In this document: positions 1-64,000 of the stretch, piece by piece
How positions within the stretch are numbered: the first letter of the stretch is position 1
How the letters are laid out: every line of letters begins with the position of its first letter
Assembly: GCA_030529135.1 (NCBI GenBank)
Contig: JAUMXO010000001.1
Span: forward strand, 15,335 to 79,334
From: Candidatus Saccharimonadota bacterium
Lineage (GTDB): Bacteria; Patescibacteriota; Saccharimonadia; Saccharimonadales; Saccharimonadaceae
DNA: 64,000 nt
Reading direction: 5' to 3'
Notes under the pieces: generated by a model
What the model was told of the DNA's origin: nothing
Seen by the model: only the letters and a program-made list of their open reading frames with translations
Databases searched by the model: none
Translations under genes and position numbers: made by a program

Positions 1-426
1 TTTTCTTTTTCTGGTCTCAAGACGGCAGTTTTGAGAGCAGTTCAAAAGGAGCTTGGCCTTCCTATCTCTCATCCGTCTCATGACCTCAAAAATCACTTAT
101 CAGAGCAACAAGTTGCCGACTTTGCTGCTAGCTTCCAAAAAACCGCTATCGATATTCTCTTAGAAAAACTCGAGAAAGCCAGGGAACAACACCCTGAAGT
201 TAAATCCATCGTCTTCGCCGGTGGCGTCTCTGCCAATCAGAAACTTAGAGAAATGGCGGGGCACTCTCTTCAAAAAAATCTCCCAGTCTTTTTCCCCGAA
301 GCTAAGTTTTCCGGTGACAACGGCGCCATGGTCGCCGCCGCCGCCTATTACGAAATCCAATCTGGCGTCGAGCCTACCGACCCTTACAAGCTCAACATCT
401 ACCCACGCATTTCCATAGAAAATTGA
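1..426 (+). CDS. tsaD: tRNA N6-threonylcarbamoyltransferase TsaD, C-terminal part (5' end outside window)
   Basis: Frame 1 from base 1 reads FSFSGLKTAV; GGVSAN and DNGAMVA motifs of TsaD/Kae1. Confidence 0.93.
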   Translation, partial: FSFSGLKTAVLRAVQKELGLPISHPSHDLKNHLSEQQVADFAASFQKTAIDILLEKLEKAREQHPEVKSIVFAGGVSANQKLREMAGHSLQKNLPVFFPEAKFSGDNGAMVAAAAYYEIQSGVEPTDPYKLNIYPRISIEN

Positions 427-465
427 ATCAAACCATGTTAAAATAAAAATATATTAACAAAGGAG

Positions 466-669
466 ATGAATATGGACAAAAAATTTATCGGAGTAGTATA
501 TGCCTCCATGGCTATGTTATCAGCTGGTATTATGGTGGTTATCGGCATGATCACCAAATCATGGGAAAATCTTTGGTTGATTCCATTTGGCGCCATGATT
601 CTCGCCACTGTTTTTGCTATGGTTGCAAGCGTGGTAAGCGAAAGCAAAGAGAAAAAAGGGAAAAAATAA
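466..669 (+). CDS. small two-helix membrane protein, hypothetical
   Basis: 67 aa, two hydrophobic stretches, AAGGAG RBS upstream, stop overlaps next ATG. Confidence 0.7.
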   Translation: MNMDKKFIGVVYASMAMLSAGIMVVIGMITKSWENLWLIPFGAMILATVFAMVASVVSESKEKKGKK

Positions 670-1034
670 TGAGCAAGAACAAAATCATTGGCATCATTTG
701 TGGTGCAGTTGTGGCGGTCGCTGCGGCTGTAGGGATTACTGTCGCAGTAATCAATAATAACAACAATAGTGACACCCCAGCCATTGTCGGCAAATGGAAA
801 TATTACGATAAAGATTCTAGCTATAGCTTAGACTTTGTCTATACTTTTAACAAAGACGGCACTGGTAGCTATAGCATGTCTGGCGCCTCTATGCCATTCA
901 CTTACGTCACTGATGGCAACAAGATCACTATCACCTATGATTCTGGCCCATTCGAGACCGAATACGAAATCAACGGTGATATCTTAAACGTCAAAGATTC
1001 CGGCGGCAGTGACACTCTTTACAAAAAGATGTAA
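669..1034 (+). CDS. membrane-anchored lipocalin-like (DUF5640-like) hypothetical protein
   Basis: Likely start ATG 669 (TAATG coupling); N-terminal TM helix, then IVGKW...YTFNKDGTG beta-barrel pattern. Confidence 0.65.
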   Translation: MSKNKIIGIICGAVVAVAAAVGITVAVINNNNNSDTPAIVGKWKYYDKDSSYSLDFVYTFNKDGTGSYSMSGASMPFTYVTDGNKITITYDSGPFETEYEINGDILNVKDSGGSDTLYKKM

Positions 1035-1133
1035 GTAGATTTTATATGGATGAATCAAAAGAAAATATAGGGGTTAGCCAAGAGGCTAACCCCCCAGAGG
1101 TTCCAAAAACAATATTTAACTAAAAGGAGAAAA

Positions 1134-1922
1134 ATGGGATTTTTCGGTAATTTATTTTCAAAACAAGCTTGCAGCATTTGTGGTAAAGAAGTTGGTGCAC
1201 TTGGCCGTATCAAGCTAAAGGATAAAAACTACATCTGTAGAGAATGTGGCAAAAATGCCAGCCGGCTCTTTCGTATCGGCTATCATGATTTAGACGCCAC
1301 CAAAAAACACTTAGAATACATGAAAAAAGCAAATGAACTCTACGAAAAAGAATTTGCGCCACTCATTGATAAAAAAGAAGTAGACTATTGTGGCCACCAC
1401 GGTTCATATAAAATTGGTTTCGCTGATTCTATCGGAATGTTTGAGATTATTTCTCCAGAGATGAAAAAATCCAACAACAGAGAACTTTTCCGCTATGACC
1501 AAATCGACAGTTTTGGCCCATATTATGATCTGAATTCCGGTAGTGGGGAAGGGCAAAAAAGATACAAAGAATACGGCGTACTTATCAAAATGCGCTGCGC
1601 CGAAGACTTTACACAAATGAATGCAACTGAAGCAGAAAAAAACCAAATGCACCCTTACGCAATTGAGATTAAAATCCCAATTCAGCACAATGTAGACACC
1701 CCTTCTGGCGGTGACCGCATCTATGGTCATTTGGCTACAATTTTTGGCAGCTCCAACGCAGTTAACGCAGCTAGTTCGGTGATGTCGGCGCTATTTGGCT
1801 CGCCAGCCGGTATGATGATTCCACCGAGTGACTTTTCCGGTGAAAATCGCAAGAAATACGCCAAGCTTGCAGACGAGGTAGAGACCCGCGCTCTTGGCAG
1901 GCCCTTGCGAGATTGCCTCTGA
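1134..1922 (+). CDS. DUF4428-like protein with N-terminal CxxC...CxxC ribbon
   Basis: CSICGKEVG...YICREC; AAGGAG RBS. Confidence 0.65.
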   Translation: MGFFGNLFSKQACSICGKEVGALGRIKLKDKNYICRECGKNASRLFRIGYHDLDATKKHLEYMKKANELYEKEFAPLIDKKEVDYCGHHGSYKIGFADSIGMFEIISPEMKKSNNRELFRYDQIDSFGPYYDLNSGSGEGQKRYKEYGVLIKMRCAEDFTQMNATEAEKNQMHPYAIEIKIPIQHNVDTPSGGDRIYGHLATIFGSSNAVNAASSVMSALFGSPAGMMIPPSDFSGENRKKYAKLADEVETRALGRPLRDCL

Positions 1923-1943
1923 TGTGATAAGATAAAAATACAC

Positions 1944-2018
1944 TGGACCGTCGCCAAGTGGTAAGGCACTGGGTTTTGGTCCCAGCATTCGCAGGTTCGA
2001 ATCCTGCCGGTCCAGCCA
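1944..2018 (+). tRNA. tRNA-Gln(UUG)
   Basis: Cloverleaf: TGGACCG/CGGTCCA acceptor stem, CTGGG-TTTTGGT-CCCAG anticodon arm (TTG), GGTTCGAATCC T-arm, encoded CCA. Confidence 0.97.
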
Positions 2019-2093
2019 TTTTTATTGCATAAAAACTTAAAAAAGCAGGACTAGGTCGTAAACGAGCGAGTCCTACCACCCCAGCCAAGAAAG

Positions 2094-2121
2094 AAAAAAC
2101 GAGAGCTTGCTCTCGGTTTTT
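2094..2121 (+). terminator. intrinsic terminator downstream of tRNA-Gln
   Basis: A-tract, CGAGAG/CTCTCG stem, T-tract. Confidence 0.7.
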
Positions 2122-2148
2122 GTTTCGTGCGACCGGTCTTGGATGAAT

Positions 2149-2163
2149 ATCCTGCCGGTCCAG
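2149..2163 (+). repeat. 15-bp direct repeat of tRNA-Gln 3' end (att-like)
   Basis: ATCCTGCCGGTCCAG identical at 2001-2015 and 2149-2163. Confidence 0.75.
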
Positions 2164-2257
2164 AAAGAATACTAAGTTTGCAATCCTGACGGATTGTTTG
2201 ATTATGCTTTTTACGGTTTAAAAAGGCTATATTTGATACTTTTATTGGATTATATCG

Positions 2258-2476
2258 TCAACGCGTAATCAAAGAAGAGCAGCATTCGCTAACCGATTCT
2301 TCATTAATACCGAGGTCGCGGAGAATTGCAAATGCATGCTCTATATCTATATTAAGAAAACAATCATCGTCCTTCAAAAAGTCACTTATAATTTTATACT
2401 TCTTATTATCTCTTTCATTGTCGCTATTTTGAAGCAGCTCACCAGCTTTTTTGCGTAGTAAATCAAGTTGATTCAT
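2258..2476 (-). CDS. hypothetical protein (72 aa)
   Basis: GGAGG RBS before ATG at 2476; directly follows stop of upstream minus-strand ORF. Confidence 0.6.
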   Translation of the reverse strand: MNQLDLLRKKAGELLQNSDNERDNKKYKIISDFLKDDDCFLNIDIEHAFAILRDLGINEESVSECCSSLITR

Positions 2477-2477
2477 T

Positions 2478-4439
2478 TTATTGTTCCTCCTGTTTTTCAA
2501 CACTACTTATTGTCCCTGGTATTTTAGGGTCTTTACGCTCGATATATTCAAACGTTCCATTGTCTAATTTTGTTTTTATGTCTTCTAATGTAAGAGAGGT
2601 CAATTCTCTGTCGCTCGATAGATAGTAATAGCTCGTCTCGTTTGGTCGCTCATCGAGATTCGCTCCGTTCATTGCAATAACAGCACCAGCCTCCAACTTG
2701 GGACCTTGGCCAGCAACTTCATTATTTCTTAACACTACTACGGAAACATTATCTTTTCGTTCCTGCTCGCTAAATAGAGCTTTCCTCAATTGCAATGCAT
2801 ATGTCATGGCATCTATACCGCATAGACTAGTAGTTTTAAGTTTTTCTAATAGGATTGATTTCTTTTCATCAAATTCTACAGGTTTCAGATTTTCGGTCAA
2901 TAAGTCATATTCATCCCATGGGGATTTCTCTCGCTCTTGTTGCTGTACTAACTCATACATTCTAGAAACAGATTCTTGAAATTCCTGCTGAGTTCTCTTG
3001 TTTTTGCTCTCACATTCAAATCCAATTAGAGGCAACCCCAACTTCGCTCTTGCGATGTCGCCACCCAAAATACTGCTGACCGAATCTGCTCTAACAATAA
3101 ATTTCCCATCCCTAAACTCTAGGTTCGCATGACCATTACCATAATTTTCCCTAGTCATGTTCTTATATTCGCTCTTAAAATTCAGCCCCAACTCGTTAAG
3201 CATTTTTGCATATATCATGTTAAATTCAAAACAAACAACTTCATTGTTTTCTGGCGATATTTGTTCCACATAGTCTAGACTTCTATGTTTTTCGGCAGCC
3301 TCACCTTTCTGATTTGCAGCCATAAATTTATTGTCATAGGTTAGTATGGTGCACATCTTTGCGTATATGTAGGCAGCTTTTTCAAGACTAGAGACATCAT
3401 CAGGCATTTGTTCGAGAATTGCATCTCTAAGTTCTGAATTCAGATTGGCTTTTTCATATAGCGTGTCCTGTGTTTCTGTCAATCGATTCGCAGCACTAAA
3501 GTCTATAAACTGCCCACTCATAAGACGTTTCGTGCGACTTTCCAAATCATCTGGTAATGCGTAATTCTCAATAACTTTATTATCTTTTAGATATTTTGTC
3601 GCTGCATATGCAAATTCCATTTTTGACAGCTGACCTATTTTACCGTCAGGGTCGGTCGTACATATTTCTTTAAGTCTATCTGGAGGTAAAGATAAAAATG
3701 TCAATATATTATCAACTGGCAATACGCATTGCTTACCATCAATAGTTGTTTCATACTGCGTTCCGCGTACTTTTTCAACAAAAGCTCTTGGCGAAGCAAT
3801 TTCTCTAAATTCCTCCAGCCTTTTCTTTTCAGTATCGGATAATTCGCCGAGCTGCCCACTTTGCTCAAGTGCTGCAAAACCTTTAACTAAATCACTTTTG
3901 CTACGAATAGAATCACCGCCACCTATATCAGCCATCCCCTGCCTTATATTTTCTACGTCTCCATAGAATAGTTGCAACGCATTAACAACGCCACTATAGG
4001 GATTGTCTTCAAGCATATGGCGTTTGGCACAAGAATAGTATGCATCAACCGTTAGACATCTTTTTAGGAGTTCTGAATTTACTTTATTACCATTAGATAG
4101 TTCCACCATCTCTGCAGTTCTTAAGAATTCGGCATCTTTACTGGTTGTAAATACATATGATTCTATCCATTTTGGCCTTCCTTCATCTCTAGGGAATTGA
4201 CTGGCATTTGGGTCTAAAATTAAATCTCCGTTTGGGTTAGTGGGTATATCATTGCTCTCGTAGTACGAAAGAACATCAATATCTGTTTCTCCCTCACCCG
4301 ATATTTCATTGGTTTCAGGCGTACTAACAGATTGTCTTTCGGCACGAACTTCATTAGCCATCTTCTGCCACGGATCTTCGCTTTCCGTTGCAGGACTCGT
4401 TTCTATATTGTTGGTTGGGGGAATATTTCCGCTAGACAT
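2478..4439 (-). CDS. large hypothetical protein with putative transglutaminase-like Cys-His-Asp core
   Basis: 653 aa from ATG 4439 (GAGG RBS); VVCFEFNMIYAKML...GHANL...VRADSV pattern. Confidence 0.7.
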   Translation of the reverse strand: MSSGNIPPTNNIETSPATESEDPWQKMANEVRAERQSVSTPETNEISGEGETDIDVLSYYESNDIPTNPNGDLILDPNASQFPRDEGRPKWIESYVFTTSKDAEFLRTAEMVELSNGNKVNSELLKRCLTVDAYYSCAKRHMLEDNPYSGVVNALQLFYGDVENIRQGMADIGGGDSIRSKSDLVKGFAALEQSGQLGELSDTEKKRLEEFREIASPRAFVEKVRGTQYETTIDGKQCVLPVDNILTFLSLPPDRLKEICTTDPDGKIGQLSKMEFAYAATKYLKDNKVIENYALPDDLESRTKRLMSGQFIDFSAANRLTETQDTLYEKANLNSELRDAILEQMPDDVSSLEKAAYIYAKMCTILTYDNKFMAANQKGEAAEKHRSLDYVEQISPENNEVVCFEFNMIYAKMLNELGLNFKSEYKNMTRENYGNGHANLEFRDGKFIVRADSVSSILGGDIARAKLGLPLIGFECESKNKRTQQEFQESVSRMYELVQQQEREKSPWDEYDLLTENLKPVEFDEKKSILLEKLKTTSLCGIDAMTYALQLRKALFSEQERKDNVSVVVLRNNEVAGQGPKLEAGAVIAMNGANLDERPNETSYYYLSSDRELTSLTLEDIKTKLDNGTFEYIERKDPKIPGTISSVEKQEEQ

Positions 4440-4705
4440 ATTTACCTCGCTTATAGCACATAATATAGCTAATATTATATCATAAAGCACATCAATAATG
4501 GGTACTTCGGTGTTTGGATTTGCACACTAATCTTCTATCTTGAAGGTTTCTAGCCTTTGGCAAATGGTTTCTTTGTAGATTGTTAATGCCTGCTTAATTC
4601 TGCTCAGCCAGAAAATAAAATGAGCGCTTGCGCTCTTTTTTGAACGAACCCTACCTCCATTCCGCTTGCGTTTTCCCTAAAAGTATGCTATATAATATAT
4701 ATATT

Positions 4706-6976
4706 ATGTCTACAGCGAAACGAAGAAAAAATACAAAAAGAACTACCAAAAGTTCTAAAACTTCTCGCAAGACCAGCACCAGAAAAGCTGCCGAAAGGGA
4801 AGTGAACGCTGAGTACGAATTACCCGGTGGCTTTTGGCACCAACTGTTCGCAGTCTTTATGATTGCCCTGGCGCTTTTCTTCGTAATTACTTGGTTTGGT
4901 CACGGCGGTTCTTTCTTAAATACCGTTCACGAAACGCTTTTGAAGGGCCTCGGTCTCGCTACCTATTTTATTCCGATGCTCCTAGTTTACCTTGCAGTTA
5001 AAATTTTCCGTTCAGATACCAATCGTGTCGCTATCCCAGTTTATATTGCTGGAATTTTTATGCTATTTTGGCTTACGGGCGTCGGCGCGATTTGGAACAA
5101 CGGCGGCATCGTCGGCGATTGGCTAAATTCCATTATGCTAAAAGCCTTAGATCAAGGCTTTGTCATCGTCATTTACATACTTTTGATATTTATTACTCTT
5201 CTTTTTCTTTTGCAGCTTTCGCCACTCGCTTTCTTTAGAGGCGCTAAAAACATGGCTAAACCTGGCAAAAAAGCCACTCCAAAAGACGTTAATGAATCAG
5301 AGCCAAAGGGTCAACTAGAAATTAAAGTTAACTCCGGTATTTCTGAACCAGCTGCAGCTGCTGCACCAGTCAAAAGTGGCTTCTTGAAACGTAAATCTAA
5401 ATTTGTAGCCGAATCAAAACCAAAAGCTGCCGAATCAGAATCAGAAAAAACGCCTACCGCACTTGTAGCGGTCAATGACCCAGATTGGAAAATGCCATCC
5501 ACTGATCTTCTCACCAAAAAACAATCTCCGGCCGACGCTGGCAACATTCAACAAAATGCCATTATTATTAAAGATACTTTCTCAGAGTTTGGCATCGAAG
5601 TGGAAATGAAAGGCGCTAATGTTGGCCCACGCGTTACACAATATACTCTCAAAGCTCCAGGCGGTGTTAACCTCTCTAAGATTTCTGCACGCGATAAAGA
5701 GCTCGCCTATAAGCTATCCGCCAAGACCGTCCGGATTGAAGCTCCAATCCCAGGCACTCAGCTTATTGGCGTAGAAGTACCAAATATTCGTGCCGAAGGC
5801 GTCTCTCTTCGTGGTATCATCGAATCAGATGAATGGCGTCATGCCAAACATCCACTTACTTTCGCTGTAGGTAAGGATATTTCCGGTAAACCTGTCATAG
5901 CGGATCTTGCAGACATGCGTCACTTGCTTATTGCTGGTACTACCGGTTCTGGTAAATCTGTCATGACCAATACGCTTATTATGTCACTTCTTTACAGGAA
6001 TTCACCTTCTGATATGCGTCTTATCATCGTAGACCCAAAGCGCGTAGAAATGGCCGTTTACAAAGACATCCCTCACCTTCTTACGCCAATTATCAATGAC
6101 ACTTCCAAAGCTCTTTCGGCTATGAAATGGGCTGCTGGCGAAATGGATCGTCGCTATACTATCATGGAGGAGGCCGGCGTTAAAAACATCGTCGATTACA
6201 ACGAAGTCATGGAAGAAAAATCCAAATCCGCCTCCAAAGATTCCAAAGAAGAAGAAAACACTACCGAAAAAATGCCTTATATTGTGATAGTAATAGACGA
6301 AATGTCCGACCTTATGATGCAGGCCTCAAAAGAGCTTGAGCCTTTAATTGTTCGTATTGCTCAGCTTGGGCGCGCCGCTGGCATGCATTTAGTACTAGCT
6401 ACCCAGAAGCCAGTAGTAAAGGTCATTACAGGCCTTATTAAAGGCAATATTCCGTCTCGTATCGCTTTCCGAGTCCTAAGCTCAATGGATTCTCGCATCA
6501 TCCTCGATTCTTCTGGGGCTGAAAAGCTTCTAGGCCAAGGTGATATGTTATTGTCTTCTGAGCAAACTTCCAATGGCCCAGAACGCATCCAGGGCGCTTG
6601 GACTCCAGATGGCGACATTAAAAAAGTTACCGATTTCCTTCGCTCTCAGCGTCCACCTCAGTATAACGACGAAGTCATTGCCCAGCAAGTTGCCCTCAAA
6701 GGTGCTGGCGGCGGTCTTAGCGATATGGATGGCCTCGGTCGTAAATTCGACCCTCAAGATCCGCTAGTTCGAAAAGCCATTGAGATTTGTCTGAAAAATG
6801 GTAAATTCTCTACCTCGCTTCTTCAAACTTACCTCAGTAAATCCCATGGCTACGTATCTGGTCTTGGTGTCTGGCTCGAAGAGCTTGGTGTGATTGGCCC
6901 AGTCAACGGCACCAAACCTCGTGAGCTCCTCATCACCTCAATGGAAGAGTTTGACGAATTAGCTAGTTCTAGTTAG
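4706..6976 (+). CDS. ftsK: DNA translocase FtsK/SpoIIIE
   Basis: N-terminal TM helices, Walker A AGTTGSGKS, IVIDEMSDLM, GRAAGMHLVLATQKP, C-terminal gamma domain; start set at ATG 4706. Confidence 0.95.
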   Translation: MSTAKRRKNTKRTTKSSKTSRKTSTRKAAEREVNAEYELPGGFWHQLFAVFMIALALFFVITWFGHGGSFLNTVHETLLKGLGLATYFIPMLLVYLAVKIFRSDTNRVAIPVYIAGIFMLFWLTGVGAIWNNGGIVGDWLNSIMLKALDQGFVIVIYILLIFITLLFLLQLSPLAFFRGAKNMAKPGKKATPKDVNESEPKGQLEIKVNSGISEPAAAAAPVKSGFLKRKSKFVAESKPKAAESESEKTPTALVAVNDPDWKMPSTDLLTKKQSPADAGNIQQNAIIIKDTFSEFGIEVEMKGANVGPRVTQYTLKAPGGVNLSKISARDKELAYKLSAKTVRIEAPIPGTQLIGVEVPNIRAEGVSLRGIIESDEWRHAKHPLTFAVGKDISGKPVIADLADMRHLLIAGTTGSGKSVMTNTLIMSLLYRNSPSDMRLIIVDPKRVEMAVYKDIPHLLTPIINDTSKALSAMKWAAGEMDRRYTIMEEAGVKNIVDYNEVMEEKSKSASKDSKEEENTTEKMPYIVIVIDEMSDLMMQASKELEPLIVRIAQLGRAAGMHLVLATQKPVVKVITGLIKGNIPSRIAFRVLSSMDSRIILDSSGAEKLLGQGDMLLSSEQTSNGPERIQGAWTPDGDIKKVTDFLRSQRPPQYNDEVIAQQVALKGAGGGLSDMDGLGRKFDPQDPLVRKAIEICLKNGKFSTSLLQTYLSKSHGYVSGLGVWLEELGVIGPVNGTKPRELLITSMEEFDELASSS

Positions 6977-7038
6977 TCCATTTGTCAAGGATTTCTTGAT
7001 AACTGAACCGCGAAAAAAATTTTTTGCAATTCACCACC

Positions 7039-7073
7039 TCTTGAACTTGTAAAATTTTTGTACAAGTTCAAGA
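7039..7073 (+). promoter_or_regulatory. palindromic operator-like site over the promoter of the RhuM-Fic gene
   Basis: TCTTGAACTTGTA-N9-TACAAGTTCAAGA perfect 13-bp arms, just upstream of TGCTACAAT extended -10 (7079-7087). Confidence 0.65.
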
Positions 7074-7094
7074 TGGTATGCTACAATTGATTTA

Positions 7095-8087
7095 ATGAGT
7101 AATAAATTAGAAGTATACAAAATTGAAAAAGGCGAAATCGTCCTTGATATAGACGAAAAAAGTGAAACAATTTGGGCCACCCAAGCTCAAATTGCTCAAC
7201 TTTTTGATGTTAAACCTCAAAATATTACATATCATTTACGCAATATTTATAAAGAAAAAGAGCTTGACGAAAATCGAACTTGTAAAGAATCTTTACAAGT
7301 TCAAGAGGAGGGAGGAGTTTCGGTAAAGCGCAAAGTAAAAATGTACGATCTCGACGCCATCATCTCCGTTGGCTACCGTGTCAATTCCAAAAAAGCCACC
7401 GATTTCCGTATCTGGTCTACCTCTGTTCTTCATAATTATCTTGCCAAAGGCGTCGCTATTAACGAAAAGCGCCTCAAATCCGCCGACAGCAAAAGGTTAA
7501 AAGAAGTCGAAAACATGATGGGCGTTGTGAGACGCCTGATCGCCCACCAGGCTCTTGATGCTGGCGAAGCTAACGGCGTTTTAGAAGTAATTTCTAAATA
7601 TTCCACCAGCTTCCAGACTCTAAAAGAATACGATGATGGTTATATTGATCTTTCTGGCCTCAACAAAAAATCCAAAAAAGAAAAGAGGCTTACCCCAGAA
7701 TTTTGCATTGAGGTCATCGAAGGTCTCAAAAAATCCGTTAAAGGCGGTGATTTATTTGGCAAACCTAGAAACGACGCTTTCAAAGGCTCCATCGAAGGCG
7801 TCTATCAGAGTTATAATGGAGAAGACCTTTATCCTACTGTTGCCGAAAAGGCCGCTCATCTCTTGTATTTTGTCATCAAAGACCACCCCTTTTACGACGG
7901 CAATAAACGCATTGGCTCGTTGCTCTTCATCGTTTTTCTTACAATCAATGGCGAAAATCTTGCTAAAAACGGTGAGACCAAAATCAGCGACCGTGCTCTT
8001 ACCGCTCTAGCTCTGTTGATCGCCGAGTCGGAACCTACAGAAAAAGATCTCATTACCTCTCTCATCCGCAAGCTCTTAGAAGATTAA
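7095..8087 (+). CDS. RhuM-family protein fused to Fic/Doc domain
   Basis: TIWATQAQIAQLF...YDLDAIISVGYRVNS (RhuM); HPFYDGNKRIG (Fic/Doc). Confidence 0.88.
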   Translation: MSNKLEVYKIEKGEIVLDIDEKSETIWATQAQIAQLFDVKPQNITYHLRNIYKEKELDENRTCKESLQVQEEGGVSVKRKVKMYDLDAIISVGYRVNSKKATDFRIWSTSVLHNYLAKGVAINEKRLKSADSKRLKEVENMMGVVRRLIAHQALDAGEANGVLEVISKYSTSFQTLKEYDDGYIDLSGLNKKSKKEKRLTPEFCIEVIEGLKKSVKGGDLFGKPRNDAFKGSIEGVYQSYNGEDLYPTVAEKAAHLLYFVIKDHPFYDGNKRIGSLLFIVFLTINGENLAKNGETKISDRALTALALLIAESEPTEKDLITSLIRKLLED

Positions 8088-8120
8088 GCAAAATTAAAAT
8101 TTTATGCTATAATAATAACA

Positions 8121-9092
8121 ATGGTTGACAAAGATGATATTTTGAATGTAAAAGATTTAAGCCTAGATTTTGATGAGCCAGATGTAAATGACATCGAAAA
8201 CGAGGAGGAGCTTTCCGACGAAGATCTCGCAATTACTCCTGAAAACGTAGATGCTTTTGCGGATGATTCTGTCAGATTATACCTTAGAGAAATTGGTAAA
8301 ATCCCACTTTTGACTCCAGAGGAAGAAGCTGATTTGGCTCAGCGTATTGTCAAAGGTGACAAAAAAGCCAAAGACAAAATGGTCGAATCAAATATGCGTC
8401 TCGTGGTATCTATTGCCAAGCGTTACGGTGGTCGTGGTCTTGATTTTCTTGATCTTATTCAGGAAGGGAATACTGGACTGCTTCGCGCCGTCGAGAAGTT
8501 CGATCCGGAAAAAGGCTTCAAGTTTTCTACCTATGCTACTTGGTGGGTGCGTCAAGCTATTACGCGTGCTATTGCCGACCAGGCTCGCACTATTCGTATT
8601 CCAGTCCACATGGTCGAGACTATTAATAAAGTTCTCCGAACCACTAGAAAACTCACTTCCGAGCTCAATCGTGAACCTACCACCGAAGAAATCGCCGCTG
8701 AACTTCACATGGAACCAGATAAAGTAGACTATGTCATGCGTATCAAGCAAGATATTGCCTCTCTTGATGCTTCAGTCGGTCGTGATGGGGACGATGAAGA
8801 CTCCGTGCTTGGTGATTTCGTAGAAGACGAAGAACGTATTTCTCCAGAAGATTCTGCTGCTAACCAGATTTTAAAGGAGCAGCTTTCCGAAATTATTGCC
8901 ACTCTTACCGATAGGGAGCAAAAGATCATTCGCCTTCGTTTTGGTATCGGTGGTGGTCGTCCGCACACGCTCGAAGAGGTTGGCGCTGAGTTTGATGTCA
9001 CCCGCGAACGTATTCGCCAGATTGAAGCCAAGGCTCTTTCCAAACTCCGCAAAAACAAGGATACCAAAAAATTACACGAATATTTAAGGTAA
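8121..9092 (+). CDS. rpoD: RNA polymerase primary sigma factor
   Basis: [45 protein letters not shown]. Confidence 0.96.
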
Positions 9093-9103
9093 AGGAGATT
9101 ACC

Positions 9104-9508
9104 ATGAAAAAAATTATTCAAAAATCTAAAGTTGCCATTATGGTATTTTTGATGGGAATTAATCTTTTGCCAGCTACTCTTAGTACTGCGCCAGTCTATG
9201 CTGACGAGGCCGAAGGCGCCGCTATTCTTACCGACTGCTATAACAAAGGAAAAGATAGTAAAAATGGTAGTGGGATTATTTGTGTTGTCCAACTTGTAGT
9301 TGATATCCTAACTATTCTAGTAGGAATTTTGGGCGTTCTCGGCATTGTAATAGTTGGTATTCAGTATCTTACCGCTGCCGGCAATGAGGAACAGGTCAGG
9401 AAAGCCAAGCGTCGCCTATTCGAAATCATTCTCGGCATACTTCTATACGTTTTGATTTATGCGCTTCTTAGGTGGCTTCTTCCAGGATGGACCGGGTGGG
9501 GGAGTTAG
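9104..9508 (+). CDS. VirB2/TrbC-like pilin (CPR-type)
   Basis: Signal peptide ending VYA, two TM helices joined by GIQYLTAAGNEEQVRKAKRRL. Confidence 0.72.
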   Translation: MKKIIQKSKVAIMVFLMGINLLPATLSTAPVYADEAEGAAILTDCYNKGKDSKNGSGIICVVQLVVDILTILVGILGVLGIVIVGIQYLTAAGNEEQVRKAKRRLFEIILGILLYVLIYALLRWLLPGWTGWGS

Positions 9509-9548
9509 CAATGTTATGCCACATATTATTTCTAGTATCGGAGCCTAA

Positions 9549-10508
9549 ATGTCTCGCCTTATCTTAGTTTATAACCCCAACTCTTCTAATTATTGTCGTG
9601 TCAAAAAAAATATTTTAGATCAAAAAACCAAATTGTTTGCTGAAAAAAATCTTACCGATTATACCATCAAAAAAATTGGTTTTGAAAATAACGTTAAAAA
9701 CCTTCAAAAAGAACTCAAAAACGGCGACATTTGTCTTTCTCTCGGTGGCGATGCCACCGCTGCTATTACTGCCAATGCCATCATGAGTTCCCAAAAAGAC
9801 GTCACTCTTGCTGTTCTCCCATATGGCAACTTCAATGACCTCGCTAGAACTTTGGGAACGATGAAGCTGGAGGATTTAAACGTTCACAAGCGGACCTCCG
9901 CGACCAACAGGGAGGGTACCGCGAGTAAACCGTTTAAGTCCGCTAGCCGTTTGTACCCTCTCGAGATTTATGTAGACGGCAAATTTTGGCGTTATGCTAC
10001 TTGTTACGTAACCATTGGTATGACCGCCGAAGCAGTTGAACTTTTTGATGAACCAAAATTTAGAAAATATATGCAAAAGGGCCACAAAAGTTCCTGGCGC
10101 TCTTATCTAGAGTTGGCCAAATGGTATTTCAAAAACCGTCGGAAGAAAGTGTTTCTTCCTGAGTTCACTATCAACAAAAATTCCACAGTCAAGAAAGCCT
10201 CTGATTATGCTGCTCTTAGTGGCAAATCCATGTGCCGTGTCATGAAGGGTGGCGACGATTGGAAAAAGCCCTATATTTTTAGGAGTGCTGCCCTAAAAAC
10301 TATCAGCTTCCCAAGACTATTTATCTTGATGGCAAAATCAATCTTGCATCGTACTCCCGGCAGCGATACGAAAGGCGATCTTCTAGAATTCAAGGAACCA
10401 GCTACCGTCGAACTTCAAGCCGAAGGCGAATATCAAACTTTTAAAAATATCAAAAAGATCAAGGTTAAGAAAGGGAATCAATGTTTGAAAGTGATAACAA
10501 AAAACTAG
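9549..10508 (+). CDS. diacylglycerol kinase family protein
   Basis: YNPNSS, LSLGGDAT, LPYGNFNDLARTLG, QAEGE motifs; carries short palindromic insert. Confidence 0.8.
   Translation: MSRLILVYNPNSSNYCRVKKNILDQKTKLFAEKNLTDYTIKKIGFENNVKNLQKELKNGDICLSLGGDATAAITANAIMSSQKDVTLAVLPYGNFNDLARTLGTMKLEDLNVHKRTSATNREGTASKPFKSASRLYPLEIYVDGKFWRYATCYVTIGMTAEAVELFDEPKFRKYMQKGHKSSWRSYLELAKWYFKNRRKKVFLPEFTINKNSTVKKASDYAALSGKSMCRVMKGGDDWKKPYIFRSAALKTISFPRLFILMAKSILHRTPGSDTKGDLLEFKEPATVELQAEGEYQTFKNIKKIKVKKGNQCLKVITKN
9872..9941 (+). repeat. short palindromic element in-frame in DAGK gene
   Basis: Imperfect arms GGATTTAAACG / CGTTTAAGTCC; inner CCTCC/GGAGG hairpin with GCGACCAACAG loop resembling GCGACRACGGGAG of other copies. 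Confidence 0.55.
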
Positions 10509-11284
10509 AACAGGTCATAACATACATGAAAACTCACTGGCCAAGTCCAGTAAAAGACGAGTGGCAAGTCAGTTTAGAAGAATACCCCAAAATTCTAAAA
10601 CAAATTGTCGCGGATTTTACTAAAGATAAGACTAAGAATAAAAATCTTATTCGCATTGCTGGTCTTTCTGGTTCCGGTAAAACTTCCCAAATTCTCCCCG
10701 CTGTAGAAAAATATTGCGAGATGAAAAATTTAAATCCAGTTCTCATCGCTGCTCGTCGTTTCGTAGATTATCATCCGTTCAGAAATGAAATTGAAATAGA
10801 ATACGGTGAAGAAAATTTACGTAAAAACACCGATGAATTTAGTACTATCATGATGTTTTTGAGTTTAAATGCTCTTACTAAAGCTGGTTATGATATTATT
10901 TTAGACGTTACATTACTAGATCCAGAGGTAGAAAATATCTTACTTGGAATGTTAAGAGAGAATAATTATCAAACTATGCTTCTAATGATCGCTACCAGCC
11001 CTACTGTTACTGAACATTTTTTGGGCGGTCGTGGTTGGCGTCATTCTAAGGCGACTGAAGCGGAATTTATTCGTGCCACTAGGGCAGCAATGGAATTCTA
11101 TGCCCAAAACTATCCAGATCTTCACACGATTCTTTGGAGCGTGTATGATCTAGATCCGATTTATAACGGAAAAATCAAGAACGCATTAGATATTTTTCAA
11201 GAATATTCAGAGAAAACCGATCTTCCTAAGTCAAACGATGACGAAAGAAGGGAAGCTAAAATTCAATTTCTTTCAAAACTTTAG
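10481..11284 (+). CDS. zeta-toxin-like P-loop kinase
   Basis: Walker A GLSGSGKT, FVDYHP, YDIILDVTL. Confidence 0.65.
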   Translation: MFESDNKKLEQVITYMKTHWPSPVKDEWQVSLEEYPKILKQIVADFTKDKTKNKNLIRIAGLSGSGKTSQILPAVEKYCEMKNLNPVLIAARRFVDYHPFRNEIEIEYGEENLRKNTDEFSTIMMFLSLNALTKAGYDIILDVTLLDPEVENILLGMLRENNYQTMLLMIATSPTVTEHFLGGRGWRHSKATEAEFIRATRAAMEFYAQNYPDLHTILWSVYDLDPIYNGKIKNALDIFQEYSEKTDLPKSNDDERREAKIQFLSKL

Positions 11285-11822
11285 CAGTTGCCTCTTCCAA
11301 TTCTTCAATCGTACCATTATTTAATACGTAATAATCTGCCGCTGCGATTGGCCCACCTTTTTCTAGATTTTCGATTTCAGACCGATCGCGTTCTCGAATT
11401 GCTGCTGCATCAAAGGCCCTACCCGGTCTCACTGCCACCCTATCATAACGTAAATTTTTATCTACCACCACTGCTAGAAAAGTCAAAGCCTTTGGGAATT
11501 CGTGTTTTAAAGTGCAATATTCCGTCCAAGAATAGACCCCGTCAAGCACAATTCTCTTTTGTCCAGCAGCAATCAAATCTTTCGTCTCGGCAATCACTTG
11601 TCTTACTACCCAATCCTTGCCTTCCTTTTCACGGATTTCCTCACGGAATTTTTTCTCACTCTCGCCATCTTCGGTACGTTCAATCCCTCGTTTCTCCATC
11701 TCTTTATAAATCATCCCACCAAAATATACTTTCGGATAGCCTTTGGAAGTTAAATAATCCACGATTACCGATTTGCCACTCCCACTCATTCCCACAATTG
11801 CTAGTATTTTTACATTATCCAT
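11256..11822 (-). CDS. P-loop nucleotide kinase, dephospho-CoA kinase-like
   Basis: IVGMSGSGKS, IVLDGVYS, RDRSEIE, ADYYVLNNG; start ATG 11822 behind TGGTATACT. Confidence 0.75.
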   Translation of the reverse strand: MDNVKILAIVGMSGSGKSVIVDYLTSKGYPKVYFGGMIYKEMEKRGIERTEDGESEKKFREEIREKEGKDWVVRQVIAETKDLIAAGQKRIVLDGVYSWTEYCTLKHEFPKALTFLAVVVDKNLRYDRVAVRPGRAFDAAAIRERDRSEIENLEKGGPIAAADYYVLNNGTIEELEEATAKVLKEIEF

Positions 11823-11835
11823 AAGATAAGTATAC

Positions 11836-11958
11836 CACAAAAGCTAAATCTCGGGACATCAAGCAAAAAATCTTTGATTTTTTGCGCGCGGAGGTGTAGT
11901 GTCGTGATATAATCGAAGATTGATCACGACACGAAACTCCTGAGATTTAGCTTTTGTG
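11836..11958 (+). repeat. intergenic palindromic element (21-bp arms, two inner hairpins)
   Basis: Arms 11836-11856 / 11938-11958 (20/21); hairpins 11863-11885 and 11899-11932 with c-GAA-g loop. Confidence 0.8.
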
Positions 11959-11971
11959 ATATAATATACCT

Positions 11972-12784
11972 ATGCGTAATTTTTTTACGACCAAGGATCC
12001 GCTTGATCAAATTATCACGGACACTATGCCAGATAAGAAAATCGAAAAAACTGAGCATATCTTAACTGGCTGGACGAATATTGTTATAGAAGTGACTACT
12101 GATAAAGGTTCGTACTTTTTCCGTTTTCCGAGAAACCCATTTTGGTCGCGTATGATTGTCAAAGACGCCGCCGTTTGTAATTTTGTAGAAGGGAAGACCA
12201 GCTACTATACTCCACAAATGGAGCTGCATTACGACAAACACAAACGTCCGTTTTCTGTACACAAAAAAATCGAAGGCTATACTTTAGGCGATCGCATCTA
12301 TCATCTAAGTCATACTGCGCTTACTGGCGTAGCTTATGATACTGCCAAATTTATCAAAGAACTTTCCGGTATTGATCTTCGTGGCGCACCCAAAGAGGTT
12401 CAGATGCCTCTCTCCGAATTTCTGTATGAGCTAGATCACGAGCATTACAAAAAACATATCGACAAAGACCATGATTATATCAAAAAGACCGAAGAAAACA
12501 AATTGGTTCATGGCGACCTCAATCTCGGCAATATTTTATTAGATGAAAACGATAAAGTTATTGGCGTGATTGATTTTTGTTTTGCTGGTACTGGTAATCC
12601 CCAGATGGATACTGCCAGAATGTTGTCTCGCCCCGTCCCTGAAGGATTTGAAGAAATTTTCCTTTCTCAATTCGTTGATACTTCTGAGGTAGACAGAATG
12701 AAAACCGCCTGGAAACATATCGATGCCGGCTACGCCGAACACATCCGCAGCAATTTCCCCGAAATCAACCTCAATCAGCTCTAG
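11972..12784 (+). CDS. aminoglycoside phosphotransferase / choline kinase family protein
   Basis: FFRFP, HGDLNLGNILL, GVIDF motifs. Confidence 0.82.
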   Translation: MRNFFTTKDPLDQIITDTMPDKKIEKTEHILTGWTNIVIEVTTDKGSYFFRFPRNPFWSRMIVKDAAVCNFVEGKTSYYTPQMELHYDKHKRPFSVHKKIEGYTLGDRIYHLSHTALTGVAYDTAKFIKELSGIDLRGAPKEVQMPLSEFLYELDHEHYKKHIDKDHDYIKKTEENKLVHGDLNLGNILLDENDKVIGVIDFCFAGTGNPQMDTARMLSRPVPEGFEEIFLSQFVDTSEVDRMKTAWKHIDAGYAEHIRSNFPEINLNQL

Positions 12785-12866
12785 TTTAACCATAAACAAA
12801 AGGTAGGGGGTTGAAATTTTTTGCCAGATATGCCTATAATACTCTAATTAAAAAACAGGGAGTATT

Positions 12867-13859
12867 ATGCCAAAAAACATCACCGACAAAATTTACACCA
12901 TCCGTGGGCAGAAAGTGATACTGGACTACGATTTAGCGGAGCTCTATGGTTACGAGACAAAAGCATTCAATCGTCAAGTCCAAAGGAATATAGAAAAATT
13001 TAAAGGCGAAGAGTTTATGTTCCAGCTAACAAAACTGGAAGCGGAGCAATTTTCAAGGTCAAAAAATTTGACCTCAAATTCGGAAACCGGAATCTTGAGG
13101 TGCCAAAATGTCACCTCAAGTTGGGGCGGCGCTAGGTACCTCCCCCACGCCTTCACCGAACAGGGTATTTATATGCTCATGACCGTTTTAAAAGGTGAGC
13201 TCGCCACCAAACAAAGCCGCGCCCTTGTTATGACTTTCAAGGCCATGAAAGACTACATCATCAGCCACCAGTCTGTAGTTTCAAAAGTCATAGACAACTC
13301 CAAAGACATCGCCAAGATCAAAACCGAAATCAATCAAATCGCCAGCGAAATGACCGGCGTAGTTAAAAAATCTGAAATTTCTCCTATTCTTCTAGATTTT
13401 GCCAAAGTCGCCGAAACCAAAGAGTTTTTAATTTTAAATGGTGAACCAATGAGAGCCAAAGAAACCTACCAAGATATTCTTAGTAAGGCCGAAAAGCGAA
13501 TTTATATCATAGACAATTATATCAGCATCAAAACTCTCCGCCTTCTCCAGGCCGCTAGGCCAAACATAGAAGTGATATTTTTTAGCGACAATGTCGGGAG
13601 TTGTCTCTACGGCAGCGACGTCAAAGATTTTAAAAAAGATCGAAAAGATCTCAAGATCAAATTCATCCGAACTAACAATGCGGTTCACGACAGATTTATC
13701 ATCATCGATGGTGAAAAGTTCTACCATTGTGGCGCCTCGTCAAAAGACGCAGGGAAGAGAATCGCCATCCTCCACGAAATCACCGACAAACAAATTGTCA
13801 AAATCATCAAAGGTATTGTTATTAAAATGGCAAACAACAGAGAACTGATTTTAAAGTAG
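12867..13859 (+). CDS. ORF6N-domain DNA-binding protein with C-terminal PLD-like region
   Basis: IYTIRGQKVILDYDLAELYGYETKAFNRQVQRN, RYLPHAFTEQG; HDRFIIID. Confidence 0.85.
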   Translation: MPKNITDKIYTIRGQKVILDYDLAELYGYETKAFNRQVQRNIEKFKGEEFMFQLTKLEAEQFSRSKNLTSNSETGILRCQNVTSSWGGARYLPHAFTEQGIYMLMTVLKGELATKQSRALVMTFKAMKDYIISHQSVVSKVIDNSKDIAKIKTEINQIASEMTGVVKKSEISPILLDFAKVAETKEFLILNGEPMRAKETYQDILSKAEKRIYIIDNYISIKTLRLLQAARPNIEVIFFSDNVGSCLYGSDVKDFKKDRKDLKIKFIRTNNAVHDRFIIIDGEKFYHCGASSKDAGKRIAILHEITDKQIVKIIKGIVIKMANNRELILK

Positions 13860-13884
13860 CCCTATCTGTGGTATAATTATAGTT

Positions 13885-14077
13885 GTCCAAACTATAATTT
13901 AACGCAACAGAAAACAGCAGAATATATCTGTTGTCTATAGTGCTTAGAATCGGGCGCTGTAGGCAATAGGCACTATGTTCTGTTGTATAAGTAGTTTGGA
14001 CGCTATCTACAGCGTCCGATTTTGGTTTTGTAGTATGCGTCCATTTTGCACCTTTCTGTTGCGAGAAAGCAACAGAA
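13885..14077 (+). promoter_or_regulatory. highly structured leader upstream of methyltransferase (candidate cis-regulatory RNA)
   Basis: Nested and mutually exclusive helices; 9-bp hairpin ending 1 nt before ATG 14079. Confidence 0.55.
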
Positions 14078-14078
14078 C

Positions 14079-15182
14079 ATGGGAAGCAATGCGAATTTGC
14101 ATAAAGCCAACAAAGCCAAAAAAGATGAGTTCTATACTCAACTCCCCGATATAGAAAACGAACTCAAACATTATAAGGAACATTTTAAGGGTAAAACTGT
14201 ATTTTGTAATTGTGACGATCCATATGAAAGCAATTTCTTTAAATATTTTGCAATGAATTTTAACCATCTAGGTTTGAAAAAATTAATTTGCACAAGCTAT
14301 TCTGGCTCTCCAATTGTTGGCCAAGAATTTAGCGATTTGCCACTGTTTAAAAGTCTAAATTCCAAAAAAGCCTACAAAGTAGAAATCACAGAAGTTTATG
14401 ACGAGAATAAAGACGGTGCAGTGGATATGTATGATATCGAGCTTCTAATTAAAAACATGAAAAACAAAATGACACTCCTAAAAGGTGACGGTGATTTTAG
14501 AAGCAAAGAAGCTATAGAATGTCTAAGGGAGGCCGATATTGTAGTAACTAACCCACCATTTTCACTATTTCGTGAATATCTTGCTCAACTCATAGAGTAT
14601 AAAAAACTCTTTCTTATAATTGGAAATATGAATGCAATAACCTACAAAGAGGTTTTTCCACTTATAAAAGATAATAAAATTTGGCTTGGCTATGGGTTTA
14701 AGGGAGGGAACGCATTTTTTTCTATTCCAGTTTATAGCAACGAGTATGCTAAAGGTGTGTACAATGAAGAAACAGGGCTAGTCAAATTTAGAAATTGCAC
14801 TTGGTACACTAACATTGACCATAATAAAAGACACGAAGAACTTATTTTGTATAAAAAATATTCCCCAGAAGAATACCCAAAATATGATAATTATGACGCT
14901 ATCAACGTAGATAAGGTTAATGAGATACCGGATGATTACAATGGTGTTATGGGGGTGCCAATCACCTTTCTCGACAAATACAATCCGGATCAATTTGAAA
15001 TAGTTGCCTTTAGGAAGGGCGAAGATGGCCGAGACTTAGTATTTACGAGAGAGAGAGAGGATTCAACCATACTTTCGTATCCTTGTACGACGTCGATTCC
15101 AGGGATGATAAAAAATGCAGAAGGGAAAATCAATGGAAAAATTACATACGCCAGAATAACCATCATGAAAAAGAGCCGATAG
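14079..15182 (+). CDS. adenine-specific DNA methyltransferase, EcoRI family
   Basis: KKDEFYTQL, FCNCDDP, GDGDFRS, VVTNPPFSLFREY, GVPITFLDKYNPDQFEI. Confidence 0.9.
   Translation: MGSNANLHKANKAKKDEFYTQLPDIENELKHYKEHFKGKTVFCNCDDPYESNFFKYFAMNFNHLGLKKLICTSYSGSPIVGQEFSDLPLFKSLNSKKAYKVEITEVYDENKDGAVDMYDIELLIKNMKNKMTLLKGDGDFRSKEAIECLREADIVVTNPPFSLFREYLAQLIEYKKLFLIIGNMNAITYKEVFPLIKDNKIWLGYGFKGGNAFFSIPVYSNEYAKGVYNEETGLVKFRNCTWYTNIDHNKRHEELILYKKYSPEEYPKYDNYDAINVDKVNEIPDDYNGVMGVPITFLDKYNPDQFEIVAFRKGEDGRDLVFTREREDSTILSYPCTTSIPGMIKNAEGKINGKITYARITIMKKSR
15047..15059 (+). repeat. (GA)6G simple sequence repeat in methyltransferase 3' end
   Basis: ACGAGAGAGAGAGAGG at 15045-15060. Confidence 0.9.
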
Positions 15183-15290
15183 ATTTTTTCTTCCCATATT
15201 CTACAAATTTAAAAAACGGTTTAGTGAATGATTGTAGAATAAACGGTAAAAAAACATACGTGAGGATATTAATTAAACGAAAGGAATCAA

Positions 15291-16382
15291 ATGAAAATTG
15301 AACTCAAAAACTTTAAAATTAAAGATATCTTCGAGGGCTATGAGGATAAAAACGAAGAAGGCATAACTGCATATAATGGCAAATTGGATATCCGCCCAAA
15401 ATATCAACGTGAGTTTGTCTATGATGACAAGAAGCGTAGCGCCGTTATTGATACTATCAAAAAAGACTTTCCACTCAATGTAATGTACTGGAATAAAAGA
15501 GATGACGGTGGCTACGAAATTCTAGATGGCCAGCAGCGCACTATCTCTTTCTGCCAATATCTAAATGGTGATTTTTCTTTTGAAGGCAAATATGCACATA
15601 ATCTCACGAAAGATGAATTAGAAAAAATCGAAAATTATGAATTGTTTATTTATATTTGCGAAGGCGAGGAAAGTGAACGTCTTGAGTGGTTTAGAACCAT
15701 TAATATTGCCGGCGAAAAGTTAACCGATCAAGAACTAAGAAATGCTACCTACACCAGCCCTTGGCTTACTGATGCTAAGAGATATTTTAGCAAATCTAAT
15801 TGTCCAGCTTACGGTCTTGCCGACAAATATATGAACGGTTCGCCAATCCGTCAAGACTATTTAGAAACCGTCCTAAGGTGGATTTCGGATGGCAAAATCG
15901 AAGAATACATGGCCGAGCATGCCAACGATAAAAAATACGACAATGCTTCCGAACTCTGGCAATATTTCCAAACCGCAATCGCTTGGGTGCAAACCATTTT
16001 CCCAGAGTATCGCAAAGAAATGAAAGGTTTAGAATGGGGCGAATTTTACAACAAATACCACAACAATTCCTACAACGCCACAGACCTAGAAAATAAAATC
16101 AAACAACTTATGCAAGATGAAGACGTCACTAGCAAAAAAGGAATTTACGAATACCTATTAAACGGCGACGAAAGAAATCTTAGCATCCGTGCCTTCACCG
16201 ACAACATGAAAAGAGAAGCATACGAGCGCCAAAACGGCATCTGTGCCAAGTGCGGCGAACGCTTTGAAATCACCGAAATGGAAGCCGATCATATCACTCC
16301 GTGGAGCCAAGGCGGAAAAACCATCACCGAAAACTGCCAGATGCTTTGCCGCGATTGCAATCGCAAGAAGTCCGACGTCTAA
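15291..16382 (+). CDS. DUF262 (GmrSD N-terminal-like) plus C-terminal HNH endonuclease
   Basis: RPKYQREFVY, LDGQQR, FRTIN; CAKC...EADHITPWSQGGKT...NCQMLCRDCN. Confidence 0.88.
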   Translation: MKIELKNFKIKDIFEGYEDKNEEGITAYNGKLDIRPKYQREFVYDDKKRSAVIDTIKKDFPLNVMYWNKRDDGGYEILDGQQRTISFCQYLNGDFSFEGKYAHNLTKDELEKIENYELFIYICEGEESERLEWFRTINIAGEKLTDQELRNATYTSPWLTDAKRYFSKSNCPAYGLADKYMNGSPIRQDYLETVLRWISDGKIEEYMAEHANDKKYDNASELWQYFQTAIAWVQTIFPEYRKEMKGLEWGEFYNKYHNNSYNATDLENKIKQLMQDEDVTSKKGIYEYLLNGDERNLSIRAFTDNMKREAYERQNGICAKCGERFEITEMEADHITPWSQGGKTITENCQMLCRDCNRKKSDV

Positions 16383-16424
16383 AGAACTAAATTTATCTAG
16401 CCTCATCTGTGCTATACTATAACT

Positions 16425-18860
16425 ATGAACCGGCTAGTTTTAATTGATGGAAAATCTGTCTTTTACCGTGGCTATTATGCCATGGGAGCCTTGAGCCTCC
16501 CAGATGGCACACCAACCGGTGGCATCTATGGCTTTGCCGCCATCGCTATGGAAATTGTTAAAAAGTTAAATCCTAGCAAAATTGTGGTGGCCTGGGATTC
16601 AAAAACTTCCACCGCTAAGAGAAAAGCCATCTACGAAGACTACAAAGCTGGCCGCGTCAAACCAGGCGAAGATTTTTACACTCAAATTCCTTTGCTAAAA
16701 AGACTAATCAACGATCTTGGCTGGTCCTTTATTGAACTAGACAATTACGAGGCCGACGACATTATAGGAACTCTCTCAAAGCAAGCCGACGAAGCGAAAA
16801 ATTACGAAACTTATATCATTTCTTCTGACCTCGATATGCTCCAAATTGTAGATGAAAATACTCATATGTGGCGCATTTTAAAAGGTTTTTCTAATATTGA
16901 AAAAATCGATGTCAAAGAAATTGAAGAGAAATATGGTATCAAAAAAAATCAATTCCTAGATTTAAAAGCCTTAAAGGGCGACTCTTCGGATAATATCCCT
17001 GGCGTCCCAGGCATTGGCGAAAAAACCGCAGCCAAGCTCCTAAACGATTATGGCACCCTAGAAAATATTTATCAGAATTTAGATAAAATCACCGGCTCGA
17101 CTAAAACCAAACTCGAAGCCGGCAAAGATTCTGCCATGATGTCCAAAAAGCTCGCCGAAATTATGTTCGACGCCCCAATCAACCTAACAACCATCCCAGA
17201 CTTCGAGTTCAACAAAGACAAGGTAATTAACGGCTTAAAGAAACTCCAATTCAACTCTCTCATCCGGAAAATTGGTGGGGGGCTTGGGAATAGTGTTTCC
17301 GAGACCGTCCGCGACAACGGGAGCGGAATGAGCGAGGAGCCCCGTGACGACGGGCGCGACGAAGCGCGTCGAGAAAACACTATCCCAAGCCCTGCGAGCG
17401 GCCCGTCCCGAGAGAGCGCCATTTCAAGCTCTAACGACACAATCTTGGATTGGGACATCAAGGGCTTAATGCACGAGAAAACAGAAATTGCCAAGAAAAT
17501 AGAATCCGGTGCAAAATACTGGGATCTTGGCCAAGCCGAATTTCTATTGAACCCTCTAGACCGCGGTCAATCGGACAAATATGACCCCATGGATTTCCGG
17601 ATGGCCTACCAAGTTCAGTACAGGGAACTAACCAAGATCCCTCGCCTATATAATATATATACCGAATTCGATCTTCCTCTCATACCAGTTCTCTACAAAA
17701 TGGAGATAAAGGGTATGCTGATAGATCGCGACTATTTTGCCAAACTTCGCACAGAATATGAAGAAGAGCTTCACACCCTTGAACAAAAAATTTACACTCT
17801 CTCGGGTATAACTTTTAATATCAACTCTCCAATCCAGTTGTCTGAAGTGTTGTTTATGCATCTAGGGCTCGCTACTAAGGGAATCAAAAAGACCACGCGC
17901 GGTTACTCAACCGGTGCAAAAGAATTAGACAAGCTAAAAAACGAGCATCCAATAATTAAAGAAATTATTAAATATCGCGAGACTAGCAAGCTTTTAAATA
18001 CTTATATTATTCCGATGCCAGACCTTGCAGATGACAATGACCGTATCCACACTACCTTTACGCAAAATGTGACTTCTACTGGTAGATTGAGTAGTAAAGA
18101 TCCTAATCTTCAAAATATCCCAGTTCGAACAGAAGAAGGAAAACGAATTCGTGCTGGTTTTGTTGCGCCAAAAGGCAAAAAACTAGTCTCTGCAGATTAT
18201 TCTCAGTTTGAGCTTCGTCTTGCCGCTATCATGTCGGGCGACCAGAGTCTCATCGATGATTTTAATAACAGTATTGATATTCACACTAAAACTGCTTCCG
18301 AAGCTTTCCACACCCCAATAAACCAGGTCACCAAGAATCAACGTCGCGCTGCTAAGGCTATCAATTTTGGCATTATTTATGGCATGAGCATTAATGGCCT
18401 AGCTGAAGCCACCAAAATGAATTTTTACGACGCCAAACGGTTCATGGATAACTACCAAAAACTTCGTGCGCCTATCATGGATTTTATGAAAAAAACTTTA
18501 GAAAAGGCTCGTACTGATGGCTACGTAGAAACTTATTTTGGGCGTCGTCGCCCTACTCCGGATGTCAAATCATCTAATTTTTTGATTAGAACCGCTGCTG
18601 AGCGCGCTGCGGGGAACATGCCAATTCAGGGAACAGAAGCCGATCTGATGAAACGTGCCATGATTAATATCGATAAAAAACTTCCAAAAAATGCCAACTT
18701 AATTATGCAGGTCCACGACTCTTTGATCGTGGAATGTGACGAAAAAGACACCGACGAAATTAGCCAAATTTTAAAACAAGAAATGGAGCAAGTAGCACCA
18801 GAGCTAAAAGTTAAATTGGCCGTAGATGTTACGATAGGCGACAATTGGGGTGAACTATAA
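16425..18860 (+). CDS. polA: DNA polymerase I (with in-frame palindromic insert in the linker)
   Basis: LIDGKS, YEADDIIG, GDSSDNIPGVPGIG, SADYSQFELR, AKAINFGIIYG, QVHDSL. Confidence 0.96.
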   Translation: MNRLVLIDGKSVFYRGYYAMGALSLPDGTPTGGIYGFAAIAMEIVKKLNPSKIVVAWDSKTSTAKRKAIYEDYKAGRVKPGEDFYTQIPLLKRLINDLGWSFIELDNYEADDIIGTLSKQADEAKNYETYIISSDLDMLQIVDENTHMWRILKGFSNIEKIDVKEIEEKYGIKKNQFLDLKALKGDSSDNIPGVPGIGEKTAAKLLNDYGTLENIYQNLDKITGSTKTKLEAGKDSAMMSKKLAEIMFDAPINLTTIPDFEFNKDKVINGLKKLQFNSLIRKIGGGLGNSVSETVRDNGSGMSEEPRDDGRDEARRENTIPSPASGPSRESAISSSNDTILDWDIKGLMHEKTEIAKKIESGAKYWDLGQAEFLLNPLDRGQSDKYDPMDFRMAYQVQYRELTKIPRLYNIYTEFDLPLIPVLYKMEIKGMLIDRDYFAKLRTEYEEELHTLEQKIYTLSGITFNINSPIQLSEVLFMHLGLATKGIKKTTRGYSTGAKELDKLKNEHPIIKEIIKYRETSKLLNTYIIPMPDLADDNDRIHTTFTQNVTSTGRLSSKDPNLQNIPVRTEEGKRIRAGFVAPKGKKLVSADYSQFELRLAAIMSGDQSLIDDFNNSIDIHTKTASEAFHTPINQVTKNQRRAAKAINFGIIYGMSINGLAEATKMNFYDAKRFMDNYQKLRAPIMDFMKKTLEKARTDGYVETYFGRRRPTPDVKSSNFLIRTAAERAAGNMPIQGTEADLMKRAMINIDKKLPKNANLIMQVHDSLIVECDEKDTDEISQILKQEMEQVAPELKVKLAVDVTIGDNWGEL
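17280..17392 (+). repeat. GC-rich palindromic element, in-frame in polA
   Basis: Arms 17280-17298 / 17375-17392 (18 bp plus bulged A); core motifs shared with ileS and 29376 copies. Confidence 0.85.
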
Positions 18861-18864
18861 AACT

Positions 18865-18920
18865 TTTCCACATATAGTGTTAAAAAAATACTTGACTACG
18901 CTATATATAGCGCTTATAAT
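18865..18920 (+). promoter_or_regulatory. sigma70 promoter with two NrdR-box-like sites
   Basis: TTGACT-17-TATAAT (18892-18920); ACGCTATATATAGCGC (18898-18913) and TTTCCACATATAGTGT (18865-18880) fit acaCwAtATaTwGtgt. Confidence 0.7.
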
Positions 18921-18972
18921 AAAAATCAGGTATACTTATAACAACAATTTTAACCAAGGAAAAGGGAAATCT

Positions 18973-19410
18973 ATGAAGAAAATTATTTACAAAAATCCGA
19001 ATGACGCTGAAAATTTCAGCCTTGCACGTTTTACTAAATCTTTAAACAAATATGCTAAAATCTCCGAGAAAGAAATCAAAGACGCCCTAAAAGATTTTAA
19101 TCAATATGAAACTATGCATGTTTCTTGTCTTATAGAGATCGGCATCAAACTTATTGAAAAGCACGCGGATGAAAAAACTGCTGCTGAGTATTTTAATGCT
19201 CACGCTGAATATTTTGACGAAGGCAAATTTGAACGCCTCCGCCGCATCACCGGTTATTTAGTAGGTACTTTGGATCGCTGGAATGATGCTAAAAAAGCCG
19301 AAGAGGCCGCTCGTGTCAAGCATTCGGTTAATTCCGCCATCGACGACGCTGAGCGTCTTGCTGCCCTTGAAACTCAAGCTATGGCGCAAAACATCGCTTA
19401 CGCAAGATAA
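18973..19410 (+). CDS. small stand-alone NrdD C-terminal-like (glycyl-radical motif) protein
   Basis: FERLRRITGYLVGTLDRWNDAKKAEEAARVKH; start ATG 18973 with AGGG RBS. Confidence 0.75.
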   Translation: MKKIIYKNPNDAENFSLARFTKSLNKYAKISEKEIKDALKDFNQYETMHVSCLIEIGIKLIEKHADEKTAAEYFNAHAEYFDEGKFERLRRITGYLVGTLDRWNDAKKAEEAARVKHSVNSAIDDAERLAALETQAMAQNIAYAR

Positions 19411-19436
19411 AATTTTATTATATAATAAGAGTAGCT

Positions 19437-20042
19437 ATGCCAAGCTGGAATACTCATTTAGAAGTCGGCAATCGTCTTGCCGACAAGTTAAGTATCAAAG
19501 GCAAAAAACGCCAAGAGTTTCTTTTCTGGTGCATTTTGCCAGATATCAACAACGGCTATCTCAATCATCCCCACGTTTTTAAGGATCACGAGGAGACCCA
19601 TTATAATTATGAGGGTGATGGCCCCACCAATTTTTACAATGAGAACAAGGTCAAAATTGACGAAAAAGACCCCATGTATTTAGCGTATTTTTTTCATCTC
19701 CTTACGGACTGCATGTTCAATGAGGACTTTAATAGTAGAATAGGAAATTCTCAATACAAAGACAGATCAGAAATAGAGTTAGAGGATTTAAAACACAACG
19801 ATTTCTGGCTTTATGGTACTAACTTCCGCTATATTCTTGATTTTTCTAGAGAAGAGGCTGCCGCTTTAGCTGAGCAGGCTAATCAAATAAAAGCAGTAGA
19901 TATCAACGTCGACGACATTTTAGAAGTTATAGAAATTATAAAATTAGATAAAATTAACGACGCCATCAGAGATGGGCACTATATTCTATACACCAAAGAA
20001 GACCTTGATAATTTAGTCGATAAAGTTGTGGAGAAAATTTAG
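19437..20042 (+). CDS. zinc-dependent phospholipase C-like hypothetical protein
   Basis: MPSWNTHL, ILPDI, YFFHLLTD pattern. Confidence 0.55.
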   Translation: MPSWNTHLEVGNRLADKLSIKGKKRQEFLFWCILPDINNGYLNHPHVFKDHEETHYNYEGDGPTNFYNENKVKIDEKDPMYLAYFFHLLTDCMFNEDFNSRIGNSQYKDRSEIELEDLKHNDFWLYGTNFRYILDFSREEAAALAEQANQIKAVDINVDDILEVIEIIKLDKINDAIRDGHYILYTKEDLDNLVDKVVEKI

Positions 20043-20888
20043 ATGCCCGAGCTCCCAGAAGTAGAAACTATCAGGCGTGGGCTAGCAAAATTCATTGTAA
20101 AAGACAAAATCAAAAATACTAAGGTTTTGTGCGAAAAGTCTTTCCAAGGCGAGCCTGAGGCAGCAAATATTATAGATATCCGTCGCTTTGGCAAAGCCTT
20201 AATTATAGACCTAGACAACGATAAATCTTTGATGATTCACCTTCGGATGACCGGCCAATTGATTTATGATGGGCATAAAGAACGCTACGCTGCCGGTCAC
20301 CCAAGCGACAATTTTCTTGATAATCTTCCTAATAAGCAAACTAGAGTTATCTTAGAGCTTCAAAATGGCACGCTTTATTTTAACGATCAAAGAAAATTCG
20401 GTTTTATTAAAGTCCTAGATACCAAAAATGTAGAGAACGACCCATTTATCAAAAAGTTAGCCAAAGAGCCTTGGCAAATGCAGCTCGAAGAATTTTACGA
20501 AAAATTACAGAAACATCATACTTCAGTCAAGGCCGTAATCCTAGATCAAACTATCATAGCGGGTCTTGGAAATATCTATGCGGACGAAGCTTTGTTTAAG
20601 GCCAAAATTCACCCAAAAACTAAAGCGAATAAACTCACTAAAAAAGAAGCAGAAAATCTGTTAAAAGCTGCCAGATATGTCATGGAAAAATCCATTGAAT
20701 CGGGCGGTTCAACTTTAAAAGACTACAAAAAAGCCGATGGCACCAAAGGCGATTACCTAGATAAATTTGCACAAGTCTTCAATAGACAAGGTCAACCCTG
20801 CCCAAGATGCAGAACCAAATTAGAAAAAATTAAAGTTGCAGGGCGCGGCACCCACATTTGCCCGCATTGCCAAAAGGAGAGGGAATGA
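20043..20888 (+). CDS. mutM: formamidopyrimidine-DNA glycosylase
   Basis: MPELPEVET, HLRMTG, GLGNIYADEALF, CPRC...CPHCQ zinc finger. Confidence 0.96.
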   Translation: MPELPEVETIRRGLAKFIVKDKIKNTKVLCEKSFQGEPEAANIIDIRRFGKALIIDLDNDKSLMIHLRMTGQLIYDGHKERYAAGHPSDNFLDNLPNKQTRVILELQNGTLYFNDQRKFGFIKVLDTKNVENDPFIKKLAKEPWQMQLEEFYEKLQKHHTSVKAVILDQTIIAGLGNIYADEALFKAKIHPKTKANKLTKKEAENLLKAARYVMEKSIESGGSTLKDYKKADGTKGDYLDKFAQVFNRQGQPCPRCRTKLEKIKVAGRGTHICPHCQKERE

Positions 20889-21490
20889 TCAGGATTTTCA
20901 CTGGCAACGATCGTGCCAAGGCAAAACAAGAGGTCAAAAAATTTCTAGGTGAAAATTACGAAGTTATTGACTGCGCGGATCTTACTAAAGACAATCTTCC
21001 ATCAATTTTTCTTGGTACTACTATTTTTGACGCACGTCGCCGCATTCTTCTGCGCGACTTTACCTCCAACTCGAATATTTATTCAGAACTTTCTAAGTAC
21101 TTAAACACTCCTCATGACATTATTCTCTTAGAAACCAAACTCGACAAGCGCACCACTACTTATAAAGAAATCAAAGACAAGGTAGAGATTAAAGAATTCA
21201 AACTGCCACCAAAAACCGATTTTAGAATTGTTTTTGATATTTTTAGAGTCGCCAAAAGAGACGGCAAAAAAGCTGTAGAAATGCTAAAAAAACTAGAGTC
21301 AGAAGAGGATCCAATTAGATTTACTGGCCTACTTGTTTCTCAGGCTATCAAAGATTATCAGAAAAATCAGGGGAACAAAGAAAAACGAATTCTAAAAGAA
21401 TTAAGCAAACTAGATGTAAATTTAAAATCCAGTAAAATCGACCCCTGGCTTTTAGTAGAGTCGTTTTTACTTCAGCTTCAATCTTTTTAG
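20885..21490 (+). CDS. holA: probable DNA polymerase III delta subunit (short)
   Basis: Size, N-terminal IFTGND, position convergent with rpsT; start ATG 20885. Confidence 0.55.
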   Translation: MIRIFTGNDRAKAKQEVKKFLGENYEVIDCADLTKDNLPSIFLGTTIFDARRRILLRDFTSNSNIYSELSKYLNTPHDIILLETKLDKRTTTYKEIKDKVEIKEFKLPPKTDFRIVFDIFRVAKRDGKKAVEMLKKLESEEDPIRFTGLLVSQAIKDYQKNQGNKEKRILKELSKLDVNLKSSKIDPWLLVESFLLQLQSF

Positions 21491-21741
21491 GCTAACTTAA
21501 CTTTCTTAGTCTTAGCATAAGCAGCCAACTTACTTTTACGACGAGCAGCAGTGTTTTTCTTGATGAGATCTTTTTTTACGGCCTTGTCGTACTCAGATTG
21601 CGCTTTTGCCAAACTCTTAGCAGATGGTTTAGCCTTAAAAGCCTTTACCGCAGCTTTGATATTCTTCTTGATCTCTACATTATGCTCGGTGCGTTTTGTT
21701 GCCTGACGGGCAGCTTTCTTAGCAGATTTGATAATCGGCAT
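21487..21741 (-). CDS. rpsT: 30S ribosomal protein S20
   Basis: MPIIKSAKKAARQ...KNTAARRKSKL. Confidence 0.95.
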   Translation of the reverse strand: MPIIKSAKKAARQATKRTEHNVEIKKNIKAAVKAFKAKPSAKSLAKAQSEYDKAVKKDLIKKNTAARRKSKLAAYAKTKKVKLA

Positions 21742-21846
21742 TCTTCTAATATTCCTATAGATTAAAAATTAATAACTTCACTTAATTATACCCCATAAAT
21801 CAAAAAAAGTAAAGGGGGTGCTTCACTTGAAAATAATTTGCCAGTA

Positions 21847-21871
21847 AAAAGGCCTCATCAAGAGGCCTTTT
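21847..21871. terminator. bidirectional-type intrinsic terminator
   Basis: AAAAGGCCTC-ATCAA-GAGGCCTTTT. Confidence 0.7.
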
Positions 21872-21888
21872 AAAAGGGTGGGTGATTA

Positions 21889-22323
21889 TTATTGCTGCTT
21901 TTCTTTGCGTTTACGCTCAAGTGCATAACGCCTGCGCATTAAGTCGGCGATGTGTATAACTTCGCCACGTCGCTGTGCTCTCCGTGCTCCATCCCGGACA
22001 TATCTCCTTCGCGCCGCATCGGCAACAAATTTAACTATCAAATCTTTGCCATGCTGGTCTATCGGCAAAAGTCCGACCGACCGACTTACTTCGGAGTATC
22101 TATTGAGATACTCCCACATGTACCATTCTTTTTCGGCCAGCTGGATTTCCATTGATATTACGCCAGCAGGGTAATACCTCAGGGCTACATCCTTTGCCGG
22201 ATAGACGTTCTCCTTTACGTTCTCTATCCACTTCTCCAGGTGTTGACACTCGCCAACACTATGCAAAAATTCCAACAAGATCGCATAATAGCGATCCAGT
22301 TTTTCCTGGTTTACCGAATTCAT
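21889..22323 (-). CDS. hypothetical protein
   Basis: Open frame with GGGGTG RBS before ATG 22323 and terminator after stop; no recognisable motif. Confidence 0.6.
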   Translation of the reverse strand: MNSVNQEKLDRYYAILLEFLHSVGECQHLEKWIENVKENVYPAKDVALRYYPAGVISMEIQLAEKEWYMWEYLNRYSEVSRSVGLLPIDQHGKDLIVKFVADAARRRYVRDGARRAQRRGEVIHIADLMRRRYALERKRKEKQQ

Positions 22324-22484
22324 CCATATCACCCCCTTTTTAACCTACGCCACCCTATCCTTATATTATAACACAGATAAGAAAAAATGTCAATATAAAC
22401 CCTCTAATTAGCACCGCGAAAATCCCTATTTTTCAGTTGAAAAAAAATCAAGCTTATGCTAATATTATGGAAAGAAAGGTAAAA

Positions 22485-24488
22485 ATGCCAGACGACAATC
22501 AATCAACTACTAATTCATCTGTGTCGGACCCTAGCAATTCGGGTGCGGGCACAAGTACGGACTCCAGCGCAGATGCTATTGTAAGCGGAGCTGATTCTAA
22601 TTTTACTATTCCAAGTCTAGACGACCTCGAATATGCTACCCCCAGCGCCTATGTGGACCCAAATCTTCCACAAGCACCTGATACAAAAAACACGTCACAA
22701 GAAGAATTGGAAGAACCGCAGGGAGAAGAACCGCAGGCAACGCAAGAAGACGAGAGTGACGCCAAAATGACTCCCGAGCAAATTACCGAGGCAACCAAAA
22801 TGTCGGATGGAGTTATGGCTAAAGTTGCCGAAAAAATTGCCAGTGCCAGTAACATCTTGATTGCACTTTCTAGCGATCCGTCCATAGATGAACTTTCGGC
22901 TGCCATTGCGCTGCAACTTTTCTTAGATCGTCTAGGTAAACATGTTATTGCTATTTTTTCTGGCAGCATTCCTGAAACTATCCAATTTTTAAAACCCGAA
23001 GGCATCTTTGAGAATAGCACAGACGCTTTACAAGATTTTGTTATTTCTCTAAGTAAAGACAAAGCAGATCACCTTCGTTACAAGTTAGAGGGAGATTTTG
23101 TCAAAGTTTTCATTACGCCATATAAAAACCGTATCTCTGCTGAGGATCTTGAATTTTCCTATGGCAATTATAATGTCGATCTATGCTTAGCTATAAATGT
23201 CGATAACGGGGTAGATATAGACCCAGCGCTTCGTGATTATGGTCAAATTATACACGGTACTACTGTTATAAACATCACCACCGGTAATCCTGGCAAATTT
23301 GGTGAAATCGAATGGAGCAATCGTCGTGCTAGTTCAGTTTCTGAAATGATTGCCAATTTATTCCTAAACTCTACTGGCGAGACTAAACTAAACGAAAAAG
23401 AGTCCACTGCACTTCTCGCTGGTATTATCGCCGCCACAGATCGTTTTGCTCGTGCTAATACTTTCTCCAATACTTTAGAGACTGCCTCGCGCTTACTCGA
23501 ATTAGGCGCAGATCAACAGCTAGTAGCTGCTAATATTTCCGAAGACTTAGACAACCAATTCTTTGCTAGTTCTAAAGCTGCATCAAAAGCTAAAGAAGAC
23601 TCCGCCGCTACCACCACTAGTACCACTACTAGCCCAGATACTTCATTATCTTCACTCGAATCTTCTAAGTCAACTAAAGATGACAAGAAAGAAGTAGAAC
23701 CAGAAGAACAAACTGAAACCGAGCCTGGTATTGAGATCTCTCACGAAGAGAGCGAAGCAGAGCCCTCTGAAACTAAAACTCCAACAGAGCCTACATCTCC
23801 TGAGCCAACTCCCGCTCCAGACGAATCGTCTGCTAGCACCGGCTCAGTGAATATACCAGTGCCAGAGTCGTCGGATTTATTAAATCCAAAACCTAACATT
23901 CCAAGCTCAACTATTCCAGAATCAGAGTTAACTTCGGAACCAACCACGCCAACACCAATTATCCCAAGACCAACTGAAGATCCTGGTATGTTAGACGAAC
24001 TCAAAGCCACAGAAGCTAGTTTATCTAATGTTGGTGCTGAAACTACTATCCCAGCGCCAACTGATCAACCAATCAGCATCTCCAATAGTGGTGTCATAGA
24101 GCCTATCAACTCATTTGCCACTGGTGAACCAGCTGACGCTACTAGCAAATACGGACAGATGCTAGAAGATGCTCTCGCTGAGCCAACTACTGCTGAAGCA
24201 GCGCCTATGGCTAACGGTTTGCCACCAGTAGAAAATCCAGCCGCATCAATCGCACCAGAGGTTAGTACTACGCCCGAGACTAGCAATATGCCAGAAATAA
24301 ATTATGGCGAAAATTCTAACGATCAAATTCTCCCACCGCCGCCAGCCCCGCCGATAGACATTAATGCGCCGATGCCGATGCCAGCCCCAGTTGACCCAAA
24401 TGCTGCGCCAACATTGCCACCGATGCCAGAGCCAACCCCAGCTACCGCCCCAAACGCTCCCGATGCCTTTACTATCCCAGGTGTCTAA
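22485..24488 (+). CDS. DHH-family-like protein with degenerate motifs and long disordered acidic/Pro-rich termini
   Basis: ILIALSSDPSIDELSAA, SSVSEMI, LLAGIIAATDRF; GAAAGG RBS before ATG 22485. Confidence 0.7.
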   Translation: MPDDNQSTTNSSVSDPSNSGAGTSTDSSADAIVSGADSNFTIPSLDDLEYATPSAYVDPNLPQAPDTKNTSQEELEEPQGEEPQATQEDESDAKMTPEQITEATKMSDGVMAKVAEKIASASNILIALSSDPSIDELSAAIALQLFLDRLGKHVIAIFSGSIPETIQFLKPEGIFENSTDALQDFVISLSKDKADHLRYKLEGDFVKVFITPYKNRISAEDLEFSYGNYNVDLCLAINVDNGVDIDPALRDYGQIIHGTTVINITTGNPGKFGEIEWSNRRASSVSEMIANLFLNSTGETKLNEKESTALLAGIIAATDRFARANTFSNTLETASRLLELGADQQLVAANISEDLDNQFFASSKAASKAKEDSAATTTSTTTSPDTSLSSLESSKSTKDDKKEVEPEEQTETEPGIEISHEESEAEPSETKTPTEPTSPEPTPAPDESSASTGSVNIPVPESSDLLNPKPNIPSSTIPESELTSEPTTPTPIIPRPTEDPGMLDELKATEASLSNVGAETTIPAPTDQPISISNSGVIEPINSFATGEPADATSKYGQMLEDALAEPTTAEAAPMANGLPPVENPAASIAPEVSTTPETSNMPEINYGENSNDQILPPPPAPPIDINAPMPMPAPVDPNAAPTLPPMPEPTPATAPNAPDAFTIPGV

Positions 24489-24504
24489 AACAGGGAACAA
24501 GAAC

Positions 24505-24545
24505 AAAAAAAGAGACTCGCTCCGAAAAACGAGTCTCTCTTTTTT
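24505..24545. terminator. bidirectional intrinsic terminator between convergent DHH-like gene and tRNA-Asp
   Basis: A-tract, AGAGACTCG/CGAGTCTCT stem, T-tract. Confidence 0.8.
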
Positions 24546-24567
24546 GAAGTTTTTGTTCCAACAAAAA

Positions 24568-24644
24568 TGGCGGATCCGACGAGACTCGAACTCGCGACCT
24601 CTGCCGTGACAGGGCAGCGCTCTAACCAACTGAGCTACGAATCC
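24568..24644 (-). tRNA. tRNA-Asp(GUC)
   Basis: Reverse strand GGATTCGTAGCTCAGTTGGTTAGAGCG-CTGCC-CTGTCAC-GGCAG...GTTCGAGTC...CCA. Confidence 0.97.
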
Positions 24645-24757
24645 ACAATGTATATTATACACCATTTTCAGATTTTCACAAGCCCACAATTTCTTACACT
24701 AATCTATTGACAAAATCAATCCACCCAGATATAATCATAACCATAAAGGTCATACAA

Positions 24758-25252
24758 ATGTTATTAGGTGTGTTAAACAAAGTGTTTTTGCGTAGGCGTC
24801 GTCAATTTCGCCTTCCCGGCAAAAATTTGCGACGTGCTGGTTTTTGTTCCAGCGTCTTACTGGCAGCGCTTATAATTTTTGGTGTTTGCCCTATCGCTTC
24901 TGGTAGCGACGATACAGTAGATGCAGCAGCTAAATCCTCCAATACCTCTCTGACTATGACTACAAATTACGAAAGCGCCAGATTAGATATTGTTCCTACT
25001 GATCTCGCAGGTACTTTTGCTACTTCACCCAATGATAAAGTAGCTAGATTTGGTATTATTACAGATAATGCTACAGGATATAAATTAACCATTAAGGAAA
25101 AGACTACCACAAACAGTGGTAAACTGGTTAACAGCGACGGTAGTTTCTATCTTCTATTTCTACTTCTACCGCAGCAGCAGACTTTAGCAATGGTGAATGG
25201 GGGTATAAACCCAGTAAATACATCGCTAGTACATCTACCTGGCAGTCTTTAA
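24758..25252 (+). pseudogene. N-terminal part of giant surface protein, separated by a frameshift near 25150
   Basis: Signal/TM region and ITDNATGYKLTI domain; its continuation (FSNGEWGY...AGNYTNTFVLAAVGN) lies in the frame of ORF 25468, open from 25144. Confidence 0.75.
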
Positions 25253-25467
25253 GCGGTGATGATTATCTCAAATCACCTACTACCGAATATACACTTGATG
25301 AAACTAACACCAAAAATTCTACCGCTCAAGAATATTCTATTGGTCTCGGAGCTAGGATAGACTATACACAAACAGCAGGTAATTATACCAACACTTTTGT
25401 TCTAGCTGCAGTAGGCAATCCAATCACTTATACTATTAATTATACTGATGCTACGGGTGATAGCAGT

Positions 25468-28400
25468 GTGTCTGGCATTCCTAGCCAACAATCCAGTAGT
25501 ACTACTTCTACTAGCGTTACTCTTTCAAGTGCAGTTCCTATTAGAACTGGCTACACCTTTGCTGGTTGGTGTTATGGTACTGTAAACACTACTGGTACCC
25601 ATCCAGGCACTACATGTTCTGGCACTCCAGGTACTACTCATGCCGCCAGTAGCTCACTTGCTTTCATAGACCAGACTGCTACTGGCAGTAGTGCTAATAC
25701 TATTACTTTGCAGGCTTTATGGACGGTAAAAACTTATACCATTGCCCTAAATGCTAATGGTGGCAGTGGTGGCTCGTCTTCTACTACCGTAGGCTACAAA
25801 GATACTACACTAGGCACTATTACTAATCCTACCAAATCTAACACTACTAACACCAGAACTATTAGTGGCCTAGCTGCTAATGGTACTAATGCTTCTGGTG
25901 CTACAGTTACCTTCCAAAGTAGTGGCAACTGTACTAGTACTTCTAATTGTAAATCCACTAGTACTACTACCTATACCCTTAACGGCTGGTATAAAGAACA
26001 AGGTGCTACTAACAAAATAGCTAGCAATGCTACTATTCCAGCTCTTCAAGCCAGTACTACCTATACCAACTCTTCTTCGCAATGGACCTATACGACTGCC
26101 TCTGCTGTTACTTTGTATGCTGGCTGGAGTTCTAGCACCGGCAGCTATAGTTCTGTAAATCTTCCTACTATTACCAAGAGTGGTTATACATGCGGTTGGG
26201 CTACTTCTTCTACTGCTACTACTTGGGATTATATTTCTGGTGACACCATCACTCCTAATGGCAATATTACGCTTTATGGGACTTGCACTCCAAACAAATA
26301 TAATATTACCATTAAGACTGTCACTGGTATATCCAGTGTGTCCCTAAATGGCACATCTTGTAGTTCTACTTCTGGCTGTACAGTCTCTAATCTAACCTAT
26401 GGACAATCCTATACTCTTACTGCTACTGCTGCTACTGGTTATAACTTTAGTTCTTGGAATGCTGGTTCTTATGGCTCTATTGCAAACACTTCTAGCGCAA
26501 GTACTACCTACACTGTAGGGGCGGGAGCTAGTACAATTACACCTAGTGCTACTGCCGCCAACTACAATATTACCATTAAAACCGCTACTGGCATTCAAAG
26601 TGTTGTGGTAAGAAACACCAATAATCAATCTACGGTATGTAGCACCACTTCTACAACTGGCACAGCTTGCTCACTTACTTATGGTACAACATATAGAATA
26701 AATGCTAATGCCGCTATGGGCTATACGTTCAGTAGTTGGTCTAATAGCGCTAGTCTTGGGACGCTAGGTAGTACAACATCCGCGCATACTAGCTATATCC
26801 CAGGTGCAGGCGCCACTACCCTTACTCCGTCTGCTTCAGCAAAGACTTATACTGTTACCCTCAAAACTAACACCGGTATATCCAGCGTATCGCTTAAGAA
26901 TTCTGGTGGTACAACTATTTGTACCGCAACTAACACTACTGGTACTAGTTGTAGCGTCACTTATGGGCAAAGCTATACCATAGTCGCTTCCATGTCTACT
27001 GGCTATAATTTTAGCAGTTGGGGAAGCAATGATATCGTCCAATATTCCCACACCCCAAATGTCAATGATGCAGGTACTTCTAGCGGTGGCTATGGCGATT
27101 ATCTAGATATGAATCAAGTCATTAGCATTCCAGGCGCAAGTTCACTTAATATTACTCTGGCATATGAGACAGAAAGTACGAGTTATGACTGGGCTAGCTT
27201 CTGGTCTGGCAGTTATCCAACTTATTCTGCATATAATAATTATTCTACCGGTATAGTAGTATCTGGTACTGGTAGTGCTGGCGGTAAATATGGTGATGAT
27301 AGCTGGAACTCTATAATATACGATCTTAATAATACTACTGCCACTTTTGGTTTCAGATCAGATAGTAGTGAAAGTGACTACTACGGCTATCGTGCTACCG
27401 TTCGCGGCACGACTTCATCTAATTTTGGGAGTACCACTAGTAGCAGTACCACATATGCTATTTACGGCGACACCACTGTACAACCTAATGCCGCCACTGT
27501 CAAATCTTACACTATTACGCTTAATGGCAATGGCGGGACTCTCGGCTCTACTTCAACTACTGTACGTTATGGCAACACAACGCTTGGAGCTATTACTAAT
27601 CCAAGTAGAGCTAATACTACGGTTAGCCGTACGCTCTCCGGCTTTACGGCGGGCACTAATGCCTCTGGTGCTAGCATTTCCAGTACTTCTACCCTCACTA
27701 GTTCTGCTACTGTATCTTATACCTTTAATGGTTGGTATAAAGAATCTAGTGCTACAAATAAAATTGCTTCTAACGCTACTACGCCAGCTCTTCAAGCCAG
27801 TACTACCTATACTGATCCTTCAGGTAGATGGACCTATGATTCTGGTTCAACTCTTTATGCCGGCTGGAGCTCTAGTACTGGTAGTTATAGCAGCGTCACC
27901 ATGCCAACTATTACTAAAACTGGCCATACTTGTGGTTGGGCTACATCTTCTACTTCTACTAGCTGGAAATATACCTCAGGACAGACTAATGTCGTTCCTG
28001 ATTCTTCCACGACGCTTTATGGTACTTGTGTAGCAAATACTTATAGTCTCGCTATCACCTTTGCGGGAACTGGGGTATCTAGTGTGCAAGTCAGGACAGC
28101 ATCAGGTACTGGCGGGACGCTTAAAGGTACTGTATCCACCAGCGGTGGTAGTGTGTCTGGACTAACCTATAATACTGCTTATTATTTATACCCTACCTTT
28201 ACTAACGGATATGAACTCAATAGCTGGGCTAAAACCAGCACCACTGGTACACTTAGTTCTACAACCGCAAGCAACCCTACCTTTACTATGGGGGCTGGAA
28301 ATGGGGCGGTGACGATTACGGGAAAAGCAACACCAGTTTATATGCAAAACTGGGCTGGATGCTCAGCGGCCACTGAAGGCGTAGGGATTACTCTTACGGA

Positions 28401-29082
28401 TTCTCGCGATGGACAAACATACACTGTAGCAAAACTAAAAGACGGCAACTGCTGGATGGTGGATAATTTAAATCTTGGCTCGTCTTCATTGTCTGTAGAT
28501 TTAACTAGTAGCAACACTAATTTAAGTACCACTGTCACTGCAGCTACATTTAATGGTTGGATCAAAACTACAAGTACTTTTATATCTTCATATACGGCAG
28601 GGTCCTTAGCTCCTATATCTGGTACCGACTCTGGCAGCGGGAGCAAATACGGTGCAATATATAATTATTGTGCCGCAACTGCTGGCACATTTTGTAGTTC
28701 ATCAACATCAGGAGATGCCACTTCGGATCTCTGCCCGGCCGGTTGGAGACTACCCTATGGCTATGCTCGTGATAGTCATGTAAATGAATTTTCTCAACTA
28801 GCTACTGCATATGGTGGTAGCGAGTCCACTGGTGCAAAAAATATGCACAATTCTCTCGCTAATGGAGGCGCAGCATTCAATTTTGCTGGTTATTATTACT
28901 ACTCTACCAGTAGCTACACTAATCAAGGAAGCCAGGGCTACTATTGGTCTTCTTCTAGAAACAGCTCTGAAGGGGCGACTTTAAAGCGGATACTTAGAAT
29001 TACGTCTTCCAGTACCATTTATCCTGGTTCAACTACTAGTAACTCTCGTAATGGCAACTCAATTCGCTGTATTAAAAAATAA
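25468..29082 (+). CDS. Ser/Thr-rich surface protein with InlB-B/Flg_new-like repeats and C-terminal FISUMP-like domain
   Basis: GYTFAGW/YTLNGWY repeats; DSRDGQTYTVAKLKDGNCWMVDNL, LCPAGWRLP, GYYWSS. Confidence 0.85.
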   Translation: MSGIPSQQSSSTTSTSVTLSSAVPIRTGYTFAGWCYGTVNTTGTHPGTTCSGTPGTTHAASSSLAFIDQTATGSSANTITLQALWTVKTYTIALNANGGSGGSSSTTVGYKDTTLGTITNPTKSNTTNTRTISGLAANGTNASGATVTFQSSGNCTSTSNCKSTSTTTYTLNGWYKEQGATNKIASNATIPALQASTTYTNSSSQWTYTTASAVTLYAGWSSSTGSYSSVNLPTITKSGYTCGWATSSTATTWDYISGDTITPNGNITLYGTCTPNKYNITIKTVTGISSVSLNGTSCSSTSGCTVSNLTYGQSYTLTATAATGYNFSSWNAGSYGSIANTSSASTTYTVGAGASTITPSATAANYNITIKTATGIQSVVVRNTNNQSTVCSTTSTTGTACSLTYGTTYRINANAAMGYTFSSWSNSASLGTLGSTTSAHTSYIPGAGATTLTPSASAKTYTVTLKTNTGISSVSLKNSGGTTICTATNTTGTSCSVTYGQSYTIVASMSTGYNFSSWGSNDIVQYSHTPNVNDAGTSSGGYGDYLDMNQVISIPGASSLNITLAYETESTSYDWASFWSGSYPTYSAYNNYSTGIVVSGTGSAGGKYGDDSWNSIIYDLNNTTATFGFRSDSSESDYYGYRATVRGTTSSNFGSTTSSSTTYAIYGDTTVQPNAATVKSYTITLNGNGGTLGSTSTTVRYGNTTLGAITNPSRANTTVSRTLSGFTAGTNASGASISSTSTLTSSATVSYTFNGWYKESSATNKIASNATTPALQASTTYTDPSGRWTYDSGSTLYAGWSSSTGSYSSVTMPTITKTGHTCGWATSSTSTSWKYTSGQTNVVPDSSTTLYGTCVANTYSLAITFAGTGVSSVQVRTASGTGGTLKGTVSTSGGSVSGLTYNTAYYLYPTFTNGYELNSWAKTSTTGTLSSTTASNPTFTMGAGNGAVTITGKATPVYMQNWAGCSAATEGVGITLTDSRDGQTYTVAKLKDGNCWMVDNLNLGSSSLSVDLTSSNTNLSTTVTAATFNGWIKTTSTFISSYTAGSLAPISGTDSGSGSKYGAIYNYCAATAGTFCSSSTSGDATSDLCPAGWRLPYGYARDSHVNEFSQLATAYGGSESTGAKNMHNSLANGGAAFNFAGYYYYSTSSYTNQGSQGYYWSSSRNSSEGATLKRILRITSSSTIYPGSTTSNSRNGNSIRCIKK

Positions 29083-29154
29083 ACCCACACCTTATATCTT
29101 AATCGCCGCACCCCCTTTACGCAAATTCAAATCTGTGCTATAATACTCTACAAT

Positions 29155-29373
29155 ATGGCTATAAAAGTAACTAGAAAAGATCAGGGTGAGGCAAACGAGA
29201 ATATTATTCGTCGTTTCAACCGTAAAGTCCTTCAGGGCGGTGTAATGCCACTCAAGAAGTCTCAGATGCGTTTTTCGAAGCCTATTTCCAAGCGCGAGCG
29301 AAGATTAAAGGCTATCATCAGGGAAGCACGCAAGACCGAAAAAACCGAGCGTATCAAATTAGGACTAAAATAA
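29155..29373 (+). CDS. rpsU: 30S ribosomal protein S21
   Basis: ENIIRRFNRKV...RFSKPISKRERR. Confidence 0.85.
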   Translation: MAIKVTRKDQGEANENIIRRFNRKVLQGGVMPLKKSQMRFSKPISKRERRLKAIIREARKTEKTERIKLGLK

Positions 29374-29375
29374 GA

Positions 29376-29522
29376 GATTCAGAGAAGGTGCTTTCGAGAC
29401 CCTCTTGCGACGACGGGAGCAAGAAGGGCGAAGCGCTCCCCGTAACGCTCGCCCCTTGGGACGCGAATTGCCGAAGGCAAACGGGCGAGCGCAAGCGCGT
29501 CGAGAAAGCACCTCTCTGAATC
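29376..29522 (+). repeat. GC-rich palindromic element between rpsU and adk
   Basis: Arms 29376-29395 / 29504-29522 (19 bp plus bulged A); several inner hairpins incl. TTGCC-GAA-GGCAA. Confidence 0.88.
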
Positions 29523-29545
29523 CTTTTTTATGTTATAATGTAGAT

Positions 29546-30139
29546 ATGATAATTTTATTTGGACTAGCTGGCTCCGGCAAGGGCACTCAGGCTAAAGCCT
29601 TATCTGAAATTTTTGGTTGGCGCACTTTTTCGGTCGGCCAAGTCATCAGAGATACTGGTGAATATGCAAATATTATCGATAAAGGCGGTCTCATCCCAGA
29701 CGACGATGTGATTAGGTTGATGACCAAACAGATAGAAGTTGCTAATGCCGAAGGATATGATGTTATTCTAGACGGTTATCCACGTACTGATTATCAGGCT
29801 CAGTGGTTGATGGAGAATATGAAAGACGACATCAGCGGCGCCATTATTCTGGAGGTGCCAAAAGCGGAGCTTTACCAACGCCTCGAATTGCGTGGTCGCG
29901 AAGACGACAAGAGTAAGGACGCGATTGACCGTCGTTGGGAGATCTTTGAACAAAATATTATTCCGATTTTAAAATTATTAGAACAAAATCAAATCCCTGT
30001 AAAAAGAGTAGATGGCGTTGGCGAAGTAGAGGCTGTCACCAATCGTCTAGTTACTGCTGTTCAGGAGCTAGACCCTGCCGCTACCCAACAACTTGACGAC
30101 GTCAACGGGGAAGAAATTGAAAAAAGTTACGGAGAATAA
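29546..30139 (+). CDS. adk: adenylate kinase family (short LID)
   Basis: GLAGSGKGTQA, LDGYPRT, RGREDD; start ATG 29546. Confidence 0.88.
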   Translation: MIILFGLAGSGKGTQAKALSEIFGWRTFSVGQVIRDTGEYANIIDKGGLIPDDDVIRLMTKQIEVANAEGYDVILDGYPRTDYQAQWLMENMKDDISGAIILEVPKAELYQRLELRGREDDKSKDAIDRRWEIFEQNIIPILKLLEQNQIPVKRVDGVGEVEAVTNRLVTAVQELDPAATQQLDDVNGEEIEKSYGE

Positions 30140-30916
30140 ATGCTAAACGTCAATAATACTACCCCAGAGGAATTGCAACAGAAAATTACCGCCATGCGAG
30201 AAGGTGGCAAAATCCTTGGCAACCTCCTGAAAGATCTGAAAAAACACGTCAAGCCAGGCATGACCGGCAAAGAAATCGACGCATGGGTCAGAAAAGAGAT
30301 TGTCAGGCGTGGAGCCGGAGTTGCTTACGATATGCTGGACGACGATTTTCCGGGCGCTATCTGTATTTCTATTAACGATGAACTAGTCCACGGCGCCCCT
30401 AAAGACGAACCTTTAGAAGAAGGTGACAAAGTCAGTTTCGATTTAGACATATATTATAAAGGGTTCTTCACGGATTCTGCCTTTACTATGGTCGTCGGTG
30501 AGAAAGCTAGCCCAGCTGTCAAAAATATGATTAAAGTTACTGAGTCGTCTATGTGGGAGGGCATTGAACAAGTTAAACCTGGTGTCCATATTGGTGACAT
30601 CGGTTACGCAGTAGAAAAAGTATTAAGAAAAGGCCATCTCGGTGTAATCGAGAACTATGTTGGACATGGCATCGATCGAAAAATGCATGATTCTCCCGAA
30701 GTTGCTAACTATGGCAGGAAAGGGCACGGTTACAAACTAGTAGAAGGAGATACTATTTGTATTGAACCGATGTCCTGTCTTGGCAAACCGGCTAATTACG
30801 TTGAAAAAGGCGACAACTGGACCGTAAAAATGAAAGACGGTTCTATTGGTTGTCATTGCGAGCATACGGTTCTAGTTACTAAAGACGGTTATGAAATATT
30901 AACATTACCCGATTAA
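30140..30916 (+). CDS. map: type I methionine aminopeptidase
   Basis: CISINDELVHG, FTDSAFT, GHGI, CIEPM, HCEHTV. Confidence 0.95.
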   Translation: MLNVNNTTPEELQQKITAMREGGKILGNLLKDLKKHVKPGMTGKEIDAWVRKEIVRRGAGVAYDMLDDDFPGAICISINDELVHGAPKDEPLEEGDKVSFDLDIYYKGFFTDSAFTMVVGEKASPAVKNMIKVTESSMWEGIEQVKPGVHIGDIGYAVEKVLRKGHLGVIENYVGHGIDRKMHDSPEVANYGRKGHGYKLVEGDTICIEPMSCLGKPANYVEKGDNWTVKMKDGSIGCHCEHTVLVTKDGYEILTLPD

Positions 30917-30934
30917 TTATGCTATAATGAAAAT

Positions 30935-32173
30935 ATGGAAGAAAAACCTCGTTTCGTTACTGGTCTTGATGTCGGTACTGAAAATGTTCGTGCTGTCATC
31001 GGCGCCATGAAGGATGGCAAATTTGCTGTTTACGGCTATAATGAAGGTAAATCCGCTGGTATGAGAAAAGGCGTCCCCGCCAATCTCAATGGTCCGGCTA
31101 GTTCTATCGATCAAATGCTTGGAGAGGCCGAGCGCATGGGTGATTATGATGTTCGTTCCGCCTATGTCTCCATTAATGGTTCTCAGATTCTTTCCACCCG
31201 CACTGAAGGCATGATCGCGGTAGGCTCCACTACCGAACACGAAATTGACGATAATGATCTAGATCGTGTAGAAGATGTTGCTGTCACTGGACGTATCCCT
31301 GCTAATCGCGATGTTTTAGACGTTGTCCCACTAGAATACGCTATAGATGGGCAAGGTGGCATCAAAGATCCCGTTGGTATGTCTGGCGCTCGTTTAGAAA
31401 TGCGTGCCAACGTGATATCGGCACTTACTCCTAATTGTGACCACTTAAAGAAGGCAACCGAACACGCCGAAGTCCATGCGGATAGGCTAATCCCTAGCGC
31501 AGTGGCAGCTGCTCGCGCTGTTCTTACCGACAAGCAAAAAGAAAATGGCGTAGCTGTCATTGATATGGGTGCCGCCACTACCTCTATTGCGGTTTATGAA
31601 GAAGGCGATTTGCAATATGTTGGTGTAGTCCCGGCTGGTTCTAATAATATTACCAATGATTTAGCGATTCTTCTCGCCATCGATCCTGACATGGCCGAAG
31701 AAATTAAGACCCGTTTTGTTACCGGTGATTTTGATAGTGAAAAATCTCCAGTTATCAAAATTGGCAAAGAAGGCAAGCATGAACGCAACTTCGATAGAAA
31801 AGAAGTAGATAATGTCGTTAAACTCCGCCTAGAAGAAATTTTTAGTGAGATTAGAAAGAAATTAAAAACTGCCAAATACGATCAGCGCTTACCAGAAGGT
31901 GTCATTTTGACTGGTGGTGGTGCGCGCATGCGCGATATTGAATTATTTGCTAAAAAAGCCTTGGAAGCTTCTGTCAAAATCGGCGTTCCCCTAGATCTTA
32001 CCGGTGTTTCTGAAGAAATCACCTGTCCAGAATTTGCCGTAGCTGCTGGTCTTGCTATTATGGCTGCCGAAGAACAGGCTTACTCCGCTCCTACTAAAAA
32101 ATCTAGTAAGAAGCCTCAAAAATCTTCCAAAAAATCTGGCAACATTTTCAAGAAGATCTTTTCCAAGTTTTGA
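30935..32173 (+). CDS. ftsA: cell division protein FtsA
   Basis: GLDVGTENV, VIDMGAATT, VILTGGGARM; upstream of ftsZ. Confidence 0.94.
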   Translation: MEEKPRFVTGLDVGTENVRAVIGAMKDGKFAVYGYNEGKSAGMRKGVPANLNGPASSIDQMLGEAERMGDYDVRSAYVSINGSQILSTRTEGMIAVGSTTEHEIDDNDLDRVEDVAVTGRIPANRDVLDVVPLEYAIDGQGGIKDPVGMSGARLEMRANVISALTPNCDHLKKATEHAEVHADRLIPSAVAAARAVLTDKQKENGVAVIDMGAATTSIAVYEEGDLQYVGVVPAGSNNITNDLAILLAIDPDMAEEIKTRFVTGDFDSEKSPVIKIGKEGKHERNFDRKEVDNVVKLRLEEIFSEIRKKLKTAKYDQRLPEGVILTGGGARMRDIELFAKKALEASVKIGVPLDLTGVSEEITCPEFAVAAGLAIMAAEEQAYSAPTKKSSKKPQKSSKKSGNIFKKIFSKF

Positions 32174-32235
32174 CTCTTGAATTTTTTCCATTTTCGGTGT
32201 ATTATAGAATAAACTAAAAGCGAGGATATATTATT

Positions 32236-33438
32236 ATGCCGGAAGTAAAACCGTCAGAAGTGGTGGAAAGTAAAGCAAGTATAAAAGTAGTTGGTGTTGG
32301 TGGTGCTGGTGGATCTGCAATTGAACGTATGAAAGAAGTGGGTCTTTCCGGCGTAGAATTTGTAGCTATCAATACAGATGCTCAGGCTCTATATCATTCA
32401 ACTGCCGATACAAAAGTTCATATTGGTAAAGGTCTTGGCGCTGGCGGTGATCCAGAAAAAGGCCGCGAAGCCGCCGAAGAAGGTAGAGAAGATATTGGTA
32501 AATCTTTAGATGGTGCTGACATGGTATTTATTACCATTGGCGCTGGTGGTGGTACCGGTTCCGGTGCTGGTCCTATTGTAGCCGAAGAATCCAGAAAGCG
32601 CGATATCCTAACTGTCGGTGTGGCTACTAAACCATTCACTTTTGAAGGTGCTAAGCGTCGTGCCAACGCCGACCTTGCTATTGATAAGCTTTCTCGTCAA
32701 GTAGATGCACTTATTACTATTCCAAACGATAGACTTCTTCAGACCATTGATCCTCGCACTCCACTTCTCGAAACTTTCAAGATCGCTGACGATGTGCTTC
32801 GCCAAGGCGTTCAGGGCATTTCAGAACTCATTACTGAACACTCTCTTATCAACCTAGATTTTGCTGATGTTAAAGCCATTATGAAAAATGCCGGCTCTGC
32901 TCTTATGGGTATTGGTCGTGCTAGCGGCGAAAATCGTGCCGTTATAGCTGCACAGCAAGCCGTAGAATCCCCACTCATCGAAGTTAAGATTGATGGCGCT
33001 CGTGGCGTTCTCTTCTCCGTAGCCGGCGGTTATGACATGAGTATGAGTGAGATTCAAGAAGCTGCCGAAGTCATTACTGGTGCCGTTTCACCAGATGCCA
33101 ATATTATCTTTGGGGCATCTATCCGCCCAGAGCTAGAAGATGAAATTATTGTTACCGTAGTCGCCACTGGATTCGATTCCGAATATTATAGTGGTGGTGA
33201 GCCTATTGCTGAGCCAGAACCAGAACCAGAGCCAGCCAAAGAATCATCCAGCCACTCTTCTTCCTCAGACCATAAGACTACTACCGAAGCTAAAGATTTC
33301 GCTACCCCACCTAAGTCCAATATGTGGGATTCTATCAAGAGCGAACCAGAGCCAGAAGCATCATCAACGGCAAGTGACGAAGAAATGGACGTTCCACCAT
33401 CTCTTCGCGAACGTTTCCGCAAGAAGAAAAAAGATTAA
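32236..33438 (+). CDS. ftsZ: cell division protein FtsZ
   Basis: GAGGGTGSG signature, INLDFADV. Confidence 0.97.
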   Translation: MPEVKPSEVVESKASIKVVGVGGAGGSAIERMKEVGLSGVEFVAINTDAQALYHSTADTKVHIGKGLGAGGDPEKGREAAEEGREDIGKSLDGADMVFITIGAGGGTGSGAGPIVAEESRKRDILTVGVATKPFTFEGAKRRANADLAIDKLSRQVDALITIPNDRLLQTIDPRTPLLETFKIADDVLRQGVQGISELITEHSLINLDFADVKAIMKNAGSALMGIGRASGENRAVIAAQQAVESPLIEVKIDGARGVLFSVAGGYDMSMSEIQEAAEVITGAVSPDANIIFGASIRPELEDEIIVTVVATGFDSEYYSGGEPIAEPEPEPEPAKESSSHSSSSDHKTTTEAKDFATPPKSNMWDSIKSEPEPEASSTASDEEMDVPPSLRERFRKKKKD

Positions 33439-33459
33439 ATCTAAAATAAGGAAGTGGGC

Positions 33460-33918
33460 ATGGAAGGACAATTTCGCATTGGGGACAGCAAGGTTCTAGA
33501 GAGTCGCGAAACCGTCGATGGCACCATGATTCGTCGTCGTCGGGAGTCTTCCGATGGCCATCGTTTTACTACTTACGAACGGATTGAATTACCACCACTT
33601 ACCGTAATGAAACGCAGTGGTAACAAAGAAATCTACGATCGAGATAAACTTCTTCTCGCTGTCAAACGCAGCGTGGGGAAGTTTTTTAACTCCGAGTTAG
33701 AGGTAGAGGAAGTCGTCAATCGTGCCACCGACATATTATATGGTTATAATACCGACCAAATCACCAGCAAGCAAATCGGCGAAGCTGTTCTAGATGTCCT
33801 CGCCGAAGTCAACGAAGTTGCCTATGTTCGCTTTGCGAGCGTTTTCCGTGAGTTTAAGACTCTAGAAGATTTTGAAAATATTTTAAAAGAACAAAAGGCT
33901 AAGAGAAAATGCGCGTAG
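33460..33918 (+). CDS. nrdR: transcriptional repressor NrdR (zinc-ribbon cysteines absent)
   Basis: SKVLESR, IRRRRE, RFTTYERIE, ATP cone (VMKRSGNKE), VAYVRFASV. Confidence 0.9.
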   Translation: MEGQFRIGDSKVLESRETVDGTMIRRRRESSDGHRFTTYERIELPPLTVMKRSGNKEIYDRDKLLLAVKRSVGKFFNSELEVEEVVNRATDILYGYNTDQITSKQIGEAVLDVLAEVNEVAYVRFASVFREFKTLEDFENILKEQKAKRKCA

Positions 33919-34166
33919 TTTGTATTTTTAAAGAAGGGCGTGATTATTCACGCACGGTTAATGATTATTTAGAAGATTTTTATCGTCGTACCGGTAGAGA
34001 AATAGAGACTATGGATCCAGATGAATCTCCTGCTTTTTGTGAAGCTTACGACATTGTAGAATATCCAACTTTAGTGGCACTAGATCGGGATGGCGGCGCT
34101 GTTGCAGTCTGGAAAGGCCTACCTTTGCCGCTTTTTGACGAAGTTTCCTATTATGCTAGTGCTTAA
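33909..34166 (+). CDS. small thioredoxin-fold-like hypothetical protein
   Basis: YDIVEYPTLVAL pattern, 85 aa. Confidence 0.55.
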   Translation: MRVVCIFKEGRDYSRTVNDYLEDFYRRTGREIETMDPDESPAFCEAYDIVEYPTLVALDRDGGAVAVWKGLPLPLFDEVSYYASA

Positions 34167-34183
34167 AGTGGTATAATAAAACT

Positions 34184-34981
34184 ATGGATTTCATCGTAAA
34201 AATTTTTGAAAATACTTGGTTCCAGCGCGCACTTTGGTCTGTAATTGTTGTTTTAATTGGCATAGCCTTATATTTGTTAACTACTAGGATTCTCGATGTC
34301 AAAGAAAAACGCGGCACTAAACTTATTTCTGATAAGAAAAATCGTACCTATATTCGTATGCTCAAAAGCATTATTGGCTCCGCTATTGCCATTTTAACTG
34401 CTCTTACGATTTTGGAAATTTTTGGCGTCAACGTCACATCGATGCTCGCTGGTGTCGGCATCGCATCTGTTGTGATTGGCTTCGCGCTCCAGGATGCGTT
34501 GAAAGATGTCATCCGTGGCCTTGATATTATTTCCGGCAATTATTATGAAATTGGTGACTTGATTAAATTTGGCGATAATCTTGGTCAGGTTCAATCTATT
34601 ACTATCAGAACAACTAGAATTCAAGACATCAATACTATGAACATCGTTTCTATCGCCAACCGTAACATTGATAAAGTAGAAGTAGACACTGGTTATGTTT
34701 ATATCCCAGTACCTCTTCCACGCAATCTAAAACTAGAAAAAGCCGAATCTGCCATGCATGAGATCGTCAAAAATCTCAAAAAAACCGACCTCATTACTTC
34801 TGCTGGCTATCAAGGGCTCACGGCCATCGGGGATTCATCTTTCAATTATCAGGTAGTGATAACCTGCGATCCTATGAATCGTCTCCAAGCTCGTCGCAAC
34901 AGCCTAGGTACAATTGTTAAAACTCTAGAAGAAAACAAGATCACTATTCCGTACAACCAATTAGACGTCCACTCCAAATGA
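34184..34981 (+). CDS. mscS: small-conductance mechanosensitive channel family
   Basis: GVGIASVVIGFALQD, YEIGDLIK, IVSIAN. Confidence 0.85.
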   Translation: MDFIVKIFENTWFQRALWSVIVVLIGIALYLLTTRILDVKEKRGTKLISDKKNRTYIRMLKSIIGSAIAILTALTILEIFGVNVTSMLAGVGIASVVIGFALQDALKDVIRGLDIISGNYYEIGDLIKFGDNLGQVQSITIRTTRIQDINTMNIVSIANRNIDKVEVDTGYVYIPVPLPRNLKLEKAESAMHEIVKNLKKTDLITSAGYQGLTAIGDSSFNYQVVITCDPMNRLQARRNSLGTIVKTLEENKITIPYNQLDVHSK

Positions 34982-35664
34982 ACTACTCAGATTTTCAAAT
35001 AGAATTGACTCGTTTGGTGGACGATGATTATCGCGATTTCGCTATCAAAGGGATTTTGACTAACTATGCATTTTTAGGTGTTCGTACTCCAGATTTACGT
35101 GCTCTTGCAGCCAAAATTGTCAAAAATGGCAATGCAGCGGATTTTCTAAACTTATCACCAAAAAGTTATGAGGAACTTACTATTCAAGGATTTATCATCG
35201 CCCATTTGCCTTACGAGGAAATGAAAAAATTATTGCCAAATTATATCAAAAAAGTAGATAACTGGGCTACCACTGATATGGTCGTGAGTTCTCTTAAATC
35301 TATTAAGAAACACCAAGAAGACTTTTTAGATGAAATCGATCAGTTTTTAAAATCTTCTCACGAATTTACCGTTCGCACCGGCTTAGTCTGTCTTAAGAGT
35401 TATTATGTTACGCCAGAGTATCTTGCAGTAATTTTTGACCGTATCAAAGAAGTTAAAGACAGGGAAGAATATTATATTCGGATGGCTATAGCTTGGCTGA
35501 TGGCAGAATGCTTTATCAAATTTCCAGACGAAACCTACGAATTTCTAAGCTCCAAAATTCTCCCAGTCTGGACTCAGAATAAAACAATTTCCAAGATTCG
35601 CGATAGCTACCGCGTCCCAAAAGAAATCAAAGATGCACTACTAGAGCTCAAGGCCAAACCTTGA
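34978..35664 (+). CDS. DNA alkylation repair protein (AlkD-like)
   Basis: GVRTPDLR, VDNWATTD, YYIRMAIAW. Confidence 0.85.
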   Translation: MNYSDFQIELTRLVDDDYRDFAIKGILTNYAFLGVRTPDLRALAAKIVKNGNAADFLNLSPKSYEELTIQGFIIAHLPYEEMKKLLPNYIKKVDNWATTDMVVSSLKSIKKHQEDFLDEIDQFLKSSHEFTVRTGLVCLKSYYVTPEYLAVIFDRIKEVKDREEYYIRMAIAWLMAECFIKFPDETYEFLSSKILPVWTQNKTISKIRDSYRVPKEIKDALLELKAKP

Positions 35665-35718
35665 TTTTTTATTTTGTTTATGCTAATATATAAAATATAA
35701 ATGTGGAGTAAGGGTAAG

Positions 35719-36996
35719 ATGCGCATAAAAACGCCAATATATATTAGAAGACTTTTTTGGCCCTCAAGTGCACTCTCTATCGTTCTAGCTGCAGCTTTAT
35801 ATGCTATTCCTAGCCCTGCAGCGCTAGCAAACAATACTGCCTTGCTTACCGCCGAAGTGCATGAAGCTGAGTTATCGATGTCGATACCAGATGACCACGT
35901 AGTTCTTAGCTTAAACGCCAGCACGGCTGCCCTCGTGGATGATAATTTATCAGTTTATGTCACTACCACTAGCCAATATGGCTATACTTTGATGATGTCC
36001 GCAGATTCTAGCAACCTTACCCGTACAGAAGCCATAGATGAATCATATCCCATAATTTCTACATTGGCAGCCGATAGCACTGCAGAAAACTTTGGTGTTA
36101 ACCGGTGGGGGTACAGACTATCTAGCGAAAACACGTATCATCCATTCGATAATTATGGAACTCAAGTGGGGTATAAGAACACTTCTATTACTGATGATGA
36201 AAATATTATCAATTTTGCTAGTAGAGTCAACTCAGCTACTGTCGCTGGCACTTATAATCTTACTTTGATATTTAACGCTACTGTCAATCCTAAACCAATG
36301 ACAATTGACGACCTAGCGTATTTACAAGATTTTACTACGATTAGTGAGGATGATTTCGACTCAGTGCTTGCTTCTATGACCGTTGGCACTAGCTATACTT
36401 TGACAGACTCCCGTGACGAGCAAAATTACACCATCGTTAAATTAGCTAATGGTCAAATTTGGATGACCAGGAACCTGGCTATTGGCTGTGCAGGGTCAGG
36501 CGACACTTACAGTAATAACTTCTCAGCTAAATCTCTCACTTCCGCCAATTCTAATATTGCATCAGCTTGGACTACATCTACCACCAGCTTAGCCTCCGGT
36601 GCTTCGTTCAGCGAGCCGTATCAAACTTGCAATTCGACTCACGGAGCTTATTACAATATCAACGCTGTTTCTGCAGGTACCGTTTCTAATAGCCCTAGTT
36701 CTTTGACTTCAATCACATACGACATTTGTCCAAAAGGCTGGAAATTACCTAATTCGTCAGAAGCTCAATCGCTAGTTTCAGCTATTGGCTCTAGCCCAAG
36801 CACATTTAATCCAACTACTAGTGGTTATTGGGCGGATGGCACATATCAAGCCGAGGCACTTTCGCTTTGGTGGAGCTCTGCCTTGCGAAATGCTTCAAGC
36901 GGTATGTATAACTTTATCATGTACTCCGGAGGGACTTTAAGATATACCGATAACTGGGGCTCTAGAGGGTTCAACGTTCGTTGTTTGCTGAAATAG
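35719..36996 (+). CDS. secreted FISUMP-like domain protein
   Basis: Signal peptide; DSRDEQNYTIVKLANGQIWMTRNL, ICPKGWKLP, GFNVRC. Confidence 0.82.
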   Translation: MRIKTPIYIRRLFWPSSALSIVLAAALYAIPSPAALANNTALLTAEVHEAELSMSIPDDHVVLSLNASTAALVDDNLSVYVTTTSQYGYTLMMSADSSNLTRTEAIDESYPIISTLAADSTAENFGVNRWGYRLSSENTYHPFDNYGTQVGYKNTSITDDENIINFASRVNSATVAGTYNLTLIFNATVNPKPMTIDDLAYLQDFTTISEDDFDSVLASMTVGTSYTLTDSRDEQNYTIVKLANGQIWMTRNLAIGCAGSGDTYSNNFSAKSLTSANSNIASAWTTSTTSLASGASFSEPYQTCNSTHGAYYNINAVSAGTVSNSPSSLTSITYDICPKGWKLPNSSEAQSLVSAIGSSPSTFNPTTSGYWADGTYQAEALSLWWSSALRNASSGMYNFIMYSGGTLRYTDNWGSRGFNVRCLLK

Positions 36997-37062
36997 CTTA
37001 AGCCGCATTATCCTATTGGCAGGGCTTTATTTTCCCAGAGAAATTGTGGTATAATAATAGAC

Positions 37063-40000
37063 ATGAAATATAGAGCGGGAGAGCGCCGAAAGGCGATAGA
37101 GTATGAAAAGGCTCTCATCGATTGGTGGAAGAAAAATAAAACTTTTGAAAAATCTATCGAAGAGCGGCCAGAAGATAAATCTTATGTTTTTTATGATGGT
37201 CCACCATTCATTACTGGCATGCCTCATCATGGAACGCTTTTGAGTTCCATTGTTAAAGATGCCGTTCCGCGTTTTTGGACTATGCGTGGTTACAGAGTAG
37301 AGAGAAGATGGGGCTGGGATTGCCACGGCCTTCCTGCTGAAAATTTTGTTGAAAAACAACTTGGTATTACTGATAGAAGAGAAATCGGCACCAAGTGGTC
37401 GCTAGAAGACTACATTACCAAAGCTCGCGAATCCATGGTTGCTAATTCTGAAGAATGGCGTAGCACCATTGATCGTTGCGGTCGGTGGGTAGATTTTGAT
37501 AACCCCTATCGTACCATGAATAAAGATTTTATGGAATCTGTCTGGTGGGCTTTCAAGAAGCTATATGATGCTGGCAAGATTTACGAAGGTCGCAAGGTCC
37601 TAATGTATGACACCAAGTTTGCCACTCCTGTTTCAAAAGCCGAAGTCACTATGGATAACGACGCCTATCAAACCGTCACTGACCCAAGTGCGTACGTTAA
37701 GTTTAAACTTAGAAATTCGGAAGATACTCTTTCGAGGAGCATATTTGGCGACGAGCCAAATACGAAGCGATTGAGCCCCGTAACGATGGGCGCGAAGGAG
37801 CGTTCCGAGAAAGACGTATCTCCGGATTTCTACTTCTTAGCTTGGACTACCACCCCTTGGACTTTGATGGCCAATCGTGCTCTTGCAATCAGCAAAAAGA
37901 TGGAATATGGTGTTTATGACATAGACGGTCAGAAACTTATCGTTGCCACTAAGCGTGCTGAACAAATTTTTGGCTCAAACCCTCCCGAAAGAGTATTAAA
38001 GGGAAAAGAGCTAGAAGGTCTAGAATATGAATCGTTAGATGGTACCAAGTGTAAAGTTTTTGCCGCAGACTTTGTAGGTGAAGAAGAGGGTACCGGCATC
38101 GTTCATGTTGCCCCAGCTTACGGCGAAGATGATTACGAATTGTTCAGAGCTCACGAAAAAGAAATTGACTTCGTGGATACTTTAGACGAAAACGGTTATT
38201 ATATAAAAGAATACGCTGACAAACTTCACAAATTAGGCGTCCGCGACACCGATGAGCATGGCATCCAAATCTGGGCCGCCAACAAATTTATTGCCAAATG
38301 CCTAGAAGAAAAAGGAATTATCTATAAAATTGAATATATTCAGCATGAATACCCATTCAACCCTAGAAGCAAAGAACGTATTATGTATCGCGCTTTCCCG
38401 TCTTGGTTCTTTGATATCGAAGGCCAAAAGCCCTTAATGCTAGCCGAAAACGAAAATATCAACTGGTTTCCAGGATATCTCAAGCACGGTCGCTTTGCCA
38501 AAAATATCGAAGCCGCACCGGACTGGAATCTCTCTCGTGATCGTTTTTGGGCTACTGCCATGCCAGTTTGGAAGGGTGACAAAGGCTCGATCAAAGTTGT
38601 AGGCTCATATAAAGAGCTAGAAGAGTTATCAGGAAAGAGACTCGAAGATTATCATCGTCCATGGGTAGACGAAATTGAATTTGATATTAAAGGCGAACAT
38701 TTTACTCGTATTGAAAAAGTGCTCGACTGCTGGTTTGAATCTGGCTCCATGCCGTTTGCTCAGCTACATTATCCATTCGAGAATAAGGAAAAATTTGAAA
38801 AAAACTATCCTGCCGATTTTATCGTAGAATATGTCGGCCAGGTTCGCGCCTGGTTCTACTACGTACATGTAGTTAATACCGCTCTTGCCGACATCGGAGC
38901 CTTCGGTGACAAGGCTAAAAACGGTCACAAAAACGCGTACAAAAATGTGATCACTACCGGTACATTAGCCGGGAACGATGGCCGCAAGATGAGTAAATCC
39001 CTTGGTAACTATACCGATCCAAACGAACTTATGGATCAATATTCTGCCGACGCTTACAGATTTTTGCTCCTCATGAGCCCGGTCATGTCTGGCGAAGATT
39101 TTGCCATGTTGGATAAGGATGTTTCCGACATTAATCGTAAACTTGCAATGCTCTGGAACGTCTACGATTTCTTTACTACTTATGCCGAAATTGAAAATCT
39201 CGGCCCGGAGGATTTTGATAAACCTATCCGACTCAAATCTCCTCTAGACAATTGGATTACCCAGCGTTTTTACCAACTTCGTGATGAAATCACTACTGGT
39301 ATGGAAGAATACAACATACCAAAGGCGCTCCAAGGTGTTCTTCCGTTTATTGACGACTTGTCCAACTGGTATGTTCGTCGTTCTCGTCGTCGTTTTTCTA
39401 AAAACGATAATCAAGAAGATAAACTCGCCGCTTTTTACACGCTTTATTCCATGCTCAAGATGACCGCTATTATCCTCGCACCATTTACCCCGTTTCTCTC
39501 AGAAGAATTGTATCAAAAAATCACTATGAAAGAAGATTCGGTTCATCTATTAGCTTGGCCAGCCGCCATTGATGACGAGTCAATCCATGATACCATTCTA
39601 TCTGACATGACTCGTACCCGCCAGATTATTACAGATGCCTTAGCTCTTAGAATGCAAAAATCCGATACCGAGGATCAAATCAAGGTTCGCCAGCCACTTG
39701 CATCGCTAGTATATGACGGTGACAAGCTAGACAATTTTTATGAGCAGATTATTAAGGACGAAGTCAACGTTAAAGAAGTCAAAAATGGCAAAGAATTAAA
39801 ACTAGACAAGACCCTCACGAAAGAATTAAGGGAAGAAGGCTATGTTCGTGATCTCATTCGTGCGGTCCAATCTGCTAGAAAACATGCCGGTCTTCAAATG
39901 GACGACCATATTAAGCTTAGTCTTTCCGTCGAGATTCCAAAAGATTACATAGAGCTTGTGAAAACCGAAGTTTTAGCAGACACGATTGATGACGGCAACT

Positions 40001-40065
40001 ACGCCCACGATGAAATTGCCAAAATAGGGAAAGATAATATAACTATCTCGTTAGAGAAAAATTAA
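37063..40065 (+). CDS. ileS: isoleucine-tRNA ligase (type 2-like) with in-frame palindromic insert
   Basis: FYDGPPFITGMPHHG, WGWDCHGLP, AWTTTPWTL, DWNLSRDRFW, KMSKS. Confidence 0.96.
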   Translation: MKYRAGERRKAIEYEKALIDWWKKNKTFEKSIEERPEDKSYVFYDGPPFITGMPHHGTLLSSIVKDAVPRFWTMRGYRVERRWGWDCHGLPAENFVEKQLGITDRREIGTKWSLEDYITKARESMVANSEEWRSTIDRCGRWVDFDNPYRTMNKDFMESVWWAFKKLYDAGKIYEGRKVLMYDTKFATPVSKAEVTMDNDAYQTVTDPSAYVKFKLRNSEDTLSRSIFGDEPNTKRLSPVTMGAKERSEKDVSPDFYFLAWTTTPWTLMANRALAISKKMEYGVYDIDGQKLIVATKRAEQIFGSNPPERVLKGKELEGLEYESLDGTKCKVFAADFVGEEEGTGIVHVAPAYGEDDYELFRAHEKEIDFVDTLDENGYYIKEYADKLHKLGVRDTDEHGIQIWAANKFIAKCLEEKGIIYKIEYIQHEYPFNPRSKERIMYRAFPSWFFDIEGQKPLMLAENENINWFPGYLKHGRFAKNIEAAPDWNLSRDRFWATAMPVWKGDKGSIKVVGSYKELEELSGKRLEDYHRPWVDEIEFDIKGEHFTRIEKVLDCWFESGSMPFAQLHYPFENKEKFEKNYPADFIVEYVGQVRAWFYYVHVVNTALADIGAFGDKAKNGHKNAYKNVITTGTLAGNDGRKMSKSLGNYTDPNELMDQYSADAYRFLLLMSPVMSGEDFAMLDKDVSDINRKLAMLWNVYDFFTTYAEIENLGPEDFDKPIRLKSPLDNWITQRFYQLRDEITTGMEEYNIPKALQGVLPFIDDLSNWYVRRSRRRFSKNDNQEDKLAAFYTLYSMLKMTAIILAPFTPFLSEELYQKITMKEDSVHLLAWPAAIDDESIHDTILSDMTRTRQIITDALALRMQKSDTEDQIKVRQPLASLVYDGDKLDNFYEQIIKDEVNVKEVKNGKELKLDKTLTKELREEGYVRDLIRAVQSARKHAGLQMDDHIKLSLSVEIPKDYIELVKTEVLADTIDDGNYAHDEIAKIGKDNITISLEKN
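37711..37831 (+). repeat. GC-rich palindromic element, in-frame in ileS
   Basis: Imperfect arms 37711-37733 / 37809-37831; TATTTGGC-GACGA-GCCAAATA hairpin; 21/23 match to polA copy core. Confidence 0.85.
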
Positions 40066-40228
40066 AGTAGTTTTTGTGAGCATAATGAGATCTAGACCAG
40101 ATTTTTGAACGTAATTTTTACGGCATAACAATGTAAAAATATTCCAGAATTATAAGAATATTTTTACTTGACTTTATGCTGTGAAAATTACAAGTTCAAA
40201 AGTCCAAGCTCACAAAAACTACTTTAAT
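40061..40228. repeat. long AT-rich imperfect hairpin after ileS
   Basis: Perfect 21-bp arms 40061-40081 / 40208-40228, second helix about 40103-40128 / 40174-40201, inner 12-bp helix 40133-40144 / 40156-40167. Confidence 0.8.
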
Positions 40229-40265
40229 TTATATCTGTTACGCAGCTATTTAACCATAAAAGGTA

Positions 40266-40294
40266 TTGACTTTTTAGCATAAGTGTGCTATACT
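40266..40294 (+). promoter_or_regulatory. near-consensus sigma70 promoter
   Basis: TTGACT-17-TATACT with extended TG. Confidence 0.75.
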
Positions 40295-40378
40295 GAAATT
40301 AAGTTAGAAAATAAAACAAACATTCTAACAACCCCACCAAAACCAAAATAAAAACATAAAAAACAAAAAGGAGCAAAC

Positions 40379-40624
40379 ATGGCGGAAAAATTAAAAACTC
40401 AAACTTTAAACATCCCAAACAAAGTAGTTGATTCGGAATGGAAAGACGACATCGATGTAGACTACGCCATCTACGGAGACAACGAGAAAGCAGAAGGAGA
40501 ATACATTAGCCCGAAGAGCGTTAGCAAAGAATCCATTAAAGAAATCAAGAACTTTCAAACCAAATTAGCCTTCAGTGGCCTCAAGAAATTTAGACAACAA
40601 GAATTAAACAAGGCTGCGGCCTAA
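40379..40624 (+). CDS. hypothetical protein (81 aa) ending KAAA
   Basis: AAGGAG RBS, strong promoter upstream. Confidence 0.7.
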   Translation: MAEKLKTQTLNIPNKVVDSEWKDDIDVDYAIYGDNEKAEGEYISPKSVSKESIKEIKNFQTKLAFSGLKKFRQQELNKAAA

Positions 40625-40661
40625 ACACTAAGACAGACATACCTGAGAGGAGCACATTAAT

Positions 40662-40745
40662 ATGAAAGGAGTATTATATAGGATAGATCCGCTATACGTG
40701 CATATTGTATATCACATGTTATTAGCTATACTTAGTATCGTCTAA
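40662..40745 (+). CDS. putative 27-aa hydrophobic small peptide
   Basis: GAGAGGAG RBS then MKGVLYRIDPLYVHIVYHMLLAILSIV*; below ORF-track cutoff. Confidence 0.4.
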   Translation: MKGVLYRIDPLYVHIVYHMLLAILSIV

Positions 40746-40814
40746 AGACCAGAAAAGCAAAAAACAAAAGAAAGGATACCAATGTAACGAAAGTCTAAAA
40801 ATAAATACTAGCCA

Positions 40815-40851
40815 TTTTAAAAAACCGAACACCACGTTCGGTTTTTTAAAA
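40815..40851 (+). terminator. intrinsic terminator
   Basis: TTTTAAAAAACCGAAC-ACCAC-GTTCGGTTTTTTAAAA. Confidence 0.8.
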
Positions 40852-40936
40852 CCATAACAAAACGCTTGACCCACCATTCCGTTTATGATAATCTTAGAGC
40901 AGAAAGGTAATACAACACACTAAAAAAATTAAAACC

Positions 40937-41266
40937 ATGGAATCATATCTTGTCGATCCGGCAGTTCTAGGGGAATTTGTGGACGCTCTCATCAGCGAAA
41001 AATACCCAGATCAGCCAGCTAGCGACCATACTAGCGAAAAAGAAGACGCAGTTCGTGCGTTAGACCATCAAATTTTAAAGGCTATCCTTGCGAATCTGAC
41101 CGAAGAACAGGGTAGTGAACTGAATCAACTCCTAGATAACGAAGGTTCTAACGAATCTACTTTTGAAGAATTTTTCAAAAAACACAATATCGATTTGAAA
41201 AAAACAATCGAAGATACCATGGTTAAATTCAGAGACGATTTTTTAAGAGGAGGTGAAAATGCCTAA
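40937..41266 (+). CDS. hypothetical acidic protein (109 aa)
   Basis: Open frame, overlaps next gene start. Confidence 0.7.
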   Translation: MESYLVDPAVLGEFVDALISEKYPDQPASDHTSEKEDAVRALDHQILKAILANLTEEQGSELNQLLDNEGSNESTFEEFFKKHNIDLKKTIEDTMVKFRDDFLRGGENA

Positions 41267-43025
41267 AAATCCAGAACTATCAAGTGGCAATCCTGGTGAG
41301 TCAAAGGAAGCTAGCAACGAGGCTATTAATAAAGAACGTGGCAATAAAGTCAATAATATTGAAGCCCTGCTCAGAAGGCGCGAAGAATTACTAAAAAGAC
41401 GAGAATATCTAGAAGGAATTATTCGTCAGCTTGATAGCGAGGTAAAATCACCAGTATCCACGTCTGAACCAACTAAAGCCGAAGCTTCGGCATCCAATAT
41501 AACATCCGTTGCGGGCGAAGCCGAATCTACTGCCGCAAAAGATGAATCATCAGAAGAAGATAAAACTTCAAAGTCAGAAACTGCCCCAACGCCAAGTAAT
41601 CTCGGCGAAAAAATTAAGAAAAAATCTGGCCTTAGGAATTTAATTACCGGCATCGCCGCTGGTCTTGCTGTTACTATTTTTGCAGGCGGGTTTATGGCTA
41701 GTTACAACAAAAATGCCAAAGCCGCCGCACTTGCTGGCGGTGGAGCCGTACCAAAAGTTGAATCAGAAGTCGCTAATGAGAACTCGGTAGAAAATACTCA
41801 GTATGCCGGCGAAACTATTAATGGCGTTAAGTATGACTATACAGAATATGCTGACCGAAAAAATAAAGTTTCATATAACGCCTATGGTTATGACTATTCC
41901 GACCAATATGATAATAGGGAGGCTGCTACCAATGGTATTATGCGCATGGCCGGAGAAGAACCAGAAGCGCTCGCTTCCTATGCATATAATATATTTACCG
42001 ATACAGAGAAGGAAGAGCTGAATATTAAAGGCTTATCCATGGTAGAGATTGATGATAAATTTAATTCAGCTGGCGGCGGTGAGCTGCAGAAGAATCTTTT
42101 GGGTAAGCTAGATCAAGTTTTGAGGAGTGAAAAAACTAATTTTAGATTTTATCACGAAAATGGCACCGAAGAAACTAATTATGTTTATTTTGTAGATAGC
42201 AATAAAGACGGTAATTATACTCCAGACGAGCTGCATCTTGGTTACGACACTAAGAAACGCAGCAACGCTCCTCAGGTAGACATTTCTCGTACTATCGAGA
42301 ACTCAGATGGTACGACTAAGACACAAAAAATGCTTGATCTTAATATGAAGTGTGGCTATCAGCCAAATTATCAGAAGGCTCCAATAGGCGTGCCGCCGAT
42401 ACCTGCCGATAAACCAGTAGCTCAAGTTATCAAGGGGGGCGGTGCTGCCCAAATTATCAAAGGTGGCGGTCCAAATACTCCGACCCCGACGCCAAAACCA
42501 GAGCCAAAACCAAAGCCAAAACCAGATCCTAAGCCAGAGAAACATATACCGAAGAATGTTGAAGCTGAAAAACAAAATGCTGGCGATCGTGTTACCCCAT
42601 TGCCAATTGATAATAAAGTCACTCCGCCAACTACCGAAGCTGAAGATCGCAAAAACTTTGATGCTATAGCCGAACAACAACGACAACAGCAAGCCGCCGC
42701 CGAACAGGCTGCCCGTGTAGCAGCTGAACAAGCCGCCGCTGAGCAGGCCGCCGCTGCCGAAGCCGCTGCTAGAGCCAAAGCCGACGAAGAAGCTGCTCAG
42801 GCTCAAGCTGCCAACGAGGCCGCTGCTAGAGCTGCAGAAGAAGCCGCTCGCGCTCAGGAAGAAGCAAATCGACAAGAAGCAGAACAACGAGCTCAAGAAG
42901 AGGCAGCTCAGCAGGCTCAGGCAGAAGCCGATGCTCAAGCTGAGCAAAACAATCAGGAAGCTGAATCACATAATGATGATAACGCTAGCGAACGTGCTGC
43001 AGACTTCAATAGTGGAGATTTCTAA
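41259..43025 (+). CDS. single-pass membrane protein with Pro-Lys linker and Ala/Glu/Gln-rich helical tail
   Basis: GGAGG RBS; TM LITGIAAGLAVTIFAGGFMA; PKPEPKPKP; AAEQ repeats. Confidence 0.8.
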   Translation: MPKNPELSSGNPGESKEASNEAINKERGNKVNNIEALLRRREELLKRREYLEGIIRQLDSEVKSPVSTSEPTKAEASASNITSVAGEAESTAAKDESSEEDKTSKSETAPTPSNLGEKIKKKSGLRNLITGIAAGLAVTIFAGGFMASYNKNAKAAALAGGGAVPKVESEVANENSVENTQYAGETINGVKYDYTEYADRKNKVSYNAYGYDYSDQYDNREAATNGIMRMAGEEPEALASYAYNIFTDTEKEELNIKGLSMVEIDDKFNSAGGGELQKNLLGKLDQVLRSEKTNFRFYHENGTEETNYVYFVDSNKDGNYTPDELHLGYDTKKRSNAPQVDISRTIENSDGTTKTQKMLDLNMKCGYQPNYQKAPIGVPPIPADKPVAQVIKGGGAAQIIKGGGPNTPTPTPKPEPKPKPKPDPKPEKHIPKNVEAEKQNAGDRVTPLPIDNKVTPPTTEAEDRKNFDAIAEQQRQQQAAAEQAARVAAEQAAAEQAAAAEAAARAKADEEAAQAQAANEAAARAAEEAARAQEEANRQEAEQRAQEEAAQQAQAEADAQAEQNNQEAESHNDDNASERAADFNSGDF

Positions 43026-43045
43026 AATTAATAAAAAAGGAAGGA

Positions 43046-44773
43046 ATGATACTTATGAAACATCAGAAAATCAAGCGAATCTTTACTAAAATCAAAATCC
43101 CTATAATGCTATTTGCGGCTCTGGCTACGACTGTCACTATCAGTACCATGTTTGCTCCAACCGACACCAAGGCTTGGGGTCCTACCGATCGTCCTACTTA
43201 TACTAACGAGAAGCCGGCTGACTATGCTACCTTTAACTCTATTACCAATAACGTAGCCGTAGGTGATGAGCGGAATTTTGTACGTATTCGCGAAGCTGGC
43301 ACCGAAAATACTTTTGTAGATGAGTTAGAGATTGTCCCGGGCCACGAATACGAAGTTTATATTTACTATCACAATAATGCCGCTTCAGACACCAACGAAA
43401 AAGGCTATGGCGTGGCTACTAATACACGTGTTGCTTCTGCTTATCCTACAATGGTAAACAGTAATGAACGCGGCATGGTTAGTGGTATTATTACTTGGAG
43501 TTACGTTACTCCATCCGCACCGAACACCCCAAAAGATGGCAAAGTCTGGGACGAGGCTTATATTACCAGCAAAACTGACGGTGTAGTTTTGAAATATAAA
43601 ACTGGTTCAGCTATCATCCATAATAGCGGTGAAGCTAATGGCTCAGTCCTGCCTTATACTCTATTTACTAACGAGGGTACACCTATCGGATTCAATAAGC
43701 TTGGCGGTACTCTCCCAGGTTGCGCTGAATATTCCGGTCATATTACTTATACTTTAATAGCTGAGAACCCAGGCTCAGAACTTTCTAAACAAGTTTCTAC
43801 GGATGGGGAAAATTGGTTTAATAGTGTTACTGTCAAACCAGGTGATTTTGTCACCTACAAAGTAATGTTTAAAAACACTGGCAATACCAATTTCACCAAT
43901 CTTATTCTTACTGATTCTCACGACGCAGATTTACTTCTAAGATCTGGGTCTACTAAAGTTTATGATTATGAACATGCTGACGGATATACTATAGATGATA
44001 TTATTGATATTAGTGGTCATAATACCGGAGATATTCATGCTGGTGGCCTCACTCAATTGATCTATCAAATGCAAGTCAAAGAAGATAGCTCAACCTGTGG
44101 CAAGACCTTGAACAATACTATCACTGCCAATTTTAATTCTACCGAAACCAAAACCGCCGGGGCCGAAGTTAGCGTAAATTGTGAAGACCAGCCTACACCC
44201 CCACCTTCTACCAGGGAAGACTGTAATACTAACCCCAACCTTCCGGGTTGCCAGCAAACTCCTTCTAGAATTGTCGATACTGGTCCAGTAGAAATTGCTA
44301 TAGCTGCAGCTATCCTAATTGGCATTGGCGGAGCTGTTTTCTATCTCGTACGTACTAGACGTACTCTAAAAACCGTTGAGGATGTCGTAACTGGTGATAC
44401 TAAAGAAAATATCACTCCTGAACAAGCCAATGGCCCAGTTGCGCCAGCCGGGTTTTCCACCCCAGCCGATCAAATTACTCCAGCCGAACCGGCAAACACA
44501 TCAGACGTAGCCCACAACGAAGAACCACTAGCTTCAGCAGAACCAGTTGAGCCAGAAACTACTGCGCCATCGGAACCAACTCAATTTAATGGACCAGAAA
44601 ACTCATCTGAACCAGCCAAGGTAGAAGAAACTCAGGATCCATCTGAATCAGTTCAGCCCGAAGAAACCCAAGACCCATCTGAGCTAACCCAATCTGAACC
44701 AGCTCACGACTCATCCGAGCCAGTTCGATCTGGAGAATCGTCTTCTTCAGAAGACCCAGCGGACCAGGCCTAA
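43046..44773 (+). CDS. DUF11-like surface protein with C-terminal TM and acidic tail
   Basis: FNSITNN...DERNFVRI, VTVKPGDFVTYKVMFKNTG, IVDTGP plus TM helix. Confidence 0.75.
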   Translation: MILMKHQKIKRIFTKIKIPIMLFAALATTVTISTMFAPTDTKAWGPTDRPTYTNEKPADYATFNSITNNVAVGDERNFVRIREAGTENTFVDELEIVPGHEYEVYIYYHNNAASDTNEKGYGVATNTRVASAYPTMVNSNERGMVSGIITWSYVTPSAPNTPKDGKVWDEAYITSKTDGVVLKYKTGSAIIHNSGEANGSVLPYTLFTNEGTPIGFNKLGGTLPGCAEYSGHITYTLIAENPGSELSKQVSTDGENWFNSVTVKPGDFVTYKVMFKNTGNTNFTNLILTDSHDADLLLRSGSTKVYDYEHADGYTIDDIIDISGHNTGDIHAGGLTQLIYQMQVKEDSSTCGKTLNNTITANFNSTETKTAGAEVSVNCEDQPTPPPSTREDCNTNPNLPGCQQTPSRIVDTGPVEIAIAAAILIGIGGAVFYLVRTRRTLKTVEDVVTGDTKENITPEQANGPVAPAGFSTPADQITPAEPANTSDVAHNEEPLASAEPVEPETTAPSEPTQFNGPENSSEPAKVEETQDPSESVQPEETQDPSELTQSEPAHDSSEPVRSGESSSSEDPADQA

Positions 44774-44905
44774 TTAGTCACCTCTTGTCAATCATATTTA
44801 TCTATGCTATAATAAAAGCATAATATTAGCTCAGTAAACGAGCCATTGGGACAGCGAGAACCAAGCTATTTCCCATCTGCGTTTGCTTTAACCAAAGGAG
44901 TAAAT

Positions 44906-45289
44906 ATGAAAGACTATGAACTTTCTATCCTCTTTCATCCCGATCTCGAGATGAACTTAGACCCAGCTCTAGATAAGGTCAAGAAATTGATCGAGACTAG
45001 TGGTGGCAAAATAGTAAAAGAAGAACCAGAAGGCAAAAAACGCCTTTGCTATCCAATCGATGGCAATGAATTCGCTCTCTACTATTTCTTTGACGTTTCA
45101 CTTCCGACTGCTGCTCCAGCCAAAATTTCAAATACGCTAGGGATCACTGACGAAGTTATCCGCTATCTCATTGTGAAAGCGGATCCACGTCGCGCCAAAG
45201 CAGTTGCCGCTAAAGAAGCTAGGGAAGCTGAAGAAGCTAAGACTGCCTCTGAAGAAGAAAGCAAAGTTACTAAAGAAGAGGAGGCCTAA
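44906..45289 (+). CDS. rpsF: 30S ribosomal protein S6
   Basis: MKDYELSILFHP, GKKRLCYPI, VIRYLIVK; AAGGAG RBS. Confidence 0.95.
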   Translation: MKDYELSILFHPDLEMNLDPALDKVKKLIETSGGKIVKEEPEGKKRLCYPIDGNEFALYYFFDVSLPTAAPAKISNTLGITDEVIRYLIVKADPRRAKAVAAKEAREAEEAKTASEEESKVTKEEEA

Positions 45290-45750
45290 TGCGCGGATTT
45301 TCTAAAGCTATTATTACCGGTAATCTTACTAGGGATCCAGAGCTTAGAAGTACCACTTCTGGTAATTCTGTTTGTTCTTTCTCGGTCGCTGTTAACCGCA
45401 CTTATCGTGGCCCTGGTGGTGAAAACAAAGAAGATGTATCCTACATCGATTGTTCCGCTTGGGGCAAACTCGGTGAGATGATTGCTCAGTATGCTAAAAA
45501 AGGCTCCGGAGTGCTTGTTTCTGGTCGCCTCAACCAACGCAGCTGGGAAGACAAGGCCGGCAATAAACGTTCTAACGTCGAAATCGTCGTTGAAGATTTT
45601 AATTTCACCGGCAGTGCACCGAATAGAGATGGTGGTTCATCCAGCTCGTATAGCTCTAGCAGTAGCTCTTCTATATCAGATGACATTTCTTCGGATATGC
45701 CTACTGATATTCCAGATGGTGAAGTAGATCTATCAGAAGTGCCATTTTAA
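45289..45750 (+). CDS. ssb: single-stranded DNA-binding protein
   Basis: GNLTRDPELR, FSVAVNR, C-terminal LSEVPF. Confidence 0.96.
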   Translation: MRGFSKAIITGNLTRDPELRSTTSGNSVCSFSVAVNRTYRGPGGENKEDVSYIDCSAWGKLGEMIAQYAKKGSGVLVSGRLNQRSWEDKAGNKRSNVEIVVEDFNFTGSAPNRDGGSSSSYSSSSSSSISDDISSDMPTDIPDGEVDLSEVPF

Positions 45751-45780
45751 TTGATAACAAATTAAGGAAGGATAGTATAA

Positions 45781-45978
45781 ATGAAAAAATATAAGAACGA
45801 TAAAGACCTCTATTTCGATTATCGTGATGCCAAAACCTTAGGCCGCTACATCGATAGTTATGGTCGAATTGAACCAATTGCAAAGACTGGCTTGTCCGCT
45901 AAACAACAACGCCAACTCGCTATTGCAGTGAAGCGTGCACGCCATTTAGCACTCTTGCCATTCATTTCCAATAATTAA
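45781..45978 (+). CDS. rpsR: 30S ribosomal protein S18 (Cys-minus form)
   Basis: [31 protein letters not shown]. Confidence 0.95.
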
Positions 45979-45998
45979 TATAAGGAGAAGGAGTAAAA

Positions 45999-46559
45999 AT
46001 GTACGGACCTACAGATCTAAAGAAAAATACCCTCGTGACGATAGATGGCCAGCCGTATAAGGTGGTAGAATACTCGCAAAAAGTCATGGGTCGTGGCGGT
46101 TCTATCGTTAATGTCAAAGTAAAAAATCTCATCACCGGTGCGCTTTTGCCAAAGACTTTTAAGGGTCAAGAAAAAATTGAGCCAGCCGAAGTCACTACCA
46201 AAAAAGTACAATATTTGTATAATGATGGCGAAAAATTCTATTTTATGGATCCAGAATCTTTCGAACAGTATGAACTTCAAAAAGATATGGTCGGCGAGTC
46301 TAAAGATTTTATGAAAGAAGGTGACGAAATGGAAATCCAGTTTTACAATGGCACCCCAATTAATCTAGTGCTCCCGAAAAATCTTTGGCTCAAAGTTACC
46401 TATACCGAAACCGCAGTAAAGGGTGATACTACTAGCTCCGTAATGAAAGACGCTACCTTAGAAACTGGTGTGGTGGTCAAAGTGCCAGCTTTCATCAAAG
46501 AAGGTGATATTGTCTCAGTAGATACGGACACCTATGAATATCGCGAGCGTAAAAAATAG
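45999..46559 (+). CDS. efp: elongation factor P
   Basis: VMGRGGSIV, YFMDPESFEQ, ATLETG, VKVPAFIKEGD. Confidence 0.95.
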   Translation: MYGPTDLKKNTLVTIDGQPYKVVEYSQKVMGRGGSIVNVKVKNLITGALLPKTFKGQEKIEPAEVTTKKVQYLYNDGEKFYFMDPESFEQYELQKDMVGESKDFMKEGDEMEIQFYNGTPINLVLPKNLWLKVTYTETAVKGDTTSSVMKDATLETGVVVKVPAFIKEGDIVSVDTDTYEYRERKK

Positions 46560-47238
46560 AGGTTATTTCAAAATTGAGGGCGCTGTACGCGCCTTCAATT
46601 TTGATTTCAAAGACAAAGTAGTTTTAGACATTGGCTCTTCCACTGGCGGTTTTACTCAATATGCCCTAGATCACGGCGCCAAAAAAGTCTTCGCCGTAGA
46701 AAAGGGAACCAATCAAATGAAAGAACCCCTCCGTTCCAACCCACGCATCGAACTCCACGAAAAAACTGATATTTTTGATGTAGGAATACAAGATAGTTCT
46801 AACCGAGGGACTCCGGAGCGCGGCAGCGCGAGGATGAGCGCGCTGTCCCCGTGGCAGACCGCCCCTTGGGACGCGGACGACTCGAAGAGTCGACGGGCGA
46901 CGGCGACGCGGCCCGATGTAGAACTATCTTGTATTCCAGACATAATTCTAGCAGACGTTTCCTTCATTTCTCTCACCAAGCTTTTAAAATACGCCAAAGA
47001 AAATCTATCTAATAAAAACACAGATTTTTTAGTTATGTTAAAACCTCAATTTGAGGCAGAAGAAAAAGACTTACATAATGGTATCGTCAAAAACGAAACC
47101 ATCAGAAGGGATATTATTAAAAAATTTGAAAATTGGCTCAAAAACAACAATTTCGTGGTTTTAAAGAAGAAAGACAATATTATGCATGGCAAGCATGGTA
47201 ACACAGAAAGATTCTACTGGTTGAAACAATCAAAATAG
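46534..47238 (+). CDS. tlyA: TlyA-family rRNA methyltransferase (no S4 domain) with in-frame palindromic insert
   Basis: VLDIGSSTGGFT, DVSFISL, LKPQFE, GNTE. Confidence 0.85.
   Translation: MNIASVKNRGYFKIEGAVRAFNFDFKDKVVLDIGSSTGGFTQYALDHGAKKVFAVEKGTNQMKEPLRSNPRIELHEKTDIFDVGIQDSSNRGTPERGSARMSALSPWQTAPWDADDSKSRRATATRPDVELSCIPDIILADVSFISLTKLLKYAKENLSNKNTDFLVMLKPQFEAEEKDLHNGIVKNETIRRDIIKKFENWLKNNNFVVLKKKDNIMHGKHGNTERFYWLKQSK
46783..46937 (+). repeat. GC-rich palindromic element, in-frame in tlyA
   Basis: Perfect 19-bp arms 46783-46801 / 46919-46937; 16-nt identity with 29376 copy; GACTC-GAA-GAGTC hairpin. Confidence 0.9.
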
Positions 47239-47274
47239 ATTGACTTTTAATTCGTTTAAGCTTATAATTAAACT

Positions 47275-48321
47275 ATGAATTTATTGCATGGCGTGGGCGA
47301 TTTCTTTTCGCTAGATATCGGCACAAACTCAATGCGCATTGTTCAGCTTGCTGGCGACGAGCATAGCGGATGGGCCTTGATTCACTATGCCTATATCCCA
47401 ATTGATCAAAAACTTACCGCAGATACGACTGAACTTGGTCGCAAACATCTAGGCGAAGCCATCATGGGCGCCGTAGAACAGGCCGGCATCAAGACCAAGA
47501 GCGTAGCAGTCGGTCTTCCGGCTAATAAAACTTTCACCTCCGTCGTAGAAACCGATACGCTTCCAGAAAAAGAGTTGGCTAAAGTTTTCAAATATGAAAT
47601 AGATAAGTACGTTCCAATGCCACTTGACGATGCCAAGGCGGACTATATTATTCTTGGTCTTAGCCCTAATGATCCACAAAAAACCGAAATATTAGTTAGC
47701 TCAGTTGCTAGAGCGTATGCTGAGCCACTCCTAGAAACTATTGAAAAAACTGGGTTGAATGTTATCGCTATGGAGCCAGAGCCACTCGCGATGGCTCGTG
47801 CACTTGCTATTCCGGGCGCTCTCGACGCTACACTGATTGTAGATTTTGGCGAAAAAGCTACCGATCTCGTTATTATGTACCAAAATCAACCACGCCTCGT
47901 GCGTTCAATTCCTGGCGGTATTGCACAACTTATTGGCGCAGTTGCCACTGGTCTCAATGTGAAAGAAGAACAAGCTCGTCAGTTTATTCTTAAATTTGGT
48001 CTCTCTGAAGAAAAAGTAGAAGGCCAAGTTTTTAAAATTCTTGGTCCATCCTTAGATTCCTATGCATCCGAACTTGCTAAATCCGTTCGTTTTTTCCAAA
48101 CTAAATATTTGAACGGTAAAGTCGGTGGTGTCGTTTTGTCTGGTTATGCCAGTATCATTCCGCTTTTTCCAGAGTACATTGAGGCCAAAACTGGAATTCC
48201 TGCTATGAGAGGAAACCCTTGGCAGCTCGTTCGGACCACGCCAGAACAACAACATGCACTCATGCCGGTCGCCTCTGAATTCGCTGTGGCTATTGGTCTT
48301 TCCGAGAGGAGCAATGATTAA
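47275..48321 (+). CDS. pilM: type IV pilus assembly protein PilM
   Basis: SLDIGTNSMR, LIVDFGEKAT, VVLSGYAS, AVAIGL actin-like fold. Confidence 0.92.
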   Translation: MNLLHGVGDFFSLDIGTNSMRIVQLAGDEHSGWALIHYAYIPIDQKLTADTTELGRKHLGEAIMGAVEQAGIKTKSVAVGLPANKTFTSVVETDTLPEKELAKVFKYEIDKYVPMPLDDAKADYIILGLSPNDPQKTEILVSSVARAYAEPLLETIEKTGLNVIAMEPEPLAMARALAIPGALDATLIVDFGEKATDLVIMYQNQPRLVRSIPGGIAQLIGAVATGLNVKEEQARQFILKFGLSEEKVEGQVFKILGPSLDSYASELAKSVRFFQTKYLNGKVGGVVLSGYASIIPLFPEYIEAKTGIPAMRGNPWQLVRTTPEQQHALMPVASEFAVAIGLSERSND

Positions 48322-49622
48322 TGGCTAGAGAAATCAATCTAGTCCCAGATATTAAAAATGAGTTTATCAAAACTCTCAAATTCCGCAACCTCGTTTTTTT
48401 CATTTGTATCATTGTTGCTTCTGGTAGCCTTATCACTATACTAGTCTCTCTTTCTATCGCTGGCGGTCAACAGGGTTTTATTGACGCAAAACAGAGAACT
48501 ATCGATGCTATGGAACAAAAGATTACTGATTATAAAGATCTCGATAAATTCCTTACCGTCCGCGACCAACTTAGCAACGTCACCGCCATCACTAATAATA
48601 AGGTTTTTGCATCTCGCACTTTCAATATTCTTTCTGCACTTATCCCAGTCGGAGCTGATTATATCAACATTTCAGAATTATCGATTGATCTTACTAAAGA
48701 ACAACCTACGTTTACTTTTGATGCTCAAGCCAACGCCGGTTCTGAACCATACATTGACTACAATGTGCTAGATTCGTTTAAAAAATCTATGCAATATATG
48801 CGCTATGATTACGGCGAATATGTGGACAAAGAAGGTAACTCTATTCCAGCTTATTGCATGGTCGAGGCTGGCGACGATGGCGCTACTCTAAGAGACGCGA
48901 CCAAAGGTTATTATGCTTTCTGGCTAATTGATGGTGAAGGATGCAATCCCGGATATGAAGAGGATGAAGAGAACGAGGAAGACGAGGAGAATACTGTTAA
49001 CCCCACTATGAGACTAGAGAATAGTGACGGTACTGCTATTAGCAACCCTTCAGAAATTCTTGAAGCTCAAAAACAGGCCAAAGAAGCCGCCAAACTTGCA
49101 GCTGCTCACGAAGGTTACGTTATCGAACAATATAATGGCAACAACGTAGTTCGCATCTGGCGTACTCCACAATATGCTGAATGGTATAAGGATGGCCACA
49201 TGAACCTAGATGGTGAAATTCAAAATGTCGCTCACTTCAATAGCACTTGTATCACTTATAGTGGCACTGAAAAAGATAATGGCGATATTGCTTGGACGTC
49301 TTTCAATGATTCTTGCAAACTTGTGCCAGCTAGTGAAGATAATTCCTCTGGTGGCATTAGTATTGAACAGTCTTCTAATGGTCGTAATTCCAGCCATGAA
49401 TTAGTATTACGCTTCTCCGCGGTTATTTATCTTGCTCCAGAAGTTTTTAATTTCAACAATCATCATATGCTAGCTCTTTCTCCATCTGGCCGTCGTAACG
49501 TCACCGATTCATATTCACAGATTCAGAGCATGTTTGCCGAAAAAGCTGCCGACTGTGCTCGAGATGATGCTGATTGTAACTCTGCCCCGACTAGCAGCCA
49601 ACAAAATGGAGGGAAGCAGTAA
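48321..49622 (+). CDS. PilN-like protein with large insertion
   Basis: EINLVP followed by TM helix; directly after pilM. Confidence 0.7.
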   Translation: MAREINLVPDIKNEFIKTLKFRNLVFFICIIVASGSLITILVSLSIAGGQQGFIDAKQRTIDAMEQKITDYKDLDKFLTVRDQLSNVTAITNNKVFASRTFNILSALIPVGADYINISELSIDLTKEQPTFTFDAQANAGSEPYIDYNVLDSFKKSMQYMRYDYGEYVDKEGNSIPAYCMVEAGDDGATLRDATKGYYAFWLIDGEGCNPGYEEDEENEEDEENTVNPTMRLENSDGTAISNPSEILEAQKQAKEAAKLAAAHEGYVIEQYNGNNVVRIWRTPQYAEWYKDGHMNLDGEIQNVAHFNSTCITYSGTEKDNGDIAWTSFNDSCKLVPASEDNSSGGISIEQSSNGRNSSHELVLRFSAVIYLAPEVFNFNNHHMLALSPSGRRNVTDSYSQIQSMFAEKAADCARDDADCNSAPTSSQQNGGKQ

Positions 49623-50500
49623 TGTTAAAAGAAAATCCGTTAACCAAGAAAACCAAATTTTCTAAGTCCCAGCAATACATGATTCTGGCTGTTCTTGGTG
49701 CTGCCATTTTCTTTGGGGCCGCTGTTGCTGTAGTAATTAAATCTGCCGACAAAATTTCTTTTAAGGCTAGTGTTATTATGGCTCAAGATCAATCCATTGT
49801 GGCTTTTTCAGATACTATTAAAAATATTGGTATTTGCCAGAAGCCTTCTGGCGAAGTTTATAGTGACGACGAGCTTAAAAGATGCGATTCTAACAAAACC
49901 ACTGTCAATTCCGTCCCTAATACATTACGCTATAATATTCTTCGTAACATTGCGTCAAACAAAGCCTTGGCCTCTGTGCCGAACACCAGTAATGCAAATT
50001 GCATCAATTCTGTCACCGGCAAAAACTATACCTATGACGAACTTGAGAAGAACTATAATGACGCCGAAGCTGAAGAAGACAGTAAAAAACTCACTGCCGC
50101 AATTGATCTAATCCAGAGCTGTTCATCACTTCGTGTAATCCCAGATGCTTTGCCGTCATACGAGAATGAAGAAGCTCTGCTTGCTAGTGTTGATAAAATT
50201 TTCCGGGATTCCGGTACTGAACCAGAATCCCTCAGTCCTACTGGAGAAATTAGCCCAGCTGGTTTTGGTACCAATCTTTATTCTATTTCCGTTCGTCTTT
50301 CTATTAAGTCTGGCGCCGGTACTGTTTATAAGCTTTTAGATAATGTTGAACGCTCTATTCGTAATTTTGACATTAAAACTGCTACCATCACTTGGAGCAG
50401 CAATAGCTCTATCGGTTTAGAGGCCCGCGCCACAGCTTACTATATGTTGCCATCTACGCTTAACATCAGTACTAAAAGTGTTAAATTAGGAGGCAAATAA
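49622..50500 (+). CDS. PilO-like protein
   Basis: N-terminal TM, LLDNVERSIRNFDI; operon position. Confidence 0.65.
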   Translation: MLKENPLTKKTKFSKSQQYMILAVLGAAIFFGAAVAVVIKSADKISFKASVIMAQDQSIVAFSDTIKNIGICQKPSGEVYSDDELKRCDSNKTTVNSVPNTLRYNILRNIASNKALASVPNTSNANCINSVTGKNYTYDELEKNYNDAEAEEDSKKLTAAIDLIQSCSSLRVIPDALPSYENEEALLASVDKIFRDSGTEPESLSPTGEISPAGFGTNLYSISVRLSIKSGAGTVYKLLDNVERSIRNFDIKTATITWSSNSSIGLEARATAYYMLPSTLNISTKSVKLGGK

Positions 50501-50746
50501 ATGAAAACAGATTTAATCAGTGCTATCGTTGCTGCTATTGCTGGAGTAGTCATTACGTTTTTGATTTTAACGAATATTATTCAGAATCCTAAGCCGGTAA
50601 ACGTTAAAACCATTTCCAACCCAGCTAGCGCTAATGTAAATGAACCCAACCCTGAGATTTTTAACTATCGAGCGCTCAACCCAACCGTAGAGACATACGT
50701 TGACTGCAAGAGCTATAATGCCGACGGTAATTGTATAGAGGAGTAA
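50501..50746 (+). CDS. small membrane-anchored pilus-cluster protein
   Basis: TM helix, EIFNYRALNPT; GGAGG RBS; operon position. Confidence 0.6.
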   Translation: MKTDLISAIVAAIAGVVITFLILTNIIQNPKPVNVKTISNPASANVNEPNPEIFNYRALNPTVETYVDCKSYNADGNCIEE

Positions 50747-50749
50747 ACA

Positions 50750-52510
50750 GTGGCGGTCTTAACCAGAGAAGCCGAATCGAGAATTTTAAACCTACTTGTT
50801 GCTGAGGGTCTAGTAGATCCTGCCTTAGTTGCCAATGCTCAAAATTCTGCATCCGATAGGTCGATTTTGGACGCACTCGTCAATGAACGGGCTATCACTC
50901 CAGATATGGTATCTCATGCTACTGCGGTAATCATAGGCGTGCCATATGTTGAACTAAAAAATGTCACAATCGATCAGGATATTTTGGTCATGATCCCTTA
51001 CGAAACTCAGACACGCTTTCTGGTCGTTCCCCTAGGCGAAAAAGACGGCATGTTAAATATCGCCATGAGCGATGTTACTAACGTCCAGGCTACCGACTAC
51101 ATTGCTAATCTCGTCGGCAAGCCTGTTCGTGTTTGGATGTCGTCCGAGCGCGGTATTCGCGAAATGCTAGAAAAGAATCACGGTGATTTCTCTGGCGTCA
51201 AAGAAGCTGTTCGCAATACTAATGAAGAGCAGGCGATGCAGGCTCAAAACGCCGATGTCAAAACTATCGTTCAGGATTCGCCAATTTCTAAGGCTTTATC
51301 TACCATTTTAAGCTATGCCGCTAAAACTAAATCTTCCGATATTCATATAGAACCGCTTGAGAATTCTCTAATTATTCGCTGCCGTATCGACGGCGTCCTT
51401 AGAAAAATTATGGATTTACCAAAGAATGTTGCACCGGCTTTGGTTTCACGCATCAAAATTCTCGCCAACCTTAAGATTGACGAACATCGCATCCCGCAAG
51501 ATGGACAATTTACTGTTCTCGTAGACGATAAAGAAATCGATCTTCGTATCGCTACTTCGCCAGTCACCTGGGGAGAACAAGTAGTGATTCGTTTGCTAGA
51601 TAAAAAAGGTGTCAGTATGGAAGTTGATAAAATGGGTATGGCCGGACGCGCCCTTCGGGACGTTATGGAGGGGATCAGAAAACCGAACGGTATGATTTTA
51701 ACGTCTGGCCCTACCGGTTCCGGTAAATCTACTACGCTATATGCATTAATCCAACAGATTAAATCCGAAGAGATTAATATTGTGACTCTGGAGGATCCGG
51801 TTGAATATAAAATGGAGGGAATCAACCAAATTCAAGTCAACGTAGATGCAGGTCTTACTTTTGCATCTGGTCTTAGAAGCATTCTTCGTCAAGATCCAGA
51901 TGTGGTAATGGTTGGTGAAATCCGTGATAGCGAAACAGCACAACTTGCCGTTCAAGCTGCTCTCACCGGCCACCTAGTTTTTTCCACTCTTCACACTAAC
52001 TCTGCCGCTGGCATCTTACCACGTCTTCTAGATATGGGTGTTGAGCCATTTCTGCTAGCGTCTACTTTAAATTTAGTTATTGGTCAGCGTTTAGTTCGGC
52101 GTGTCACCGAAAAACGAGATCTTTATAAATCATCTGACCTTGAAACCAATAGTATTAACTCAATTGTTGGTGATTTGCTGCCACAGACCGAGGCTGACAT
52201 AGAAAAGGTTGGTGAAGATTTAGGCTATCCTGGCCTTCCGGTCAAAAGCGACGAATATTATATGCTTGCCAAAGGCCGCGATACCAAAGAAACACCAGGT
52301 GGTTATTCCGGCCGTGCCGGTCTTTATGAGACTATCGTCGTAGATGAAGATATCCAAAAAATGATTGTTAGTCACTCTACTGCTGCCGAAATCATGCGTC
52401 TTGCTCGCGAGAAAGGTACGGTAACTATGCGTCAAGACGGTATACTTAAAGTTTTATCTGGTATTACCACAATTAAGGAGGTCAACCGTGTAGCCAGTGA
52501 TATCTCGTAA
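50750..52510 (+). CDS. pilB: type IV pilus assembly ATPase PilB (GspE/PulE family)
   Basis: SDIHIEP, GPTGSGKST, LRQDPDVVMVGEIRD, TGHLVFSTLHTN. Confidence 0.94.
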   Translation: MAVLTREAESRILNLLVAEGLVDPALVANAQNSASDRSILDALVNERAITPDMVSHATAVIIGVPYVELKNVTIDQDILVMIPYETQTRFLVVPLGEKDGMLNIAMSDVTNVQATDYIANLVGKPVRVWMSSERGIREMLEKNHGDFSGVKEAVRNTNEEQAMQAQNADVKTIVQDSPISKALSTILSYAAKTKSSDIHIEPLENSLIIRCRIDGVLRKIMDLPKNVAPALVSRIKILANLKIDEHRIPQDGQFTVLVDDKEIDLRIATSPVTWGEQVVIRLLDKKGVSMEVDKMGMAGRALRDVMEGIRKPNGMILTSGPTGSGKSTTLYALIQQIKSEEINIVTLEDPVEYKMEGINQIQVNVDAGLTFASGLRSILRQDPDVVMVGEIRDSETAQLAVQAALTGHLVFSTLHTNSAAGILPRLLDMGVEPFLLASTLNLVIGQRLVRRVTEKRDLYKSSDLETNSINSIVGDLLPQTEADIEKVGEDLGYPGLPVKSDEYYMLAKGRDTKETPGGYSGRAGLYETIVVDEDIQKMIVSHSTAAEIMRLAREKGTVTMRQDGILKVLSGITTIKEVNRVASDIS

Positions 52511-52540
52511 AAATAAAAGGCTTGTGGTATAATAAATATT

Positions 52541-53734
52541 ATGGAAAATAGTGGGCAAACATCTCTAACAACATCAACAGATACTACGCCAGTTGCTGCA
52601 TCGGCTGCTACGTCAAGTGCCGCAAAATCAACTCCGGCTACTTCTACTATTTCAACGTCTCAATCTAGCAGCAGCAACCTCAGAATCGAATTACTTCTGG
52701 AAGAATGTGTCCGTCGCAATGCTTCTGACCTTCATCTTCAATATGGCTTGCCGCCAATTTTACGCGTAGATGGCGCTCTAACTCCAATTGCAGGCTTACC
52801 AGCTTTGAATGCTACTATGCTTAAAGAGATTATCTTCGCCACGCTAGATGAAGATCAAAGAAAAATTTTCTTAAAAGATAAAGAATTTGATTACTCGTTT
52901 GCCTTTGGTGATGTGGCACGCTTCCGTGTTAACGCCTTTCATGAACGCGGTAAGATGGCAGCTGCCTTTCGCCTTATCCCAAATCAAATTCGCACTATCG
53001 ATGAGCTCGGTATGCCTCCAGTAGTTAGTACTTTTGCTGATTATCCACGCGGTTTAGTCTTGGTCACTGGACCTACCGGTTCCGGTAAATCTACTACGCT
53101 CGCTGCTTTAATCCATAAAATTAATCAAGAAAAAGCCGTCCACATTATTACCATTGAAGACCCAATTGAGTTTACTCATACTTCAGAACGTGCCGTCATT
53201 GTACAAAGGGAAGTACATTATGACACATTTAGTTTTTCCGCAGCTCTAAGGTCAGCACTCCGTGAAGACCCGGATGTAGTTCTTATTGGTGAGATGCGCG
53301 ATCTTGAAACCATTCAGGCCGCCATCACCATTGCGGAAACCGGACATTTAGTTTTTGCTACACTTCATACCAATTCCGCTGCTCAATCTCTCGATCGTAT
53401 GATCGATGTTTTCCCAGCTCATCAACAGCCACAAATCCGCTCTCAGCTTTCTAATATTCTTCAAGCCATTTGTGCTCAACGCCTAGTCCCAGCTATTGGT
53501 GGCGGACGTGTAGTGGCCGCCGAAATCATGGTTACAAATTCCGCCGTTCGCTCTCTTATCCGCGAAGGTAAAACTTTCCAGCTCGATAACGTCATCCAGA
53601 CTGGCGCTGAACAAGGTATGCAAACTATGGATCACGAGCTTGCTCGCCTTATTCAGGCCGGGGTTATTAGCTACGAAGTAGCTTGTGATTATGCCGTAGA
53701 TATTAACGAACTTAATCGTTATGCTAGAGGCTAA
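52541..53734 (+). CDS. pilT: type IV pilus retraction ATPase PilT
   Basis: SDLHL, GPTGSGKST, SALREDPDV, AETGHLVFATLHT, GMQTMD. Confidence 0.94.
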   Translation: MENSGQTSLTTSTDTTPVAASAATSSAAKSTPATSTISTSQSSSSNLRIELLLEECVRRNASDLHLQYGLPPILRVDGALTPIAGLPALNATMLKEIIFATLDEDQRKIFLKDKEFDYSFAFGDVARFRVNAFHERGKMAAAFRLIPNQIRTIDELGMPPVVSTFADYPRGLVLVTGPTGSGKSTTLAALIHKINQEKAVHIITIEDPIEFTHTSERAVIVQREVHYDTFSFSAALRSALREDPDVVLIGEMRDLETIQAAITIAETGHLVFATLHTNSAAQSLDRMIDVFPAHQQPQIRSQLSNILQAICAQRLVPAIGGGRVVAAEIMVTNSAVRSLIREGKTFQLDNVIQTGAEQGMQTMDHELARLIQAGVISYEVACDYAVDINELNRYARG

Positions 53735-53736
53735 AC

Positions 53737-54948
53737 ATGAAACGCTATAATTATCGTGCCAAAGAAAAAGCTACCGGCAAAATAGTCAAAGGCAATATTC
53801 AGGCTGACAATGAACAGTTAGCAGGCCGTCTATTAGTAGATCAAGGCTTAATTCCCGAGACTCTTGTAGAAGAAGGTAGTACGAATCCGCTTACCAAACT
53901 CACCTCTCGCGTCACCCAAAAAGATCGTATTATGTTCACCCGCCAGCTCTCTACTCTAATCGGTGCCGGTCTTCCGCTTTCTACTGCTCTTCGTACTGTA
54001 GCCGAACAGACCGAAAGTAAAGGCATGCGTGGGGTTGCCGAAGAAATTCTTGCCTATGCTGAATCTGGTAAGAGTCTTTACGAGGCGTTTTCTGCTCATC
54101 CGCATATTTTCAACGGAGTTTATCTTGCTCTGATTCAGGCTGGCGAAAAATCCGGTACTCTAGATATTGCTCTGAAGCGTCTTGCTGATCAGGAAGAACA
54201 AGATGCAGCTATGCTCAGCAAGATTCGCGGCGCACTGGTTTACCCAGCTATTATCCTCGTGGTAATTATTGCAGTTTTGCTCTTTATGATGTTCGCCGTA
54301 GTCCCACAGGTAGAAAGCCTTTATAAAGACATGGGAGAAGAATTACCGGGTCTTACTCAGGGCCTTGTGAATCTTACTAATTTCTTTGTGAGCTTTTGGT
54401 GGTTAATTCTTATTGTTATTACAACCACTTGCGTTGGTCTATTTTTCTTTATTAAAAGAACTAAAACCGGGCGTCATATTGCGGATAGTATCAAGATTCA
54501 TGTTCCAATTTTTGGTGGTTTGTTTAGAAAACTTTACGTTTCACGTTTTGCTCGTACTGCCGAAATGCTCTTGTCTACTGGTGTACCAATGGTAGATTCC
54601 GTCACTATCGCTATCAACGCCGTTTCCAACGTTGTAGTAGAGGAAGAATACTCTAAGGCTATTGAAATGCTAAAAGGCGGCAAAACTCTTTCTGAGTCGC
54701 TAGTAGAGAGGGAATATATGCTTCCATTAGTTCCACAGATGGCCGGTATTGGTGAAGAATCTGGTAAAATTGACGAAATGCTCGGTAAAGCCGCTAAAGT
54801 CTACGAAGACGAATTATATAATCAAATCAATAATATCTCTACCATGATTGAGCCAATTCTTATGGTAATTATGGCTGGTCTTATCGGTATTGTAGTAGGC
54901 GGCACTCTGCTTCCAATCTACTCTCTGGTAAATTCTGTAGCCGTCTAA
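53737..54948 (+). CDS. pilC: type IV pilus platform protein PilC (T2SSF family)
   Basis: RQLSTLIGAGLPL, AGEKSGTLD, ALVYPA, GEESGKIDEML, IEPILM. Confidence 0.93.
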   Translation: MKRYNYRAKEKATGKIVKGNIQADNEQLAGRLLVDQGLIPETLVEEGSTNPLTKLTSRVTQKDRIMFTRQLSTLIGAGLPLSTALRTVAEQTESKGMRGVAEEILAYAESGKSLYEAFSAHPHIFNGVYLALIQAGEKSGTLDIALKRLADQEEQDAAMLSKIRGALVYPAIILVVIIAVLLFMMFAVVPQVESLYKDMGEELPGLTQGLVNLTNFFVSFWWLILIVITTTCVGLFFFIKRTKTGRHIADSIKIHVPIFGGLFRKLYVSRFARTAEMLLSTGVPMVDSVTIAINAVSNVVVEEEYSKAIEMLKGGKTLSESLVEREYMLPLVPQMAGIGEESGKIDEMLGKAAKVYEDELYNQINNISTMIEPILMVIMAGLIGIVVGGTLLPIYSLVNSVAV

Positions 54949-55006
54949 AATCTTCTCGGAATCTCAGTGGCTTGAATTTTTTAAGCTCTAGCGATATACT
55001 TGAAAT

Positions 55007-55609
55007 ATGAAACGTAAAACTGGCTTTACAATTATAGAAGTAACGTTAGTTCTAGCTATCGCTGGAATCATATTTTTAATGGCTTTCATAGCTTTACCAA
55101 GTCTTTGGGCCTCTCAGCGTGATGCCGAAAGAAAAGCCAACGTTATGGAATATGTTGCGGCGCTAAAAAGTTACCAAACTAATAACAGCCGTGGGGCTTT
55201 GCCTATATATGATGAAGACGGCATAAGATTTACATGGAACGATGAACTTACATCCACATCGTTAAATAGTTGGCAAGCTTTTGTTAAAGATTATGTCACC
55301 AAAAAGCTAGAAGATCCCGATGGTAGCGATTACGAAATTTTTGTCGTAGATTGTAAAAAAAGTGATGGAAGTAAGCTGGATACTAGTGGAGTCTGTAAGT
55401 ATTCTCCGGATGGCGTAAAGAATGAAGAATCAGTTGAATATGCCAATAATCCAGACGATCCAAATTTAAACAGCGGAGTAAACCATATTATATACACTTT
55501 TATCGGTGCTACTTGTGAAGGCGATTATGCCGTTAAATCTAGTAACCCTCGCAATGTCGCAGTAGTATACATCATGGAACGCGCCGGCCGCTACTGTTAT
55601 AATACTTAA
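55007..55609 (+). CDS. type IV pilin
   Basis: Class III signal KTG|FTIIEV. Confidence 0.88.
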   Translation: MKRKTGFTIIEVTLVLAIAGIIFLMAFIALPSLWASQRDAERKANVMEYVAALKSYQTNNSRGALPIYDEDGIRFTWNDELTSTSLNSWQAFVKDYVTKKLEDPDGSDYEIFVVDCKKSDGSKLDTSGVCKYSPDGVKNEESVEYANNPDDPNLNSGVNHIIYTFIGATCEGDYAVKSSNPRNVAVVYIMERAGRYCYNT

Positions 55610-55704
55610 AATGCTTATTGTTTTTTTACGGATAGTTTGTTATTATAAAATAAAGATATCTCGCACTAGTCTTCTTGTGCGACGTAAATCACAGAAAGGA
55701 ATAT

Positions 55705-56367
55705 ATGGTTAGTAAAAACAATATTAATAAAAAACGTGGCTTCACCATTATTGAGGTCGTGTTGGTGCTTGCTATTGCTGGTCTCATCTTCTTAATGGTC
55801 TTTATCGCTTTCCCAGCGCTTCAGCGTGCGCAGCGCAACACCCAACGTCGCGACGACTACTCAATGCTCGTAGCCGCAGTTAACTCATATATGTCTAGCA
55901 ACAACGGGAAGCTATCAAACCTACTTAGAAAAGGCACCAATACAGAAGACCCGCATGTACTATCAGCTGGCAGATGGATTAATGGTACGGGCGAAGACCC
56001 TAGTGGTAATGCATACGAACTAAAAGCATATAGCTTTAATGCATGGCAAACAGCAGGCTCTCCCGCTCCTGGCGACAAATTAACTGGTAGTATTGCGACA
56101 TGTTCTAAGGGAGAAGCGACAGATAAAGCTGCATGTGAGAGTGCAGGTGGGACGTGGAACGAAGGAGAGGCCGGCTCGACTGGCTCTCAAGTTTTCATTA
56201 TTATCAAGGCTAATTGTAGAAGCGTTGACGACAATGGAGATCCACAACCTGCCACAGATGATGCAAATCGTGCCTTTGCGGTTTATGGTTATATCGAAGG
56301 CGGTGGTTATTTCTGCCAGGATAGCGGCGCAATCGGAAATAAGACAGAAACAGAAGCGACGGAATAG
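55705..56367 (+). CDS. type IV pilin (probable major pilin)
   Basis: KRG|FTIIEV; own RBS (GAAAGG) and downstream terminator. Confidence 0.88.
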   Translation: MVSKNNINKKRGFTIIEVVLVLAIAGLIFLMVFIAFPALQRAQRNTQRRDDYSMLVAAVNSYMSSNNGKLSNLLRKGTNTEDPHVLSAGRWINGTGEDPSGNAYELKAYSFNAWQTAGSPAPGDKLTGSIATCSKGEATDKAACESAGGTWNEGEAGSTGSQVFIIIKANCRSVDDNGDPQPATDDANRAFAVYGYIEGGGYFCQDSGAIGNKTETEATE

Positions 56368-56380
56368 CCGTAATAATCCT

Positions 56381-56409
56381 AAAACACCCTCAAAAGAGGG
56401 TGTTTTTTT
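56381..56409 (+). terminator. intrinsic terminator after pilin
   Basis: AAAACACCCTC-AAAA-GAGGGTGTTTTTTT. Confidence 0.8.
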
Positions 56410-56425
56410 ATGGTAAAATAAGGAT

Positions 56426-57223
56426 ATGCAGATTGTATTTTCCATCTTTGTGTTTATCATCGGCGCCGCTTTTGGCTCGTTTCTTTGTTGTCAGGCAAGG
56501 CGGCTGCATTTAAGGGAAGAAAAAAACAGCAAATCTTCCAATCAGTCACATCAAAAGTCGCTCGGAAAACGTTCCGTTTGTCTTCACTGCGGCAAGCAAT
56601 TGAAATGGCATGATAATATTCCTATTATCTCGTGGCTCATTCTAAGAGGAAAATGTAGAAAATGTCACAAAAAAATCGGCAATCTAGAAATTTTTTCGGA
56701 AATTAGCACAGCGCTTGCATTAGCCGCTATTAGCACTACTGTCAACGTTAACACTGCCACGCCTTTAGATTGGTATACTTTCATTTTGGTGACAATTTTT
56801 ACGCTTGCACTTATCTTCCTTGCTATTTATGACGGCATGTGTGGCGAACTTCCTAATTTTGCCTTAATGGTCGCGGTAATTTTAGCTATCACATCCATCA
56901 CCCCCACGCTCATTAATAATTTTTCTATCCAGCCATTCTTATCTGCCGGTCTTTATGGTGGTATTTACCTATTATTATATTTAATCTCCAAAGGTAAATG
57001 GGTCGGTGATGGCGACTGGATTCTAGCTGCCACTACCGGTCTTGTCTTGGGCAGTCCATGGATTTCTATGGTTGCGCTTTTTCTAGCCAATTTTGCCGCT
57101 TGTATCGTTACTATCCCCACGCTCAAAAAACGCCAAAATCACCAAATTTACTTCGGGCCTTTTCTAGTTTTTGCCTTTATTGTGGCATATACTTTTTCCG
57201 ATTTTTTCATAAGCATGATATAA
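56426..57223 (+). CDS. pilD: prepilin peptidase
   Basis: GSFL, CLHC...NIPIISWLILRGKCRKC, YD and GDGD aspartates, FGPFL. Confidence 0.92.
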   Translation: MQIVFSIFVFIIGAAFGSFLCCQARRLHLREEKNSKSSNQSHQKSLGKRSVCLHCGKQLKWHDNIPIISWLILRGKCRKCHKKIGNLEIFSEISTALALAAISTTVNVNTATPLDWYTFILVTIFTLALIFLAIYDGMCGELPNFALMVAVILAITSITPTLINNFSIQPFLSAGLYGGIYLLLYLISKGKWVGDGDWILAATTGLVLGSPWISMVALFLANFAACIVTIPTLKKRQNHQIYFGPFLVFAFIVAYTFSDFFISMI

Positions 57224-57230
57224 TAAAAGC

Positions 57231-58061
57231 ATGAGAACAAAAATAGGTGATACGTTGGTGGAAGTAGCTCTTGCTATCGGTATTTTTTCTATGGTAGCCA
57301 TCGTAATTGTTTCAGTAATATCCGCCAGCACTTCTAACGCCCAGACTGCCTTAGAAGTTACTATTTCTAGGGAAGATCTAGATGCTCAAGCTGAGGCACT
57401 TAGATTTATCCACGATTCCTATATGAATGATAGTCAGTCCAAAGATACAAGTAAAAATAGATATCATGATTTATGGCAGGAAATTACAAAACGAGCTATG
57501 AGCGAACAAGAGGCAGAAAGCAGTACGGCACCAGCTTATGAAGTGAATTTTAATCCCGAGACCTGTTCTGAATTGTATGAAGGGGATGGCGTTCTTTCTG
57601 ACAAAGCCGGAAGGGATCCTTTTATCATTAATATTCGCAATCTCGGTGGCAATGAGGAAGGGAAAATAGACGCAAATGATATTATTATAGCAAGCAACTT
57701 CCCAGATTCTACTAATGGTAAAAAAGTTTTTTTTGAGGCAGGGACATTTCCAAGAATTATGTATGGAGGGGCTACTGCTGGCACCTCTCTGGATGAAGAT
57801 AGTAAAGAAGATAGCTTTTATAGCCAAATTACAAACACGCAAACAAACATCAAACGCGTAGAAGGTATTTATATTATTGCCATCAAAGGCCAGCATCAAA
57901 TTATGGACCTCGACAATCCAACAAGTAGTCTCGAACCAAAGGACGCTTACTTCGATTTTAGCATTCGTTCATGCTGGTTCCCACCAGGTGCCAAGCGAGC
58001 CTCTACGATTAGTACCACCATCAGATTATATGATCCAGCTGTGATTGATTATAGTAAATAA
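57231..58061 (+). CDS. minor pilin-like protein
   Basis: KIG|DTLVEV class III-like signal followed by hydrophobic helix. Confidence 0.72.
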   Translation: MRTKIGDTLVEVALAIGIFSMVAIVIVSVISASTSNAQTALEVTISREDLDAQAEALRFIHDSYMNDSQSKDTSKNRYHDLWQEITKRAMSEQEAESSTAPAYEVNFNPETCSELYEGDGVLSDKAGRDPFIINIRNLGGNEEGKIDANDIIIASNFPDSTNGKKVFFEAGTFPRIMYGGATAGTSLDEDSKEDSFYSQITNTQTNIKRVEGIYIIAIKGQHQIMDLDNPTSSLEPKDAYFDFSIRSCWFPPGAKRASTISTTIRLYDPAVIDYSK

Positions 58062-58078
58062 CAGGCAATAAAAGCAAG

Positions 58079-59017
58079 CTATTTTGTCTCCGAATGGAAC
58101 TTTTCGTGTATTTCTTTGAGATGTGCGTCGGTCACGTGAGTATAAATTTGCGTTGTAGAAATATCTGCATGTCCTAGCATTGATTGTACCGAACGGATAT
58201 CTGCTCCGTTCATCAAAAGGTCCGTCGCAAAAGAATGTCTCAAGGTATGTGGGGAAACGTGTTTGGTGATTCCAGCTAGTCTAGCGTATTTTTCGACAAT
58301 TCTTTCTACGCTTCGTGCGGTAATTCGTCGGTAATTTCCAGAAGTATCTACCGCCTGTAAATTTCGTGAATTATTCAGAAACAACGCTGGCAGGGAATCA
58401 GTCCTAGCATCTAAATAATCTGCCACTCTATCTGCGCAAGTCTCTGAGATAAAAATCGGACGGTCTTTGGAACCTTTGCCTCTCACCATAAATTCACGCC
58501 TCTCTAAGTTAATAGAATCTCGGTTTAACCCTACCAACTCCGAAACGCGTAGCCCTCCAGAATAAAGTAGCTCAATAATCGCTCTATCTCTTAGTCCCGA
58601 TTCTGTGGAGAGATCAATCTGTTCCAACATATCTTCCACTTCATCAAAATGCAAAAACGTCACTTGCTTTCTCACCACATGTGGCAAATCTATCAGGGAA
58701 GGATCAAGTGACTTAATCTCTCGCCGGGCTAAATACTTAAAAAAGCCTCTCAGCGCTATTAAATGATAAGCCTGCGTGATAGTTTTTAAATCATCGCCGC
58801 CATTTTCTGAGCCATAACGGTTGAGTTTTAGGCGATATTTTCTCAGCACTTCGCGATCTATATCTGAAGCTTTAATATCGTCTTTATTTAAGATTTCCGT
58901 TGCAATTTCTAGAAATCTTTCCAGGTACAAACGATAATTTTCGGTAGTTTTTTTACTCCTACCGGATTCAATCTCGAGATGCTCTAAAAAATCTTCAATT
59001 AGATCGCTTATATACAT
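58079..59017 (-). CDS. tyrosine recombinase XerC/XerD family
   Basis: RDRAIIELLYSGGLRVSEL, GKGSK, HTLRHSFAT, LGHADISTTQIYTHV. Confidence 0.93.
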   Translation of the reverse strand: MYISDLIEDFLEHLEIESGRSKKTTENYRLYLERFLEIATEILNKDDIKASDIDREVLRKYRLKLNRYGSENGGDDLKTITQAYHLIALRGFFKYLARREIKSLDPSLIDLPHVVRKQVTFLHFDEVEDMLEQIDLSTESGLRDRAIIELLYSGGLRVSELVGLNRDSINLERREFMVRGKGSKDRPIFISETCADRVADYLDARTDSLPALFLNNSRNLQAVDTSGNYRRITARSVERIVEKYARLAGITKHVSPHTLRHSFATDLLMNGADIRSVQSMLGHADISTTQIYTHVTDAHLKEIHEKFHSETK

Positions 59018-59106
59018 AACTAAATTATATATCAAAAACAATTAGAAATCGCACTTTTTGCTATTTTTAACCGCCTTTTCTGGCAGAATCCTTTCTTAAT
59101 GGAACG

Positions 59107-60300
59107 TTATTTACAAAGTTTATAAGCGTCGCGTATAATCATCACTTCTTCGTTAGTTGGCTCAACATATACAGGCACCGTCGAATCTTCGGTTGTGATT
59201 ATTCCGCTAGTAATTTCTTTAAAGCTCGCAATCGCGTTATTTACTTCCTGATTGACTTTAATTCCGAGTGGGGCAAGGCCATTTATAATTGATTCACGAG
59301 TTTCTGCTCCGTTTTCGAGCACGCCAGCAGTAAATACAATAGCATCCACTTCGCCATTTAATTCCAAATAATACTCCGCAATATAACGATCAATCCGGTC
59401 TACATACATATCAAGCGCTAATCGTGCAGTCTCATCACCTTCGGAAATTGCTTTTTCCACGTCACGATTATCGTTAAACCCACAAACTCCCAAAAGACCA
59501 GACTTTTTGTTCAAGGCATCATCGACCTCATCATAAGTCATTCCGGCCTCATCAATCATATATTTGATAATCGATGGATCAATTGAGCCAGATCGAGTCC
59601 CCATCATTAGCCCATCAAGCGGAGTGAGTCCCATCGTAGTGTCATAACTTTTGCCATCTTTTACCGCGGTAATACTAGCACCAGAGCCTACATGACAAAT
59701 AATTAAATTAATATTTTCTTTGCCAAGCTTTTTTTGCATTACTTCTGTAATATATTTATGGCTAGTACCATGAAACCCATATTTTCTAACTCCGTATTTT
59801 TCATACCATTTCATCGGTACGGGGTACATGTATTGAATTTTTGGAATAGTTTGGTGAAAAGCTGTGTCAAAAACCGCAACTTGCACAGCCTCTGGAAGTG
59901 CCTTTTGCATAGCTTTAATTCCAGCAATATTGCCAGGGTGATGGAGCGGCGCAAATTTAGAAAATTCTTTAATATCTTTTATTACAGCATCATCAATTAC
60001 GACTGATTTGGCATATTTTTCACCGCCATGCACCACTCTATGTCCAACTCCACGGATCTCTTGCAACTCTTTAACCGCTCCATAATTTACTAGTTCTTCC
60101 AGCATCACTTCTACAGCTTCAGCGTGGTCTTTTATAACTCTTTTTATCTCAGTCTTTTTGCCTTCATGTTTAATAGTATAAAAACTATCTTTTGCTCCAA
60201 TTTTTTCAACATAACCACCAATAATAGAAATTTCTGCAGGCATATCGTAAAGCTGAAATTTAAGCGATGACGATCCCGCATTAACACATAATACTTTCAT
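59107..60300 (-). CDS. ackA: acetate kinase
   Basis: NAGSSSLK, GHRVVHGG, FDTAFH, YGFHGTSH, TPLDGLMMGTRSG, TNEE. Confidence 0.96.
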   Translation of the reverse strand: MKVLCVNAGSSSLKFQLYDMPAEISIIGGYVEKIGAKDSFYTIKHEGKKTEIKRVIKDHAEAVEVMLEELVNYGAVKELQEIRGVGHRVVHGGEKYAKSVVIDDAVIKDIKEFSKFAPLHHPGNIAGIKAMQKALPEAVQVAVFDTAFHQTIPKIQYMYPVPMKWYEKYGVRKYGFHGTSHKYITEVMQKKLGKENINLIICHVGSGASITAVKDGKSYDTTMGLTPLDGLMMGTRSGSIDPSIIKYMIDEAGMTYDEVDDALNKKSGLLGVCGFNDNRDVEKAISEGDETARLALDMYVDRIDRYIAEYYLELNGEVDAIVFTAGVLENGAETRESIINGLAPLGIKVNQEVNNAIASFKEITSGIITTEDSTVPVYVEPTNEEVMIIRDAYKLCK

Positions 60301-60366
60301 TTTTTCTCCTTTATATTGGGTATATTATACCACAAATCAAAATAGGTTTTTATAGAAACGTTTTTG

Positions 60367-60777
60367 CTATTTTTTACTTTTATTTTCCTTTGCAGCGGCT
60401 TTGGCATCTTTTTTACGATTAATTCGATTCATCGCCTTAATAATCATGAAAATTACCCACGCGATAATTAAAAATTCCACTACGTTTTGAATAAAATTAC
60501 CGTAAGCGATTACTGCCTCAGTATCACCACCGAAGAAATTCGGAATTACGAGTCTTAAATCTCTAAAATCTACACCACCAGCAATCAAACTTACGATTGG
60601 CATCACAATGTCGTTTACTAGGGAATTAACAATCGCAGTGAATGCTCCACCTACCGCTACACCTACAGCAAGGTCTACCACGGATCCACGGTTTATAAAT
60701 TCGATAAATTCCTTGCGAAAACCTGAATTTTTTTCGCGTATCTCCCCCAGTTTTTCTTTGGCTTTACTTGTAGCCAT
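60367..60777 (-). CDS. mscL: large-conductance mechanosensitive channel
   Basis: FINRGSVVDLAVGVAVGGAFTAIVNSLVNDIVMP. Confidence 0.95.
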   Translation of the reverse strand: MATSKAKEKLGEIREKNSGFRKEFIEFINRGSVVDLAVGVAVGGAFTAIVNSLVNDIVMPIVSLIAGGVDFRDLRLVIPNFFGGDTEAVIAYGNFIQNVVEFLIIAWVIFMIIKAMNRINRKKDAKAAAKENKSKK

Positions 60778-60788
60778 AACACACTCCT

Positions 60789-61415
60789 TTATTTATTATT
60801 AGTCTCTGAAAAATCGTTAAATTGAGTATAAAGATTATTCAGACTATCCTGGGATGTTGCCAAAAAGGCTTTTAGTTCTCCATCTTCAACTACGTCAGCA
60901 ATATATTTTTCATCACTCACCACGGCAGAAATTTCTAGTGCCATTTTATGCGCATAAACTCGGTCTAAAAGACCATTTATCTTTGCATCAAATAGCTCGT
61001 TGCCTAAGCGATTTTTGTTATCCTCGGCCTCTTGCATAGTAGTTTCTTTGATATGCTTATCATTAAAATCGTAAGCTTTTATTAAATAGCTATTTATCTG
61101 AGAAGAAATATTAGAGAAAAGCCCTTTTAGTGAAGAGGAAAGGGAACGTAATGATAGCGATTTTACATCGGGTTGGAAATCCGTAATTAGCTCCGTAGTG
61201 CCATCTAAATGCAGTTTTAGCTCTATACATTCTTCTTCGATAGATGGTTTTCCGCTCAACATAGAGCCAAAAAGCAAAATCACTAAAAATAGTGCTACTA
61301 CAATCCCACCCCATTTCAAATATTTCGAACTTAATATTCCTTGGAGACCTTTTTTGGGTGGTTTTACCGGCCTCGAGGCCGCTGTAATTTGATCCAAATA
61401 GTCCTGACTGTCCAT
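60789..61415 (-). CDS. single-pass membrane hypothetical protein
   Basis: 208 aa, one TM helix. Confidence 0.7.
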   Translation of the reverse strand: MDSQDYLDQITAASRPVKPPKKGLQGILSSKYLKWGGIVVALFLVILLFGSMLSGKPSIEEECIELKLHLDGTTELITDFQPDVKSLSLRSLSSSLKGLFSNISSQINSYLIKAYDFNDKHIKETTMQEAEDNKNRLGNELFDAKINGLLDRVYAHKMALEISAVVSDEKYIADVVEDGELKAFLATSQDSLNNLYTQFNDFSETNNK

Positions 61416-61436
61416 GATATAATACTATTATAACAT

Positions 61437-63095
61437 ATGTATGACGCGAAGGAGGAAATAAAATCTCGGCTTCCCGTAGAAGACGTCATCAGTCAATATG
61501 TGGAGTTGAAACGAGCTGGCCGTAATCTCAAAGGTCGTTCCCCATGGGGTGTAGATAAAACCCCTAGCTTTATGGTATCTCCAGAAAAGGGCATTTGGCA
61601 TGATTTTTCCGCTAATAAAGGTGGCGATATTTTTACTTTCGTCATGGAAGTCGAGGGCATTAGTTTTAAAGAAGCTATGGAAAAACTTGCCCGTCAGGCC
61701 GGCGTGGAGTTATCTAAATATGGTGGGTTTAATAAAGGTAGCGATCGAAGACTCGCCCAAAGAAAAGCTCGCGCTAGGGAAGCATTAGTTTTGGCTACGC
61801 GGTATTATCAGGCTTGTTTGGCGCATAGTCGCGAAGTCTGTGAATATGTTTTTTATAAGAGAAATTTAGAACGTTCCACCGTTAAAGAGTTTAAGATTGG
61901 TTACGCTCCAGAAAACGGCCATGCATTAATAGATGTACTCAAAAAACGTGATTTTACTCTAGAAGAGTTGGAATTTGCTGGGCTTCTTAATCGCTTCAAG
62001 AAAGATCTGTTCCGTCATCGCATGATGATTCCGTTTATCGATACCGATGGCTCTGTTATTGGCTATACTGCTCGCATTATCGGTAGCGGAGAGCCAAAAT
62101 ATCTCAACACTCCAGAAACGCTCTTATTTAATAAATCACGTTTTATTTTTGGGCTTTATCAAGCCAAAGAAGCTATTAGAAGAAATGGCTATGTGATTAT
62201 AGTAGAAGGGAACATGGACGTAATTTCTTCGCATCAAGCTGGCGTCAAAGAGGCTGTGGCTACTTCTGGAACGGCTATGACCGAGCAACATCTCAAAATT
62301 CTTTCTCGCCTTACCTCAGACATTCGTTTGGCTTATGATGGCGACGCTGCTGGCGTTAAGGCTACTGAGCGTGCCGTAGAGCTAGCCGGCGAGCTTGGTA
62401 TAGATTTAACAATTATTTCCAACTATCATGGCGCCAAAGACCCAGATGAACTAATTCAAAAAGACCCTGCCCTCTGGCGAGCTGCAGTTGACGAACGTAT
62501 TCCAGCGGTCGACTGGCTCCTTCAAAAGTATGCCGAATCCCTCAACCTCTCGCTTGCCCCAGACAAAAAGAAATATTCCGACATAGCGCTTCACCTCCTT
62601 TCTCTTATTAAAGACGAGATAGAACACGAAGATTACGAACAAAAAATCGCCAAGACTCTCGATGTGACTGTGGAGGCTTTAAGAGAAAAAGGCGAGCGCT
62701 TAGGCCGTCAGCTAAAAAAATCTACTACTAAAAAATACCTTAAAAAGCCTAAAACTAAGGCCCTGCCAGATCACTTGAAAAGATTAGAAGACGCCCTGCT
62801 CTCGCTCAAAATTTTTGGTGGTATCACTAAGACCGAAATTCCTCTCAAAATGCCAGAAGACGAAACTAGGCTTTCGGAGCTAGAGTTAATTTTTAACACT
62901 AGCTATGAAAATATGCCAGAAGTAGATTACGAAAAAGAGGCTGCCACACTCCTTAAGCGTTATCAGACTGAACTCAAAAAATCTGAAATTACCAATCTCC
63001 AGGATAAACTCGAAGATTTGTCCGAAGACGATCCTAGCTACCAAGAAACTCTTGCAAAACTGAATCAGCTTCTGAAATCTAAACCTCTTGAATAA
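61437..63095 (+). CDS. dnaG: DNA primase (zinc ligands absent in N-terminal domain)
   Basis: KTPSF, MIPF, PKYLNTPET, VEGNMDV, AYDGDAAG, KDPDE. Confidence 0.95.
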   Translation: MYDAKEEIKSRLPVEDVISQYVELKRAGRNLKGRSPWGVDKTPSFMVSPEKGIWHDFSANKGGDIFTFVMEVEGISFKEAMEKLARQAGVELSKYGGFNKGSDRRLAQRKARAREALVLATRYYQACLAHSREVCEYVFYKRNLERSTVKEFKIGYAPENGHALIDVLKKRDFTLEELEFAGLLNRFKKDLFRHRMMIPFIDTDGSVIGYTARIIGSGEPKYLNTPETLLFNKSRFIFGLYQAKEAIRRNGYVIIVEGNMDVISSHQAGVKEAVATSGTAMTEQHLKILSRLTSDIRLAYDGDAAGVKATERAVELAGELGIDLTIISNYHGAKDPDELIQKDPALWRAAVDERIPAVDWLLQKYAESLNLSLAPDKKKYSDIALHLLSLIKDEIEHEDYEQKIAKTLDVTVEALREKGERLGRQLKKSTTKKYLKKPKTKALPDHLKRLEDALLSLKIFGGITKTEIPLKMPEDETRLSELELIFNTSYENMPEVDYEKEAATLLKRYQTELKKSEITNLQDKLEDLSEDDPSYQETLAKLNQLLKSKPLE

Positions 63096-63140
63096 AATCC
63101 TTATCCATGCTATAATTAACAGAATAAACAAAGGATTTAT

Positions 63141-63449
63141 ATGAAGAAAGCAGTTATCCTCGTAGGCGGGAAGCAATATCTCGTCGAGGAAAAAGAGACC
63201 CTACGGGTGGACCTCCTCCCGGCAGGCACCAAAGAGCTCGAAACTGATGCTTTACTCGTGATCGATGGTGACAAAACCACCGTCGGTACTCCTACCGTAA
63301 AAGGTGTAAAAGTTTCGGCTAAGGTGAAAAACGCAGAGGTTAAAGGCGATAAGATTCGCGTAATCCGCTATCACAGCAAGAAGCGTGTTCATACCGAAAC
63401 TGGCCATCGCCAAAAATACTCTGAAATTGAGATTACCAAAATCGCTTAA
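63141..63449 (+). CDS. rplU: 50S ribosomal protein L21
   Basis: GGKQYLV, GHRQKYS. Confidence 0.95.
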   Translation: MKKAVILVGGKQYLVEEKETLRVDLLPAGTKELETDALLVIDGDKTTVGTPTVKGVKVSAKVKNAEVKGDKIRVIRYHSKKRVHTETGHRQKYSEIEITKIA

Positions 63450-63450
63450 C

Positions 63451-63547
63451 GTGGTAAGAAATTCTAAACGGGCCCTACGGACCTTAAAGACTTGGCCTGA
63501 GCGGCCCGGAGCGTGTCCGAAGGACACGCTTTAGAATTTCTTACCAC
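63451..63547 (+). repeat. palindromic element between rplU and parA
   Basis: Perfect 18-bp arms 63451-63468 / 63530-63547; CGGGCC/GGCCCG helix and AGCGTGTCC-GAA-GGACACGCT hairpin. Confidence 0.85.
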
Positions 63548-63590
63548 TTGTTTTTGTTTTATAATAACTTGTGTTATAATTATAAGTATT

Positions 63591-64000
63591 ATGGCGAAGG
63601 TAATCTGTGTCACTAACCAAAAAGGAGGTGTTGGTAAAACCACCACCGCTGTAAATCTATGCTACTACCTTGCCAAAGATAAATACAGGACTTTGCTGGT
63701 TGACTTTGACCCTCAAGGTAATGCTACTTCTGGTCTCGGCTTTGACAAAAACGACAAAGAAAGTCTTGGTGTTACTATGACAGAAATTTTGCTCGGCGCT
63801 GCCAGTATGGCACAGTGCATTCGCCCGACCAAGTATAAAAATTACGATTTAGCTCCCGCTACCCCAGAGCTTGCTAATGCAGAAGTAGAGATAGCCGGAT
63901 TGAACAAAAAATTTGTTCGCCTTCGGGATGCTATTAACAGCGTTAAGACAAACTATGATTACGTGATTATAGATTTACCTCCGTCGCTGAGTCTACTTAC
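63591..64000 (+). CDS. parA: ParA/Soj family ATPase, N-terminal part (runs off window)
   Basis: MAKVICVTNQKGGVGKTTT, VDFDPQGNA, IDLPPSL; absent from ORF track because no stop in window. Confidence 0.92.
   Translation, partial: MAKVICVTNQKGGVGKTTTAVNLCYYLAKDKYRTLLVDFDPQGNATSGLGFDKNDKESLGVTMTEILLGAASMAQCIRPTKYKNYDLAPATPELANAEVEIAGLNKKFVRLRDAINSVKTNYDYVIIDLPPSLSLL

Follow-up and report, generated by a model that had tools for sequence, protein, structure and literature searches.

How does a cell survive when its restriction-modification operon has a hypermutable repeat within the protective methylase? Phase variation by slippage is usually framed as ON/OFF, with two frames wasted; the locus examined here has all three filled. 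We analyse a window of 64 kb (the whole stretch of DNA under study) in which a methyltransferase gene has a GA tract close to its 3' end and is followed by a nuclease gene. The preliminary description proposed that every frame downstream of this tract ends in a methyltransferase-type motif, such that slippage would exchange the end of the protein and leave the gene on. The features needed to follow the argument are these:

14079 to 15182, + strand: EcoRI-family N6-adenine DNA methyltransferase, state A, 367 aa as sequenced (PF13651, PADLOC MTase_II, NPPF motif)
14619 to 15301, + strand: mosaic C-terminal half, from about residue 181 to the end, with the repeat and all three modules (drop in identity against L162)
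14952 to 15002, + strand: conserved anchor GVPITFLDKYNPDQFEI, the last strongly conserved stretch ahead of the variable end (pattern and alignment A1)
15003 to 15047, + strand: segment common to all three states, VAFRKGEDGRDLVFT (translation), counterpart of KFRKGVDEKDLSI in M.EcoRI
15047 to 15059, + strand: simple sequence repeat GAGAGAGAGAGAG, that is (GA)6 plus G, inside the open reading frame 14079 to 15182
15059 to 15193, + strand: state C read-through linker GFNHTFVSLYDVDSRDDKKCRRENQWKNYIRQNNHHEKEPIDFFF (frame -1), beta and alpha read out of frame
15060 to 15182, + strand: state A tail, with core module alpha IPGMIKNAEGKINGKITYARITIMKK at 15096 to 15173
15061 to 15108, + strand: module beta, IQPYFRILVRRRFQG and stop (frame +1, one GA more), an M.EcoRI-like short end
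15194 to 15301, + strand: module zeta, PYSTNLKNGLVNDCRINGKKTYVRILIKRKESNEN and stop (frame -1, one GA fewer; matrix score, relatives, codon-position diversity)
15291 to 16382, + strand: DUF262 (GmrSD_N) plus HNH nuclease, the conserved operon partner (Pfam, PADLOC REase_II)

The identity of the enzyme is clear. The 367-aa protein matches PF13651 over all model positions (1 to 345 of 345) with 485 bits against a cut-off of 26.4 (E=1.8e-145), PADLOC assigns it to MTase_II, and the catalytic motif TNPPFS lies at residues 157 to 162 (within VVTNPPFS). It shares about 52% identity with M.EcoRI over residues 16 to 320. M.EcoRI, read from an E. coli plasmid, ends in DLSINGKCPYFRILIKNKRLQK, which bears out the final PYFRILI strand that the preliminary description named; its terminal hairpin, KFRKGxDxKDL...NGKxPYFRILI, equals module beta of the window. 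Unlike the window's gene, however, M.EcoRI has a single end and no repeat, and its partner is R.EcoRI, not a DUF262-HNH nuclease.

We read the outcome of each frame from simulated (GA)n lengths with n from 3 to 9. The (GA)6 proper (15047 to 15058) falls on codon 323 of 367 and is the sole dinucleotide repeat with at least 6 units in the window. With n=6, and likewise with 3 or 9, the product is state A, 367 aa ending in EDSTILSYPCTTSIPGMIKNAEGKINGKITYARITIMKKSR at a TAG stop (15180 to 15182). With n=7 or 4 it is a 343-aa protein that ends in RERERIQPYFRILVRRRFQG at a stop at 15106 to 15108, and with n=5 or 8 it is state C, 406 aa ending in NGLVNDCRINGKKTYVRILIKRKESNEN at a TGA stop (15299 to 15301). 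The three proteins have their first 322 residues in common and differ in their C-terminal cassettes, which finish on the strands YARITI, YFRILV and YVRILI (YFRILI in M.EcoRI). Retranslation thus agrees with the preliminary description in every detail, including the staggering of three homologous terminal modules one per frame, since a family-type Y-x-R-I-x-I strand closes each of them. PF13651 aligns with the 406-aa form from position 1 to its last position, 345 of 345, and with the 343-aa form only over 1 to 305 of 345, yet that form has the M.EcoRI-like end. Phase-variable methyltransferases are expected to be switched OFF by frameshift; here all three frames encode a full-length family member.

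Taken together with the comparisons below, we consider it likely that repeat slippage makes the 3' end of this gene a switch with three states, every one of them ON. In such a switch the enzyme would require a final Y-x-R-I-x-I strand and basic tail behind a variable cassette, and the beta, alpha and zeta modules, each a cassette plus strand, would be held in tandem in differing frames immediately 3' of (GA)n. A replication slip that gains or loses one GA unit would move translation into the next frame, the cell would then make the 343-, 367- or 406-aa enzyme, and the state of the tract would be heritable and reversible.

If the tract slips, strains that are otherwise alike should differ in it, and this is what relatives reveal. 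Their tracts range from 9 to 34 nt. One Bifidobacterium dentium lineage, represented by contigs and isolates with identical flanks, varies in tract length from 15 to at least 29 nt; its isolate runs have 15, 17, 19, 21, 23 and 29 nt and otherwise no difference. Isolates in state A have 15 or 21 nt, those in state B 17, 23 or 29 nt and those in state C 19 nt. Tracts of 17, 21, 27 and 29 nt stand behind flanks 100% identical over 930 nt, and 9 and 23 nt likewise behind 100% identical flanks. Even single runs (X26, X27 and X28) yield alternative short contigs of differing depth at the tract; the B. dentium locus was absent from the raw-read runs X45 and X46, which were included by study. The repeat is thus a slippage hot spot in relatives, as had been supposed, and tract length among homologues, on which invariance was tested, is not invariant. 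Annotation treats deposited B. dentium methyltransferases of 477 aa (state A), 444 or 453 aa (state B) and 512 to 518 aa (state C) alike as intact, so that the multi-state outcome foreseen by the preliminary description exists in nature. Locus L090 has (GA)4 and contigs with identical flanks have (GA)11, and a tract can therefore shorten and become more stable. In the window the tract is itself short, and the unit after (GA)6 is interrupted by GGA where the relatives L169 and L170 have GAG/GAA; slippage would still be active on it. In Logan contigs the window organism reaches at most 0.39 of sampled words, all at low depth and fragmentary. One of these fragmentary contigs stops exactly at the tract, which proves nothing.

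Slippage might instead occur at the level of RNA or protein, with polymerase or ribosome slipping on the repeat so that one DNA state gives three proteins. This is highly improbable, because DNA length variation is seen directly and explains the data by itself. GA repeats are not known as classical transcriptional slippage sites. Nothing in our data speaks for such a mixture; for a Type III mod gene expressed heterologously, frameshift suppression at (AG)n has been reported (bioRxiv 10.64898/2026.04.01.715767).

Where do the modules come from? Against the closest relative, L162, residues 1 to 180 are about 88% identical and the nuclease 94% identical, whereas from residue 181 to the end identity is only 30 to 70% per 30-column block. 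Judged by these alignments, the C-terminal half of the methyltransferase is a mosaic that arrived by recombination, and cassettes have clearly been swapped between lineages in this way on evolutionary time. The alternative to slippage offered by the preliminary description was recombination of silent cassettes, a mechanism known from inverting hsdS loci; the exchange between lineages is the part of that idea that stands. As the working mechanism of the switch it is scarcely credible: direct or inverted DNA repeats between the window's modules give only chance-level matches, and no recombinase gene adjoins the operon, whose neighbours are an ORF6N protein, an APH-like kinase and PolA. We rejected recombination between modules as the switch on the ground that no repeats link them.

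We now ask whether the association of repeat and modules could be accidental. The conserved anchor GVPITFLDKYNPDQFEI matches as a pattern in 74 of 81 loci, with columns invariant or nearly so in alignment A1. To score what lies beyond it, a position matrix was trained on 62 single-module family ends; true ends score at least 20, and the best off-frame score among 128 control frames is -6.2. The window's alpha frame scores 28.7, beta -2.2 (below true ends) and zeta 44.2, the best of the three and above most true ends. In an unbiased sample of 74 GTDB species loci, window included, 67 have one module, none has two and five have three in three frames; a GA/AG or poly-G tract occurs in these five, the window among them, and in no other locus of the sample. 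The full set of 147 homologous loci comprises 72 without a repeat and 75 with one at the same protein position (GA/AG in 57, poly-G in 13, poly-C in 2, AC in 2, a pentanucleotide in 1); L029 has a tetranucleotide repeat, (CAGA)6, at this position. Repeat-free loci have zero or one family-type end and never more, while repeat-bearing loci have three ends in 60 cases, two in 13 and one in 2, so that the coincidence of repeat and three-frame modules is not chance. As assembled, 13 loci have the first module in frame, 25 the second and 22 the third. The 13 loci with only two good frames mean that some lineages tolerate an OFF state.

The modules themselves fall into about eight discrete types, each conserved across phyla, combined in differing orders. 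In most GA-type loci the module nearest the tract is beta, (R)VQPYFRILV, which L082, L091, L092, L094, L102, L104, L117 and L119 have in frame (the L081 to L160 sample was picked for carrying module alpha and is uninformative on prevalence). Read-through of the state C type is also present in the deposited proteins P0038 and P0137, and zeta with its NEN-stop overlap recurs in L169, L170 and L100. Across loci, diversity in the alpha frame is 0.115, 0.114 and 0.353 by codon position, a third-position excess, and zeta has a third-position excess in its own frame; each module is evidently under purifying selection in its own frame.

These observations bear on the notion that the off-frame modules are relics of earlier recombination or duplication, that (GA)6 merely encodes Arg-Glu repeats, and that nothing switches here. 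The acquisition of the C-terminal half by recombination, the interrupted tract of only 6 perfect units and the capacity of tracts to shrink to steadier lengths are all as such a history would have it. We nevertheless regard it as improbable: neither off-frame has a stop between the tract and its family-type end, and zeta outscores most true ends; L169 and L170, whose DNA is about 75% identical to that of the window in the methyltransferase region, keep all three module types intact together with the NEN-stop overlap; no repeat-free locus has an off-frame module; and there is the selection on each module in its own frame.

We turn to the nuclease. It matches PADLOC REase_II PDLC03418 over its full length (E=1.1e-137), and a DUF262-HNH nuclease lies downstream in 63 of the 74 species-level loci by a strict motif, in more by a relaxed one. 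Methylase and nuclease are adjacent and co-oriented, and the pair with its stop/start overlap is conserved across phyla. In the window only the 406-aa form overlaps the nuclease start, as the preliminary description had noted: its stop (15299 to 15301) lies 8 nt past the nuclease ATG (15291), an 11-nt overlap. In single-module loci the methylase stop mostly falls between -8 and +11 nt relative to the nuclease start. Where there are three modules, the last alone stops near that start (about -10 to +31), and the stops of the other two are 42 to 235 nt upstream of it. The stop on the nuclease start, seen in the third frame only, is therefore the normal arrangement in the EcoRI-type methyltransferase family. 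Since the two shorter forms stop short of the nuclease start codon, translational coupling of the nuclease probably changes with the state of the repeat.

This geometry raises a rival explanation of the switch, in which all C-termini give the same methylation and the repeat tunes translation of the nuclease, such that restriction phase-varies and self-protection is constant. The three ends would serve solely to keep the protective methylase working after any slip, with nuclease translation raised in the third frame and lowered in the other two. Besides the conserved stop-to-start distance and the coupling of the last module alone, it can appeal to B. dentium isolates in all three states that keep an identical, intact nuclease gene (the partner cluster is nearly uniform at 386 aa across states) and to nucleases 85 to 98% identical that pair with unrelated C-terminal cassettes, whereby a cassette need not set a specificity that matches the nuclease. 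On the other hand, a repeat inside the nuclease gene would be a far simpler device, yet just 1 of 92 nuclease genes has one; about eight module types conserved across phyla in varied orders are unexpected if any end sufficed; and the window's nuclease has its own Shine-Dalgarno-like site, AAGGA, 7 to 8 nt before its ATG. We judge this explanation unlikely, if not strongly so.

What, then, would the three states of an always-ON switch do? The three forms presumably differ in function, most likely in DNA target preference or interaction with the nuclease, since recombination swaps the same cassette within the family. The pairing of near-identical nucleases with unrelated cassettes argues against a simple fixed Type II nuclease facing a methylase that changes specificity. 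ON/OFF-type repeats lie in the N-terminal half of the methylase beside intact nuclease genes in L066, L112 and L150; together with the unrelated cassettes, they cast indirect doubt on a nuclease that recognises the methylase's sequence independently. A further reading, possible but rather doubtful, is that the gene stores three interchangeable target-recognition cassettes, one per frame, among which the repeat would select to give three heritable and interconvertible methylation specificities, with the DUF262-HNH nuclease taking its target from the methylase. Restriction specificity would then change too, because the nuclease would not recognise DNA itself. Were this true, the locus would parallel the Type I hsdS shufflon, with reading frames as its store, and would have spread horizontally among gut and rumen bacteria from many phyla, the cultivable B. 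dentium among them.

How does this design compare with what is known? In the phasevarions of Type III mod and Type I hsdM/hsdS genes the switch is ON/OFF, with two of three frames truncating the protein (PMC5909438, PMC7383803). The window resembles such phasevarions in having a simple sequence repeat in a DNA methyltransferase gene, slippage, and heritable, reversible states; it differs in that the enzyme is complete in each of the three frames, with a C-terminal module particular to that frame, and in that this EcoRI-family methylase is Type II-like, its nuclease being a separate protein. Late repeats that change the C-terminus rather than abolish the protein are found in the poly-G tract of the NgoAV Type I hsdS (PMC9577141) and in 3' homopolymers of Helicobacter canadensis (PMC2823697), but there with two outcomes (full-length or truncated, or arbitrary tails) and without three homologous selected modules. 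Inverting or recombining hsdS loci (the S. pneumoniae system, PMC4948785; a REBASE survey, PMC7394358) likewise hold several alternative specificity cassettes with one expressed at a time; they use a recombinase and inverted repeats, whereas in the window the repeat-set reading frame selects. In the Mycoplasma hominis DCM8/DAM3 fusion, also a Type II methylase with a dinucleotide repeat, (TA)n, in the recognition region and mixed tract lengths within strains (PMC10305163), a frameshift gives a truncated, presumably inactive DAM3 part, and no alternative functional frames are described. The searchable full-text literature, from which subscription journals and REBASE notes are mostly absent, holds no description of a three-frame switch; the design is apparently undescribed and common to relatives in many gut bacteria.

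Different kinds of repeat have repeatedly been placed before three-frame ends, a compact three-way genetic switch that genome annotation and metagenome binning would miss because every state resembles an ordinary intact gene. If the forms differ in target, many gut, rumen and oral bacteria could frequently shift their epigenome and their barrier to phages and plasmids through a single gene. The system is directly testable, since sequenced B. dentium isolates exist for each of the three states. Adlercreutzia sp. ZJ176 and Ruminococcus flavefaciens are further sequenced carriers.

Some minor observations complete the picture. The 64-kb window is depleted neither in GAATTC (18 observed, 20.6 expected) nor in AATT (557 observed, 550 expected), and target-site avoidance is uninformative in both cases. 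Rfam gave only a sub-threshold chance match for the structured leader upstream of the methyltransferase gene. Sequence search returned no solved structure of a relative, and a Foldseek search of the PDB yielded nothing beyond generic Rossmann or methylase matches with E above 0.008. AlphaFold2 reached a pLDDT of 72 for the window protein and 64 for a short-form homologue; over the variable C-terminal region both models fall below 50, although each predicts the last residues as a strand.

By Pfam, the window's methylase is a full-length EcoRI-family methyltransferase (PF13651, 1-345 of 345 model positions, E=1.8e-145), and PADLOC classes it as MTase_II. The gene downstream encodes a nuclease with DUF262 (GmrSD_N) and HNH domains in Pfam, and matches a PADLOC Type II REase model across its whole length (E=1.1e-137). 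Two features define the candidate switch:

14079-15182: methylase open reading frame, ATG at 14079 to TAG at 15180-15182
15047-15059: tract GAGAGAGAGAGAG, (GA)6 followed by G, inside the methylase open reading frame

Versions of the gene with 3 to 9 GA units were built in silico and translated. We find that 6, 3 or 9 units yield a 367-aa methylase with tail ...IPGMIKNAEGKINGKITYARITIMKKSR (state A, as sequenced), 7 or 4 units a 343-aa form with tail ...RERERIQPYFRILVRRRFQG (state B, one GA more), and 5 or 8 units a 406-aa form with tail ...NGLVNDCRINGKKTYVRILIKRKESNEN (state C, one GA fewer), which reads 45 codons of out-of-frame sequence before its final module. The translations confirm the preliminary description, which had proposed a (GA)6 tract followed by three ends staggered one per frame. 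Its statement that M.EcoRI closes on a PYFRILI-type motif was also correct: the enzyme, read from an E. coli plasmid, ends ...KFRKGVDEKDLSINGKCPYFRILIKNKRLQK, essentially the same end as that of state B. The tract is the only dinucleotide repeat of at least six units in the 64-kb window. It is short, and its seventh unit is disrupted by an A-to-G change relative to the homologous contigs L169 and L170, so that this copy may switch rarely.

The ends can be set against chance. The Pfam alignment of the 406-aa form extends to the last model position, as does that of the 367-aa form. A position matrix derived from the single ends of 62 distinct relatives gives true ends at least 20 and the highest of 128 off-frame control readings -6.2; for the three frames of the window it gives 28.7, -2.2 and 44.2. 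The -2.2 of the 343-aa end is low because the residues preceding its strand are repeat-encoded, yet it lies above every control.

Scanning GTDB at one genome per species yielded 80 loci, which span many phyla and come mostly from rumen and gut MAGs. The conserved anchor before the variable end, GVPITFLDKYNPxQFEI, could be located in 74 species-level loci, the window included: 67 carry one family-type end, none carries two, and five (the window, L001, L009, L011 and L033) carry three, one per frame. These five, and no others among the 74, have a GA/AG or poly-G tract after the anchor. Metagenomes, scanned with the most conserved module (IPGMIKNAEGKINGKITYARITI) as seed, added 80 further loci, and viral contigs eight. 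Over the 147 analysable loci, those without a repeat have one end (70/72) or none (2/72); those with a repeat have three (60/75), two (13/75) or one (2/75). The survey of EcoRI-family 3' ends that the preliminary description called for thus sets 60 of 75 repeat-bearing loci with three ends against 0 of 72 repeat-free ones. The repeats are GA/AG (57 loci), poly-G (13), poly-C (2), AC (2) and a pentanucleotide (1), with (CAGA)6 in L029, and their position within the protein is constant despite this differing chemistry, which points to a slippery tract having been recruited repeatedly and independently at this place in the methylase. Roughly eight module types recur across lineages, in varying combinations and orders.

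Some lineages have larger modules that duplicate the whole anchor subdomain (proteins P0009, P0015, P0016, P0074 and P0087; L087, 1199-2632; L029, approximately 4990-5400). In L029 these accompany the (CAGA)6 repeat; in the Bifidobacterium dentium enzyme of L087 a first C-terminal unit, itself complete, is joined by a linker to a second one, which carries the repeat and three modules.

For 30 distinct GA-type loci, we computed nucleotide diversity separately at each codon position. In its own frame, the module read in state A varies by 0.115, 0.114 and 0.353 at codon positions 1, 2 and 3, and the third module by 0.464, 0.386 and 0.639; where functional frames overlap, all codon positions are conserved. 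Modules are intact regardless of the frame in which the assembled sequence stands (the first is in frame in 13 loci, the second in 25, the third in 22). Purifying selection acts on all three frames.

The slippage proposed at the tract is borne out in relatives. Tracts of 17, 21, 27 and 29 nt (L104, L087, L120 and L119) lie between flanks that are 100% identical over 600 and 330 nt, and a second identical-flank set has 9 nt in L090 versus 23 nt in L092; NCBI names of identical proteins assign the lineage to B. dentium. Logan contigs of isolate-sized B. dentium runs, compared with L119 as reference, have tracts of 15, 17, 19, 19, 19, 21, 23 and 29 nt and are otherwise identical over 350-700 nt. 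The tract is hypermutable in these relatives. Sequencing runs X26, X27 and X28 contain alternative contigs of 31-33 nt at the tract whose depths differ (7 and 8 where the flanks have 12-14, for instance, or 500 where they have 49-60), which fits mixed tract lengths in one culture, the minor variants possibly being PCR stutter. In public B. dentium records the enzyme has 477 aa in state A, 444/453 aa in state B and 512-518 aa in state C, each annotated as intact, and nearly every member of the partner nuclease cluster is 386 aa long. All three forms thus exist in nature alongside the same intact nuclease gene. In L087 a large serine recombinase gene (3908-5038) begins at the last base of the nuclease stop codon, which suggests that the B. 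dentium operon is carried on a mobile element.

On the best-supported reading, the methylase C-terminal cassette is switched by slippage among three states, with a putative functional difference between them: slippage in the repeat would change the frame and append a different cassette, every state remaining ON. Translational coupling to the nuclease likely changes along with the state, since each state would place the methylase stop differently. In single-ended relatives the stop lies mostly -8 to +11 nt from the nuclease start, a 4-nt ATGA overlap being commonest. In three-module loci only the last module retains this geometry, and the first and second stop 42-235 nt upstream. The window's distances are -182, -108 and +11 nt, bearing out the earlier claim that the last variant alone overlaps the nuclease start (stop 15299-15301, ATG 15291). 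Its tail ...NEN* over ATGAAAATTGA is also found in single-ended L002, L005 and L007, an arrangement that puts the third module in the place of the ancestral end. In L167 and L168 the third module abuts an extra 110-aa ORF, inserted between the methylase and nuclease genes, instead of the nuclease (2712-3044 and 1707-2039; 4-nt overlap with the nuclease start; no Pfam match), with the stop in L167 2 nt before the ORF start.

The main rival takes the three forms as equivalent and the switch as tuning the nuclease only. A repeat within the nuclease gene would be a far simpler way to do so (such repeats occur in 1 of 92), and the conservation and reshuffling of discrete module types argue against equivalence. 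Structure prediction, fold search and PDB sequence search on the methylase gave no informative result, nor did target-site avoidance in the window or additional raw-read runs.

The nuclease poses a puzzle: in a classical Type II pair, changing the methylase and silencing it should both be lethal. Nucleases 85-98% identical are nevertheless paired with unrelated terminal cassettes (for example L002/L008, L013/L019 and L022/L038). Moreover, L066 (G9), L112 (G11) and L150 ((GA)17, frameshifted there as assembled) have a second repeat in the methylase N-terminal half. It lies in a variable loop of this catalytic half and is of the ordinary ON/OFF type, both other frames running straight into a stop. 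The adjoining nuclease genes are intact, a hint that the nuclease does no harm when the methylase is missing. We infer that either every one of these methylase variants protects a single set of sites or the DUF262-HNH nuclease needs the methylase, rather as a Type III Res subunit needs Mod.

The nearest relatives of the window's nuclease (94% identical) lie on Saccharibacteria contigs L162-L166, which share the ORF6N-methylase-nuclease order and have a single-ended, 338-aa methylase; the source names of close relatives likewise mark the window's organism as a member of the Saccharibacteria. Residues 1-180 of the two methylases are about 88% identical, and from 181 on identity is 30-70% per 30-column block. 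This drop, with a breakpoint near 14619 (residue ~181) and 88-94% protein identity to L162 upstream of it and in the nuclease, indicates that the C-terminal half, with its repeat and three modules, was acquired by recombination.

Repeat-driven phase variation is known for Type I and Type III methylases (PMC5909438, PMC7383803), as are poly-G truncation of hsdS (PMC9577141), C-terminal switching through 3' homopolymers (PMC2823697) and recombinase-driven hsdS shufflons (PMC4948785, PMC7394358); for Type II methylases, a 2023 paper (PMC10305163) proposed a Mycoplasma hominis fusion methylase with (TA)n as the first phase-variable example. In the literature we found, no account appears of a repeat followed by three homologous functional ends, each in a different frame, nor of anything comparable in the EcoRI family. 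Repeat-driven methylase switching is thus known; three homologous family-type ends, one per frame, would be new.

The ORF6N gene and the start of the methylase are separated by 220 nt (13857-14078) of densely self-complementary sequence:

13850-13877: extended -10 promoter-like site
13996-14019: terminator-like hairpin with T-run
14054-14062 / 14069-14077: 9-bp hairpin ending 1 nt before the ATG
13975-13985 with 14070-14080: 11-nt perfect complement covering the start codon

L162 and L164 have almost the same region, in which one stem position changes on one side from C-G to a U-G wobble with pairing kept. The region matches no Rfam family and may act as the operon's regulatory leader. The ORF6N-domain gene (window 12867-13859; L162-L166 193-1269) matches PADLOC candidate PDC-S05 (E=1e-94) and keeps its place before the methylase-nuclease pair in those related contigs, so it may be part of the same defence locus. 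A zeta-toxin-family kinase gene (PF06414, 10481-11284) lies 3.6 kb upstream of the restriction-modification operon. At 18973-19410, a 145-aa ORF matches the profile of NrdD, the anaerobic ribonucleotide reductase, only over its last ~30 positions, the glycyl-radical end; the product could be a stand-alone glycyl-radical 'spare part' protein.

What the first reader, a model, noticed from the sequence alone, without database searches (positions are those of the whole stretch)
29376..29522. Compensatory stem changes between the rpsU-adk copy and the tlyA copy
Seen: after the identical 16-mer CGCCCCTTGGGACGCG, this copy has TTGCC-GAA-GGCAA-ACGGGCGA and the tlyA copy has GACTC-GAA-GAGTC-G-ACGGGCGA. 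The stem sequence changes at most positions while pairing and loop are kept. The element starts 2 nt after the rpsU stop, as the 63451 copy does after rplU. Inference: selection acts on a folded nucleic-acid structure rather than on peptide; placement just after stop codons recalls REP effects on mRNA stability or translation.
Basis: seen in the sequence. Interest (0 to 1): 0.7.

Follow-up and report, generated by a model that had tools for sequence, protein, structure and literature searches.

The report
Structured mobile hairpin element in Saccharibacteria
The compensatory stem changes are real, but they belong to a GC-rich, highly folded selfish DNA element of ruminant-gut Saccharibacteria that inserts in frame into housekeeping genes or just behind stop codons and appears to wrap itself in a stem copied from the target, rather than to a REP-like regulatory signal.

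Summary
The 16-mer is identical at 29450-29465 and 46860-46875, and the hairpin after it changes 4 of 5 stem positions while staying paired around a GAA loop.

With 14 further copies from public data, all 5 pairs of this hairpin covary (98.8% of cells paired). The surrounding helix covaries at 9 of 15 pairs, and 0 of 500 shuffles reach the observed values.

The hairpin is one module of a 97-155 nt multi-helix element. The window holds five copies:
- in frame inside polA, ileS and tlyA
- behind the stops of rpsU and rplU

The host is a Candidatus Nanosyncoccus-like bacterium (TM7 group G3) from ruminant gut. Of 40 copies studied, 29 lie inside ORFs of at least 15 housekeeping protein families. 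They occupy two sense and two antisense frames, so the nucleic acid is conserved, not the peptide.

The GC-rich core (66% GC) is the repeated unit, with 100-250x the contig depth of its flanks. The AT-rich outer stem is unique to each locus.

Two filled/empty allele pairs show that one arm pre-exists in the empty site and the other is its inverted copy. The REP-like reading is therefore only partly supported. No report of such elements in Saccharibacteria turned up in the two searches that named the phylum. The closest analogues are Rickettsia RPEs and mitochondrial GC clusters.

The parts
29375..29523 (+). Full element, type A long form, in the rpsU-adk spacer. It starts 1-2 nt after the rpsU stop (29371-29373). 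A T6 run follows at 29524-29529, then a TGTTATAAT -10-like box before adk (ATG at 29546).
29375..29395 (+). Left outer arm, AT-rich and specific to this locus. It pairs with 29503-29523.
   Evidence: arms are unrelated between copies
29503..29523 (+). Right outer arm. It pairs with 29375-29395.
29396..29502 (+). GC-rich core, the repeated (mobile) unit. It is bounded by C-GA-G on both sides, which form a tandem G.A internal loop.
29433..29492 (+). Helix P2 (GCGCTCCCCGT / ACGGGCGAGCGC). It encloses the two-hairpin module; 9 of its 15 pairs covary across copies.
29449..29466 (+). Hairpin P3, inside the conserved 16-mer. It has 4 bp, an AC bulge, 2 bp and a CTTG loop. The outer pair is T-A here and C-G in the tlyA type.
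29468..29480 (+).
46783..46937 (+). Full element, type A long form, in frame inside tlyA (ORF 46534-47238). The 138-nt insertion (46777-46914, ambiguous by the 7-nt repeat GATGTAG) is absent from the close relative L001 and from a contig of run X1.
46879..46891 (+). Hairpin P4 of the tlyA copy: GACTC-GAA-GAGTC, with a sixth pair C46878-G46892.
46919..46937 (+). Right arm TAGAACTATCTTGTATTCC. It pre-exists in the empty allele and encodes native TlyA residues (E-L-S-C-I-P). The left arm 46783-46801 is its inverted copy.
17279..17394 (+). Type A short form (no P3/P4 module), in frame in the polA linker (ORF 16425-18860). The repeated core runs from about 17296 to 17381, judged from contig depth and loose ends.
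37712..37832 (+). Type A short form, in frame in ileS (ORF 37063-40065). In L001 the same codon position holds a different (type B) element with different arms.
63451..63548 (+). Type B element, starting 1 nt after the rplU stop (63447-63449) and followed by T-runs at 63551-63560. It contains CTTGGCC-TGAGC-GGCC and the hairpin GTGTCC-GAA-GGACAC (loop at 63519-63521).
17394..17425 (+). Probable 3' half of an older core (GCGAGCGGCCCGTCCCGAGAGAGCGCC) next to the polA element. In runs X4 and X7 this stretch is preceded by other core sequence.

Best explanation
The hairpin is module P4 of a family of small, non-coding, GC-rich, multi-helix palindromic insertion elements. The family is found in ruminant-gut Saccharibacteria (Candidatus Nanosyncoccus, TM7 group G3).

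Shown:
- The mobile unit is the core of roughly 50-120 nt. In most type A copies it is bounded by GA-GGGG...CCCC-GA.
- The core is built from exchangeable modules: hairpin P1, helix P2, and optionally the P3 (CTTG loop) plus P4 (GNA loop) pair.
- Each copy sits inside a long AT-rich stem that is unique to its locus.
- Copies survive where they do little harm. These places are in-frame, stop-free positions in permissive loops of housekeeping proteins, where they are translated as disordered loops, and the first few nucleotides after a stop codon.

Inferred from two filled/empty allele pairs and from coding evidence:
- On insertion, the element acquires its outer stem by an inverted duplication of about 15-20 nt of the target flank that lies downstream in gene orientation.

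Inferred:
- The compensatory changes reflect selection on the single-stranded fold of the propagating intermediate, DNA or RNA. They do not reflect a host function at each locus.

Speculative mechanism (about 0.3):
- A nascent strand that ends in the self-folding core primes on itself and copies the adjacent newly made DNA (snap-back synthesis).
- It then returns to the template at a few bases of microhomology.
For: Covariation:
- 15 of 26 pairs change on both sides; P4 covaries at 5 of 5 pairs; 0 of 500 shuffles reach the observed values.
- RNAalifold predicts the same helices.
- P4 stem variants seen: TTGCC, TGGCC, TGGTC, AAGCC, GACTC, GACCC, CGACC. Loops seen: GAA, GTA, GCA, ACA, TCC.
- Bulges and tandem G.A mismatches are kept rather than corrected to perfect palindromes.

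Mobility:
- Core contig depth is 100-250x that of the flanks, and many different sequences adjoin the core.
- The tlyA copy is present or absent between strains 97% identical, and the same skip appears in run X1.
- L014 differs from L010 by a 76-nt indel with flanks 99% and 87% identical.
- Outside the window, 35 type A and 12 type B copies lie in 1.5 Mb, very unevenly distributed.

Core versus arms:
- Left arms share 29% pairwise identity and are 33% GC.
- Cores share 57% on average (up to 93%) and are 66% GC.
- Within a copy, arms pair at 13.9 of 18 positions, against 7.4 of 18 between arms of different copies.

Target-derived arm:
- In both filled/empty pairs the right arm is already present in the empty allele and the left arm is its inverted copy. 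The junctions carry 7-nt and 3-nt microhomology.
- One arm encodes conserved native residues: C-x-P in TlyA, D-K-L-V-A in TatD, D-F in IleS.

Coding tolerance:
- 29 of 40 copies lie in ORFs.
- Hosts: Amidase, Aminotran_5, a pseudouridine synthase, MnmA, ArgS, TatD, QueA, exonuclease I, TruB and Tgt; also TlyA, PolA and IleS; and, read from the flanking residues only and not scanned, a prepilin-peptidase-like and a TsaD-like ORF.
- In-ORF indels measured against alleles that lack the insert or carry a different one are 138, 123, 111, 105 and 30 nt, all multiples of 3.
- The TlyA insert has pLDDT below 50 in an otherwise confident fold.

No Rfam family matches.
Against: - No mobilising enzyme or autonomous partner was found or searched for systematically.
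- Direction (insertion or deletion) in the two allele pairs rests on geometry and on coding arguments. There is no outgroup.
- At ileS, two strains 96-99% identical in the flanks carry different arms and different cores at the same codon. A simple model in which the arm comes from the flank does not explain this.
- In L010 a second, solo copy of 'left arm plus first 10 nt of core' lies 58 nt downstream of a full element.
- Arms have no other match within 10 kb. This fits the model but does not prove it.
- RNA and DNA cannot be told apart. Fold z-scores are equal for RNA, DNA and the opposite strand, and G.U counts are symmetric between strands.
- No transcript data could be obtained.
Confidence: 0.72

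Rival explanations
1. Host cis-regulatory RNA structure, REP-like. Large hairpins placed after stop codons would stabilise the upstream mRNA or terminate transcription, and host selection would keep the fold.
For: The 8 intergenic copies that do not overlap a gene end start 2-36 nt after the upstream stop; three others overlap a gene's 3' end. The rpsU and rplU copies are followed by T-runs. A related strain in run X26 has a plain terminator-like hairpin (CCCC-GCGA-GGGG plus a T-run) at the rpsU position. The fold is very stable, z = -7.
Against: 72% of copies are inside ORFs, 8 of them antisense to the gene. Copies are polymorphic between near-identical strains. The core is a high-copy repeat. 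The terminator scan does not call the large hairpins. The family is absent from most related genomes sampled.
Confidence: 0.1
2. The covariation is a mechanical by-product. Template switching within quasi-palindromes (intrastrand gene conversion) copies a mutation from one arm to the other, so stems stay paired without any selection on a fold.
For: The outer arms seem to be made by copying. G.U and A.C counts are symmetric between strands. Both strands fold equally well.
Against: Asymmetric features persist in all copies instead of being corrected: the bulged C and A in P2, the AC bulge in P3, the tandem G.A loops, and the purine-rich GNA loops. Cores stay up to 93% identical between loci while the arms are random-like. 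This points to constraint on the core sequence and fold.
Confidence: 0.12
3. RNA-level removal or translational bypass. The hairpin would be excised from the mRNA or hopped over by the ribosome, as with the mitochondrial 'byp' elements and phage T4 gene 60, so the protein would lack the insert.
For: This is a GC-rich hairpin insert in AT-rich coding sequence. In tlyA the codons GAT GTA occur both just before the insert and at its end, and skipping between them would give exactly the L001 protein.
Against: All 29 intragenic copies keep the host frame open without stops, though ascertainment favours this. All measured in-ORF indels are multiples of 3. Only 55% of sense frames of the cores are stop-free, so surviving copies look filtered by translation. 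No ribozyme or intron family matches.
Confidence: 0.05

Closest known systems
[quoted passage not shown] 2000 and 2002, as summarised in PMC10969869)
   Same: About 100-150 bp palindromic repeats in a reduced genome of a host-dependent bacterium. They are inserted in frame into many unrelated housekeeping ORFs as well as between genes, and the added peptide is compatible with the protein fold. No transposase is known.
   Different: According to the review, RPE copies of one family share a conserved encoded peptide along their length. Here only the core is shared. The outer stem is unique to each locus and appears to be copied from the target. The core is read in several frames and both orientations. 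The elements are GC-rich islands in a 41% GC genome. Sequence homology to RPEs was not tested.
Mitochondrial palindromic GC clusters (yeast GC42, PMC4478555), sponge repetitive hairpin-forming elements (PMC2800124), and the double-hairpin elements and 'byps' cited in PMC4478555
   Same: GC-rich hairpin elements that spread in AT-rich compact genomes. The fold is under constraint. They carry a dinucleotide repeat at the borders (AG in yeast; GA...GA here). Modules merge and shuffle. Some insert in frame into a protein gene (var1). The mechanism is unknown and a copy-and-paste route has been proposed.
   Different: Those elements are organellar and are mostly 30-60 nt single or double hairpins. 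Those papers do not report a locus-specific long outer stem made from the target. The elements here are bacterial, 97-155 nt with 4-5 helices, and mostly intragenic.
REP/BIME elements and their RAYT transposases (PMC3733652)
   Same: Short palindromic repeats thought to act as folded single strands. Some lie just downstream of genes.
   Different: REPs are 20-40 bp, extragenic, and carry a conserved GTAG or CGTC head. None of these three features holds here.
Bacterial MITEs (Correia, ERIC, BOX, RUP; review PMC10969869)
   Same: Small non-autonomous repeats that can be co-transcribed, fold into hairpins and occasionally fuse in frame with ORFs.
   Different: MITEs are defined by terminal inverted repeats shared by all copies and by target-site duplications made by a cognate IS transposase. 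Here the terminal arms differ in every copy.

Membership tests
REP / BIME | 20-40 bp imperfect palindrome | tested here: not met
   Elements are 97-155 nt with 4-5 helices.
REP / BIME | Extragenic location | tested here: not met
   29 of 40 copies lie inside ORFs. Hosts were confirmed by Pfam.
REP / BIME | Conserved GTAG or CGTC head tetranucleotide (PMC3733652) | tested here: not met
   Core termini are GA-GGGG...CCCC-GA or similar, and the arms are unrelated. No GTAG/CGTC head appears in the listed junctions.
REP / BIME | Association with a RAYT (TnpA-REP) gene | not tested
   Only 20-kb loci were available. The gene table of L001 shows no transposase. Whole genomes were not scanned.
MITE | Terminal inverted repeats conserved among copies | tested here: not met
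   The 18-nt left arms share 29% pairwise identity, which is random level, while cores share 57-93%.
MITE | Fixed-length target-site duplication | tested here: inconclusive
   No direct repeat lies outside the arms. GA...GA flanks the core. The two filled/empty junctions carry 7-nt (GATGTAG) and 3-nt (AAG) repeats.
MITE | Derivation from an autonomous IS with matching ends | not tested
   No candidate was seen in the loci examined, and there was no systematic search.
RPE-type protein-coding palindromes | Repeated palindromic element of about 100-150 bp | tested here: met
RPE-type protein-coding palindromes | In-frame insertion into many unrelated housekeeping ORFs | tested here: met
   At least 15 protein families. 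13 were confirmed by Pfam or a source name and 2 were read from flanking residues only. In-ORF indels are multiples of 3.
RPE-type protein-coding palindromes | Insert compatible with the protein fold (surface loop) | tested here: met
   One case only. In the TlyA model, residues 88-125 have pLDDT below 50 while the rest of the fold scores 86-97.
RPE-type protein-coding palindromes | Sequence homology to the ten RPE families, with a conserved encoded peptide | not tested
   No RPE sequences were compared. Here the peptide is not conserved: two sense and two antisense frames are used.
Mitochondrial GC clusters | GC-rich palindrome in an AT-rich genome, with the fold under constraint | tested here: met
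   Core 66% GC against a 41.5% GC genome. Covariation.
Mitochondrial GC clusters | Merger and shuffling of modules | tested here: met
   Long and short forms differ by the P3+P4 module; a 33-nt skip between copies was seen. P1 modules vary. Nested or composite copies occur.
Mitochondrial GC clusters | Resides in an organelle genome | tested here: not met
   The host is a Saccharibacteria chromosome.
Intrinsic terminator (the two intergenic window copies only) | Stem-loop followed by a T-run, downstream of a stop codon | tested here: inconclusive
   T6 at 29524-29529 and T-runs at 63551-63560 follow the hairpins. The consensus scan does not call the large hairpins.
Intrinsic terminator (the two intergenic window copies only) | Transcript 3' ends at the T-run | not testable with these tools
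   No usable RNA run was found.
Translational bypass elements (byps, T4 gene 60) | The element interrupts the frame or carries stops, with matching take-off and landing codons | tested here: not met
   29 of 29 intragenic copies keep the frame open. A matching GAT GTA pair was seen only in tlyA.

The most novel reading that the evidence does not exclude
The GC-rich core is a self-priming hairpin that spreads without a dedicated transposase. It joins a nascent DNA strand, snaps back and copies 15-20 nt of the freshly made target strand. This builds its own locus-specific stem before synthesis returns to the template at a few bases of microhomology. That would be a replication-coupled mode of DNA mobility in which the terminal inverted repeats are templated by the target, which I do not know to have been described for a mobile element. 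It would explain why every copy has unique, initially perfect arms.
Probability: 0.3. Interest if true: 0.85.

Novelty: new variant of a known kind. Interest (0 to 1): 0.72.

Why it matters
- Candidate phyla radiation (CPR) bacteria have tiny genomes that are usually thought to be poor in repeats. Here a selfish element colonises the coding sequence of core enzymes such as PolA, IleS, ArgS, TlyA, TatD, Tgt, QueA, MnmA and TruB, sometimes two or three times per gene.
- This affects gene calling, protein family alignments, structure prediction and metagenome assembly. Contigs break at the core.
- It adds a bacterial case, besides Rickettsia, of protein-coding palindromes.
- The element shows a rarely seen combination: a conserved, covarying structured core and an outer stem templated by the target.
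- If the stem is really made at insertion, the element is a natural experiment in hairpin-primed DNA synthesis. It would also serve as a marker for recent insertion events in uncultured episymbionts.

Tried and rejected
- Rfam: gathering threshold on the whole window, and E-value mode on the element and on three other loci. Only two tRNAs and chance hits were found.
- Generic detection by GC islands plus MFE hairpins was too unspecific and was dropped. Motif regexes and nhmmer profiles replaced it.
- G.U versus A.C asymmetry as a test of strand-specific (RNA) selection gave symmetric counts and was not informative.
- Folding as RNA, as DNA and on the opposite strand gave equal z-scores.
- Arms searched for other copies within their loci: nothing above shuffled controls.
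- Protein search with the 40-aa insert peptide: the word index found nothing. The exhaustive HMMER search gave one hit, because a 40-aa query cannot reach significance in 1.8 billion proteins.
- RNA runs: only one marginal metatranscriptome, with no coverage of the element.
- Further filled/empty alleles were sought in Logan contigs for polA, L010 and L117. None was found, because contigs break at the core.
- GC skew of the window gave no replication-strand signal.
- The idea that L001's tlyA is a deletion derivative was considered first. It became less likely once the L014/L010 pair and the TatD arm showed the same geometry, but it is not excluded.
- A peptide-level function was rejected, because several frames are used and the loop is disordered.
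- An assembly or amplification artefact was rejected. The same arms recur in independent runs and assemblies, and the copies are in frame.

Full report
**1. The observation**

The window is 41.5% GC. At 29375-29523 lies a stretch of about 65-70% GC that folds into one long hairpin. As RNA it gives -80.1 kcal/mol against -51.4 +/- 4.0 for shuffles (z = -7.1).

The 16-mer CGCCCCTTGGGACGCG occurs exactly twice, at 29450-29465 and 46860-46875.
- After it, the rpsU-adk copy reads AA-TTGCC-GAA-GGCAA-ACGGGCGA.
- The tlyA copy reads GAC-GACTC-GAA-GAGTC-G-ACGGGCGA.
- Four of five stem positions differ and all are compensated.
- The hairpins begin 1-2 nt after the rpsU stop (29371-29373) and 1 nt after the rplU stop (63447-63449).

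The description is correct apart from the omitted linkers.

**2. What surrounds it**

nhmmer profiles find five copies in the window, all on the + strand.

| Copy | Coordinates | Type |
|---|---|---|
| polA | 17279-17394 | A, short |
| rpsU-adk spacer | 29375-23 | A, long |
| ileS | 37712-37832 | A, short |
| tlyA | 46783-46937 | A, long |
| after rplU | 63451-63548 | B |

- The three genic copies are read through in frame.
- Pfam supports the gene names: S21 (weak, 25.8 bits), Adk, L21, PolA and IleS. TlyA rests on PF01728 and on source names.
- The organism is a Saccharibacterium. The closest public loci are Candidatus Nanosyncoccus (TM7 G3) MAGs from goat, sheep, cattle, yak and buffalo gut.

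**3. Architecture**

From outside to inside:
- An AT-rich outer stem of 12-28 bp.
- In most type A copies, a symmetric C-GA-G / C-GA-G internal loop (tandem G.A).
- A variable hairpin P1.
- A long GC helix P2 with two conserved bulged bases.
- Capping P2, either a tetraloop-sized turn (short form) or a two-hairpin module (long form).

Type B has a different core (AAGACTTGGCC-N4-5-GGCCYGGAGCG), sometimes followed by a P4-like GTGTCC-GAA/GGA-GGACAC hairpin. No Rfam family matches.

**4. A larger alignment**

A metagenome scan for GCCCCTTGGGACGC-N11-33-ACGGGC returned 47 loci. Thirteen are true relatives on contigs of 39-49% GC. The rest are chance hits in GC-rich DNA.

Together with L005 and the two window copies, this gives 16 sequences (A3).
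- The P4 stems are TTGCC/GGCAA, TGGCC/GGCCA, TGGTC/GACCA, AAGCC/GGCTT, GACTC/GAGTC, GACCC/GGGTC and CGACC/GGTCG.
- The loops are GAA (mostly), GTA, GCA, ACA and TCC.

Pair counting gives these figures:

| Measure | Result |
|---|---|
| Cells paired | 90.9% (shuffles 75.0%) |
| Pairs with changes on both sides | 15 of 26 |
| Shuffles reaching any measure | 0 of 500 |
| Partner-slid controls | 43% paired or less |
| P4 | 5 of 5 pairs covary, 98.8% paired |
| P2 | 9 of 15 pairs covary |
| P3 | outer pair switches T-A to C-G |

RNAalifold predicts the same structure on its own.

One caveat applies. The 16-mer and ACGGGC were fixed by the search pattern, so only the other columns are informative.

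**5. Peptide or nucleic acid**

- Of 40 copies analysed, 21 lie in ORFs in sense, 8 in ORFs in antisense, and 11 between genes.
- The long-form core is translated as ARPLGRELPKANG (7 copies) or APWDA..RRQTG (2). In antisense it is translated as RPKGRAPRA-like (4) or SQGASVTG (1).
- TlyA orthologues carry inserts in different frames at the same site.
- AlphaFold models TlyA confidently except for residues 88-125, the insert, which have pLDDT below 50.

**6. It is a mobile repeat, not a locus-specific signal**

- When Logan contigs from ruminant gut runs are laid on the window, the core has 100-250 times the depth of its flanks. Many different sequences adjoin it at about 17296/17381 and 46808/46909 (likewise).
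- Host proteins include Amidase, class-V aminotransferase, a pseudouridine synthase, MnmA, ArgS, TatD, QueA, exonuclease I, TruB and Tgt, as well as TlyA, PolA and IleS. A prepilin-peptidase-like ORF and a TsaD-like ORF were recognised only from their flanking residues.
- Some proteins carry two copies.
- Copy density is very uneven: 3 copies in 2.6 kb in L089, and none in most of the 80 Nanosyncoccus loci.
- Between the window and L001, a syntenic contig 95-97% identical, the tlyA copy is present in one and absent in the other. A contig of run X1 shows the same 138-nt skip.

**7. The outer stem**

Cores are shared between loci and arms are not.

| | Left arms (18 nt) | Cores |
|---|---|---|
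| Pairwise identity | 29% | 57% mean, up to 93% |
| GC content | 33% | 66% |

Arms have no other copy within their loci.

Two filled/empty pairs show where the arms come from.

(i) tlyA:
- The empty allele reads TTT-GATGTAG-AACTATCTTGTATTCC-AGAC.
- The filled allele adds, after GATGTAG, an inverted copy of TAGAACTATCTTGTATTC, then the core, and ends with a second GATGTAG.

(ii) L014 against L010, with flanks 99% and 87% identical:
- The empty allele has AAATT-AAG-TATTTTTAGTTAGAC.
- The filled allele adds 76 nt: a 9-nt filler, then GTCTAACTAAAAATACTT (the inverted copy of AAGTATTTTTAGTTAGAC), then the type B core. An AAG repeat lies at both junctions.

In both pairs the arm on the downstream side pre-exists and the upstream arm is new.

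Coding evidence agrees.
- The downstream arm encodes native conserved residues in TlyA (C-x-P).
- It does the same in TatD of L117 (D-K-L-V-A before IGEVGLDY).
- It does so partly in IleS (D-F).

A deletion origin for the empty alleles is not excluded. It would require two independent deletions that each ended within a few bases of the junction between core and right arm.

I therefore infer, with a probability of about 0.65-0.7, that the stem is built from the target at insertion. Snap-back synthesis primed by the self-folding core is one mechanism that would give this product. That step is speculation.

**8. Things the model does not explain**

- At ileS, the window and L001 carry different cores and unrelated arms at the same codon, although their flanks are 96-99% identical.
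- L003 and L007 have related arms but an inverted core. This could come from recombination between the arms. It could equally come from independent insertions that copied homologous flanks.
- L010 and L014 carry a solo 'left arm plus GGGGGCATCC' half-element.
- The polA copy abuts the 3' half of an older core.
- Sense copies outnumber antisense copies 21 to 8, although antisense frames are more often stop-free (72% against 55%).

**9. RNA or DNA**

This remains undecided.
- Fold z-scores are the same for RNA, for DNA and for the opposite strand.
- Wobble-pair counts are symmetric.
- From general knowledge: GNA triloops closed by C-G and sheared tandem G.A pairs are hallmarks of very stable DNA mini-hairpins, whereas CUUG is a classic RNA tetraloop. 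Both kinds of motif are present here.
- No usable transcript data exist.

**10. Comparison with known elements**

The closest functional analogues are these:
- Rickettsia palindromic elements, which are in-frame selfish palindromes in housekeeping genes (review PMC10969869).
- Mitochondrial GC clusters and hairpin elements (PMC4478555, PMC2800124). These share the GC-in-AT contrast, the constraint on the fold, the module shuffling, the dinucleotide border repeat and the unknown mechanism.

REP/BIME and MITE membership fail on their defining features: size, location, a conserved head or conserved TIRs. None of the five literature searches, two of which named Saccharibacteria, turned up a description of such elements in that phylum.

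**11. Verdict**

- The object is a new variant of the 'protein-coding palindrome / GC cluster' kind.
- Its unusual and testable property is a stem templated by the target.

Noticed in passing
window 37712-37832 versus L001 1190-1300: In two strains whose flanks are 96-99% identical, the same ileS codon position holds two different elements. The window has a type A short form and L001 has a type B core, and their outer arms are unrelated. This looks like rapid replacement or recurrent insertion at one site.
   Followed up: partly
window 17394-17425: A GC-rich stretch (GCGAGCGGCCCGTCCCGAGAGAGCGCC) directly after the polA element looks like the 3' half of an older core. In runs X4 and X7 it is preceded by ...CCGTGAAGACGGGA, that is, by a different complete core.
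   Followed up: partly
L010 10774-10804 and L014 10753-10783: A solo half-element (AACACTTAAATATTTATTTGTGGGGGCATCC, a left arm plus the first 10 nt of a type A core) lies upstream of pilM in both genomes. In L010 a full element with nearly the same left arm lies 58 nt upstream of it.
   Followed up: partly
L003 1011-1123 versus L007 10251-10361 (tlyA site): The outer arms are related (about 67% identical) but the core is in the opposite orientation. This is either a flip by recombination between the arms or independent insertions that copied homologous flanks.
   Followed up: partly
L117 4074-4108 (runs X54, X57): Contigs of other copies skip exactly 33 nt of the core, which corresponds to the P3+P4 two-hairpin module. 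The long and short forms therefore differ by one clean module.
   Followed up: no
L089, L092, L095 (metagenome contigs): Single proteins (MnmA, ArgS, QueA) carry two element insertions each. L089 has three copies in 2.6 kb, a much heavier load than the window's 5 copies in 64 kb.
   Followed up: partly
window 29374-29400 versus run X26: A related strain has a plain terminator-like hairpin (ATCCCCCGCGAGGGGTTTTCTTATG) directly after the rpsU stop, in place of the whole element.
   Followed up: no
window 46783-46791 and 46921-46929 (TlyA residues 83-85 and 129-131): In the AlphaFold model, the residues encoded by the two complementary arms form short strands at the base of the disordered insert.
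   Followed up: no
window 7034-7069 / 7276-7311; 11814-11856 / 11938-11980; 40053-40081 / 40208-40236: Three long AT-rich inverted repeats (29-43 nt arms, 79-93% complementary, 81-206 nt apart) have no GC-rich core. One starts at the ileS stop. Their nature is unknown.
   Followed up: no
window 25468-29082: An ORF of 1204 aa, rich in Ser, Thr and Gly, with Listeria-Bacteroides-type repeats (PF09479, PF18998). It contains an internal duplication of about 1.74 kb (25972-26240 versus 27718-27980, 73-78% identical). It is probably a surface protein.
   Followed up: no
window 42677-42867: A GC-rich (up to 73%) coding repeat of the type CAAGCCGCCGCCGAACAGGCTGCC (Ala/Gln/Glu-rich), inside ORF 41253-43025. 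It is unrelated to the hairpin elements.
   Followed up: no
window 13545-13568 (- strand): An isolated type B-like motif (TTTGGCCTAGCGGCCTGGAG) inside ORF 12867-13859, without arms or a hairpin. It is either a chance match or a decayed remnant (nhmmer E = 0.008).
   Followed up: partly

What the first reader, a model, noticed from the sequence alone, without database searches (positions are those of the whole stretch)
46777..46937. tlyA copy suggests a mechanism: 7-bp direct repeat plus an inverted copy of downstream host sequence
Seen: GATGTAG occurs at 46777-46783 and 46915-46921. Deleting the 138 bp between them (46 codons) gives KTDIFDVELSCIPDIILADVSFISL, a normal-length TlyA segment. The right arm (46919-46937) would then be mostly native host sequence and the left arm its perfect 19-bp reverse complement. 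Inference: the element may acquire a target-complementary arm during or after insertion (fold-back or template switch, or a guide-like pairing). Comparable frame-preserving direct repeats were not found at the polA, ileS or DAGK copies.
Basis: partly seen in the sequence, partly recalled or inferred. Interest (0 to 1): 0.75.

Follow-up and report, generated by a model that had tools for sequence, protein, structure and literature searches.

The report
Mobile hairpin element copies host flank
A 138-base GC-rich structured repeat sits in frame inside the tlyA gene of a rumen Saccharibacterium. One arm of its stem is ordinary host coding sequence and the other arm is an inverted copy of it, which no described small bacterial repeat is known to do.

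Summary
GATGTAG occurs at 46777-46783 and 46915-46921, and a perfect 19-bp inverted repeat lies at 46783-46801 / 46919-46937.

A 95%-identical syntenic strain (L001) reads GATGTAGAACTATCTTGTATTCC at the empty site, and a sheep-gut contig skips exactly these 138 bp. So the right arm is host sequence and the left arm is its inverted copy.

The insert belongs to an undescribed family in ruminant-gut Candidatus Nanosyncoccus:
- The core is a conserved three-way-junction fold; 22 of 25 pairs covary and there is no Rfam match.
- The arms differ at every locus.
- Cores are 90-99% identical between species whose tlyA third-codon positions are near saturation.
- An orthologous copy (L164) has three substitutions on each arm, yet its arms are still perfectly complementary.

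Copies lie in frame in tlyA, polA, ileS and a DAGK gene, and also between genes. In TlyA the insert is predicted to be a disordered loop.

The best mechanism is inferred, not shown. The element's own closing stem primes snap-back or template-switch DNA synthesis that copies the adjacent host flank. Guide-like targeting has no support. The 7-bp repeat is not seen at other copies, so its origin is unresolved: target duplication, microhomology, or the substrate of a precise excision.

The parts
46534..47238 (+). tlyA (FtsJ-type rRNA methyltransferase) ORF, 234 aa, carrying the insert in frame
   Evidence: ORF. Homologues carry PF01728 and some are named TlyA. The AlphaFold2 model is confident everywhere except the insert.
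46777..46783 (+). Left copy of the 7-bp direct repeat GATGTAG (host sequence, codons D-V)
   Evidence: It is present once in the empty allele L001.
46783..46801 (+). Left arm: a perfect inverted copy of the right arm. It is not present in empty alleles and encodes GIQDSS.
46802..46918 (+). GC-rich structured core of the long-form family. Its P4 helix carries an extra module of about 33 nt, at roughly 46859-46892.
   Evidence: Covariance model hit at 46797-46923, E=3e-4 and 1.3e-5 with filters off. Fold. The 5' 39 nt are nearly identical to the L164 copy.
46915..46921 (+). Right copy of GATGTAG. Its GATG overlaps the element's conserved 3' end (CCGAG in other copies) and its TAG is the start of the right arm.
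46919..46937 (+). Right arm: native tlyA sequence (codons V-E-L-S-C-I-P), unchanged between filled and empty alleles.
17280..17392 (+). Long-form copy in frame in the polA linker. Arms are GGGCTTGGGAATAGTGTTTC / GAAAACACTATCCCAAGCCC.
   Evidence: (75.7 bits).
29376..29522 (+). Long-form copy between the rpsU stop codon and adk. It carries the 33-nt module at 29448-29480.
37711..37831 (+). Long-form copy in frame in ileS. The right arm encodes the native P-D-F residues.
63451..63547 (+). Short-form relative (core ..AAAGACTTGGCCTGAGCGGCCCGGAGCG..) with 18-bp perfect locus-specific arms, downstream of rplU.
9872..9941 (+). Partial or degenerate copy in frame in a DAGK-family gene.

Best explanation
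The 138 bp in tlyA is one copy of a small, non-autonomous, GC-rich structured mobile repeat found in ruminant-gut Candidatus Nanosyncoccus (Saccharibacteria).

The element proper is a conserved core of about 70-120 nt. It folds as a three-way junction: helix P2, a P3 hairpin, and a P4 helix with tandem G.A pairs, all closed by a short terminal stem.

The element has no conserved terminal inverted repeats. Its long outer stem is built at each locus from host DNA. The arm downstream of the core is the host's own sequence, and the upstream arm is an inverted copy of it.

The most likely way this arises is as follows (inferred). After the core has entered a site, the nascent DNA strand that has just copied the core folds back on the core's own closing stem. 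The polymerase then extends it using the newly made flank as template (snap-back, or intramolecular template switching). It returns to the parental template at a short microhomology. The same process, or conversion between arms, later renews perfect complementarity when the host arm mutates.

Inside genes only in-frame, stop-free insertions in tolerant loops survive, and they are translated as disordered loops. Copies move between strains by homologous recombination that co-converts the flanks. They can be lost precisely by slippage between short direct repeats brought together by the hairpin, which would account for the empty tlyA allele.
For: SHOWN
- Empty alleles keep the right arm and lack the left arm and core.
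- The family exists: 20 hits in 1.46 Mb of related loci and 3 more in 1.2 Mb.
- The core structure has compensatory changes at 22 of 25 pairs, with 95.5% of cells paired against 39-54% when partners are slid.
- Arms are different at every locus.
- Cores are 93-99% identical across species and loci whose TlyA proteins are 66-80% identical.
- Window versus L164: third-codon identity is 60% upstream and 37% downstream, yet the core is 90% identical. The arms differ at 3 positions each and are still 19/19 complementary.
- The downstream arm encodes residues conserved in insert-free orthologues at ileS site A (PDF-Y), ileS site B (KDAFPTNL versus KDASSTNPL; TNS-LDIWI), and tlyA in L002/L004/L003/L007/L005.
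- The divergent patch in ileS between 95%-identical strains is confined to about 170 bp around the element.
- The insert is a low-confidence loop in an otherwise confident TlyA model.
- No transposase, reverse transcriptase or HUH gene is present in the 64 kb.

INFERRED
- The snap-back step itself. Template switching is an established source of perfect hairpins and of multi-base compensatory changes in a single event (PMC8794818, PMC5453318).
Against: - Only one locus (tlyA) has a DNA-level filled/empty pair. The other sites rest on protein alignments in fast-evolving loops.
- The same insert type occupies the tlyA site in relatives only 65-78% identical. The empty allele in a 97%-identical strain is therefore probably a secondary loss, not the pre-insertion state.
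- How the core first enters a site is unexplained.
- L007 has the core inverted between arms homologous to those of L003. This needs an extra inversion step, or it means orientation is not tied to which arm is native.
- In TsaD (L042) neither arm is clearly native.
- In polA the insert appears to replace the native AT-rich linker rather than simply add to it.
- The strong conservation of the core and the frequent G.U pair in P2 suggest a function as RNA, or recognition by a protein, that this model does not use.
Confidence: 0.55

Rival explanations
1. A dedicated enzyme encoded elsewhere in the genome moves the element. Candidates are an HUH/Y1 single-strand transposase, a recombinase acting on folded single strands, or a reverse transcriptase. 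The inverted target copy would be a by-product of its chemistry, such as hairpin formation on flanking DNA or target-primed synthesis with strand jumping. Alternatively the arm could serve as a programmable guide.
For: - The core is a highly conserved specific fold, as expected of a protein recognition site.
- The family is very abundant in the source metagenomes: core depth is 100-200 times flank depth.
- The filled/empty junction has a 7-bp duplication like a target-site duplication.
- Two unrelated cores, long form and short form, both carry locus-specific arms. That fits a shared machinery.
Against: - No candidate gene lies in the 64-kb window. The only candidates are a Xer-like recombinase and an HNH/GmrSD restriction-type gene.
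- There is no consistent direct repeat at other copies.
- A guide would have to be rewritten at each locus, and each left arm matches only its own neighbour.
- The core pattern is absent from viral contigs.
Confidence: 0.2
2. The hairpin is a functional RNA stem in the mRNA, for stability, processing or regulation. Its arms became complementary gradually by ordinary compensatory substitutions under selection, not by templated copying.
For: - Helices covary, and a G.U pair is the commonest state at one P2 position (7 of 17), which only works on the modelled strand.
- The plus strand folds are more stable than the minus strand at ileS and L001.
- Sense orientation predominates in coding copies, 11 against 2, although the antisense strand has fewer stop codons.
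- Arm mismatches are G.T 28 against A.C 16.
Against: - Stepwise selection cannot create a 19-25 bp perfect complement of arbitrary host coding sequence at each new locus.
- The empty allele shows the left arm arriving together with the core.
- Perfect arms in both window and L164, despite 3 differences, show no G.U intermediates.
- The orientation counts are not independent, because several copies share one site.
- No RNA data could be obtained.
Confidence: 0.15
3. The insert is removed from expression, either by RNA splicing or by ribosomal bypassing from the GAT-GTA take-off codons to the identical landing codons, so that native TlyA is made.
For: - The 7-nt repeat places identical D-V codons at both borders.
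- A strong stem-loop starts right after the first one.
- Skipping would yield exactly the empty-allele protein.
Against: - Every genic copy is in frame and stop-free, which would be unnecessary if it were skipped.
- Other copies lack matching border codons.
- There is no match to intron or ribozyme families.
- No stop codon follows the take-off site.
Confidence: 0.03
4. The feature is an assembly or amplification artefact (a fold-back chimera).
For: Inverted duplications can arise in multiple-displacement amplification and in mis-assembly.
Against: - The same insert with identical arms is present in an independent sample (L083).
- Related inserts occur in dozens of independently assembled TlyA, PolA and IleS genes from different studies.
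- Reading frames are always preserved.
Confidence: 0.01

Closest known systems
Rickettsia palindromic elements (RPE)
   Same: Both are short (about 100-150 bp) repeats that can form a hairpin. Both are scattered through a small genome, are inserted in frame in housekeeping genes, and are carried in the protein as surface loops without destroying it. This rests on established knowledge; the review PMC10969869 was listed.
   Different: RPE copies are alignable along their whole length, ends included. Here only the core is conserved, and the long outer stem is locus-specific and made from host sequence. The host phylum differs, and the core is GC-rich in an AT-rich genome. Sequence relatedness to RPEs was not tested.
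Bacterial MITEs (Correia/NEMIS, ERIC, RUP, BOX and similar)
   Same: They are small and non-autonomous, occur in many copies, have inverted ends, show presence/absence polymorphism between strains, and sometimes have a target duplication.
   Different: MITE terminal inverted repeats are the transposase binding sites, so they are the same in all copies. That defining feature was tested here and is not met. No parent insertion sequence or transposase was seen.
Template-switch mutations and quasi-palindrome correction (PMC8794818, PMC5453318, PMC10710096)
   Same: In one replication event an inverted copy of adjacent sequence is written next to it. This creates or perfects a hairpin and produces several 'compensatory' changes at once. 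That is exactly the pattern of the left arm and of the window/L164 difference.
   Different: Those events are sporadic mutations at arbitrary places. Here the event recurs next to a conserved, mobile core, which would act as the nucleating hairpin.
GC clusters and double-hairpin elements of fungal mitochondrial genomes, and byp elements
   Same: They are GC-rich hairpin repeats that spread in AT-rich compact genomes, including into coding regions (own knowledge, not tested here).
   Different: They occur in organelles, have no reported host-derived arms, and byp elements are bypassed by the ribosome rather than translated.
Precise excision of Tn10/Tn5 by slippage between the target duplication, stimulated by the inverted repeats
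   Same: A short direct repeat flanking a long inverted repeat allows exact restoration of the target. This is a plausible origin of the empty tlyA allele in a 97%-identical strain.
   Different: It concerns loss only, and the process was not observed here.
Integron attC sites
   Same: These are recombination sites defined by the fold of a single strand rather than by sequence, with stems that vary between copies.
   Different: In attC the whole site is variable and is recognised by IntI. Here a conserved core caps a variable stem, and no integrase-cassette context exists. The only tyrosine recombinase in the window looks like Xer.

Membership tests
MITE (miniature inverted-repeat transposable element) | Terminal inverted repeats conserved among copies (they are the transposase binding sites) | tested here: not met
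   The outer arms of 25 copies share no sequence beyond about 5 nt next to the core (CTTYC / GRAAG).
MITE (miniature inverted-repeat transposable element) | Target-site duplication of fixed length at every copy | tested here: inconclusive
   A 7-bp duplication is present at tlyA. No matching repeat was found at polA, ileS, rpsU/adk, or the orthologous L164 copy. Only one filled/empty pair is available.
MITE (miniature inverted-repeat transposable element) | A related autonomous insertion sequence or transposase in the genome | not testable with these tools
   None is present in the 64-kb window. Whole genomes were not available.
RPE-like in-frame palindromic repeat | Multiple copies inserted in frame, without stop codons, in conserved protein genes | tested here: met
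   tlyA, polA, ileS (three sites), tsaD and a DAGK gene remain open through the element.
RPE-like in-frame palindromic repeat | The insert lies in a surface or disordered part of the protein and the fold is retained | tested here: met
   In the AlphaFold2 model of TlyA, pLDDT is about 90 outside residues 88-124 and below 50 inside them. The loop length varies from 23 to 71 aa among homologues.
RPE-like in-frame palindromic repeat | Sequence homology to a described RPE family | not tested
   No RPE consensus was available in the tools.
Described structured RNA, self-splicing intron or ribozyme (Rfam) | A match to a curated covariance model | tested here: not met
   There was no hit at gathering score in the window apart from two tRNAs. 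Nothing with E below 0.4 was found on the tlyA, L010 or short-form copies.
Template-switch (snap-back) product | The new sequence is the exact reverse complement of adjacent pre-existing sequence | tested here: met
   The left arm is the 19/19 reverse complement of the right arm. The right arm pre-exists in the empty alleles.
Template-switch (snap-back) product | Clustered changes on one arm mirrored on the other in a single step | tested here: inconclusive
   Window and L164 differ at 3 mirrored positions and both are perfect. A single-step origin cannot be shown without intermediates or a phylogeny.
Guide-directed mobile element (group II intron EBS/IBS, IS200/IS605 guide, IS110 bridge RNA) | The targeting sequence is carried by the donor copy and matches the new target | tested here: not met
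   Every copy has a different arm that matches only its own neighbouring flank. No second occurrence is present in the window.

The most novel reading that the evidence does not exclude
This would be a new class of bacterial mobile element that has no fixed ends. A conserved structured core, as single-stranded DNA or RNA, enters a site and then manufactures its own terminal inverted repeat from the target by self-primed synthesis. Two different cores (long form and short form) would use the same route. The process would continuously rewrite loops of essential proteins in a reduced-genome episymbiont. The conserved three-way junction with tandem G.A pairs would be the recognition or catalytic module of a mechanism not yet described.
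Probability: 0.25. Interest if true: 0.85.

Novelty: new variant of a known kind. Interest (0 to 1): 0.68.

Why it matters
Small bacterial repeats are normally recognised by their conserved ends. An element whose ends are copied from each target would be missed by standard MITE and insertion-sequence finders, and it points to a different way of inserting or stabilising DNA.

It gives a natural, recurrent system for studying template switching, a mutational process otherwise seen only as rare scars.

It shows that essential genes of ultra-small Saccharibacteria (polA, ileS, tlyA, tsaD) carry translated selfish insertions that come and go between strains that are 95-97% identical. This matters for gene calling, protein-length-based quality checks, strain typing and phylogenetics in candidate-phyla-radiation genomes.

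The conserved core is also a candidate new structured nucleic-acid motif.

Tried and rejected
- **Profile search with nhmmer.** An iterative nhmmer search seeded with the four window cores found only 5 copies, which was too insensitive. It was replaced by a covariance model.
- **Simple scans.** GC-island and exact-seed hairpin scans recovered only 14-15 clean copies.
- **Rfam.** There was no family for either form.
- **Viral contigs.** The core pattern is absent, so there is no sign of phage carriage.
- **RNA-seq.** No run could be listed, so splicing, processing or bypass could not be tested.
- **Close relatives from metagenome contigs, using IleS.** The best hit was only 78% identical, with 3 further copies. 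No new filled/empty pair came from this.
- **polA empty allele.** Relatives at 99%, 98% and 88% identity are all filled. The 88% one carries a different element type. Insert-free proteins have a different, AT-rich linker, so no clean junction is available.
- **rpsU/adk site in four metagenomes.** Only filled contigs were found.
- **The high-depth stretch at 29150-29235.** It turned out to be the conserved rpsU gene, not a repeat.
- **Stop-codon avoidance as the reason for sense orientation.** Rejected: the sense strand has only 1-2 open frames and the antisense strand has more.
- **GC skew to infer replication direction.** Uninformative.
- **Independent insertions in both orientations at tlyA (L003 versus L007).** Judged less likely than an inversion between homologous arms, but not excluded.

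Full report
**1. The observation.**
The window is 41.5% G+C. At 46777-46937 the sequence reads GATGTAG-GAATACAAGATAGTTCTA-[117 nt, about 70-77% G+C]-(CC)GATG-TAGAACTATCTTGTATTCC.
- GATGTAG is at 46777-46783 and 46915-46921.
- The 19-mer GGAATACAAGATAGTTCTA occurs once on each strand, at 46783-46801 and 46919-46937, with no mismatch. None is expected by chance.
- The tlyA ORF (46534-47238, 234 aa) reads through the segment without a stop.

**2. The decisive test.**
A search with the TlyA protein found a bimodal length distribution, about 186-198 aa and about 215-260 aa.
- Its contig L001 is syntenic with the window and about 95% identical over 20 kb. At the site it reads GATATTTTTGATGTAGAACTATCTTGTATTCCAGAC.
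- A contig from a sheep-gut run (X3) also skips 46776->46915, which is 138 bp, with 7 ambiguous letters at the joint.
- A third sample (L083) has the filled site with identical flanks and arms.

The right arm is therefore unchanged host sequence. The left arm and the core are the inserted material. Insert-free homologues have xCxP where the right arm encodes SCIP, so the arm is genuine tlyA coding sequence and not an excision footprint.

**3. What the insert is.**
The window holds three more long-form copies, all on the + strand:
- polA, 17280-17392
- between rpsU and adk, 29376-29522
- ileS, 37711-37831

It also holds a partial copy in a DAGK gene (9872-9941) and a short-form relative after rplU (63451-63547).

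The copies share a GC-rich core but have entirely different outer arms. I aligned five copies by hand-checked structure:
- an outer stem
- a tandem G.A motif (CGAG/CGAG)
- helix P2 (GGGGC/GUCCC)
- a three-way junction with a P3 hairpin
- a P4 helix, GCGAGGAGCCCCGU-GAAG-ACGGGCGCGACGAGC, containing further tandem G.A pairs

From this I built covariance models. They find 20 copies in 1.46 Mb around tlyA in 80 Nanosyncoccus/Saccharibacteria genomes and 3 in a further 1.2 Mb of more distant metagenome loci.

On the 17-sequence alignment, 95.5% of cells pair, against 39-54% with slid partners. Compensatory changes occur at 22 of 25 pairs, and one P2 position is most often G.U. That alignment was fitted to the model, so the counts lean towards it. 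The hand alignment nevertheless already showed G-C/C-G, C-G/U-A and GA-to-Watson-Crick exchanges.

No Rfam family matches. The core is absent from viral contigs. In the gut and manure metagenomes that hold this strain, the core is 100-200 times deeper than the single-copy flanks, so the family is very abundant there.

**4. Evidence for mobility and for host-derived arms beyond tlyA.**
Cores are far more similar than the genomes that carry them.
- Cores are 93-99% identical between different species and different loci. Examples are window polA versus L092 ileS at 93%, and L005 versus L003 at 99%. The TlyA proteins of those genomes are only 66-80% identical.
- Between the window and L164 (TlyA about 75% identical), third-codon-position identity in tlyA is 60% upstream and 37% downstream of the insert. 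The aligned core is 90% identical, and its first 39 nt differ once.

In L164 the arms are GGTCTGCAAGATAGTTCTA / TAGAACTATCTTGCAGACC. There are three substitutions on each arm relative to the window, mirrored, and complementarity is again 19/19. The right arm encodes S-C-R-P instead of S-C-I-P.

At three other sites, insert-free orthologues show that the downstream arm encodes native residues:
- ileS site A: empties read AYVKFK..DFYLLAWTTTPWT, and the window's right arm supplies P-D-F.
- ileS site B: L005 has KDAFPTNL-LDQWI against KDASSTNP-LDLWI, and L092 has TNS-LDIWI.
- tlyA in other species, with either the long or the short form: ELFCAP in L002/L004, SVIL in L003/L007, LFIAP in L005.

Arms range from about 10 to 39 bp and from perfect to decayed.

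**5. Other dynamics.**
- Window and L001 are 99-100% identical on both sides of the ileS element but only 79% and 51% identical in the two 100-bp bins that contain it. L001 carries a short-form element with different arms there, and the flanking codons differ synonymously. This looks like allele replacement by homologous recombination with co-conversion of flanks. The window encodes a type IV pilus/competence-like cluster.
- polA shows the same pattern. An 88%-identical relative has another element type in the same linker.
- L003 and L007 have homologous arms but the core in opposite orientation. The simplest reading is inversion between the arms.
- A 33-nt two-hairpin module in the P4 loop is present or absent precisely (X1 contig skips 29447->29481). 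Its stem differs by fully compensatory changes between the window and L083, whose flanks are identical.

**6. Effect on the host gene.**
All genic copies are in frame and stop-free. An AlphaFold2 model of the 234-aa TlyA is confident (pLDDT about 85-97) except at residues 88-124, the insert, where pLDDT is below 50. The tlyA loop varies from 23 to 71 residues among homologues. The insert is therefore best read as a translated, tolerated loop. Sense orientation predominates (11 against 2) even though the sense strand has fewer open frames than the antisense strand. Several of these copies share a site, so the bias is only suggestive.

**7. Mechanism.**
*Shown:* the insert comprises an inverted copy of the adjacent downstream host sequence plus a conserved core. 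The arms are locus-specific. The arms stay perfectly complementary across multi-base divergence. The 64-kb window holds no transposase-like gene.

*Inferred:* the core's own closing stem lets the nascent strand snap back after copying the core and extend on itself. This writes the complement of the flank it has just copied. It then returns to the template at a microhomology: 1-2 nt at tlyA, and possibly 6-7 nt at ileS site B. Template switching is documented to create and maintain perfect hairpins and to give several compensatory changes in one step (PMC8794818, PMC5453318, PMC10710096).

**8. The 7-bp repeat.**
It is real for this filled/empty pair, but its meaning is open.
- The GATG of the right copy occupies the position of the element's conserved 3' CCGAG (CCGAGA in L164, CCGAGAAAG in L002/L004). 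L164 shares only TAG with its left flank.
- The same insert type is present in TlyA relatives that are 65-78% identical, while a 97%-identical strain lacks it. The empty allele is therefore probably a precise loss by slippage between the repeats, helped by the hairpin, as in Tn10 precise excision (own knowledge).
- Either way, the native status of the right arm stands.

**9. Rivals.**
- A dedicated enzyme, or a guide mechanism, is possible. It has no direct support, and a guide would have to be rewritten at each locus.
- A purely RNA-level origin of the arms cannot explain the arrival of a perfect 19-mer together with the core.
- Splicing or ribosomal bypass is unlikely, given universal frame preservation.
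- An artefact is excluded by the independent assemblies.

**10. Comparison and novelty.**
Functionally the family resembles Rickettsia palindromic elements: in-frame, translated, selfish palindromic repeats. It fails the defining MITE feature of conserved terminal repeats. It matches the signature of template-switch mutations. I found no description of such elements in Saccharibacteria, or of repeats with host-derived arms, in the searched literature. That library is incomplete, so absence of a paper is not proof. I rate it a new variant of a known kind, with a 25% chance that it represents a new mode of mobility.

Noticed in passing
window 17393-17420: Directly after the right arm of the polA copy lies a further GC-rich stretch, TGCGAGCGGCCCGTCCCGAGAGAGCGCC (peptide ASGPSRESA). 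It is absent from the 82%-identical relative P0126. Similar '..DAARES/PSRES..' pieces recur in other PolA linkers. It looks like the remnant of a second, tandem insertion.
   Followed up: partly
window 37650-37840 versus L001 1181-1325: Two strains that are 99-100% identical on both sides carry different element forms (long versus short) with different arms at the same ileS position. Synonymous differences occur in the flanking codons. This looks like a recombination or co-conversion tract.
   Followed up: yes
window 63451-63547; also L001 1204-1290, L005 10226-10369, L012 10252-10363, L014 about 6140-6250, L015, L020 9928-9994, L051 about 14830-14940: There is a second, shorter family with core ..(C)ATAAGACTTGGCC-NNNN-GGCCCGGAGCG.. 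It also has long locus-specific arms, up to 39 bp in L012. It occupies the same tlyA and ileS loops as the long form.
   Followed up: partly
window 29448-29480 and about 46859-46892; L083 2553-2676: A 33-nt two-hairpin module sits in the P4 loop of some copies and is precisely absent in a metagenome contig. Between the window and L083, whose flanks are identical, its second hairpin is exchanged by fully compensatory changes (GACTCGAAGAGTC versus TTGCCGAAGGCAA).
   Followed up: partly
L003 1011-1123 versus L007 10251-10361: At the tlyA site the arms are homologous but the core is in opposite orientation. This suggests inversion between the arms, or insertion in either orientation.
   Followed up: partly
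TlyA homologues P0010, P0014, P0033, P0049, P0074 (alignment A1, columns 5-44): Some relatives carry an additional element-like insertion of 30-40 residues near the N-terminus of TlyA (for example ..GISERGSARVSAVRPW..).
   Followed up: no
window 9872-9941: A partial, hairpin-forming copy (core CAAGCGGACCTCCGCGACCAACAGGGAGGGTACCGCGAG) lies in frame in a DAGK-family gene. It is not detected by the covariance model.
   Followed up: partly
window 42680-42805: This GC-rich island is a low-complexity Ala/Glu/Gln-rich coding repeat in a 590-aa ORF, not an element copy.
   Followed up: yes
window 7095-8087, 10481-11284, 14046-16382, 58079-59041: Defence- or mobile-type genes are present: a Fic/RhuM protein, a zeta-toxin-like kinase, an EcoRI-type adenine methyltransferase next to a GmrSD/HNH endonuclease, and a Xer-like tyrosine recombinase. 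None is obviously linked to the repeat.
   Followed up: no
window 46534-47238: This TlyA is a short form: the FtsJ methyltransferase domain only, about 188 aa without the insert. Its start overlaps the end of efp by 26 nt.
   Followed up: no
window 46759-46971 and L003 987-1145: Beyond the perfect arms, the tlyA codons for EKTDIFD and ADVSFIS show weak additional inverted symmetry (about 60% over about 25 nt). This could be chance, a pre-existing quasi-palindrome that favours this site, or outward creep of the arms.
   Followed up: no
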